A program made the position numbers and the translations under genes. Under the pieces are notes generated by a model that was not told where the DNA came from, did not search any database, and saw only the letters and a list, made by a program, of their open reading frames with translations. A stretch of 64,000 nucleotides of DNA from positions 19,902,001-19,966,000 of the forward strand of contig CM022667.1 of the NCBI GenBank assembly GCA_012295275.1, written 5' to 3'. The stretch comes from Chrysomallon squamiferum (Eukaryota; Animalia; Mollusca). Positions 1 to 64,000 of this stretch are shown piece by piece (the first letter of the stretch is position 1; every line of letters begins with the position of its first letter).

Positions 1-7
1 AACCTAC

Positions 8-78
8 GTGCGCTTGTAATACAGTCCTTTATTATCAATGATTTCCTCAGTATAATTATTCTTATTTCGCTTAAGCAT
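8..78 (-). CDS. Possible first coding exon of an unidentified gene running off the left edge (MLKRNKNNYTEEIIDNKGLYYKR...)
   Basis: ATG at 78-76 lies inside ORF 4..357. The ORF ends exactly at a donor-like AC|GTAGGT (7-2). No family recognised. Confidence 0.25.
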
Positions 79-607
79 AATGATACGAATGTAGCCAAAT
101 ATTAGCCATGGCAAGCAGAGGCTATACTTTTTAAAATCTGAACGCCTGGGAAAATACTGTTTGTATTCAATGAGACTATTAATTATAGAATGAAGATTTG
201 TGTACAATTTCCACACGAAACAGATCTGTTCGATTGAAAACTGAAAAAGATTACCGCACAGCAAAATCAGAGTACCTGCTTTTACACCATTTTGCATTGT
301 GCTGAATAACGTGTTTGGTTTGTGCTGAATGAATAAATATTTAACAACTCCATACACCGGATATTAATGATTATTTCCCGTCGTTATTCTATAATCCTTC
401 GTCCTTTCAGGGTGATTTGTTTTACACAAACAGGAAAGGTTTGTAGTTTGATAAATCGATCGAAGGATCTTGGTTGGAACGAGAAATACGCCTAAAGTAC
501 TTAACCGTTGACCGATAATCCCACAGGTCTGAGATTTCATACGGACAGAAAGCAATCTGAACAGTAATAGATATGACTGTGCCGTGCATACATTTCACAA
601 AACAATT

Positions 608-610
<3 letters not shown>

Positions 611-643
<33 letters not shown>
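611..643. repeat. (GA)n microsatellite
   Basis: Direct inspection. Confidence 0.95.
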
Positions 644-644
<1 letters not shown>

Positions 645-1357
645 AAAAAGATGAAATTAATGGCAAATACAAAAAAACATCCATTTTGTTCCGGTACGTA
701 GAATTCACAGAGGTGAAACGGATGTTTTTGCCAACAATATTGTTTTCATCGATTGTGTGATAACTACTTGGTCAATAATTTATTTTTTAATTTTTAATTT
801 TTTTTTTTTTTTTTTTTTTTTTTATGAATAGTAACTTGATAAATTACTGATAAAATGTAAACTCTAGTGGGCCGAACAGTTCATTCTAAATTCGAATCCT
901 TGATTATCGTCTGCTGTTAATGAAAACGAAGTACTCTCTCAGAGTTACTCAATACGTCCTGCCGTCAGACAAATAATCTGCATTGATTTCTGGTAATGAC
1001 GTAACAAAAACAAATAATTAGTAAGATTACCAGGAACGGTGAACGTGATACACTTTCCAACAGAAACGTGTTTCGTGTTTTAGAATACGATCGCTTTTAA
1101 TTTCCTAATAACAAATTATTGATAATGCAGGAATTATATATTCCAACTGACGTTACCGCGGGAATAAGGCGGTGCTATGTATAGAGTGGTCACATGATCT
1201 CAGAAAAAAAAGTACGCATGCAAAGGAAATGCAGAAACCAATATATTCGAACCTAAGATAAAGGGTGAAATTTTTTTTCTTTCTCTCTCTTTTTTTTTTC
1301 AGATTAGAAATTATCACTGCTAAAAAAATAAAAAATAAAAATACAGATTAACGGTTA

Positions 1358-1358
<1 letters not shown>

Positions 1359-1410
<52 letters not shown>
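1359..1410. repeat. (TG)n microsatellite
   Basis: Direct inspection. Confidence 0.95.
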
Positions 1411-1416
<6 letters not shown>

Positions 1417-1444
1417 TTAATTTTATTGGCAAATCCGCTGTTCT

Positions 1445-1814
1445 AAAATAATAAATGATGACAACAACCCATTAATATGGAAAAAGATATATTTAACACC
1501 CACATTAGGTACTAAACAAATTGCTCTTCTTGAATTTCAACATAAAATTATTAATAGAATAATAGCAACCAATAGTTTTCTTTGTACTATTGGGATTCGG
1601 GACGATGCACTTTGCACAGTCTGTAAAGAAAACGAGGAAACGATCAGGCACCTTTTTGTAAAATGTTCCAAAGTGACTTTTTTGTGGCGAAATTTGGAAT
1701 CTTGGATTTTTATGTTACTTGATTCTGTACAATTACAAACGACAGAAGGATAATATTTGGTTTACAAACAGGACAAAAAAAAAAATACTTAATCATTTAA
1801 CTGTAATAACAGAA

Positions 1815-1854
<40 letters not shown>

Positions 1855-2320
1855 CAGTGTAGCTAACACTTCACTATCATTACCTCGTTGTCTAGCCACG
1901 GTAAGAAATTATTATATGATAAAAAATATATATATAGATAAAGATAAAAAAAAATTGCAAGGGGACGATCATATTAAAAAGAGGTCCCCTCTTTGTTGCG
2001 GTACTAGAAGCCATTGAATAAAGTATTCCTTGTCTCAGTTTTTTTTTTTTTTTTTTTTTAAATTAAAGTTGGTTTAATCAACTGGTTTTTAAATGTATCT
2101 GTAAATATATATATATATATATATTTAATATAACCATGCAGATATATCAATCAGGTAAAAAAGGAGCTCTGTTGTGAAATACCCCATGTATTTTTGTAAA
2201 TACTTGTTATACGTGCTGTGAGTATTTTGGGGTTTTGTTCCTTCTGTTTATATTTAGTAAATCATGTTTTGTAAACTGTACCATTGCCAATAATAATAAT
2301 AATAATAAAATAAAAAAAAT
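1445..2320 (+). mobile_element. 5'-truncated, decayed non-LTR retrotransposon (L1/Tx1-like ORF2 C-terminus with zf-RVT zinc knuckle) plus probable 3' UTR and tail
   Basis: From 1478 it translates WKKIYLTPTLGTKQIALLEFQHKIINRIIATNSFLCTIGIRDDALCTVCKENEETIRHLFVKCSKVTFLWRNLESWI, the FQ.KI..R...TN / CxxC...ET..HLF..C...W signature. The frame then decays. An (AAT)n/A-rich tail-like tract lies at ~2289-2319. Boundaries are approximate. Confidence 0.8.
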
Positions 2321-3276
2321 CCTCCATAATATCTTTATAAGCAGATGTTGAAAAATAAATGGAATTTGTGTTTAGACTTAGATCCTATTCTCAGCTTAAC
2401 TCCGAAATCCGAAAAACTTCCGGTCTCAAGCATTTCGTGAAAAATTATCCTCAGCGTTAAAATAGGTAAGAAATTGTAAAATAACGTCATTAAAAAAGTA
2501 GGTCATAAAGAAACTTACGTTTATTATATTCATATATGTTTTTGTACGAGCTGGTGCATTTTTATAATAAAAAGGAATTAAAATCAACGAACAACAAAAA
2601 CGAATAATAAAAATCGATACTGAGGGAAAATACCATAAAGAATAAGCAGAATATTAATAATACAAATTAATTTGTTAATGTGGCGGACGCAGTCATGAAA
2701 ATTGCAGACGTCCTAATGGAAGAATATCGAATTGTCAATTCCGAAATACTCAAAGCATCTCAGCAAAAACTGGGAAAAAAAAAAATTAAAAAAAATTGTC
2801 TACGTGTTGGCAGACATATTGATAAGACTCTGAACAGCTGGTGAATTACTATTGGAAAATGAGCACGAAACACTGCACATTGAAAGAAAATAATTTTTAC
2901 TTAATGTTGTAGGTGAGCTTTTGTATTTTCTTTATTTATTTATTTTATCTCTGTCTCTATCTGTCTCCTTCACGATGCTTTTTATTTATTCACTTTTTTT
3001 TAAAATATTCATTTATATATATATTTATATATTTATATATAATACACTTTTTTTTTTGAGAGAAAACTATATGTTTATCGATGTACGTGTCAGTAAGGTA
3101 AAATAGTTTACATGAAAGGTTTTTTTTTTTTTTTTATTGCGAAATAAAACAGATCCTGTTGCATAGTCGATAGATACATTATAAAAGTCGTGACAGTATT
3201 ACACATAAGAATTAATATTTTCTACACTACTGCTTACGTCATTCAAAATACACCTCAGGAGTGAAAAGACCTAGTG

Positions 3277-3353
3277 CAGGGATCGGCAGCCTTTTAGAGA
3301 GAGTTGTCAGACGTCTATGCAGTGTTTTGGAGCGGGCCAAGATATCAAATTTA

Positions 3354-3400
<47 letters not shown>

Positions 3401-3625
3401 ACACACATGCACACACACATGCACTCACACACATACACACACACACACACACACATACTGACACACACACACACCGATCGATCTCTCTCAGTTCTATCTT
3501 CAACATTGAGCAGCAAAAAGGGTTTCTTGGAAGCAAGGCTGTTTTAGTCTGCAGATTTAAAAAATAAATAAAATAAACGTTAATGTAATAATTGATGTCC
3601 ACATGTTCAGTTGGCAGACCGGACT
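3277..3625. mobile_element. Possible decayed hAT-type MITE with an internal (CA)n tract
   Basis: Left end CAGGGATCGGCAGCC resembles hAT TIRs (CAGGGGTCGGCAACC). The right end GTTGGCAGACCGG is only a loose inverse, and no TSD is seen. Confidence 0.3.
3355..3473. repeat. Imperfect (CA)n microsatellite
   Basis: Direct inspection. It is the source of the HT/VC-repeat ORFs in the track. Confidence 0.95.
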
Positions 3626-4125
3626 AAATACCGAGGGTGACGAACTAGTGACTCTGGTTATATCTACAGATTTATTGTTAACATTTGCATCTTTACATTA
3701 TAAATAACATCAAAATAATTAAATTATTTCGGTCTTTTCGATCTATGCAAAGTTTCTTGTTGTTATTTATTTAATAAAGTATAAATTATCTATATGCGGT
3801 AAAGAACCACGTTACTAAGTGCCTAGTTTAATTTATAAAAAGTGACGTAACTGGAATTTAAGTCTGACCGTGTCAGTGTTTCTCATATTTATTGCTTTCA
3901 TCTTATCTTTAATCAGCAGTTTTTCATTGGTTATTTTTAGATTTTTATTTCTTTTAATAAGTAATAATAATAACAGGAAGAAGATGAAGAAGAAGAAGAA
4001 AGATACTATGAAGTATTTTATATCTATATCAAAAGAGAAAACTAATATTTATATGCATACATTTCTTTAAATAATTTCATTAGATCTTTTTTTCTAGTGG
4101 TTTAAATGGCAAAAAAATAAATATA

Positions 4126-4182
<57 letters not shown>

Positions 4183-5785
4183 GAAATTTAAAAAAAAAGA
4201 AGAAAAAAAAAAGGAAAAAGTTAATAATTAGTGGCTTTCATTTTAAAATATAGAAAAATATGGCAGTACATATCTATCTGCTCCTATATTACTCAGTTCC
4301 GGCAATTTAATTAGAAAGTATTTGGGAATCTAACAAAGTAAGACATAATGGTTATCAATATGACATTAATAGACACAGATAATCAAAGGTAACCTCCCAA
4401 GAAGTTGAAGTGATTTGTTGAAGAGTGAAATTAATACTGCTCAATGGATCTCTGATAAATACGTCAAATAAGCATGTGTCAGTTGAGAAGCCAAAATCAG
4501 GGCTGTTGAAAGTGCGGTGTCATAATCAGCGAAGTTATAGATCGCAGTTACTGGTTTTAATCGTTTGTAAAACTGTAGTTTAATCAGTTACTGTAATGCA
4601 CAATATACTTATTTTCTTTTAGTTGCACACTGGTTTCTAAACCATTTTTTATGATAAGTCAATAGAACTTAAGCATAATTTGATTATAGTTGTTGATTAG
4701 AGTGCTTTTATTATGATTATGATTTAATCATTACTTACATCTTTAAAAAAATGTTCAGCCATCATTTATGGTCCTGAGGCAAAATAATAAAGCGTATTTT
4801 AAAGATCAAACGGTTTTGTTGCTGTTGTGGTTGTTTTCCCTCTTTATGTAACTTCATCATATACAGATCGTTTTTAAATGAACCCATAAAACTGTTCCGA
4901 CGGCGAATTTTTAATTTCGCGACATGAAACATATTTTACAAAAAGTACATCTACGTAATAAATTATGACGTAGCAAAGGGGCGGAACCAGAGATCGATGG
5001 AACGGATAAAATATCACTGATACAATTAACTGTAAAATTATGGATGAAATAATATGCTGCAACAACAAAAAAAAAAAAAAAAAAAAAAAAAGAAAGAAAA
5101 AAAAAGAAGGAAAAAAAAAAAAAAATAAAAATAAAAAAATAAAAAAAGCTAAATGGAACATCAGAATACTACTATAATGTAACATCTGCATGCAACCAAA
5201 TCAGAAATAGCATAATATAAGGTATAAGAAAGAAAATGAATGAAATGATTTACTAAACCTTTTTCGCAGAGCTTATGTCAAGTGTGTCCAAGTGTGTCAA
5301 AGTGACTCTTGTGTTATATGATATGCTATGAAAATACAAAATCAGTGAGAGAAAGAAAAACAACAACCCACAATCAGCGTTATATGAATCCTAACACAGC
5401 TATAGCAGTCTGCCGCTGGACTACAAGCATCGGTAGAGTGCAGGTGAATCACAAACATAATATAGGTTATTTAATAACGTATTACAGAATATTTAACATT
5501 TTTGATCATCGTTTTTCTCTATTTCTTTCTTCTTCCTTTTTTTTTTTAATTATACATTTTTTATGTTGTTGTTGTTGTTGTTATTATTTCTTCTTTGCTT
5601 TATTTTTTGCTTTATATTATTTTTTGTTATTGTTACTGTTGTTGTTATTGTTTTATTTATTTATTTATTTATTTATTTATTGTAAATTTGTTTTACCTTC
5701 TTGCATTGATTTAGAATAACTGATTATCTTCACCACAGGTAATTAGAATTATCTGCTCTATCTGCAATAATACGTTAGTCATTCT

Positions 5786-5840
5786 GTCACCATAGAAACA
5801 CGTGCTGTCGTAACACGTGCTATTCATGATGCAACACGTG
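5786..5840. promoter_or_regulatory. RFX X-box followed by three AACACGTG E-boxes
   Basis: GTCACCATAGAAAC (5786-5799) fits the X-box consensus GTNRCC-AT-RGNAAC. CACGTG occurs at 5799, 5814 and 5835, each preceded by AA. Confidence 0.5.
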
Positions 5841-6989
5841 TTTTGAATCATCGATAAAGAAAAAAAATATAATTACCACACACACACACACACATTCGCC
5901 ATTCTACCTGCAGTTCTAAATGTTTTATTTTTCTCCAGAACTGTCGATTCACGTACACTCATTTCGTTGTCGCCTACAAAAACTATACATTAAAACACGA
6001 CAGTTCTTAAATAACCATTTATTTTAAATGAAAACCGGGTTTGGTAATTTAAGATCCAAAACAGCAATTAAACACTAAACAAGTGTGTATGTATTAACTT
6101 GTTCGAAATCTCAAAATATTTTGATTTGGTGAATGCTGTTGGTAAAAAACATCTAGACAAAATATTTGAAATAGACCAATATATTTTTTATGCACTCCAT
6201 TCTTTTCAAAACACATACTTCGATGTTACGGTTATCTTGTTCCTTTCTTTTCAAAACATTAATACTAATAAATAAAAAATAAATAAATAAATAAATAATC
6301 TAATAAAGAAAGAAAAAATGTAAAGAAATAAATTTATGAATACCAATTTACAAAATAATATTAAAATGTCTATATCTGAGTATGTTTGTCTGTTGGTGTC
6401 TGTAAAATAATTATTATGATGACGAAAAACAAATTAGGATCGGAATTAATTAGAAAAAAAAAAAAAAAAAAAATAAACGAAATATTAATGAAGATGATGA
6501 TGATGATAACAATAGTAATAAGAAGAAGAATAAGATAGACGTAAATATTAATTAATTGGAATTCCATATATATATATAGTGTGCTGATTCCAGTAATTCA
6601 GCTTTTGTAATAACTAATTATAGTGCAGAAGTTGTGTTTCTTCTTCTTCTCTTATTATTTATTTATTTATTTATTTTAATGTCGATATTTGATGCTTGTT
6701 GTCAGTAATTTATGTATCCCAACTTTAACTGATTCCCAGTCATAAAGCAAATTTAACAGAGTGTATCGGTTACGACACCAGTCTGTTAGAATACGGTTCG
6801 TACAAAACAGAACAGCTACCGCCGCTGACTTTTTCATCTGTACTGCTACTAATCTGTAGGATTCGAATAATTAAATTATCATGATCACAAAGAATTAAAA
6901 CGGTGTCTTTGGAATGCGCTATTTGTGTATGTATTAGCACCGAAGTAAATTGTTAACTAGTCTGAGCTTAGTTTAAAATCGTGGTCAGA

Positions 6990-6997
6990 ACTTCCGG
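6990..6997. promoter_or_regulatory. ETS-type motif ACTTCCGG, candidate OSGEP promoter
   Basis: The motif lies ~1.2 kb upstream of the OSGEP ATG exon. That exon is preceded by an acceptor (TTTTGACAG ending 8231), which implies an upstream 5'UTR exon. Confidence 0.35.
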
Positions 6998-8235
6998 CTA
7001 GGGCAGAAACATAAACTGACTATTAGTATAGTACGTTAAACATACATGAGCACCCAAAATACAAACTGTGTAATATATGTAAAAAAATAATAAGAATAAG
7101 AATAAAAAAAAATAAAGAAGGTAATAGTAATAATAATAATACTGGTAATAAATATTAATGATTTTGTGGCGATTCCTGAGTTTCACTATCTCGGCTTTCG
7201 TTTGTAAGGGTTTTCCTTCAAATGTTATAGTGCACCAACAGTTACCCACCATGCAAAAACAATATTTACATTTATATATTTTTCCACAGAATCATCTACT
7301 GGAAACGGCCTTAATCGATACTGATTTATTTATTGCAATAGCTTCCACCCACCGACCCAAGTAAATGAATTAATTATATATTTTATTAGTTTTTTAGACT
7401 TCAATAAGACATTTTTTAAATTATTATTTAAATAAAAAGACCAGGAATCAAATTTAAAATTTTCATAATTGTAACTGGTTAAAATGTTCTTCTTTTTTCA
7501 TTTTGTTGACTGATTCTTAAGAAGCTTTCAGCAGCAGTTTGATAGAAACTTTTGAATGAGCAACAAAAGTTTTGTCATTATTAATAGTACTCTATTACTT
7601 TGATATATTTATTCGATAGTTGCCTGTTGAAATTTCATGTTATGTCATTTATTTTATTAAGAAGGCTAGAAATGGTGATATGGACAAATGAACATTATTA
7701 CATAGTAATGAATAACATTGATTTGTTAGAGGTCTTTTCTCAGTGTTTTTTTTTTCATTTTTGTTTTTCAATATAAGTATAGTTTTTGTTTTGACAGTGA
7801 TGAAATTCTGATTATTGGAGCAACATATAGAAAATATAAAGATTAAAAAAGAAAATGATTGAAAACTTCTCAGGCATCATTAATCAGTTTGACATCATGG
7901 CTGTTGTCCAAAATGGATACCAGTGTTAACAGCATGTTTGTAACATGAAGTTAAACTAGCAAGCAGATGTCTGTCATTAAATCCTTTATATGAAGTAAAA
8001 TATAAAGTAGCTTAATCTGTAATGAATGACATTCCTCCCCTCAAAAAAAAAAAAAAATAAAAAATAATAATAAAAAAAAATATTATTAGTATTTATTATC
8101 TTGTTTCATAATAATCTTTTCATATTGTGCATAAGCTGTTAAAATTTTAGCAATAGCAATCTGAATAAATCCCATTCAGCATCTATAATATGTTAATTTG
8201 TCATTCACAATAAATGTTTTAATTTTGACAGAAAA

Positions 8236-15750
<7,515 letters not shown>

Positions 15751-17038
15751 GCGTATATCATATGGAGTTTTTCATTCATGTTTGTCATTATAAATAAATA
15801 AATAAAAGACTTTTTTAAATAAATTATGTTTCATTAATATTCTTATAAATATTAGTCATTTCAACATATAAAAATAGCTGTTGCAACAAAAATATTATTT
15901 GATCCCCAACTTTCACAAAGCAGAAAAGGTTTTTCTGCAAGTGTGAAAACTTTCCTTCTTTGTTTTTTTGTTGTCTTTATTTTTTTATTTTTGTTGATAA
16001 TGAATTTACTGAAAAATTTATTAATGTGAATTACACTCATACTGAAAACAGAATTCCAGTGTTTATGCACATTATCTTAAATGAATTTTGTGCAGTGTTT
16101 ATGAATTATTTATAATGTAACAAAGGATAAGAACAGTTAAATAATTAACAGAGTGAGATGAACTGAAAGAAAGATAAATGAACATCCACTGAATAATTGA
16201 AGTGAAACTGCACAAGGATCAAAGTTGTTACTTTATTATTTAAATTCTGTCTTTCCACACTAGTTACAGATGACTGGGTTTCATTATGTTTAGTTTGTTT
16301 CAAATAGAGAAGTGTTGTTGCCATAAAATCAGATTTCACCAGAGAATTCTGTGCAAATCAAAATTTATTAAATACTGTTTGTATTATGGAGAATGAAGAA
16401 CTGCTGACAAATATTGTTGTGACTGGTTTTCAAACAACACATGCCTGAAATATCTTCATTAAAATCGACTGATCTATTAATAATTACCCTTTTCTAACAA
16501 GACACCTCACTTTGGAAACAAAACAGATTTAAGATATTATCGTTTTAAAACAAAATTGTTGTTTAAGTGGTAAAACTATTTTATATTTAGACTTTTAAAC
16601 AATAAATTGAAAGAAAGCATTTTTAGATATTAATTTTGAGTGTATCAGAGGAAACCTGCTTGAGTTAATAATCTGATATATATAATGTACAAGCAGTTAT
16701 GAACTATAATAAAATATTTTGTTAAACTAACTATTTTCTCTTTTTTTTTTTAAATCTCAGTATTAAATGAAATTTAATGATTTATGGAAAATTAAAATCT
16801 TAAGTTTTTACATATCACTATTATCAGTAATATCGAAGATAAAAAGTCGTTTCCAATCCAGAAATATATAATAATATATTGTGGTATAGAGAAATTTGAG
16901 GATTCAGAAGGTAAATTGTAAGCCAAGCAATGCCAGTCACAGATGAGGAGATGGTGTCATCCAAGATCTATTTAAATTAAGGGGAATAACTCTAATTCAG
17001 AAGAATAAGAAAAAATAAACACCACTGGTCTAACAATA

Positions 17039-17051
17039 TTTCGGCGCCAAA
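17039..17051. promoter_or_regulatory. Near-palindromic E2F site upstream of CDT1
   Basis: TTTCGGCGCCAAA (reverse TTTGGCGCCGAAA) ends 16 nt before the CDT1 ATG. CDT1 is an established E2F target. Confidence 0.8.
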
Positions 17052-17067
17052 TTAGTGTGGTTTCAAG

Positions 17068-20000
17068 ATGGCGCAGCCCAGAGTAACAGATTACTTTACA
17101 AGCAAAAAGAAATTAAACGGTAGGCTACCCACGAAAAGAAGGAAAGTAGAATTAAGTGATAATGATTTAACATTAATCGAAGAAAAACCAAAGAGATCAT
17201 TGCATAGAGCACCTCTCGATCATGGTGCTAAAATAATCGAACAGTGTTTGCCCGTACCTTCGACAACAAAGACACGTAGAGAACCGAGAAATCGGATTCA
17301 GAAAGGTACTGTTTCTGTTATAAGTGCGACGAATACAAAAAATCAGCAGAAAATTACAGATATCTTAACAAAATCTGACAATGAATCCAATAAGTTATCT
17401 GTCGACAATGAACTTGATCATGCTGAAACTAGTGAAAGTCAAAATGAAAGTGTTTTCGAAAAGAAGGATGTTACACCAAGAAAGCAGATTAAGACGAACA
17501 TTAGAAATGAAAAGAAATCTCACAGCCATGCACAAGAAGATCCAGTTACACATGAGCAAAAAGACAACACTGAAGCTAGTTCTAAAATGCTAACGACAGT
17601 GACATCAAAACCTGAAAGAAAAGGTCTCCATTTACATTCACAGGCTGAAAACATTGAAATGGTAACACTAACTGAAAAGGTACATTTGTCAAATAATTAT
17701 TAAAACAAAATCATATCTCTATGCTTTATTTTTTCTCTTTCTTTTTTGTTTTTGTTTTTACTTTATTTATTATTAATATTCTAGTATAACTGATATTTTT
17801 AAAAGTTTTGTTGAATTTAAATCTGCCAGAAACAATAATTTATATTTATTTATTGTTATTTATTTTATTTAATGTTGTTGTTTGGACTTGATATTTATAA
17901 ATTAAATATAATCATTTACAAATTATTACTGCAAGAAATAATTTTAACATTGTAATGATTGTTCATATTTTTATAAATAGGGTTATAAATGCTAAATTCA
18001 GTCACGGTCTTAGTTGCAATATGAAAATTAGTTAACAAACAGTTTGTTAAACAAGCTGCTAAAATTCCATACTAATTTTATTGTTTTATTACATTAATTT
18101 GATTTCAAATATATATTTAAAAAAACAACAACAAAAAACTTGTTTATTTATAGCCAGCAGAAGAGCAACATGTTCATAGTATGATATCAGAAATGGTTGA
18201 TCAATCTGCCAGATTATCACCATTACCACAGCCACCCAGAAAGGTATAGTAAAATATAACAAGATGTTGTGTCATACATTACATTTGTCTCCCAAAGCCA
18301 GTATTTTCTATATGAAATGCATAAAATTTACTAATGCTATTGGTACTGTCATGTCACTGGTACATATATTTGATACGCTTATGTTGAAAGTTCATGAAAT
18401 CTCATGTTTTTCTATACTGTATGTGAATATAGAAGCATTTATTACTGTTGTTAATTCTTTAACTGTTATATATTTTAATAGCTTGATCATGAAAATTGTA
18501 ATAAAATTAATCCACTGTTTTTAAGAATTATGACTTTGTATCTTGTTTTCAAAAGGGAAAGAAGCTGACTTCAGAATTAGTGAAATCTCGTCTGACGAAT
18601 GTAGGCAAACTGGAAGAACTGAAAAAACAGTTACATGAGATTAAAAGATTGAAGAAAGAAGCAGAGAAAGAGCCACCCAAATTAAGGCAGTTCAAGAAAA
18701 TTGAAATAGAGGTGGAGCAGGTGTCACCTGTTAAAAGTCCAATCAAACTAGAAAAAAGGTTAGAATTAGCTCCTGTTACAGTATTGCAATATTTTTTATA
18801 TAAATATAAAGATTGTAAAATGGTCGGTGATACGGTAGTATTTTCCACAATTAAACTGTTGTCCACAAATTTAGATATATATATATGTGCTTTCTAAATT
18901 GTTATCTTTGATGTTTTCAGAGAAGTGAAGATTCCAGCGTATGAAAGATACCACCATCTTGTTACATCACCACCACCTACATTGACTCTGCCATTCAAGT
19001 ACAAAGTTCTTTCTGAGATGTTCAGGGGAATGGACACTGTGGTCAGCATGATGCACAACCGCAATGAATCCTGTACCTACTCTAAACTTAAATCAGCAGT
19101 CCAGTCCATGACGAAAAGGTATGTACATTGTCACAGGAATGAAACTTTAATCAGTTACAAATGTTTTAAACATTGTTTCATGGGTAAATTGATGCATAGA
19201 TAATTTTGGAAATTTGTAACTCTTTAAATATGTCACTGAAATTCACAACAGAAATGCTAACCAGGTCATGTAAAATTAACATTTTATTTTCATGAAATTG
19301 GATTATGCATAAAATCACAATGTTAAGGACTGTTATTTGATGTGATTGGTTTGTTTACACAAAGGTTTGGTTGGCCATTGCAGTCTACTTTGCTAATTAC
19401 ATAGGAGACCATCTGAAAGTGGGTATTATCTTATGTAGAAACATTATGATTTAAAGTTTATAACTATAACCATGATAAACCAGTGCTGTAATAAGTTGAT
19501 ATGAAAGATAATATCAGTAATGCTGTGGTGTTTCATAGCTAACAGCACTGTATCAGTTGTTATTATTCATAGGTTTATTTTATAGCAGCCACTGAACATT
19601 TTTTCTTCTTCAATATTATAGAAACTTTGAGAAGAAAAACATTGGCCAGATTAAAACTGTTTACCCAGAAGCCTACACTTTCCGTCAGGAAAGAGTTCCT
19701 ATGTATGGTGAGAGGTTAAAGGATTATCAACTGACAGTTGAGGCAAATCTCTCACAGGAAAATGGTTAGTAATTTACTTTATAAGTTAAAGCCTTTAGGA
19801 AAATAATATAAGAGGGGTATCCTTTTTTGTTAATAAACCATATGAAAAAGGCAAAACCTAAAGAAAAGTTCTGATGTCAGGATTAAGAAATAGATACAGC
19901 TATAGGCTTCTTTTATTTGTGTTCTAGTGATAGCTGGGTTTCTTTGTATGAAAAGTGAAATAGTGTGCTGAAGTTTTCCAAGTCTAGTGAATTTGTCTGT

Positions 20001-23000
20001 GTGATCTTCTGCATATGTGTATGGATTTAGTGTTAAAGCAAAACAAAAACAAAAACACTTCTTTTAGAATATATTTCACATCAGCAATTGAAATTAAGTT
20101 AGTGTTTATAATCACACAACAAACAGATCTTATTTCTAAAGAAAATTTATTGACTGCATTGATCCAAAATTATGCACTGCAGAAGCTGTAATTTGTTCAG
20201 AAACATGACCAAAATTACATACAACAAAATTGAGTATCTGATCTGAACATCACCATTTAAAAGACTCCATCATAAGTACCTAAACGTTACCCTCAGGTTC
20301 ATTTTCTCATAACCACATTAGAAAACAATTATTTAGAACTCACTTGATCATTGAAAAATAAAACTGTTACACTTAAACGAAAATCTGTATTTTTCAGTAA
20401 TATTAAAAACAAACTATAGTACAGAAGTCAGAATCAAAATGTAATAAATAAGTAATTATAAATTAAAAAGATTCACAATACAAACTGTAATATTTAACTA
20501 CATATTAAAGTTAGAAGTAGCAGATTAAATATAAAACTCTTGACTTCCATATTTTATTTATTTGGAATTATTAATTGGAGATTTTTCTGACTAGTTTGGT
20601 TTTTAATTTTCTTCAGAGGTGTGGATAATGTTTCATTTTAGTTCTTTTTTTATTGTTGTTGCTGTTATTTAAAAAAAAAAAATTCTAGACTTTAAAATGA
20701 ATGATTGTGTTTTCCAGGTTGTTTATTTCGAGTTGTGAACATGGCACTGTTTCTTCTGTTGTTATTTTGGTGGTTGTTCAAGACTTGTTCCCAAATAGTT
20801 GTGTTCAGAAAACATTTCATCAAATACAAAACAAATAGTTAATCTTTTGTTTGATTTATCCTTTAATTTTGTTGTACTAATTCAATAAATGAGTTGCCAT
20901 TTCTAAACATTTCATTGGATCGTTTTAATATCTTGATTCACAACTTGTTTATTCAAAATTGTTAATATTGTTAAATTTAATAATTATATGACTTTTAAAT
21001 GTGTCGTAATCAAATTTTATCTGTTATTTGTTGCATTTAAATGTTGTCTTACCCTGACAATTTTCTGGTTTTAAATGTATTGTTTAAATGCTGTTGTTGT
21101 TTTTGAAAAATATCTGTGAACACATCATTTCAAAATTTTGATAAAGAAATAATGAGTTTGCAGATTTGTTGTTTTCTTTTTGTCCTTAAATCATGGCAAT
21201 TTAATAATTTAGTGTGTTTTTTTAATTTGTTTATATAGGCATATGAAAATATGCAAATCTAGTTTTGCATGAACAATTTTTCATTCTTATGAAAATGAAT
21301 TTACATTGGTCTGGTTTTGGTTTAATTCTAGAAGCATCTCATACTTTGTTTCACTCATACAACTTTTCAGGAATTTATGTGGTTATTTATAACACTTCCG
21401 TGTTTTACTGACATTTTCCAGTAAATGAATTAGAGAAATCATAAGGTTACCGCTGACTAATTTTATATCTTTATATCTTTGTGGCATTCTGTTGCTGGAA
21501 AAACTAGTCCGACAACACTTGAGTTCTGATGTCCAAAACTATTAAGTTCAATAGACAATACTTAACAGAAACTTGTATCTCACTACTCATGTGTTCCACA
21601 GTTAGCTGCACATTTGCATTTATTGCCTATATTCACTACTACACCTGTATACTTCAGTACTGAAAACTTGAGGCTACAAAATATTTCAAAAATTGATGTT
21701 TATATTTTAACAGTGCTGCCTTGTATATTTTATTAAAACATTAGATATTGTTAAACTGTCTTCTCTTCTGTAATACAGGGAAGACGGCAAAGGCTTATTA
21801 TAAATCTATTAGACAACTAATTTTGTCATTAGCATATGCAGCACAGACAATGAAAACAAAAAAGGTTTCATAATGCAGAAAAATTATGATTATATATTGA
21901 TTTTATTAATTATTAACAAAATACGCTCAGATAAAGAGATAATGGAACTAATTAATTTGTCTGGTATTTTATGTACAGCAGTAATTATTGCTCATTAAAA
22001 ATGTATTCAGTGTATTGGTTGTTTTGCCATTCTTTGATTTGGTGGACAACTTTAAAAATGTCATGTTAAGTATCTGTTACTAGTTTAATTTGGAAACTTA
22101 AAATGTTATAAAATAATATAAACATACAAACAAAACATAATAAATTAAAAAATGTTAACCTTAATAGAACAAGCATTTTTTTAAAAACATGTTTTTGAAA
22201 TAGTTGGGTTCTGGCATAATGTAATACACACATATAAGCTGATTAAAGGAATATTTAGACAAAAATATTGTGACATTTTTTGTTTAATACAAATAATGCT
22301 ATATTTTGTTAACAGATAAAAATGGTTTAGTTAATGAATAATCTTTCTATTAGCTTAAATAAATAATGCAAAATGGTTCATAACTGGAATTCTTTATGGA
22401 TACTTTATTTTAAAACTGGAATTGTTTTGGAAAAAAATTAATTCTATATATTAATCACTATCCCTTTGTCATATATATATATATATATATGTAATGATAT
22501 AATAGGGCTATTGTTTTTAATAGTGTTATTATGTATTTAATGCATTCCCATTTCTAGCTTTGTGGACTTTAATGGATAGAATATGGTAAAATGATAAAAA
22601 TAGCTTGTCTTTGTGATAGAAAATGTATTATTTTTTATTAATATTATGAAATCTAAAATTTTGGTTTACCAGATGTATACAAATATGTATTTCTGACCAA
22701 AAATTATTTTAAAATTCGAACAAACATATGTAGCTTTTTTGTTGTTGTTTTTTTTAGAAAAAATCACTTTATTTTGATGATTTATTTATTTTATTCAGTG
22801 AGTGAAACTGGAAAAGGATAACACAAAAAGAGAGGTATTTACAGCCAGTCATTTACTTCACAGACGTCAGACATTTAAACATGGACTCACCTCTATAGTG
22901 AAGCAGTACCACAAGGTCAGTGATCAACAGAAAAAAGAAATGTTTGTCTATCATCTAAAATACATTAATCCCTTTGATTATTTATACCAAAAGAGAACCC

Positions 23001-26000
23001 TAATTCAATACAGAGGCCAAATAATCGCTACTTACATATACTTTTTAATAATATTAAGAAGGACAACATACATCCAACTGCTTTTAAATAAGGAGACTAA
23101 TTCATTAAAATAAAAAAGAATGCCCTTTTTTTTTTTTTTTTTTTGAGAGATTGGCTTGACTCTCTCCAATAACAAGTTCTCTGTCATCATTTTTGAGAAT
23201 TGGATTCATTTAAAAAATATTTAAAATAATAAATTAAAAAATAGTAAAGAAAGAGAGTAAAAGTAACGATGTGCCAATGATTCTCGTAATAAATTATTAA
23301 TATTATCTTTCTTGTGTAATACTAATATAAAAAAAATTAGAATGTTCATAATATATGCATAATATATATTTTTTAATATTTTTTTTACAGGACTTCCTAA
23401 AGAAACTGGATTATCCACTCAACATTCCAGATTCAAAATTAACTCGCTGGCATCCTCAGTTTCCACTGGATGAAGTTCCTGATGTTGAAGTTGCACCTCT
23501 TCCTGAGGCACCAGTTGTTCAGAAATACGAAACTGCTAAAGATGTTTTGAATCACACAAGAGGAAAAGTTGTTGAAAAGGTACAAAATATTGAAATTGTT
23601 CCAATAGATACATTAATTATGTGAAAATATATTTGTTATTGCAAATGTTATTAAAAGGAAATATGTATTAAATAGCAACTTATAAAATTAATTGCATAAT
23701 TAAAAATACTCATTTGGTTTTGTTTTATTGAGTTAATTATTATTATTTATTTATTTTTTGACAGTTTAAAAATAATAATTTATTAAGTAAATTTTTTATT
23801 TACTTTAATATCTGCTCATTTCCATAACAAATACACCACACACACACACACACACACACATATTATAATAAAATACAAGAGGGAAGTATAAGACAATTTG
23901 ATTGACTATCCATGTTGTTTTTTTACAAACATTATGATGCTTGCATATATGAGGAATGAAACTTTTTATTTTTAATAATAAACTTATTTCACAACAGGTT
24001 GAGAAAGCTCTTGAAAGTGTTGCTAAAGCTGCTGAGGATGATGTCAAACAAAATACTGAACCTAAAAATAAACCAACAAAGTCAGAAGATAAAGCTCACA
24101 AAGGCATACCTCTTTTTCTCTTACAAAAGGTAATTATTTAATAATAAGACATTTGAATTAGAAGTTACTGATTTATATTTCTGGTGACAACTTCAGCTAC
24201 TGAAATATAAGCTCAAGAAGGAAGCACTGAAGTGACGTTCTTTTATAACATATTTAAATAGAAATTTAAAAACAACTGATAAACTGAGAAATTAATTGGG
24301 TTTTTTAAATAAGAATTACATTAAAATCAGTAATCAGAGCCATTAGTATATTATTAAGTAAATGATGACTGTGCAGACCAAAAGACTCATAATTCAGAAT
24401 CTTGTTTAGTTGTAATGTATTAACACTGATAGTAAAAATAACAATCTCCTTGTACGTACTTGTATACATGTACAACATTTTAAGAGGTAGCAATATTTTA
24501 AAATTTAAGAACTTAATAATTGTAATTTTTTCCACTTGGCTGATGTACAAATACAGGTTTAAGAAGCTTTGGCAGTCTGAACATCAGATATATAAATTAT
24601 CATTTTTTAAGTTTGTGTGTTATTAATTGTTTATAGTGTACACAGAAAGTAGTAATTTGGACTAGCCACAGAACTGAACTACACATTGTGGAAAGATAAT
24701 ATTTATAAAGCTAATAATGACAGTAATTAATTCGTTTTTGATCTTTAAAAAGGAATTGCGTAACTATTTTTAATAGCATCAGTATATTGGTTGTGAAAGA
24801 TAACAGTTGATTCTAAACAAGGAACAACTGTTCTTGAGTTTATAAATGTTCTTTACTTCTAGATACCTACTACATTTCCAGTGGATAATGATGTGAATTT
24901 TTCATTTTCCTGTTAATGTTTTGATATTTGTATCTGATTTATTATTTTAAGATTCGTGCCAAAGAAGCTTTGAGACTGGAAGCAGCCTTGACACGTGATC
25001 CAGCAGAAGACAAGAAGTCTGACATGATAGCAAAGCTACCAGATATTATCCGAACATTACGAATGTATCCTTTAGTGATTGTTCTCTGTGAAAATGAATT
25101 AAACTTTCCTTACAGAAAATCAATACGTTTTCCAAAATTAATACTGAATTTACAAAGACATTATTTTATTTTAAAAAATCAAACATAATATTATTTGTAC
25201 ATTTTATTTCCTTTAATTGGTGGCAGTAATAAAGAAAATGCAGTAAACTACAAATTTTGTAAACAAAACATATATATATATATATATATAATAATTAAAA
25301 TTTGTTATTGTAATGTTTTCGTACAAGATTTAATATTTGCAGATAATTTCCTTAGTTAAATAAGGTATTATATAGCAGAGAAGAAACCTGCAGTTCCTAT
25401 GGAATCTGTAATCCAGACAATTTGTGAAAGTTCAAAAAATTCAATTTCATTAAGTGAGTAACAAAATTTGTTTTAAAAGAAAAGACCATTGATTTCAGTT
25501 TTAAATAAAGAGTTGTTAATAAATTAATATAGTCTTAATTTACATAAGAATTAAAGAATTTCAGTTTTCTTTAATATAATTGTGCTGCCATATTTTTCAT
25601 GGGTGTTATATTTTGAGACTCCTTAGCTACCAGTATTGTTTGTCATTTCCGAAGTTTTTAAAAACAAAAATTCTTTCTTGCTAATTATTTTATCTATCAT
25701 ATAGTTGTTAATTCCAGCTTAAATTATTATCATTTAAAAGTTCTTTGTCCTTCAATTAGAATATTAATCTTTATTTTTTATTTTGAAACTCTGTGCAGTA
25801 TTTTGCTATTGCACATTTTATGCAAAAAGGACATTCTGGCATGAATTTTGTTATTACTTTCTTTTGAAGAAAATGTTTTTAATTTTACTTCTCTAAGTTA
25901 TTTGCAAAACAAATAATAAAAATTTACATAGTGAAATGTACAGACAGTGAAAAAAACACAAAAAAAACATCATTTTTATTTGCTTTAATATTTACCAATT

Positions 26001-26220
26001 ATACTGTAATTTTGAAAATATAGACTGTAAATGTATTGTTTTAACTTATGCTTTGTTTTTAGGTGATGTGGAGAACCATGTTAAGCTGTTGCTTGAAATA
26101 TTTCCAGAATGGATTTCTCTTGTTGAAATAAAACGGGGCAGATACATAAAGCTGGATAGAAATCTAGATATTCAAGTGTTAAACAAAAAAATACAAAGTT
26201 TGATAAAAAATCGAAAATGA
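17068..26220 (+). CDS. CDT1: DNA replication licensing factor Cdt1, 11 coding exons, ~679 aa
   Basis: Exons: 17068-17679, 18154-18243, 18556-18758, 18921-19118, 19622-19764, 22803-22915 (acceptor uncertain), 23391-23579, 23998-24129, 24952-25064, 25365-25453, 26063-26220. N-terminal PIP degron [15 protein letters not shown]. Motifs [56 protein letters not shown], and C-terminal winged helix FPEWISL...YIKLD. Confidence 0.95.
25065..25364 (+). other. U12-type GT-AG intron in CDT1
   Basis: 5' end is GTATCCTTT. Branch-like TTTCCTTAG lies just upstream of the terminal AG, with no polypyrimidine tract. The frame is restored (AT|G, Met). Confidence 0.88.
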
Positions 26221-28330
26221 TCTTTATAGCATTTGATAAAATTATACACGTTTCAAGATTTCTTATACATCTATTTCTTACCCCCACCCTGAAAGTATTT
26301 ATTGTATTTATGTGTGCATGTGCCTGAGAAATATATTTGTTAAGAATATGTAATATTGTCAAATATTTGTTTAAAATTTTATATTTAATATGAATTCAAT
26401 AATTTTTAAACATGCAAAGATTTCATTATATTGCTACACTGAAAATTAGAATTTTTAACAGTATTTTGAGCTGAATGTTGCCTTTTAACTTTTTGGCTGA
26501 CTTGTGGAACAGTGACATTTTGAATTAAATAAATTTTATTTTGTTTTATTTCACTATTGCATTTGTTTGATGGCCAGTCTTTTAGAAAACATTATGACAT
26601 TAACATATTGCTGTCTTGCATGTTCATGGAAACCAAATTTTGTCTGACAAAAAATAAAACAATAAATCAGAAAAGTGTGAAATGTTAACCATTTAAGTAC
26701 TGGACATTCAGCTAACTGAAACTCATTTTCACTGACATTTTCTAAAAACGGTTGAGAAAATTCAGCAGAATTATTTTTGCATGTGACTTAGATAAATGTT
26801 TTGTCTCTGCAAAAGCAATAAATAGTAATAATAATAATTTTAAAATATTAAATTTAAATATCTGAGAAGGTAAAACAAAATGACATTAAAGAATTGTGAA
26901 TTTTTCTGTTTTAAGAAAACTAATAACTACAGTGCCTTGATTATTTCATTTCATTTTCTTCCATAGTTTACCATTTTCCTGAAAGCACTAAAGAAAGGTG
27001 TAGGTGTGTGTGTGTGTGTGTGTGTGCGTGGATTTGATCTGCAATCCAATGATGATGACATAGCTTTGAAATGGCCAAACTGGCAGGATTCATATGTGAC
27101 AGCAATGTTTTATTAACAAGTTTTATTAAAGGTTGGTCATCAAATGCAACAGAAAAAGCAAATTCATTCAATGCATTTAAGGATTTATTTGATTGTTCCA
27201 CGGGTACACATTAACTATTTGTAATTTAAACATTCAAAAGAATGGATATTTAATACATTTTTATAAGTCAGAAAAATATTTATCTATATATAGTCTTAAG
27301 AATTTTAATTTTAAAATTACACTATTTATCATGTATCTGTTTAATAACATTTGATAGTAACTTTTATAAATTTAATATTGACATGTACCAATATTTAATG
27401 TTTAATACCCCGTTTATATACTTAAAGGGAGAAGTTATAAAACACATATACAAAAAAGAACAAACAGTTAATCATCAAAAAAAATTAAATGAGAGTACAG
27501 TGATTAGGAGATCATGTGAAATTAGTAAAAATGTCATTTTAATTTTACTGATGTAACTTTTTCTGTGCTAACTATATCTGGATTCTTTATATATATATAC
27601 ATTTAACAATTGCTTCACTAGAGTAAGATCATGTGGTCAGTTCATTGTTATTACTGTGTCCAATTGTCAAATTCAAAAATATTTTGTCAGTAAATCTGTA
27701 TAATGTTGTTCAAACATTGTCATAATAATAAACATTTAGATTAAAAATGTATTGTTGTTTTTTTTGTGATTTTTTTGTTTTTGTTTTGTTTTGTTATTCA
27801 CACAAATTTGCTTAATGTAACAGTTTAGATAAAAAATTTCTAGGATGTATATAAAGATTTAAAATCATGATACTGTTCAGCAGATTATTTTATTGGTGTG
27901 AGACAGAAATAAAATCTCTTGAAAGCATTATCAAATTTTCCACTAGAAAACTTGAAAACATTCAGCTTCAGTGATTTAATTATGTATTAAATTTTTCTGC
28001 CCATCTTTTCAAAATCAAAATAAAATTCTGGCTTAAAGTCTAAATATATATTGTTTTGCGCCTTTTTCTGCATGTTAGAATAAAAAAAACAAGATGACAT
28101 TTGTATGTTTTCGATGCTATGTACTTATGATCGACTAAATAAATTCTTTTTTTATTATATATATTTAATTTATTTATTATTATTATTATTTATTTATTTT
28201 TGTTTGTTTTTTGTTCTGTTAAACATATCCTTTTTCCATGCTTCATGAAGCGTATCTCGCAAACATTTTATTACAAGTGCTGTCTAGCATGTGATTTGTC
28301 GGGCACTTTGTTTTTCCTAAAATAGTTTCG

Positions 28331-28392
28331 ATTGGTAGAATGTAATGGCCATTGACTAATCAAAAGTTAGTTTAGTGTTGTCACTTGGAAGC
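28331..28392 (+). promoter_or_regulatory. Candidate TBC1D32 promoter: inverted CCAAT box and degenerate X-box
   Basis: ATTGG at 28331 and GTCACTTGGAAGC at 28380-28392. The ATG exon is preceded by an acceptor at 29350, so a 5'UTR exon lies upstream. RFX control would suit a ciliary gene, but the match is imperfect. Confidence 0.3.
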
Positions 28393-28672
28393 CATGTAAA
28401 CATACATTTTTCAGCTATTCAATGATCAACATTAACATGAATCATGAGTATATGATATTACTTTTTGAAATTTCAAGGTGTTTTAAAATAAAATTTTGTA
28501 GCCATGTTATTAGTGTTTGTGCAACTGATCAGCATTTTTATGGATGCAGAAATATATTTTTGTGAAATAATGTAGCTGTTATCGTGCTATTCCTATTTTC
28601 GTAAACGGTGACAGACATCGTAGTGGTTAGTCGTATAGAATAATAATAATAACAACAAAACATCAACACTAA

Positions 28673-28703
<31 letters not shown>

Positions 28704-29391
28704 TTCAGAACAATATAATCAGATGTTGATTTGTTGGCGCAAAATATCTGACATTTTCGGAATTCAGAATGACTAATTAGTGTTAGTACTACATTTTTTT
28801 TTTTTTTAGTTATCGTCATAATCTGAACCACAATATTATTACAAATTAATAATTAACATATTTACAAGCTGCAATGTATGTTACTACGTACACATTTTGG
28901 GTCATCTTGCATACGATTTATATTTCAGGAACTAGTGCAAATAAATATGGAATGTCTAATTTCACACTGGCTTATCAGATCAACAAAATTTTATTTCTTA
29001 GCAATAGAGCAGTTGTCCATTATGTCTCCATTTTGTCAGTGAAGATGAAAATTGATATTTAAAAAATTTGTTGTTTGTTATTTATTTATTTATTTTTATT
29101 ATTATTGTTTTTCAAATTTCTGTTAACGTTCATAAAGAGTTCAGGCAAAGTCTGTATCTGTTTAGATAAAACAAAGTACACTGTTTCTATCAAAGCCTTA
29201 TTTATGTTTGATTATTTTTTAATTATCATATTAATATATATATATATATATATTCCATATTCCATGTTGAACATGGTTTAGATTTTTTTATTAGCTTTCA
29301 TATAATTATATATTAAAATAATTTTTAATAAATTTTTTATTTTTCTTCAGAATTTTGACACATTCATATTAGTAGTGGTTATATTGTAACA

Positions 29392-32300
29392 ATGTCACTG
29401 AAGCCTGGACTTGAGGGTGAGCAGCTTTTCAGAAGTTTGCGTCAGCTGGTGCTGAGTTTTGAACCACACATCAGAGATGCTGAGTCACTGAGTCAGACAG
29501 AGGAAGCACTTCAACATCTGGAAGAAAATGACGAAAATTTTCACAAGTTAATAATAATTACTTCTAAATCCATTATGGAATTCAGTCAAATTTTAATTTT
29601 AAAAATTTGAAATATTGGTGAATGTTTGTAAATTCTTTTCAAGATTTGATTGTAACCTAGCTATAAGACTCCTTATTATTTTTAACTGTCAAAATAAAAC
29701 ATATTCTTTTTATTTCTTCCTACAACTAGAAAAATGAATTTGTTCGGTTAGTAAACATATAGTCTTAAGAACAATTAAATTTTTTATTTTAAGATAAATT
29801 ATTAAAGTTCCACTAATTTCTTATGTTTCACTAACATCCGAATGTTAGTATTTTTAGTATTTTATTATATTTGCAATGTCTGATGTTAAAACTTATTTCG
29901 TTTTAAAGGTATGAATTTGTGAAGGAACTGAAACATCGGATTGATGAGTTACTTGGGCCACTGATAGATGATGAAATTGAAAGACATTCTACAGCCAGTC
30001 ATGTTAGTTCTGGAAGTTCTGACACCCTGGTTGGCCGCATCACTGATCAAATAATCCATTCAAAACAGTGAGAATTTAAATATAGTTAAATTATACATCA
30101 CTCAGTGCAGAATGCTGAGGATTTCTCTTCTGTGTTTTTGCAAACAGATGCTGATGATATTCTGGAGAAATAACAAATGGCTTTGTTTTGATATGCTTCC
30201 ATTACATAATGTATGTTATTTTGAAGTTAAATATTTGAAATACAGTACATTTTTGAATTTGATCAGATTGAAGACACTCAGATTTCAGAAGTAAAAGTTG
30301 TGAAAGAACATTCATGTTTGTATTTCAGATATTCTGAATTTAGAGGTAAGCTGTCAAAGAACATTCGTGTTTGTATTTCAGATATTCTGAGTTTAGAGAT
30401 AACCTGTCAAAGAACACTCATGTTTGTATTTCAGATATTCTGAGTTTAGAGGTAAGCTGTCAAAGAACATTCGTGTTTGTATTTCAGATATTCTGAGTTT
30501 AGAGATAACCTGTCAAAGAACATTCATGTTTGTATTTCAGATATTCTGAGTTTAGAAGTAAGCTGTCAAAGAACATTCATGTTTGTATTTCAGATATTCT
30601 GAGTTTAGAGATAACCTGTCAAAGAACATTCATGTTTGTATTTCAGATATTCTCAGTTTAGAGATAAGCTGTTAAAGAACATTCACGAAGCCATGGACAG
30701 ACTGATGCAGAACTTTGAGCGTGAACTGTCTGCTGGTCGCCATGGAGAGATGGTGCTGCACTCGCGAAACAAGACGATGGTTGTGGAGGACGATGAGGAG
30801 GTATCTTCTTGTGATAGCATGTTTGCGCAGGTGATTTTTGCTTGGCTTTTGCTCTGCCTTATGTTTTATTACATATTTTATTTTTAAAAATGTCAAAAAG
30901 TAAAGAATTAATTTATCTTCCTTTAATTCTTGGGACTTTTAAAAACTAAAAGAGATATTTAATAATTAATTGAAAATATTATATATTTTAAGTTAAAGGA
31001 TTCCCAGAATACAAAGATGAATTGTAAGTTCTATCTTTTTCTTACTTTCTTGCAAACATTCATAGAAATGATTAATTCCAAATTAAAATATTTCCATATC
31101 ATGCTGTCCTCTTCAGGTTAATGTTTACAATACACACTTTATTATTATTTGAAAAAAAACAAAACAGTACTTATCTCTATTTTTGTATTTGATCTTTCGT
31201 GTAAAATTTAAGAGAACATAGTTTATATTTGATGCTAATTTTCTGTTTGCAGTTTATCAGTAATTATTTATGTGGCAATACATAGCTAGACAAGCATAGA
31301 ATGTCTGACAATAACATTTATGGATATCTTCAACAATCTGGGCTATAAAATATATTTAAAATGATTTATTGTTTTAAAAAGATATTTAGGTCATGCAGTA
31401 AAAGTGAGATCATTGACAAAGTTTTTATTTATTTATGCCTGCTTGCTTGCTTGCTTTTTAGTTTAGTTTAAATTTAGACATTTGCATGCAAGATATGTTT
31501 ATAACCTCTTATTTTCTAACATTAGATTTTCTGTTTCATTTTATTTAGTTTTTATGCAAGTCTTCTTTTGAGTGTTAATATTTTTTATTTGGTAGCTTTA
31601 GATAAGCTTCATAAAGCTACTAACAAGTTGTAAATGATGAATAAATACATTGAAAGTATGGAAATTAAATAAAAATTTTTATGAATATTATATATATATA
31701 TGTTTATGAAAGTAAAAATTTTCATTATTATATATATATATATAATGAAACATTTTACTTTCATATTCATAAACAAAAATGATTGATATCAGTTAATTAA
31801 ATGCATTTAATTTAAACAACTGTAATACTGTTAATTCAAAAAAAATACTTAATAATTTTTAAAATAATATTTTTTAATTACTGTTGTTATTTGATAATGG
31901 TTCAAACACACAATAATTGTTTTAATCAGATAATTGCTTTAAAAGATTTTTAATTTGTTTACATCATATCAATATAAAATTTCAACTATTATTATTATTT
32001 TGCTTCATTTAATAATGATTTTATTTTGAAACAATCTTTATCAATTAATTATGTTTTTTAATGAAAAATAAATTATGATGTAAAATGTAAGAGATTTTAA
32101 AATATACACAATGTTCTTCCATTTTTTGGTGCATGTATTGCATATTAATATTAATAAATATTTTGAATGGAAACTAATTTATGTTTTTCTTTAAACATTT
32201 TGATCAGTTATATAACTAAGTTATTAACAGTTTAACACCAGTGTTTGTTAGAGACTCAGATACACAGTTCAGATTTATTTTTTATTAGGGAAGTGTGATG

Positions 32301-32470
32301 TTGTTTGATCCTGATCACATGAAGCAAATTGCTGACAATCTCAGCAAGACAAAGAGTTTGTCTGTAAGTACTGACATGTTGTTTTCTGAGAATTGTAATG
32401 TTTCTGTAGAAATTATTTTATTCTGTATATTTTCATTTTTGAAGGATTATAATATGTGTTTGTGTATGTT

Positions 32471-32518
<48 letters not shown>

Positions 32519-35500
32519 GTGTGTGTATATATGTGAAAATAAGTTAAAGGATTTTTAATATATGTATTTGTATCTGCCTGTCTATTTGTTTATTTATCTT
32601 GGAATGCAAAGCTTCTAATTTTGGGTCATCATTTAAAATAAAAAAAACAACAACATATTTTTCAGTTCCGTCGTGAAGCTCTGCAGAAGTTAAACCAAAT
32701 AATGTCAGCTGATTTTGTCAACAGTAACCACTGGTCAATACTGCGTGAAAACCTGCACAGTGTCATGTCTGACCCTGATGAACATCTCTCTGTGAGTGTC
32801 TTTTTTACATCAGTACAACATATTTGAAGCTTTTACTAAATATTTATGAGTTCTAGCCAAGACTTCCATCACAAATCTTTAAAAAGTAGCTTTCTTTTAA
32901 GTCTCTGATTATATGTACACAAACTGCAGACTCCAGTTTAAACTTTATTTTTTCATTCAATTTTGTCATGAAATCTCTAAATCAACATTTCAAAATCCAA
33001 AGTAAAAGTGAATACTGCAGATGATCAAACTTGAAAGAGATTACTTTTTGATGAATGATTCTTCAGAAATTTGTTTATAGTGTGTATGCTAAAAAAAACC
33101 AACAACAGCAACTGAATATATGATCAGACACTGAGGCATCTCTCCTCTGTGGTTTTGGTGTAAGATCAGTGACTGTTTTGCTGTAATGTTTTAATCTTTT
33201 TTGTTACTATAAACAAACGTTTGTTTTTCAGAATCTGAGTCTCAAGTTCATTGCCAAAGCTTTTACCAGCACTTCCAACCAGACTCGTGAGATCTACACT
33301 TTACTCAGTGAGTAGCTCACTGTTCTTTAACTCACCATTGTATTTTTTCACTTTTCAATAAGCATTTCTTCTCAACATTTATTTATTTTGGTTAGATCTT
33401 CCAGGATGTTAGAATTTGTGGTTTGCTTTCCACTCAGCTTAGATATGAATAATATTTTCTGTACCACACCTGTGAGTGAATTACTTGTGAAATCTTTTTT
33501 TTTTTTTTATTAATTTCAGCTGACTTCTTGGCAAATAAATTTCATGATCCCAACAGCCACATTCCACATTTGAAGCAAGGACTTGAAACAACGACTCCAG
33601 AAAACACTAAACTTCTGAAAGCAGTAAGTAATAAAATTTCAGCAAAAAGTTCCACATTTATCATTTTGCTTTAAAATTAAAAAAAGTTTAAAAACAAATT
33701 CTGACTGTTTATAACATTGAACAGTCAATGCTGGCGTCTTCTCATTATGACAAGAATATTTTTAATATCATCAGAAAATTGTTCAAGTGTAAATTGATAA
33801 TTTTATTAATACTCTTAACTTACATCATGTTTTCTCAGTTCCATTTTGCAGATATTCATAACAATAATGCATATACATTTTCTGTTCAGTTCACATGATA
33901 AAATATATGTATGTATAATTTATTGATGGCAGATACATCTCTGCAATAACTATAGATAAATATCCAGACATAGTCATCTAAATTAAATCTCAGAGTATAT
34001 TTATTATTGTGCTTAACAAAATTTAAATCGCATATATAAATAAATTTGACTGGATAATTGAAGTCATCAATAAGTTTGTTAATATAGTTATTTTTGTTTT
34101 TTTTAAAATTTAGTTTCGACTGATGAACGAGTTTCAGCAGGAGACACCCAATTACTGGATTCGTTATCCTGACAGGTTAGTACGTACACACACACAGACA
34201 GACAAACAGACAAAGATACATACACAAACACACACACACACACTTAGATAACCTCTTACCATCAGTTGCTATTTTAATAATTTATGTTGATTGATAAATT
34301 CTGCTGTATGATAATAATAATAATAATAATAATAATAATAGTAATAGTAATAGTAATAGTAATAGTAATAGTAATAGTAATAATAGTAATAATAATAATA
34401 ATAATAACAACAACAACATACATGGAGATATTTAACTAATTGTAGTTTTGTGATTGTAGGTATCTGCTGGAGATTCTGGAGAGTACTCTGAATCTGTTCT
34501 CTATTCACCACTCACCTGGTCTTGGTCCATCGCCTCGGCTCACTCCACTGCACTTTGTTGCGCTGATTGATCCAAAAGCCCAGTGGTTTATAAGATGGAT
34601 GGTAATTGTTTTTGTTATAAATAAAGAAAAGAAGAAACATTATTTACAAAAAAGTTTTACAAGATGATACCCCTTTTTCTCTGTTTATGTTTTATAGCAA
34701 CTAAAAAAATGTTCACAGAATTTATAGGATTAAATAAAGTCATTTAAAAACATGATTCAAACAATTGAAACAGTTGAAATTAAAAAAAAATTACAATAAT
34801 TTGTTGTGTATACTGTTCTTACATATTTTTGAAATCCTAGAATGTCGCAAAAAAAAAGCATTAAAATTTCCTGTCAACAGCAAAATTATGAAATTATCAA
34901 GATATATTTAAAAACATAATAATAATAATAATAAAATAATAATAATAATAATAATAATTTTTATTATATGAAATTAAAGTCATGTAATACTGTGATGCAA
35001 AAACAAGTCAGTTAAAAAACACTATAGATGTGGCTGAGTCAAAATCATATTTGTGCATTGTCCTGGAAATTTTTTAATTATAAATATTTATAGGTATAAG
35101 AATCATTTATTAGGTCACAACTGTTGTTGTTTTCTCCTTCAGCATGGTAACTATAGTCGGAAAGATTTACTACAAACTCTAGAGAAACACAGATCAATTG
35201 TAAGTATTTTCAAATCCAAGTTTTATATTTCACTTACCGATTATTTCAGATGTCAATATAAAATTCAGTTTTGAAATAACATTTCTTATGTTTAAAATAA
35301 GATATACTGAGAAGTATAACAATTACAGAATAATAATTACCATCTACAGACCCAGTATTTTAAATTTACTGAGAAACTGTTACTGCAATTAACATTTATC
35401 AATAAATAATTTGTGTTTAAGATCTGCAGATAAATAAGTACAGTGTATATTCAAGGTTTACTGAGAGTTTATTCTGTAAAATTTATATATTTGGTTTTAG

Positions 35501-36066
35501 TGAAAATAAACTACAGTCAGTTTTACATTTAAGATTTATATAATTGGTTATGTATTTCAAATTTAGTGGAAATAAATTACATATGATTTATATATACTGA
35601 GAAGTAATTACAGTGTAATTTATATATACTTATTTAAAATTTACTTAGAAATAAAACTTACAATTGTTTATGAATTTAATACACATGATCTATACTGAGA
35701 AATAATTGCAGGTGTAATATACATATACTGTATTTAAATTTTACTAATTAATAAAATTACAGTTGTTTATTAATTTAATAATTTATAATTTAAGGTTGAG
35801 AATGCAGTCAAACACTGTCTGGATTTCTCAGCAGCGAGGAAGAACTGTTTTGACATGGTCAGTGATGTCTCTGACTCAGTCTCTAAGTTCTCTTTAGGTG
35901 AGAAACTTTTTATCTTCCACTTTCAAAACAATAACAAAAATATTTAACTTACTAAATAGCTTGAAAATGTAGACTTTGCTATTTGATATTTTATTTATGT
36001 TTTGCTCAAATAATCTTATTTGATTTTAATCTGTTTTACTTTGAGTTATTACATATATTGTCTGTC

Positions 36067-36120
<54 letters not shown>

Positions 36121-39100
36121 CATGCACACTTTTTTTATATCAAATGACAACTTTATATATCTAATATAAATATTAAAAACAGGCTCAGAAACACACACCA
36201 GCATGGCCACATGAAAAAATAATCATATCTTTTTATTTATTTTAATTTTTAAATTTTTAGCCAGTGGTGATACAAAGAGAACATTTTACACTGGCTCAGA
36301 ACTGGATTATCTCTACTTCGTTCATTCTGTCTGTTTCCTGGGACGAATGCTTTGCTTTGTCAATGGACGAAACTTTTTCCCTATTAAAGTGAAAGACGTC
36401 AAAGGTAAATTCTTGTTACAAAAATTACTCCTCAATAGTTAACGGCTAGAAATGTAAATCTGTCATTTGGTGAAACTTAAATATTGCTGTACAGTGAAAC
36501 TGTGGGTTACGAACTTAATCCGTTCCAGAGCTTGGTTCGTAAACTGAATTGTATGTAAACCAAAGTGTTGAAGTAATGTAAATGTAAACAATCCGTTCCA
36601 GCCCCCAGAATCATTTTATTTTCATTGTTTTCAGGGCTTTTTTTACACAGAATAAACATAGAATAGATAGAAATAACATGTATTTATCTTTACTAGATGT
36701 TGATGTCAAAACCAATGTCAAAAGAAAGCTTGTTGTAGCGTGTTGCTGTAGTTCGTAACTCAGGACATTATTCGTAAACTGAAACAAAAATTGAACAAGA
36801 TCACAGTTCATAATCTGATTTGTTCATGCTTCAAGGTGTTTGTAACCCGAGGTTCTGCTGCATTTTGTTAAAATGACTTTTACATTTCAGTTTGTTGACT
36901 TTTAGATTTCAGATAAGCCTGTTTGATTTGATAAAAAAGGAAGATAAATAATTTAATTGTTTGTTTGTTTCAGAGCCAGTCAGTGTTAGTCAGTTGTTGA
37001 AGGCTCTGGCTTTGTTTATTGTTGACCCAAGCAGCACTCCACAACACATCAAATCTTCATCAAGTAAGTCTGAACAGTTAGAAATATATATATATTTCTT
37101 CTTGTTAATAGCTTTTTTCACTGTATTATAAAAATGAGAAATGTCACTGGATATGTGAAACAGTGTTTAATTTTTTTTTTTTTTTTTTCATTTGGAAATG
37201 GAATTATCTATTATTGGATTTGTTTGTTTGTTTCATTTTATTTTAATTTTATTATTATTATTATTATTTTTTTTTTTTTAGAGTTGTGGGTTAGTTATGC
37301 ATACAGAGAGTTGTGGGAAAATGGCTATGAAATATGTTGTTCATGTGTTATCTGAGAAATCGTTCTTTAATTTGATTTTGTCTATTAGAAAAAAAATCTG
37401 GGTTATAAATTTAATTTCTAATTCAGTATCAAAGTGTCTGTTTTTAGCTAAATAATTTATGTCTTTGACTACTAATGTATTTGTAATATTTTAATAGCTG
37501 TGTTTGACTAAGTATTTTATTTGTAATATTTTAAAGCTGTGTTTGACTAGGTATTTTATTTGTAATATTTTAAAGCTGTGTTTGACTAGGTATTTTATTT
37601 GTAATGTTTTAATAGCTGTGTTTGACTAGGTATTTTGTTGTAATGTTTTAGAGGTGTGTTTGACTGTGTATTTTACTTGTATGTTTGTGTTCAGGTATGT
37701 ATGATCCAGCCAGTATTGTGAAGTCTGTGTTTGTGTATTTTACTTGTATGTTTGTGTTCAGGTATGTATGATCCAGCCAGTATAATGAAGTCTGTGTTTG
37801 TGTATTTTACTTGTATGTTTGTGTTCAGGTATGTATGATCCAGCCAGTATTGTGAAGTAAGTGTTTGTGTATTTTACTTGTATGTTAGTGTTCAGGTATG
37901 TATGATCCAGCCAGTATAGTGAAGTCTGTGTTTGTGTATTTTACTTGTATGTTTGTGTTCAGATATGTATGATCCAGCCAGTATAGTGAAGTCTGTGTTT
38001 GTGTATTTTACTTGTATGTTTGTGTTCAGATATGTATGATCCAGCCAGCATAGTGAAGTCTGTGTTGAAGGAACTGTGTCACTCTGAACAGGTGTGTGAG
38101 ATTTGTCTCTGCAATGATGACTTCACAAACACTCTGCTCTCACCAGTCGCTCAGTTCTACGATTATGACGACATGGTAAGTACCATCCAGTTTTAGTATA
38201 CATATTTGTATTATAGATATATTAGATTATGAGAAATAAAAATAAATAAATAAATTTAAAAAAAAAAGACAAAAAATACAGAATTAACTATTGTGGCTTT
38301 TAGAAGCAATTAGTTAAAACAATACCATAGTCAGCTTTATTAAATTGTATAATGATTATAAGATAACAAGTATTTTGTTCTGTTATGTTGTCAAGGAGAT
38401 GAGTCTACCCACTGAAGATACTCTGCTTCATGTGGCAGATATTCTCAGCTTACTCGCTTCCTCCACCAGAGGGCGCCGGCATCTCTTATATGGAGAAAGA
38501 CATGACATGTTTTCTAGGACCAAGTGAGTAGATTTGTAATAACTGACAAGTCATATGCATTTATTCTTAGCTTACAGCACATTTTTGGTATATAACTTAA
38601 AATGATACATTTCCAGTCTTGAAATAAAATAATTTAAGATTACTTACATATTGGTTATTATCTGGTTTCAGAACCACCTGTTTCAAAATATTGAGATAAA
38701 ATGTGTTTTCAATTCATGTAGTCATAATAATGTCATTAAATATTTTTTTATTTTATCAGATATTTGTAAAATTGTAACAAATGCATGTTTGATATTTTCA
38801 GCTGCTCAGAATATTCTGATATAATAAATATAATTACCTGTTCATTAATTGTTTATAATTCATGATTAAATATGGTTTTCAGATCCTTAGCTTTTTACAT
38901 GTTTCTGTTTGAATCTATATTCCAGTTCATTAGCTAGTTTATAAAATTGCGATCAAACACATTTTTCAGATTTTAAACTATTTATGAAATTGTGATTTAA
39001 CATATTTTTCATACCTTAAGCTATTCATAAAATCATTTTTTTCAGATCTTAAGGTTGTGTGAAATGTTTTTTTTTGTTCAGATCTTCGGCAGCTCATGTG

Positions 39101-42100
39101 ATTGCCAAGTTCACCAAGAAGTCTCTGATGTCGAGTTCGTCAGTGACGAAGTTTTCTCAGCCATCTCTCACAGTGATTGGAGCCTTCCTCTACATCTGCA
39201 GACAGCTGTACAACACCTGCGAAGGCTTGCTTGTCCTCTACCCATACGACCTTCATGTTCACATAGCCAAGGCTGGGAAAGAAGTATGTCATTCCCAACA
39301 TACTAAAACATACCAAGCTGTCTTACTAATGTATACATTTGGTCCTCACAATGCCAAGAAAGAGATTGAAGTAGGTTTTTGTATGACTAACTTTTGCATG
39401 CAAGATGAAGATTTATTTCTGTTAAGTGATGTGTTAACACAAGGTGAAAAAGAAGCCACAGCCAAAGAACTGTGCACATTTTTGTATTTTATTTTATGTT
39501 GGTTTTTGTTGCTTTGTTTTGTTTAGTTGTCGTTATTTATATTATTTTGTTTTGTTTTGTTTGTTTGTTTATTTATTTGGTTTTATTTATTTATTTATTT
39601 ATTTGCATATGCAACACTGCATAATAAAGAAATGTCGCTTTAGCTATTTTAAATGAATATATCAGAAGGCTGTGTGAAAAAACACAAAAACATTCTAACC
39701 TTAAGTCTGTGTTTATTCATTTAAATAACAATTTATTAAAGACAATGAGAAACTGGATTTTTATTTATTTAAATTTTTTAACAGAAAATCTCCTGTTAAG
39801 AATTAATTTTTTTTTCACAAATCAGTTAACAATTTTATTTTATTTTTTATTTTAAATTAATTTATTTTATTTTTTGTTGTTACTTGTTTTGTTTTTTATC
39901 TGTTTATATAATTTATTTTGTTTACTGATGAATCTTTTGATTCTGATTTTGATTTTGAGTGCATGCATTTGTTATTGTTTATATTTACATTTTCATGTAT
40001 ATAAAATGTGTGTATTTTTGTTGTTGTTAATTCTTTTTAAAAATCTGTAATAAAAAATATAAATTAAAAAAAAATACATTGAAAAGAACATTAAGAATTA
40101 ATTAATATAAGAAAAATATTATTTTCAAAAGAGAATTATAAAGACACTGTTAAAATATTGTTGTTTCTGTTGTATTATAGTTTATTGTGTGTTTTTTTTC
40201 TAGGCAGCCCAGGCCTCGGAACGAGCAGCAACACCAACCCCAGCAGACACTGGGTGTGAAGCCAAACCTCCCAGCATGTAAATATGAATAACTAAATACC
40301 TGTATCACTAACAACACTGTAACACTTGTTAACTAGAGGTATCTGTACTGCCTGCATTTTGAAATAATAAAACTGTGACGGAAATATCTAAATTGAAATG
40401 TTTAGTCGACATCAGAATTTTAGAAAGTTGTGAACCACTTTTTTAAACTGAGTTTGGAAATACACTTCTTTTTTTTATAGATATACAGAATATTTCTTTA
40501 ACTCAGACTTATTTTAATGTGTTTTTTTTTATTTGTACACTGAGATTCATTTATTGTTGTCATTTAGATAGTGTCTAAATATAATTATTTAGTGTCCAAT
40601 ATAATTATTTTTGAAAGCATATTTCAGTAAGTCATATTTGCATCAATGTTTCTGTAAGTCTTTATATTATGTTTATGACAGTAAGATTTGTGTCATAGCA
40701 AGAGGCATGGAGAATATTTTTAAACATTTGTTTAGTGTAGCTAGTTAACCATGAGTGATTAATTTGCAGACATTTCTGGGAAGCGAATCTTCGAGACAAT
40801 CTGCTGAACTTTGCTGGAACACCAAAAGGAATTCTACTTTTACAGCTTACAGGTGACATCAATGACCGTGTTTTCTACATGTACACACGCTACGAGAAAA
40901 AACTACAGGTGTGCAAGAGTTTCTTTAATAACAAATATTTTATTTATTTATTTATTTACTTATATACTGAATAAAACAAATTTTCATTTGTTCATTCAGT
41001 CTGAATTCAAACTTTTCCTGAATCATATCAAAATATGGTTATTCGGAAAAATTTCACAAGGAAAAATTAATGAGATGTTTTGATGTTTGTCTATTTTTGA
41101 TGTTTTTTATCATTAATTTGTATTTCAAGTATGTTCATATTTGTGAATACTCTGTATTTCATCTCCACTCAATGCAGGTCAGCAAATGTGAGAAGTTTGG
41201 TTATGGTGTCATGGTAACACAAGTTGCAGCTACAGCACCAGGAATGGCAGCACTCCAAAACACAGGTCAGAGTTGTTTGTTTTTTATTTTTATATAAATA
41301 TGAAGTAACAAAAAGTTAAAAATATTTTAAAAGTTTAATATATAATATATAAAAAAATCCAGACAAAACAATTTTTGTAATAAATCAATAATTTTCATAT
41401 TCAACAAAAAACAACAAGAAATTAAAATCAAATTTAATTTCTCTTTTTTCATTTTTTTTTTTTTTTTTTAAAAGGTATTTTTGGGGTGTCTCCAAAATAT
41501 TTATAGTAAACTGTTAAACCAAGCTTGTGTATTTCTTTCATTCAGAATTACATTAATATTGTTATTTACTTGTACACAGAGATTTGCTTATTGTTGTTAA
41601 ATATTAAAATGGTGCATTCGTGTGAGTTTTAGTATATTTGTGTAGGTATTAAATGCATTGTTTTCACAAAGTTACTTTTTATTTATTACATAGATATATG
41701 AATTATAGAAATTTACTGTTATATTTTATTTATAGATTAGTGAATTTATACATTGATTTCAATTCCAACTGTTCAATTTAATAAAGGGTAAAAATTGAAA
41801 ATATTTGTTAACATACAAAATATATTTTTCAGGATATATCAAGGCTCTGTTAACCGAGTTGTGGTCATCTTTAGAATGTGGACCATCTGATGACCTCATC
41901 TTTACACCCAAGTCATGGCCAGTGGACACTATAGAAAGAACATCACATAAAGTAAGAATTAGTCACATCTGAAGTAAGAGATTATATTTTACAAATAATT
42001 AAAACCTGTATGCATTACCAAACATTAAATTATATCTGTATATATAAATAATAATTTTAAAATATTTTACAAATAATTAAAACATGTATCCATAACTAAA

Positions 42101-45100
42101 CATTAAATTATATCCATAATATATGAATAATAATTTTAAAAAGGTCAAGCCCATAATTTAATAATAACACACCATAAACATAATTTTTAAAACATAAGGA
42201 ATTATTCATTTAATAATAATGATGTGTTTTATTTCTGTTATTTCAGCATTTAGTGAGACTTCTGAACATTCTATCAGCATTCCCGGCAGTGTATGAGGTT
42301 TTAGCAGACAAACCACTGCCAGTCAAAGAGAGCTACGGCTTCAGACAGATACCAGACACCATTGATGTGAGAGAAACATATTTACCTTTTCATTTTTACT
42401 AACTACTTATCTGTAATCAGTTCACTGAATAGTCACATTTTCCTTGATTTATAAAACATATTGTTGTGTGTCACTTAGTGTGGATGATTGCTAATAACAA
42501 CACTTAGTCTGGCAGCTATAGGTTTCCTTGCTTTCAATTACTGACCATAAAATACTTTTATAATATTCATGGATAAATGGTTAAACTTGTTATGACTTGA
42601 TCAAATATTTAAATTTTAATTATACAAATTTTAATATTGCACAAAACAGCTGAAAAAAAAAGAAATTAGAACCACTAAAATGCAGCTGACTGTTAAAGAA
42701 ATACAATGGAAGTCTTGGTTTATTCATAATAATGTTGTTGATTTTTAAGAATTTATTCATGATACAATATATTTCAGGGTTTGCTAGATCGACTGACAAT
42801 CGTAGACACTCCAGAAAAGATTCATTCTCTTTTTAACTATGAACAGTCTCATGTTTTTGGACTGAGGTAATTCAATTTTATAGTTAAATAAATAAATTAT
42901 TTATATATATGTTTGTGTGTGTTTGTGTGGGTGTATTTTTTTTTTATTATTATTATTATTATATCATTTTTGGTTTATCTCTTCTGTTTTCTAAATCTTG
43001 CTGTCAGTATTTCTAGGCAATAAATATTAAAAATTACAGTTATTACAGCTACAAATTTAAAGCCAGAGAGTATTTCACATTACAGTGTTTGACTGTTTTT
43101 AATGTGTTCACAGGGTTCTGAGTGTGATGGTTTGCTGTCTGGACACATTTCTCTTGTTGCAGTGTCAGTACAAGTTCCAGGAAGTTCTCCTCCGAGCCCA
43201 GGCTGGTAACAAACACGACGGGTTAGAATCTTTTACATACTTCACATACCACAAGTAGCGTTAACTCTTGTTACAGTTAAATATTTCACATACCACAAGT
43301 AGCGTTAACTCTTGTTACAGTTAAATACTTCACATACCACAAGTAGCGTTAACTCTTGTTACAGTTAAATACTTCACATACCACAAGTAGCGTTCACTCT
43401 TGTTACAGTTAAATACTTCACATACCACAAGTAGCGTTAACTCTTGTTACAGTTATATACTTCACATACCACAAGTAGTGTTAACTCTTGTTACAGTTAA
43501 ATACTTCACATACCACAAGTAGCGTTAACCTCTTGTTACAGTTAAATACTTCACATACCACAAGTAGCGTTAACTCTTGTTACAGTTAAATACTTCACAT
43601 ACCACAAGTAGCGTTAACCTCTTGTTACATTTAAATACTTCACATACCACAAGTAGCGTTAACTCTTGTTACATTTAAATACTTCACATACCACAAGTAG
43701 CGTTAACTCTTGTTACAGTTAAATACTTCACATACCACAAGTAGCGTTAACTCTTATTACAGTTAAATACTTCACATACCACAAGTAGCGTTAACCTCTT
43801 GTTACATTTAAATACTTCACATACCACAAGTAGCGTTAACTCTTGTTACAGTTAAATACTTCACATACCACAAGTAGCGTTAACTCTTGTTACAGTTAAA
43901 TACTTCACATACCACAAGTAGCGTTAACTCTTGTTACAGTTATATACTTCACATACCACAAGTAGCGTTAACCTCTTGTTACATTTAAATACTTCACATA
44001 CCACAAGTAGCGTTAACTCTTGTTACATTTAAATACTTCACATACCACAAGTAGCGTTAACCTCTTGTTACATTTAAATACTTCACATACCACAAGTAGC
44101 GTTAACTCTTGTTACATTTAAATACTTCACATACCACAAGTAGCGTTAACTCTTGTTACAGTTAAATACTTCACATACCACAAGTAGCGTTAACTCTTGT
44201 TACAGTTAAATACTTCACATACCACAAGTAGCGTTAACCTCTTGTTACATTTAAATACTTCACATACCACAAGTAGCGTTAACTCTTGTTACAGTTAAAT
44301 ACTTCACATACCACAAGTAGCGTTAACTCTTGTTACAGTTAAATACTTCACATACCACAAGTAGCGTTAACTCTTGTTACAGTTATATACTTCACATACC
44401 ACAAGTAGCGTTAACCTCTTGTTACATTTAAATACTTCACATACCACAAGTAGCGTTAACTCTTGTTACATTTAAATACTTCACATACCACAAGTAGCGT
44501 TAACTCTTGTTACATTTAAATACTTCACATACCACAAAGCGTTAACTCTTGTTACAGTTAAATACTTCACATACCACAAGTAGCGTTAACTCTTGTTACA
44601 GTTAAATACTTCACATACCACAAGTAGCGTTAACTCTTGTTACAGTTAAATACTTCACATACCACAAGTAGCGTTAACCTCTTGTTACATTTAAATACTT
44701 CACATACCACAAGTAGCGTTAACTCTTGTTACAGTTAAATACTTCACATACCACAAGTAGCGTTAACTCTTGTTACAGTTAAATACTTCACATACCACAA
44801 GTAGCGTTAACTCTTGTTACAGTGAAATACTTCACATACCACAAGTAGCGTTAACTCTTGTTACAGTTAAATACTTCACATACCACAAGTAGCGTTAACT
44901 CTTGTTACAGTTAAATACTTCACATACCACAAGTAGCGTTAACTCTTGTTACAGTTAAATACTTAACATACCACAAGTAGCGTTAACTCTTGTTACAGTT
45001 AAATACTTCACATACCACAAGTAGCGTTAACACTTGTTACAGTTAAATACTTCACATACCACAAGTAGCGTTAACTCTTGTTACATTTAAATACTTCACA

Positions 45101-48100
45101 TACCACAAGTAGCGTTAACTCTTGTTACAGTTAAATACTTCACATACCACAAGTAGCGTTAACTCTTGTTACAGTTAAATACTTCACATACCACAAGTAG
45201 CGTTAACTCTTGTTACAGTGAAATACTTCACATACCACAAGTAGCGTTAACTCTTGTTACATTTAAATACTTCACATACCACAAGTAGCGTTAACCTCTT
45301 GTTACATTTAAATACTTCACATACCACAAGTAGCATTAACTCTTGTTACATTTAAATACTTCACATACCACAAGTAGCGTTAACTCTTGTTACAGTTAAA
45401 TACTTCACATACCACAAGTAGCGTTAACCTCTTGTTACAGTTAAATACTTCACATACCACAAGTAGCGTTAACTCTTGTTACAGTTAAATACTTCACATA
45501 CCACAAGTAGCGTTAACTCTTGTTACAGTTAAATACTTCACATACCACAAGTAGCGTTAACTCTTGTTACATTTAAATACTTCACATACCACAAGTAGCG
45601 TTAACTCTTGTTACAGTTAAATACTTCACATACCACAAGTAGCGTTAACTCTTGTTACAGTTAAATACTTCACATACCACAAGTAGCGTTAACTCTTGTT
45701 ACAGTCAAATACTTACCATACCACAAGTAGCGTTAACTCTTGTTAGTTAAATACTTCACATACCACAAATAGTGTTAACCTCTTGTTACAGTTAAATACT
45801 TCACATACCACAAGTAGCGTTAACTCTTGTTACAGTTAAATACTTCACATACCACAAGTAGCGTTAACTCTTGTTACAGTCAAATACTTCACATACCACA
45901 AGTAGCGTTAACCTCTTGTTACATTTAAATTCTTCACATACCACAAGTAGCGTTAACCTCTTGTTACATTTAAATACACGAGGAAATTTTGATTAAAGAA
46001 TTAGCCACATTACCAACTACAAGATCTAGATTATAAAATAAAACATTTCTTTTTCTACTTTATCTTAAAATAATGCATTATATTACAAAAATGAGAAAAG
46101 GGTAATTCCAACAAAAATGAAGGACATAATCCTCACAAAAAAGGTCAATTGAGGAGTAATTGAAAAATTAAGTTAATAAAATAAGTCATGTCACAAGTGT
46201 TGTTGTACTTTCAGTGACAAGATCATTATTGACATGTTGTCAGTGGAGAGGAACTACATACTAGTAAAAACATATCTAGTTGGAGGTCCGTCTGAACGAG
46301 TTGTCCCTCCAAAATCTCTACCAGAGGTAAGTCTGCTTAAAACTCAGCTAAAATTGATTTATGTATTACACTCCCTAATATTTTTCTAAATATACTGAGT
46401 TCATAACTGAAAAAAACAAAACACTTGACACAGAAATAGTAAATTAATGAGTAATATTTATTGTCTATCATTTAAACAAATGTATTTTTTGTTTTGTTTT
46501 TAAAGTGTTATTTCTTTTCTTATAGGGAAAAGTGTGTTCTTTTCCATATCCACTGTTTGAGTCTTACCCACTCCCGAGAGAATATTCACCAAACCTGGCA
46601 GGCAGATCAACTATTAAACAAGGTAAAGTACTGATCTGTTGACTGCTGTTATCAATGCTGACACAGATAAATCTGTACAGTGTTTTATATATTTAAACAT
46701 GGCTCATTTTGATTCCTTTATTATACAGCTGTTACTGCAGAAGACGAGAGAGGATGAGAATGTTCTGCAGATCCTCCTTGAAGAGAAAATAGTTTAAACA
46801 CTTCTTTTTTATAATTATTAGTTCTCCACTCTCAGACATTTATATTATGAATTTCATAAACTTGTACATGTTTTCATAATTAAATAAGCAGTTTATTTGC
46901 TGATAGCTGTTCTGTCAGACAGTATCTTATGTTTTATTTTGTATTTGATTAAACAGTACAAAATTAATATTATTCAGTATTTACACTCCTCCAGCATTCA
47001 CCACTAGCTATTTTACACACAGATCTAATTTTTACATGCCTGTCCACCTTTTGCTCTATCACTTTATACACATTTCTGGTATTTTTAATTATTTAGTGTT
47101 TTTACATATGAAGTTATAAAATTGTTGTAGTGTTGTTCCCTGTTTGTTTCAGCCTTTGTTCAAACAGCCGAGGAAATTGAAGGTTTGTTGTGTGCAGTGC
47201 TGGCCCAGCCCATCACAACCCTGTTTTTTTACACAAACCTCACACACAAAACACTGCAGCAGGGGTCTCAACCTCAAAGAAAGAAAAGGGTCATTATGTA
47301 CTCAAAAAGAGGTCTAGAGGGCCAAGAATAAGGGTGTGGTATGGGTGGGTGTTATCATTTTCAGGAGCTACACAGCAAAGCTGATAAGTAAATAAATGTA
47401 ATACTTCAAATATTCAGCGATCTTTATTTCTGGAACATGTCAAGCCTATGGCAGTGACAGAATGATGTTACATGAAAACAAAGGGATGATTGCAGGCCAT
47501 GTGTTTGAGACTCCTGTTCAATAGCATCTGCACACGCACACACCACTTACAGTCTTCATTTCAGAGTGTCAGAGATCTGTGACAAGTTCTGCTACAACAC
47601 TCACATCATGGCTGGACAGCTGAGTGTTGTTGGTTCAAAGCTAACAGAATTAAAGCATTTGGTAGATTCAGAGAACAGTTTAATAACTGACAGTTTCTAC
47701 AAAATGAAACCAACGTATTTTTAAAATGGGAACTTCAGTTTGAAATATGCCAAATCCTTTTATTTGTTTATTTTTTAAATTAATTTGTTTTCTTTTTCAG
47801 TGATTTAAAGTTTTCTTTCTTGTTTTGTGAGTTTGTGGGTTTTTTAAAGCAGAAACCTCTTTGGAAGTCAGCACAAACAAAAGTGTTATAATAATATAGT
47901 AAAGACTGAATTTAACAGACAATCGTTCATTACCAACAAAAATTACATGGATTAGTATCTATGAAATAAACATTTTCTATTAAAACTGATGAATATCAAT
48001 TAAATACAGGTGTTTTATATCAGAGGTATTAAATTTATTAAAAGCATTATGATATTACAATCTTATCATTTATAAACGTTTGTAATTTAAAGAAATTCAG

Positions 48101-51100
48101 GTATCGGTGGTGACCTCTTTGTTAGTCTGTTAAATCAAGAGTTTACTGTTGTTTATTTTGAAGTTGTTTGGCTGGAACGGAATGTTGCTTTATTTTTTTT
48201 TATACGTTATTTTATTTGTTGTGATAGTCATAAATATGTAGAAACTGAAAAAGAGATTTAAAAAAAAAAAAAGAAGAAAAGAAAAGATGAATGCAGCTTG
48301 TGTGTGATAAACAAAATATTAGTATAATTGTATGATATTGAAAATAAAAATATAGTGACTTTGTTCAGAAGGGACATGCTACTGTTGATGTTCTGAGGAT
48401 ACCAGATAAAGATGTCTGCACTATTACTTCCAGTTTGACATGTTACTGCAATAAACAGTTGACTTCTTTATTTACTAACTTGTTCTCAGTCTTTCATTAA
48501 TACGCATTGTTAAATGAATTTAAGTGGTTGTTTTTGTTATTATGTTGTTAGTTTGTTTTTCTTGCATTTTTTTTTCTATTTCAAATCTGTATTATTATTA
48601 TGATTATCATCATCATCATCATTACCATTATCATTATTGAAATAATTTTTTATATATATATAAATTTACTTGTTATGTATAGATAATATTTTTTACATCT
48701 TAAATAAAAATACTTTTTTAATTGAATCAAAGGTTTATGTTTTCAGATATCATATTACAATTTTATACCTAACGTAACTTGCCACATTGTAAAATATCCT
48801 GATACAAATGTGTTAATAAATCAAATAATGACAAAAGTCAAATTTAATATTTTTTTTAATATTATTATTTTTTAATATAATTGGTGTTATATATTTCAGA
48901 TAATTTATACATTATATTTTATGTCCATTTTCTTCTTTCTAATTTGTGATTACATTTCAGACAATGAACTAACCAAGTTCCTGAGTCAGAAGGTGGACAA
49001 GAAAGCAGCATGGATAGAGAAAGTAAGAGTGCTCTACTCAAAATTCCTCACAACAAATCCAGACCAGACAAAAGGCATATGTGAGTTTTATCATCATCTT
49101 TCTGAAAATTTAGTAATATGTCAACTTTACAACATCTTTTAATTTTATATTTAAATTTTAAATTTTCTTTTTTCTTTTATAAAATCACATCTGTTGGAAG
49201 ATTTTTGTTTTTGTTTTCAGTACTTTAGCTACAGTCATCTCAAGCAGTATGTTTTGTTTGTTGTCAGTATGTCTGTTGGTAATTGGCAGAGTAACATCTA
49301 TATTAATTTACAGTTGTTTTATTGTACCACAAGAGTTAATAGTACATGATTGTCCTGTCTACTGGCAGGTGCAGTGAAAAAGAACCTTTATTGCTGTCAC
49401 TTACATTTTTTTCTTTCATATCATTGTACAAAACTCCATGATGTAGTAATCATTATTCATTGACAGTTGTTATCTCCAAGAATAGCATGTGGTGTTTTTT
49501 GTTTGTTTTTCAGTACTTCAGCAGCTGTTGGAGCAAAGTGTTCATGCTCTTAGTCAGATGCCAGAAGATGCCATATTTCCACTCCTCGAATTCTCAGGTT
49601 AGAAAAAATCTACTCTGTAAATATATTAAATTTAATCATCCATTCAGAACAGTTCATTCATTTTAATGCAGGCTTTTTGTGAATGCTTTAGCTGTTGGAT
49701 GTTAAACATATTTTTAAAACTATAAATTTTTAAAATAGCAACTTGATAAAACATAAAAGTTGTTAATTCTGTAGTCACTTTTCTCATTAGTTCCTGTTGA
49801 AGTCTTTTCTCATGAGGTCATAAATATATCTTGTTATATATAAATTATCAAAACCTGATGTACAATTTGTTAATAAATTACTTGTTTTCTTCTAGAAAAT
49901 GAGACATCAGTGAAGAAATTTGTTTTGTCTCCTCTTCAACAACTTGGCATAAAAGTTGCAGTCAGGTGAGTGTAAACTGATCACTCGGGTAAACAAACTG
50001 TTCTGTATTTTTAATTCTTTGTGACAATATTAATATTGTTAAATATTTACCAGGTATAAGAATGTTGTTACTGTTTTAGGTATGGGAATCATCTGAAGGT
50101 TGTAAGAATGTTGTTGCTGTTTTAGGTATGGGATTCATCTGAAGGTTGTAAGAATGTTGTTACTGTTTTAGGTAGGGGATTCATCTGAAGGTTGTAAGAA
50201 TGTTGTTATTGTTTTAGGTATGGGATTCATCTGAAGGTTGTAAGAATGTTGTTACTGTTTTAGGTATGGGATTCATCTGAAGTTTTAGAATGTTGTTATT
50301 GTTTTAGGTATGGGATTCATCTGAAGGTTGTAAGAATGTTGTTGCTGTTTTAGGTCTGGGATTCGTCTGAAGTTGTAAGAATGTTGTTACTGTTTTAGGT
50401 ATGGGATTCATCTGAAGGTTGTAAGAATGTTGTTACTGTTTTAGGTATGGGATTCATCTGAAGGTGATCAACACATCAGCGGAGGCCACAGACTGTCTGA
50501 CTCAGCTGTTAAAACAAACAGCTTGTTTCTTGAAACAGCAACACAAGACTGGCAGAGCTAAAACATCACTTCGTATCCTTCTAGAATATTAACATCATAA
50601 CAACACTTTGAGCATTTAGCAGTCATTACTTTTAGTGATAGCTTTAGTGTGTGTGAGTAGTAACAGTTTCCATGTATTGTATGATTTTTAGAAACAGCTT
50701 TAAAATCATTACTGGGTTGTAACAGAATATCTAACGTATTTTATGAAATGTTTTTCTGGTCCATTATGCTATTTGGGCATCATCTACTACCATAGTTTTC
50801 AAAAAGAGATTAATCAATATCAGGTTAGTTTGAAATTTGAAAATATCGAAACAAGGGTAACAACAGAAATAACTTTGTATAATTAGGTAATTTGTATGAT
50901 ACAAAATTTCTTTAACAGTGTCTTAGGTTACATATCTGGCAGTTACCCAGGATTTGATTGGTTTGTTGCGACCATCTTCCTTCTCTTTAACGGTAACTTA
51001 AACAGAACATGGAACTTTCTGTTCAAGTTTTCATCACTGGGAACATCAGGATACTTATGGATGGCAAGATTACATGCATCTGTGAGTATGTTAGACAATT

Positions 51101-52098
51101 TAGTAATTGTATGATAGAGACTGAGAGAAAGTGTTTGTTGATGGTTAGTTCTGTTTGTGAATATGCATTAAGTTTTTATTTGACAGTGATTATTTACTTG
51201 TTAGGTACATCTGCCCCCAGCCATGATGAACAGTGGAATTCCCCCAGTCTTCTCCAGCACCGCCCACTACATTGAGTTCATCCTGCAGACCGAACTGCCA
51301 CTCGTAGCATCAGCTTTCAAAATGTCTGGATACACTCCAGCCCAGGTTTCAGTCATAATCATACATTATTTAACAAACCTCTGATTTGTACATTATTAAT
51401 AAAAAAAATACACTATCATTCTTCAGTAATCAAACAGATAAAGTATTAAATTGCATTGTTATCAGTGATATTTATAATGAATTTTTATTAAACTATTTAT
51501 TGTTCAATTTTTCAATGATGCATATTTCAGATCTGTGTGCACTGGCTGAAGCAGTGTTTCTGGAACTTTCTAGACTGGATTGACATTTGTCACTACATCT
51601 GTACATGTGTTATTCTGGGTGTGGACTACCAGGTGTACACGTGTGTCGCCATCCTCCATCACCTGCAGCAGGACATCCTCAGACACATGCAGTCTCAGGA
51701 CCTCATCATCTTCCTGAAGGTTTGTTCAAACTTGATCAGTGTTTATTTCTGCAGCAGTCAAATTAAACATGTAGCTAAACTAAGTTTGCTATGAACTTGA
51801 AATGGTTATCATTAAGTCTTTGTTAAACAATTGTTAGTTAAATAATTTCTTGTTTTGTAGATGGTTAAAATAATTAATTCAACTGTATTGAAACTTTACA
51901 CACAGTTGTTTTAAATAATAAATGACATTGCTTTACTCTTGAACAGTTTAAATAATATTTTTGTTATAATGTTGTTTTTTTCAGGAGGAAACCATATCAA
52001 AGTTTCATGTTGCAGATTATCTGGAGTACATGAAACAACTTGAAACAAAGTACAGGACAGTTGTGTTACCTGACATGCTGAATATCACCAAACCCTGA
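29392..52098 (+). CDS. TBC1D32: Protein broad-minded (TBC1 domain family member 32), 33 coding exons, ~1299 aa
   Basis: Exons: 29392-29546, 29909-30067, 30647-30830, 32289-32363, 32666-32791, 33232-33307, 33520-33623, 34114-34175, 34460-34601, 35143-35199, 35795-35897, 36261-36404, 36974-37063, 38030-38175, 38396-38523, 39082-39283, 40204-40277, 40770-40908, 41178-41265, 41833-41951, 42247-42366, 42778-42866, 43114-43221, 46215-46326, 46526-46622, 48961-49080, 49514-49597, 49896-49965, 50445-50572, 50927-51081, 51205-51345, 51531-51719, 51985-52098. They sum to 3900 nt, open throughout. Motifs: [86 protein letters not shown]. Confidence 0.95.
30303..30684 (+). repeat. 53-bp minisatellite, 7 copies, built from the intron 2/exon 3 junction of TBC1D32
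   Basis: TTTGTATTTCAG ends at 30328, 30381, 30434, 30487, 30540, 30593 and 30646, each followed by the first ~37 nt of exon 3. Confidence 0.95.
31701..31775. repeat. AT-rich imperfect palindrome centred on (TA)n
   Basis: TATGAAAGTAAAA..TTTCATTAT-(TA)n-ATAATGAAA..TTTTACTTTCATA, with outer TGTTTATGAA/TTCATAAACA. Confidence 0.75.
34311..34417. repeat. Compound (AAT)n/(AGTAAT)n/(AAC)n microsatellite
   Basis: Direct inspection. Confidence 0.9.
36492..36860. mobile_element. Decayed Tc1/mariner-pogo (Tigger-like) MITE
   Basis: Left TA|CAGTGAAACTGTGGGTTACG versus inverse of right end CAGCAGAACCTCGGGTTACA. Internal TTCGTAA subrepeats. The right TA TSD is mutated to CA. Confidence 0.65.
37462..37667 (+). 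repeat. ~39-40-bp minisatellite, ~5 copies
   Basis: Unit ATTTGTAATATTTTAAAGCTGTGTTTGACTAGGTATTTT. TAG|GTATTT at 37550, 37589 and 37629. Confidence 0.9.
37665..38066 (+). repeat. 67-bp minisatellite, 6 copies, built from the intron 13/exon 14 junction of TBC1D32
   Basis: GTGTTCAG ends at 37694, 37761, 37828, 37895, 37962 and 38029, each followed by the first ~37 nt of exon 14. Confidence 0.95.
41982..42141. repeat. Two-copy ~79-bp tandem duplication in TBC1D32 intron 20
   Basis: TATTTTACAAATAATTAAAAC..GTAT.CAT.AC.AAACATTAAATTATATC...AATAATAATTTTAAAA occurs twice. Confidence 0.8.
43237..45977 (+). repeat. 44/45-bp minisatellite, about 60 copies, filling TBC1D32 intron 23
   Basis: Unit ATACTTCACATACCACAAGTAGCGTTAACTCTTGTTACAGTTAA, near-identical and head-to-tail with no spacers. 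Confidence 0.97.
47260..47516. mobile_element. hAT-type MITE relic
   Basis: TIRs CAGGGGTCTCAACC and GTTTGAGACTCCTG (12/14 match). No 8-bp TSD is recognisable. Confidence 0.6.
50057..50465 (+). repeat. ~46-bp minisatellite, 9 copies, built from the intron 28/exon 29 junction of TBC1D32
   Basis: TGTTTTAG ends at 50079, 50125, 50171, 50217, 50263, 50307, 50353, 50398 and 50444, each followed by a copy of GTATGGGATTCATCTGAAG. Confidence 0.95.
50573..50926 (+). other. U12-type GT-AG intron in TBC1D32
   Basis: 5' end is GTATCCTTC. Branch TTTCTTTAAC lies ~10 nt before the AG. The frame is restored (C|GT, Arg). Confidence 0.88.
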
Positions 52099-52328
52099 AC
52101 TAGAGATTAACTTTGTGTGTGACTCTGTGATAAAATTAAAAACTGAACATAACAGATCTGTCTTACCTCACTTGTTCAGGATTAACACAACCATAACCTT
52201 CACCATTTACAGAGTAAACAATCAAAAGTAAGACAGTATGTACAATAAACTGGATAAAGACTGACCATAACAGATAAATAACATACAACTGATTTGTGGT
52301 TAAGAGCTAAAATCAAAAACAAGATATC

Positions 52329-52362
<34 letters not shown>

Positions 52363-55079
52363 AACCTGTACATATATATATTGCTTTTAATTTATATAAT
52401 TAAGTAGACATTTTCTTATGTTGAAAATGAACATTTATATTTATTTTGGCATCATATTGTAATTATCACTCAGAATATGTTAAAAAAATACTTCAAAACT
52501 GCTATACGTAAAATTTTAAATTGTTTTTAGTTGTGATGAATTTCCTTTTCCATGTCATGCATTTAGAGTTATTACAGATATTCCAAACATCAGGTTATAA
52601 TCAATGAACTGAAAATGGGGACATTTCATGTCAAATCATCAAATGGTTTAATCCCAATGTCTCTTTATAATTTTAGCATTTTAGTATAGTGTGTGTGGTA
52701 ATTTTGGAAGACAGATAGGACTATTAGAGAATTTGGAGCTACAAACAACTTAGTTTAAAAATTTGTGACATAAGCAGGGTTGACTAGGACATTATGATGA
52801 AAATGAGTAAAATTTTGACAGAACTGAAAAAAAGACATGATTAGTTTTTATGAAAGAAGAAAATGAACTTGTCCAGGAATGAAAGATTCTGTGAGTATTC
52901 TTAATAAGGAAAGTTGAAAGGTTCAAGATCTAAAGTGACTTATCTTATCAAAACTTAAGGACTTTCATTCTTCTTGGAAAGAAGGGATATTCTTCATTCA
53001 TCTGAAATGGATCATCAGGAAATCATTTTGTTTGTCTGTAAATTTCACCAGCATTTGCATAGTCAGTGATGTGAAAGAAATTCAGCATTAACAGTGTATA
53101 CATTACAGCAAGTAGTCTCAACTACCCAGTGAATGAATTCATGGAAATAAATTCCACTACTTCACTGAAAAAACCTGCAGCACTTCAGACTACCATATTA
53201 CTGTCATGCATCCCCATCAACCATCTAAACCATTTCACTGGCATAAAGACAAGGACAGATATTAGATTGACATAAAGAGCATCTTTTGCCTCATCAACAC
53301 ATCATTTCTTGTGATTTCCACCTGAATGTACAGCATCATTGAGCACAACACTGCTAAAATGTCTGGACTATGCAAAATGTAGAAACAGTGAGACTGTGAG
53401 TGATTAAATTTAGTCTCTGTAAATGAATGAATTATGTTAAATATTAAAAGTTCCTTTTCAGTAATACTGCCACTGGCCACCTTTGTCTCGTAATTTGTGG
53501 TGATGACCTATCTATGGCAGACAACCAGCAACGTTAGTCCCAACATCTGTCCGAGCTTTTATTCAACTGAGAATACTCAGGCTGTTCCAACTAAAGTAAA
53601 TAATTTCACAGTTCCTTAAATTATTTTTGGGGTTTTGTTGATTTCATTATTTAGTTTGTTTATTATGTTTATTATTATTATTATTATTATTATTATTTAC
53701 ATTATTGTACAAGAAATAATTGTTATAATAAAAGGCAAATGCACCGTTAAAAGATTTTTATTTCATTATATTATTAAACAGCCACATAACTAGTAACCAC
53801 AGCAGGATCCAGCAAGATTTATTTTAAAATAATGTAATTAATTTACTGTTCTGGCAGGAGCTGGAGTGACATTAGAAAAACAGAGTTTGTAAGTGTTTTG
53901 TTGTGATGTCACAGTTTCATTTGAATTGAAATTGTTTTCTGACTGGAACTATATTTTCCTTGATTTATCAGCCCACACACACATTTCTCTCAATATCTGT
54001 CTCATTCTGTGGGTTTGTGCTGTCCTGCCTTTAGAAAAGTAAATGTGTTTTGATTTTCAGACTGAAACGTCCAAGAAACCATCTTGGAAGACACTGATAT
54101 TCCAGAGACAAATCTGTAATAGCAAATTGGATCAGACACTTAAAATGTGTTGAGCACTATACTTGTTTAATGTTAATATTAATTTTTTTTTTTTTTTAAA
54201 TCTGTTAGTTTTGGTGCCTAATAACAGCTAATACTTAGACTGTAGAACCATTATAAATAAATAACTGTAAAAGTTTCCTGATATAGTGATGGCATATTAT
54301 AAATAAAAATTTAACACCACTTCCATCAAGAAAACTCAAGTAATGTAAATAAGCTCACAAATCCAAAGTAATTTTTTTTTTTTTTCAGATTCTTTTATTT
54401 ATTTATTTATTATTATTATTATTGTTGTTATTATTATTGTCATGATGCATCCATTAAGATTGTTAATTCATTATGCTATCAAGTAGCCAACCAGCAGCAC
54501 ATGAAAACAGTTTTGTCAATTATATTTAAATGTTGTTTTAAATAATTATGTTATTATAAATATTTTTACAAGAAATAAGTAAATCTTGTTGAGAAATCAT
54601 GTCAAGTGTTTATTTATGTACATAAGTCGTTTTTAGTAAAAAAAAAAAAAAAAAGAAGGAAAATATGATTTGTTAATCCAGCTCTGGTTTCATATGTTCA
54701 TATGCAATTTGTTTATGAAGGCTAAGAAAAACAAATGTAATGAAACAAAGCAGACTTAGATATTGCTTGTGGTTTTATTTAGTAATTTTATACACAACTG
54801 TATATACAGACAATTCAAGTCACAGATATACAAATAAACTTCGTCATCTGAGATCTTGGCAAGGTAGCATATTACAAATAAATATCACCTGCAACAACAG
54901 TCCCCTGAAATAAAAGTTAACTTAGTTTTAACAAAGTCCTCCTGATATGATCGTTATTAACAGAGGAATGACATAATCAGTAAACAATTAGTAACTTAAT
55001 TATGATAATCACTGCAGAGGTTTTTACATAAAACTAAATCTAATTTTTGATTCCATATGACATAGAATAAAGAAAAGTA

Positions 55080-55113
<34 letters not shown>

Positions 55114-57823
55114 GTAATAATAATTATTATTATTTAAATGGCATATTCAGAAGAAAGAATAAAAACTTGAAAAAGTCAAGTGCTTAATTAGAAAAATGAA
55201 ACAATAAATATTTGATCACAGAAATGGTTTGATTTTTTTTTTTTTTTACATTTTTATCATAACTGGTATAAAATGTTTGTAGCTGTCTTTTTAAGTGTCA
55301 AAAAATATTAATGAAAATCTAAACTTTTCAGATTAAATACTATGGAAAAATATCATATTATTTTATCACATTAAAAATCTTTATAAAATTAATATTTTTA
55401 TTAACGTAGCTGTAAAAATGTCAGAACATGCAGAGTCATCTTCTTCCTAAATTATACTAATAGTCTCCTTAGAGTTTCACTGATTTTTGTTAAAATCTAC
55501 TGTTACTACTTAAACACTGGTCATAAATTAAAAATTTCTGCAAGCAGTTAACAAGCATACATAATGTTTAAAAGACGATATTTAAGAATTATGTATGTTT
55601 CTATAATTACTCACTGCATGTATTATGTTTTAAAAATACTGTTTTATTCTTACTGACCCAAATTTCTTTATTTTATTACTTTATCACTTTATTTTAGAAT
55701 AAAATTTAATTTAATTTTTGTTAATGATTCTTTTGAGATCTGAAAAAGACAATGCATATCTATGGTGTCCACGCTAAATATAAAATTCTAAAAAGTACTT
55801 TTTGTTTTTATATAATCTGATTCGTTATTTCTAGATCCCTTTTATCTCAAATTTCACAACATTCTAAAAATACATAAATTCTGAATGTCTTGGGAAGAGT
55901 TTAATTATAACACAACAATTATGTCATAGAAGTAGTCAATTCGATGGAAAGGAACCACATAAAACTTTCAGAAAATTAGAAAAGCAGAAATAGAAATTAG
56001 CTAAATTAGTTAATTTATGTGTTGAAAAGAAGAAGTATATTTAAATTTTGATTTCACCTTGTTCGTTAGGTCATAAAAATGACAGAAAAGAAAGAATTGC
56101 ACTGTAAAGTTACAAACACTAAATACTTCTCCACAGTTTCATCATTTTGATTATCAGATTTTAAAATTACTACCAAAACATTTAACTAACATTTGCACCC
56201 AGCGTAAACAATATTTGTACAGATCTAAACACAGTGCAAAACAATATGAGAAGTATTAAGAAAAAAAGTCTATTTTTAAATGAAACATTAGTTAAAATAA
56301 AATAACAATATTTGCATTGTGATGTCGTGCAAGAGGTGTTGATAAACAGACTTCAGCCCACAGTTACAACACATCACAAAGCTGTCAGATGTTCTCTATA
56401 ATATAAATCTAAATACTCAGATCATTTAAGTAATTTTAACATAAAGCTGAACAGAAGTTTCAAGCTTCAGATTCAAGTAAATACAAATATAATTATAAAA
56501 TTACTATTTAAAACAAAGCAGGAGATACAAAATAAAGAAATTATGAGATTTGTTTTTGACATGAAGAATATTCTAAAAATAAGAATATTTATTAAACAGA
56601 AATGAAAACTATTAGTCCTATCCATTACCTAACTTGAAAACATCTTAACAACGAGCCTAACAAACATTTTCTTTTAACATTACCACCCTTTTCACTCCTT
56701 AGTTTCATCTTTGGAACCCTCTATTCCTTTCCAGCCTTTCATAAAATTTAAATAAAAGTTATTTACAATACACACAGGATGCGACTAACTGAAAAATTAA
56801 TTATCTTTATTGCATCATTAGTATTTACCATTGCGCTATAGGGGTGACATAATACGAGCATTTTCTTTATCCTATCATAATTCACAGAGTTGTTAAAGGT
56901 AAACTCAGACCAAATGCTGACACGACCTTTTCACCACCAAGGAATGATATTGTATTTGACCAATAAAATTGTGATAAACAGAGATTCTGTTTATAATTCA
57001 ATCTGTTTCTACAGTGATCACCACAGATACAGGAAAAATCAGACTTGTTCTGAAAGTATGCAAGAGCTTAACTGAATTTCACTGTGCAGGTATTTCATTA
57101 AAACAATGTAATATAAATTTGGCCATTACAAGAATTCTAAATGAACATTTTTAAAACATTGTCACAAATATTCCATAAAGATATGGTTTTGGCAAGGTTT
57201 TACTATGGTTTTGGAAAAACAGTTCTGGTTCTGATGTTACTGTGTTACTATTATTTCATGGTGACAACATTCTCAATGTCTGAATGTTATCATTAATGCC
57301 AATTTTAGTTGATGGAATCTGCCAAAATATCCATATCTGCTTCAGTTAAATTCCAATATTATGTCTGTTTGTATTTGCTAGTCAAACTGCATTATTATCC
57401 TTTATGCACTCTTTTCCATTTGCCAATCTGGTCTGAGCTTTCCTTTAATCATTTTTACCAGCACTTAGACTTTAAATCATTTCTCAATGCACCTGATAAT
57501 TAATTTAATTTGTTTTAAAATAAAAATCTTGTTCAACGAACTGAAGCTGCTGTTTCTCACACAGTATTTCACTATCACAAAGTTTAGCAAACCAGTGCTA
57601 AATAACAGTCGTAACTTGTTTTGTTCAGTAAACTAAAATGTTGATGAGTTTATTTACAATGCATGATTATCTCTATACACATTCTAGATATGTTCAGTGT
57701 GTATCAGTATAGTATTTACACTGTCAACAACTTAATACACGTCATCTGTTTAAATGACCCAAAGTTTTAAATAAAAATTCAGATGGAATCACCAGCTTTA
57801 AAAATTCTGGTTGAAAGACTAAT

Positions 57824-57825
<2 letters not shown>

Positions 57826-57892
<67 letters not shown>
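57826..57892. repeat. (AAT)n microsatellite
   Basis: Direct inspection. Confidence 0.95.
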
Positions 57893-59231
57893 GAGACACA
57901 ATGCTCAAACCTACTAAGACTATGTTGTTTAAAGAGATCAGTGAACTGAAGTTGGAAGAAATAAAGATCATTATTGTTTGTTTTCAGCGACATCATCAGT
58001 TAATGTTACCCATTCCAGGTTAAAATGTGCTACGGCCATTCTGCTTGCCCAGTTCAGATCTATTAACAAGGCAAACAATATATATATGTAATGTATTAGA
58101 AAAATATTAGCAGTTAATGTATTAAAGGTTATTACTTTCAGATAGAAGTGTAAAGGTATCTAATGTAACATGGTTAGTCTTGGTCTTTGTAGGTATCGTG
58201 TAGATTTACAGCTTAGCGTAGTGGACAAACCAGTGAAAACAGACAACTGTATGATGATTATAGGTGAGAGAAAAACATATCACAACCACAGCTGGTTCTT
58301 AATGTACCAGCTAAAAGTTTTAAAACATTTGATCATTTCAACTCATCATGATGAAATTAACTGTCATTATTTAATTTCATTTTAAAACATTTTCAAAACC
58401 TGAAACTTACAAGATCCTGTATTCCAGAGTGAAATAGTTGAAAATCTGTTTTTTTAACTTTCACAAACCATTTAATCCTATGCACTGTTTCTTAAATATT
58501 TTTCCACTCCTAATTTAAAAGCTTTTCAAGCTTCACTACAAATGTCATCTGAATAGTATGTATTGCCACTAACACACTGATTATTTTCAAACTTGTCAAT
58601 TTTATTTTTTAACTTCTGCTATCAGTAAAGTATACTGAGGGGATCTGATAATTGAACACTGAAGGGAGACATAGTTTTACAATCACAATGATCTGAGACA
58701 TTTCTTGCTAATGTTTTTTTCTATCTTCAAATTATCAGTTATAACAAGATGGTTTTAAAAATCATGAGATTCAAGACAGCACATTAAATAAAGTTATAGA
58801 TCTGATAAAGCCTAATAAGATATTCAAAGTAAAGACAAAAAAAAAATAAAATAAAGAGAAAAACAAAAGTTAAAAACAGTTTCACAATCCAAGCTGCTGT
58901 CTATGGTTAGTAACTTTACTTAGGTGTGGTCCATATATAACAATAACTCTTCATTTTTTTTTCACACCTGTAACTTCCTCACCTGGATTTCTCAAGTAAA
59001 TAATCGTCAAAAATATTTACTTTTTAATAATTATAAACATTTTTTTTACACGTCTGTTGTTTTGTCCAAAAAATAAAAAATAAATAAACAGTCCTCAAAA
59101 CGGTACATGAAATATAATTCACAATTCTGAACTTCCATGAATCTGTTTGTGTGTGGGTGTAGTTCACCTTTAATGTGGAAGTCTGTATCACAATCCGCTA
59201 TCAATCACAAAAAAAACCCCATTCACTTTGT

Positions 59232-61322
59232 TCACTTGGCTGCAGAGTCCGGAGAGTGAACTTTGTTCTGGTTAATGAGAGAAATCGAAGTTCTGCCTGC
59301 GCGGACAATTTCCGTCACTAATGCTTTACAGTCACAGCAGATGTTCATGAGGGGGCCTTTGTTCTCCACCGCGGGCGAGGGTTTCACCAGCATCGACTGG
59401 GATCGCTGCAGTGCTTTCTTCCTGCCGGGTCTGTTGTCCAGGTTCACCCGACCCGTGGACTGTGCCTCGCCCGATGCTGAACCAGCAGGAGCAGAGCTGA
59501 AACACACGTTTGTAAGTTATTTGTAAAACACATGTTTGTAAGTTAGTTGTGAAACACATGTTTTGTAAGTTAGTTATGAAACACACATTTGTAAGTTAGT
59601 TGTGAAACACACGTTTGTAAGTTAGTTGTGAAACACACATTTGTAAGTTAGTTTTGAAACATGAGTTTGTAAGTTAGTTTTGAAACACGAGTTTGTAAGT
59701 TAGTTGTGAAACACGTGTTTGTAAGTTAGTTGTGAAACAAGTTTTGTAAGTTATTTGTGAAACACACATTTGTAAGTTAGTTGTGAAACACACGTTTGTA
59801 AGTTAGTTGTGAAACACACGTTTGTAAGTTAGTTTTGAAACATGAGTTTGTAAGTTAGTTTTGAAACACGAGTTTGTAAGTTAGTGGTGAAACACGTGTT
59901 TGTAAGTTAGTTGTGAAACAAAAGTTTGTAAGTTATTTGTGAAACACATGTTTGTAAGTTAGTTGTGAAACACGTTTGTAAGTTAGTTGTGAAACACGAG
60001 TTTTGTAAGTTAGTTGTGAAACACGTTTGTAAGTTAGTTGTGAAACACATTTGTAAGTTAGTTGTGAAACACGTTTGTAAGCAATTTGTGAAATGCAGTT
60101 TGTAAGTGATTTGTGAAACACAGTTTGTAAGTGATTAATGAAACAGTTGTAAATCTTGTTTATGAATAAAACAATATTATTACTCAGTGTGTGTTGTGTT
60201 GTGTTTGTACGTGAGTGGGAAAGTGATAGAATATTTGTATGTGTATGTCTGTGAGTATGTGTATGTCTGTGAGTATGTGTGTGTGTGTGTGAAATGTGTT
60301 GATATATCAGTTTGGGAGTGTGACAGATTATGTCTATACATGTGTATGTTATGACAGTGTGAAAGTGTTTATGTGATTATGAGGGCATATGTTCCTGTCT
60401 GCCTATGTATTTGTGCATGCATGCATATATGTTCAGGTGTATGTATGATTGTGTGGGTGATTGTGTTTGTTTAAGGCAGTTCAATAAATATACAAAAGAA
60501 AAGAAAACCCATAAAAATTGATATAAATGTTTAGACTAAAATGGATACAAATATATTTGAAAAGGGAGATAAATGATCTGCCAAGGAGCAGACAACTCAC
60601 TTGATGAACCTCTGAATGGCTTCTTTGGTCTCAGGGCTGATGGGTGTGGGACTGAGTGTGTACACAGGAATATTCTTGAAATGTTCTGTTGGGACGTGCA
60701 TCTGAAAGACAAGACAGGTGTTAATTAAGTCACATAAATCTGCAACATCGTCCACATTTAATAACAAACTTTAAATTTTCTATTAAATAATATGTCCCAA
60801 AAACTAATTTAATTTTTTTTTTAAATACAAAAAAATGTCTTAAAAATGTTTTCATTAATAATTTTTATATATATATATAGATATTATTTTTTAATTCATA
60901 TCTTATATTTTTCTTTTCTTTTGAGTTGTAAATTATTTCATTGATGGGTGAGTAAATTTGATCTGATTTTCTGGTCAGCCATTGTACAAATGCTGGTTTC
61001 CTATCAGTTGTTTCACCTTTCTGAGACATTTACTGCACACTGTTCTCTTGCAGAACTTGCACTTTGTACCCCACTCTCCAAAAATTGTAAATTTGCTCTT
61101 CTTACATGTGAAACAGAGCTGAAAATGGAAAATAAAAACATTATAAGAAAATATCATAGTTTCTTTTCATGTCTTTTGGAATAAATACACTGGAAATAAT
61201 GTTCAATGGCATATATTCTGATAATAAACATGATATAAAGAGAGGTTAAAAGAGATGATGGATGCCCTTCATTAGAAATTGACTTTTAATTTATTTAACT
61301 TTTATTTTTTATTATTATTAAC

Positions 61323-61382
<60 letters not shown>

Positions 61383-62011
61383 ATTTTTTTGTTCAAAGAT
61401 CCAGGGTCACAAGATCATTCTTGGCAGAATAAAGGAAGTGTAAAATTATCTTTGTTGTTCTTGTTGTTTTCTGCAAGAATTTTCCATTCTGCAAGTCAGT
61501 GATGAAGGTTACATCATAAGATCACTAGTACTTTAGCTTAATTTAAGCCCTAAAGTTTAATTTACTTTGTCATCTAATTTTGTGCTTTTTATATCCAGTA
61601 AGGGTAAAAATATCAAGAGCTGGGAATATGAATTGTGACATAATTTGGCACCAAAACTGGTAACACATTGGAACATTTTTCTAAATTTGTTTAAATTTTA
61701 AATGTAAATACTGGTGTAAGACTTGAGTTTAAAATCTTTAGAGTTTATCAGGCTGTAGAATGTTAAGAAACACTGAATGTGTCGAATTCAAATTACTGAA
61801 TGAAAAGCTTCAAGAAAATTTATATAATTGTTCGTTTCGGCAGTTTTAAGTGAGACAAAGACCAACAAGTTACCTTTCCCTTGGACACCTGTGAGTAGAG
61901 TGTGGGCTGAGTGAGCAGTGATTCCAGTTCAGCCTTTGTGAGAACTGATCTGATGTGAGTCACCTCTTCCAAGGTCAAGTTCAAACATTCTATTGGATTC
62001 TGCCAGCGTTT
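59232..62011 (-). CDS. SPIRE: Protein spire (actin nucleator), last four coding exons: Spir-box and FYVE-like zinc finger; 5' part is outside the window
   Basis: Exons: 62011-61874 (NPIECLNLTLEEVTHIRSVLTKAELE...KGK), 61118-61017 (LCFTCKKSKF...KCKFCKRTVCSKCLRK), 60701-60601 (MHVPTEHFKNIPVYTLSP) and 59496-59232 (...MNICCDCKALVTEIV...stop). All are GT-AG with consistent phases. Confidence 0.92.
59497..60146 (-). repeat. ~24-26-bp minisatellite, ~25 copies, forming the 3' end of the last spire intron
   Basis: Minus-strand unit AACTAACTTACAAACGTGTGTTTCAC. The final copy ends TTTCAG, which is the real acceptor. Confidence 0.93.
61323..61380. repeat. (TA)n microsatellite
   Basis: Direct inspection. 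Confidence 0.95.
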
Positions 62012-64000
62012 CTGTCAAAAACAACTTCACTGTTACCAATCATGTAACCAAGTATAACCACTTCCTCTGACACAAAAATAACAGTCACAAAATAATAATA
62101 AACAACAGGTTATAATATCTGGGTGAAAAATTAAACATACTAACAAAGAATGAACGCAGCATTTGCTGTGATATATTTATATAAAAGTAATTTGAGAAAA
62201 CCAATTGTGAAAATTATGATATAAAATTAATTTTTTGAAAATAATGAATTAAGATTTATTTTATGTAAATTATTAAATAAAACTGATAATTTAAAATATG
62301 AAATAAAATTAATTTTGTGAATATTATCAAATAAAAATTGTTTTATGTAAATTATTAAACTAAATTTATAACAGTATACAATGTAACATCAAATATTTTT
62401 GCTTCAGTTTATCTCTTATTATGAATACAAAGATTCACTGTTAAAAAATTTTAAATAAAATTTAGTGAAATTACTAGAATTGTTAATTTTTAATATTACA
62501 TCAATTAAAACAGTAATTTGTTGTTTATCAAATAAGATAATTTATTTTTTAAATAAATTTCATAACAAATAATTTTTTAATTTTAGCAGTTTATATTACA
62601 ATTAACTAAATCCTTCGTTATTTTTAGTTCACAGAATTATGTAAAACAGAAATACATTTTAAAAAACAAAATTCAGACCAAAACAAATTCAAAAATTAAA
62701 AAGAAATTAAAAATTTAAAAAACAAAATCAAAACAGAAAACAACCAAATTTGCAAATTCAAACAAATGAACAAATAAATAACAAACTAAACAAAAATTAA
62801 AACAAAACAGTTATTTTGTTCTTTGAAGGGACATGCTCATGCAATGCTAAAACTGCAGTCAACTAAAAAAAAAAAAGGAAACCAGAAAGAATGAAAGGGG
62901 AGACAACTGAAGTGTTTTAAATGAAATAAAAGTAAATACAATCTGTAAGATTTACTGTGTTTTTACATTATTTCACATACTGAAACAAAACAAATCTTTA
63001 TCAAACACATCCTATACTTCTTCAAAAAATGTAACATTGCAATTGTTATTTTTTTAAATAAAATGTGTGTGTGTGTGTTTGTGCAAGTGTACACATAGCC
63101 ACACACACACACACACACACCATATATTTCTGTTTTTGAAAAAGATAAATAACTGAGTTTATTTTGATAATTAACAACATTTTTAAATGATGGTGATTGT
63201 AACTAAAACATTATTAGTGGAATACTGCAATGTAAAACAGTTTTATTAAAATCTTACACACATTTTGTTGAAATGGGCTTCATATACATTTGTCATGATA
63301 CAGTTCATAAGATAATTTAATATTACAAACATTAACCCTGTATATTATGTCAACAAAACAATTTATTATTACTAACACTAACCTGTATATTACATTGAAA
63401 ACATAATTTATTATTCTGTAACCTGATATTTTATATTTATAATCCACAAAATAATTTATCACTATACATTAACCATTCATTATAATAAACAGTAACAAGA
63501 GGTTTTATGTTTACATCTACAAAATAAGCTGTTCTCCTCAGTAACAAGACATTTGTATCTATAAAATACTTATCATTACATTCAGTAATATGATATCAGG
63601 TGTTTGTGTCTGAAAAAATAAATCATTTAGGAAGCACAAATCAATTTACAAGAATTTTCTTTCTGGTGTGATAATTATTTTCTAGGAAAATCAATAAAAA
63701 TGTCTGAACCAAGACAAAAAATAAAAAAAGTAAAAATATTGTAAGCTGTTATCTAATTAAGAAGTCTGTTTAAATCTGGTATGAAAATGTCACATGCATA
63801 AAAGAAGGTTTAACTGGGAATGGTGTCTTTTTTATGCATCCACATTTGTTTTGAACTTTTTTTTTTTCTCATATCTCATACTTTTAAGGATAAAAATAAT
63901 GCAAGAAAGAAAAAACAGAGTTTGAGAAATTTGAGAAATGAAGGAAAATCTACAGCAGCAGAGAACCAGTCAAACATTACCATCTTGTTTTAACTGAAAA

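What the first reader, a model, noticed from the sequence alone, without database searches (positions are those of the whole stretch)
37665..38066. 67-bp acceptor array in which decoys are recursive-splice-like CAG|GTATGT sites
The four upstream copies read TTCAG|GTATGT, an acceptor immediately followed by a strong donor, which is the architecture of zero-length-exon ratchet points. The last two, including the real exon 14 start, read TTCAG|ATATGT. One base therefore separates potentially self-removing decoys from the functional copy. Caveat: copy 5 (37962) is a decoy without this escape.
Basis: partly seen in the sequence, partly recalled or inferred. Interest (0 to 1): 0.7.

Follow-up and report, generated by a model that had tools for sequence, protein, structure and literature searches.

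The report
Snail splice-acceptor "mirage" repeat
In a snail broad-minded (TBC1D32) gene the end of an intron plus the start of the next exon is repeated six times and the assembled RNA joins only to the last copy, so this is likely a tolerated repeat of a kind known from lancelets, and the donor-like base in four spare copies likely comes from one mutation that spread rather than from a built-in self-removal device.

Summary
Six 67-bp copies (30 nt intron + 37 nt exon) span the intron 13/exon 14 border of a gastropod broad-minded gene. Copies 1-4 have G at exon +1; copies 5-6 have A. RNA contigs from 3 of 3 RNA runs laid (one study) join 37063 to 38030, the last copy; contigs cannot show rare intermediates. 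The closest relative has Asn at the junction, so A is likely ancestral and G one derived change spread through adjacent copies. A selected ratchet is poorly supported: the intron is 966 nt, the regenerated donor scores below the donors downstream of it, the nearest decoy lacks GT, and a second array in the gene has six strong decoys with no +1 GT. One oddity remains: 2-3 of 6 variant events in this array create donor-like sites (about 2-3.5% expected each; post hoc). This is a 'mirage' exon-border minisatellite as described in amphioxus, and the idea that AG|GT repeats can splice themselves out is in print (PMC10809524). The scan has already noted such arrays in this genome and in several others. 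Low interest.

The parts
36974..37063 (+). Coding exon 13 of the broad-minded (TBC1D32)-like gene; donor GT at 37064
   Evidence: RNA contig pieces and joints; junction model
37064..38029 (+). Intron 13, 966 nt, skipped as one block in the mature RNA contigs
   Evidence: table 5 (skips 966, GT..AG, runs X1-X3)
37460..37681 (+). Intronic 39-bp tandem array (5.7 copies) abutting and sharing sequence with the 67-bp array
37665..37731 (+). Copy 1: decoy acceptor, first exon-like base 37695 = G (AG|GT)
37732..37798 (+). Copy 2: decoy acceptor 37762 = G
37799..37865 (+). Copy 3: decoy acceptor 37829 = G, plus a private two-base change that makes a consensus-like donor at 37857
37866..37932 (+). Copy 4: decoy acceptor 37896 = G; private T>A at -9 adds an upstream AG and a moderate donor at 37884
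37933..37999 (+). Copy 5: decoy acceptor 37963 = A, no GT; one base different from copy 6
38000..38066 (+). Copy 6: functional acceptor (AG 38028-38029) with branch-point-like motif at about -20; runs on into the unique exon
38030..38175 (+). Coding exon 14 (146 nt), donor GT at 38176
   Evidence: residues from 38032 are 79% identical to P0001
29392..52098 (+). Host gene: broad-minded/TBC1D32-like, 33 coding exons, 1299 aa
   Evidence: tblastn with P0001, junction search, stop-free translation

Best explanation
This is a 'mirage' minisatellite: a 67-bp piece spanning the intron 13/exon 14 border is repeated six times, the assembled mRNA uses the last copy, and the G in copies 1-4 is likely a single A>G change that would have spread through neighbouring copies by ordinary repeat turnover. 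Shown: the array, the use of the last acceptor in contigs, and a premature stop if any decoy were used. Inferred: slippage or unequal crossing-over made and homogenised the array. Inferred: the last copy wins because it is nearest the exon 14 donor (146 nt, against 213-481 nt for the decoys) and alone carries the full exon. Inferred: rare use of decoys is cleared by nonsense-mediated decay. The AG|GT copies may be used now and then as recursive or cryptic donors, as a side effect and not as a selected function.
For: RNA joins only 37063 to 38030 in 3 of 3 RNA runs laid. The closest relative P0001 and the abalone P0002 have Asn at the junction, which needs A at +1 if the intron phase is shared. 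The G copies form one block; copies differ at 1-5 of 67 sites. All 5 decoy acceptors, all 12 acceptor-donor pseudo-exon combinations tested and exon 14 skipping give premature stops. Controls in the same gene: the 53-bp array has 6 of 6 decoys without +1 GT and with acceptor scores (12.3-14.3) about equal to its real site (12.7); in the 46-bp array the functional copy also starts GTATGG; 7 of 32 exon starts in the gene are GT. The regenerated donor (7.6) is weaker than downstream donors (8.6-10.3) for 4 of 4 G copies. A long upstream and short downstream intron behaves as exon definition for competing acceptors in human data (PMC9225289, passages); here the introns are 966 and 220 nt. The same architecture with normal splicing is described in amphioxus (PMC3087553 section 16) and human CBS 844ins68 (PMC2630376, passage).
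Against: Donor-creating changes are in excess in this array: 3 of 6 events by the local matrix (null 7 of 201 single changes) or 2 of 6 by U1 match (null 4 of 201), P about 0.0008 and 0.006. Pooled over three arrays (19 events counted; indels and one 46-bp copy left out) P is 0.008 and 0.021. The test is post hoc and the matrix crude. No ratchet-like site was found in 14,432 nt of the gene's other intron sequence, so these sites are unusual locally. The junction residue is Ser in 7 of 39 aligned homologues, so protein constraint alone may not explain why copy 6 keeps A. All RNA evidence is contigs from one study, which drop rare forms. One difference in the exon 14 piece of all three RNA runs is not located by the tool (table 8).
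Confidence: 0.72

Rival explanations
1. Donor sites in the decoys are kept by selection because they neutralise the decoy acceptors, either by recursive removal or by U1 binding over the AG and masking it.
For: G is likely derived and confined to decoys. 2-3 of 6 variant events create donors. Each G copy has acceptor, regenerated donor and a downstream donor, like an RS-exon. PMC10809524 (Discussion read) proposes that AG|GT repeat expansions are less harmful because they can be spliced out, and that such sites are depleted at annotated junctions.
Against: The regenerated donor is weaker than the downstream donors. Copy 5 is unprotected. The 53-bp array does without +1 GT, and its variable sites remove or weaken donors; none of the five substitution columns in the 46-bp array creates one. 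The intron is 966 nt, and introns under 1,000 nt favour conventional lariats in human data (PMC10156609, passage). Copy-to-copy steps of 67 nt would be shorter than any of the gene's 32 introns (shortest 123 nt).
Confidence: 0.12
2. The G copies act as poison cassette exons: a decoy acceptor paired with the next copy's donor (67 nt) or the copy 3 donor (28-162 nt) is included at some rate and sends the message to decay, lowering broad-minded output with copy number.
For: Acceptor scores of G copies (6.0-6.4) exceed the real one (5.3), and donors of 9.1-9.3 follow them. All 12 combinations tested give premature stops. Donor competition favours inclusion when the downstream donor is stronger (PMC8605326, passages).
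Against: No RNA contig covers 37071-38008 or joins into a decoy in 3 runs, though contigs drop rare and decayed forms. There is no sign of conservation or regulation.
Confidence: 0.1
3. The copy number or the G/A pattern is partly an assembly or polishing artefact.
For: Near-identical tandem copies are error-prone (general knowledge). No laid contig spans the array, and run X5 shows one 39-bp unit fewer in the adjacent array.
Against: Run X5 holds a G-type unit and reads through the unique flank to 37694, although X5 may be the sample the window came from. Copies carry private variants that simple collapse would not make.
Confidence: 0.06

Closest known systems
Amphioxus 'mirage' minisatellites (Adh3, globins BflGb6/BflGb9, troponin C, PGBD5); PMC3087553 section 16 read whole, PMC3902484 passages read
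   Same: Tandem units made of an intron 3' end plus exon 5' start; six units as in one BflGb6 haplotype; normal mRNA made; many but not all units carry AG/GT signals; block-wise homogenisation with a distinct boundary copy.
   Different: Host is a gastropod; unit 67 bp (BflGb6 150-160 bp, Adh3 10-72 bp); length polymorphism not shown here; a derived +1 G marks the upstream block.
Human CBS 844ins68 (PMC2630376, introduction passage read)
   Same: 68-bp duplication of an intron/exon junction; the distal site is used and normal mRNA results.
   Different: Two copies, not six; no AG|GT difference between the copies in the passage read. The hnRNP H/G-run mechanism reported for it is recalled, not read, and this unit has no G runs.
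Dual-specific (AGGT) splice sites in tandem repeats, UBC and VCX3A (PMC10809524, abstract and Discussion read)
   Same: Tandem array of AGGT sites that could act as donor or acceptor; the paper already suggests such expansions can splice themselves out.
   Different: There the units are coding and in frame, and use of the sites is shown; here the unit shifts frame, lies in an intron and use is not shown.
Drosophila ratchet points / RS-exons (PMC8605326 passages read; PMC10156609 passages read for human sites)
   Same: Acceptor directly followed by a donor, with a short out-of-frame cryptic exon and a downstream donor.
   Different: Ratchet points are conserved, mostly in long introns and generally stronger than the cryptic exon's donor; these sites are recent repeat copies in a 966-nt intron with the weaker donor.

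Membership tests
Mirage minisatellite | Tandem unit spans an intron/exon boundary | tested here: met
   30 nt intron + 37 nt exon, six copies
Mirage minisatellite | Terminal copy is the real boundary and normal mRNA is made | tested here: met
   37063 to 38030 in 3 of 3 RNA runs, contigs of one study
Mirage minisatellite | Block-wise homogenisation with a distinct boundary copy | tested here: met
   +1 pattern GGGGAA; +20 private to copy 6
Mirage minisatellite | Length instability between haplotypes | tested here: inconclusive
   No contig spans the array; no whole genome held; no related locus found
Recursive-splicing ratchet point | Acceptor directly followed by a donor | tested here: met
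   Copies 1-4: acceptor 6.0-6.4, regenerated donor 7.6, both near the gene's medians
Recursive-splicing ratchet point | Cryptic exon with a downstream donor | tested here: met
   Strong donors 28-67 nt downstream for copies 1-3, 196 nt for copy 4
Recursive-splicing ratchet point | Regenerated donor stronger than the cryptic exon's donor | tested here: not met
   7.6 against 8.6-10.3 on a crude 30-site matrix; U1 matches 7 of 9 against 8 of 9 for the next G copy, equal (7) for the other downstream donors
Recursive-splicing ratchet point | Mostly in long introns | tested here: not met
   966 nt; human recursive sites do occur in short introns, at lower use (PMC10156609)
Recursive-splicing ratchet point | Site conserved across species | tested here: inconclusive
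   No orthologous DNA available; the outgroup peptide implies that the G is recent
Recursive-splicing ratchet point | Intermediates seen (lariats, nascent junctions) | not testable with these tools
   All runs offered were contigs
Dual-specific splice site | One AGGT shown to be used as both donor and acceptor | not testable with these tools
   Motif present in copies 1-4; no joint at these places in contigs

The most novel reading that the evidence does not exclude
Acceptor mirages are actively disarmed: selection fixes donor-creating mutations in the decoy copies (three here), so that a wrong landing is re-spliced away or the decoy AG is masked by U1, while the functional copy is purged of donors, as in the exon 3 array where it has lost an internal donor that three decoys keep. 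Such arrays would be nurseries of new recursive splice sites.
Probability: 0.1. Interest if true: 0.55.

Novelty: new member of a known kind. Interest (0 to 1): 0.2.

Why it matters
As it stands it adds a gastropod case to a known repeat type and shows that exon-level cues can pick the last of six near-identical acceptors. It is a convenient natural minigene, because G-type and A-type decoys sit side by side. If the excess of donor-creating changes held genome-wide, it would show how recursive splice sites are born from duplicated exon borders, which would interest splicing and intron-evolution specialists.

Tried and rejected
No whole genome is held, so no genome-wide count of such arrays. 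A scan of metagenome contigs for relatives of exon 14 found 460 pattern matches and 0 confirmed. Lack of RNA cover over 37071-38008 is not taken as proof of absence. X5 depths were not used as copy number. RNA structure hiding the decoys: 37866-38100 folds no better than shuffles (z +1.11, 179 of 200 as good). Rfam: 0 matches in 37064-38200. Opposite strand: one 30-aa ATG frame only. In-frame use of decoys as extra coding exons: rejected, all stop early. Enrichment of junction-spanning arrays in the gene: 3 of 7, expected 1.63, P 0.21, not significant; nearness within 50 nt is 7 of 7, expected 2.96, P 0.002, but the threshold was chosen after looking. A Pfam scan failed on a frame slip and was not repeated; family names come from the precomputed domains and source names. 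My recalled version of the Reed and Maniatis proximity rule was corrected by PMC9225289: the intron-centric rule favours the upstream acceptor and only the exon-centric rule favours the last copy.

Full report
Observation. The window holds a perfect-register array at 37665-38066, period 67, 6.0 copies, 96% matches. Each unit is 30 nt of intron end (branch-point-like motif at about -20) plus 37 nt of exon start. First exon-like bases are 37695, 37762, 37829, 37896 (G) and 37963, 38030 (A).

Host gene. Residues from 38032-38175 match a broad-minded-like protein of Gigantopelta aegis at 79% identity (P0001; 1 hit among 3 candidates), so the host is a closely related snail. tblastn and a junction search gave 33 coding exons from 29392 to 52098; two junctions (introns 3 and 25) were set by hand, and the result is a stop-free 1299-aa frame. 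The array sits at intron 13 (966 nt) / exon 14 (146 nt).

What the RNA shows. Five runs hold the stretch, all as contigs; I laid four (three RNA runs of one study and X5). In 3 of 3 RNA runs one contig joins 37063 to 38030, GT..AG, with no letters fitting both sides; no contig joins into a decoy. A G at +1 in the mRNA would have let the joint slide by its match to the intron start, so the mRNA most likely has A (inference). Each RNA contig has one difference in the exon 14 piece that the tool does not list, probably close to an end of the piece; I could not locate it. Contigs drop rare forms, so recursive intermediates are neither shown nor excluded. X5 holds a G-type unit but may be the source sample.

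History of the +1 base. The codon is split A|NN: A at +1 gives Asn, G gives Ser. P0001 and the abalone protein P0002 have Asn, so A is likely ancestral and G derived, assuming shared intron phase. Across 39 aligned homologues (3 of 42 partial or distant ones dropped) the column is variable: Asn 5, Ser 7. The array has seven variable columns, six events, and +1 reads GGGGAA: one mutation in a contiguous block, as repeat turnover would give. The chance that one of six events is this A>G is about 0.06.

Does it work as a ratchet? I built position matrices from 30 of the gene's 32 introns (intron 13 and the minor-type intron 29 left out). They are crude. G copies score 6.0-6.4 as acceptors against 5.3 for the real site. 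As donors in the pre-mRNA they score 9.1. After a first splice from exon 13 the donor has A at -1 and scores 7.6, against 10.3 for the native donor. For copies 1-3 a stronger donor follows 28-67 nt downstream (9.1-9.3), for copy 4 at 196 and 280 nt. In Drosophila the stronger of the two donors is generally used (PMC8605326, passages), so these copies would tend to give a cryptic exon, not a clean zero-length step (inference). Every decoy acceptor (5 of 5) and every pseudo-exon tested (12 of 12) ends in a premature stop. Human introns under 1,000 nt favour conventional lariats (PMC10156609, passage). Copy 5, one base from the real site and nearest to it, has no GT.

Controls in the same gene. 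A 53-bp acceptor array precedes exon 3: 6 of 6 decoys lack +1 GT yet score as high as the real acceptor. A 46-bp array precedes exon 29: the functional copy also begins GTATGG. For these two, use of the last copy rests on homology and frame, not on RNA. Seven of 32 exon starts in the gene are GT, and 3 regenerate a donor above the 25th percentile. So decoys are tolerated without the escape, and AG|GT at real exon starts is ordinary.

How the last copy is chosen (inferred). It is closest to the exon 14 donor and alone has the whole exon; decoys would give exons of 213-481 nt. In human data competing acceptors with a long upstream and short downstream intron follow exon definition, which favours the site nearest across the exon (PMC9225289, passages). 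Here those introns are 966 and 220 nt. Leakage would be removed by nonsense-mediated decay (established pathway, not tested). RNA structure gives no help.

Donor-creating changes are in excess in this array: +1 A>G, a two-base change in copy 3 that makes a consensus-like donor at 37857, and T>A at -9 in copy 4 (strong on the local matrix, only 6 of 9 U1 matches). Only 7 of 201 single changes (matrix) or 4 of 201 (U1 match) would do this; P is about 0.0008 for 3 of 6 or 0.006 for 2 of 6, and 0.008 or 0.021 pooled over 19 events in three arrays, with indels and one 46-bp copy left out of the count. The copy 3 change equals an overwrite by the preceding four bases, a simple slip. The test is post hoc, and in the other two arrays the donor-affecting variants weaken or remove donors. 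No ratchet-like site occurs in 14,432 nt of other intron sequence. I keep the selected-donor reading at about 0.1.

Known kinds. This is a 'mirage', described in amphioxus with normal splicing, with AG/GT signals in many but not all units and with boundary copies excluded from homogenisation (PMC3087553, section 16 read whole; PMC3902484, passages). Human CBS 844ins68 is a two-copy equivalent with distal site use (PMC2630376, introduction passage). The idea that AGGT-bearing repeats are tolerated because they can be spliced out is in PMC10809524 (abstract and Discussion read). It works like a mirage and meets three of four mirage features, the fourth inconclusive; it resembles a ratchet point in motif but fails donor dominance and intron length, so I do not file it there. 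Searches listed no paper on mirages in molluscs (titles and abstract starts seen); most subscription papers are outside the library, and I opened no supplements. I reached the mirage reading before looking at earlier findings; these then showed like arrays in this genome and in others, unchecked by me.

Verdict. Real, correctly described, and most likely ordinary: new member of a known kind, interest 0.2.

Noticed in passing
window 30295-30685 (acceptors 30329-30647): 53-bp acceptor array before exon 3. Decoys 1 and 3 translate like the Gigantopelta protein at three codons where the functional copy differs, and decoys 1, 3, 5 keep an internal donor 17 nt into the exon part that the functional copy lacks; the donor-killing base is shared with decoys 2, 4, 6, which suggests exchange between decoys and the coding copy.
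   Followed up: partly
window 50057-50465 and 50573: 46-bp acceptor array before exon 29, with eight decoys and GT at +1 in all nine copies; the exon ends at a GTATCCTT donor, which matches the minor (U12) consensus as recalled.
   Followed up: partly
window 43233-45977: 62 copies of a 44-bp unit fill intron 23, starting 11 nt after the donor; units end in an acceptor-like TTGTTACAG but do not copy the exon border.
   Followed up: no
window 38860-39082: Five degenerate acceptor-like repeats 33-87 nt apart before exon 16, possibly an old decayed array.
   Followed up: partly
window 29392-52098: All 7 independent minisatellites in the gene lie within 50 nt of a splice junction once collapsed to one unit (expected 2.96, P 0.002, threshold chosen after looking).
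   Followed up: partly
window 59498-60132, minus strand: 26-bp array of branch-point-like units abutting an apparent acceptor at about 59497 on the minus strand; only the last unit is followed by AG. Gene not identified.
   Followed up: no
window 38030-38176: One difference from the window in all three RNA contigs is counted but not listed by the tool; position unknown (table 8).
   Followed up: no
window 37511-37551: A contig of run X5 lacks one 39-bp unit of the adjacent array: allele or assembly collapse.
   Followed up: no
window 36450-36870: High depth and many loose ends in X5 and the RNA runs point to a dispersed multicopy element in intron 12.
   Followed up: no
window 10200-15000 and 17000-25100: Exons whose translations look like OSGEP/Kae1 and CDT1 (names recalled from the peptides; not searched).
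   Followed up: no
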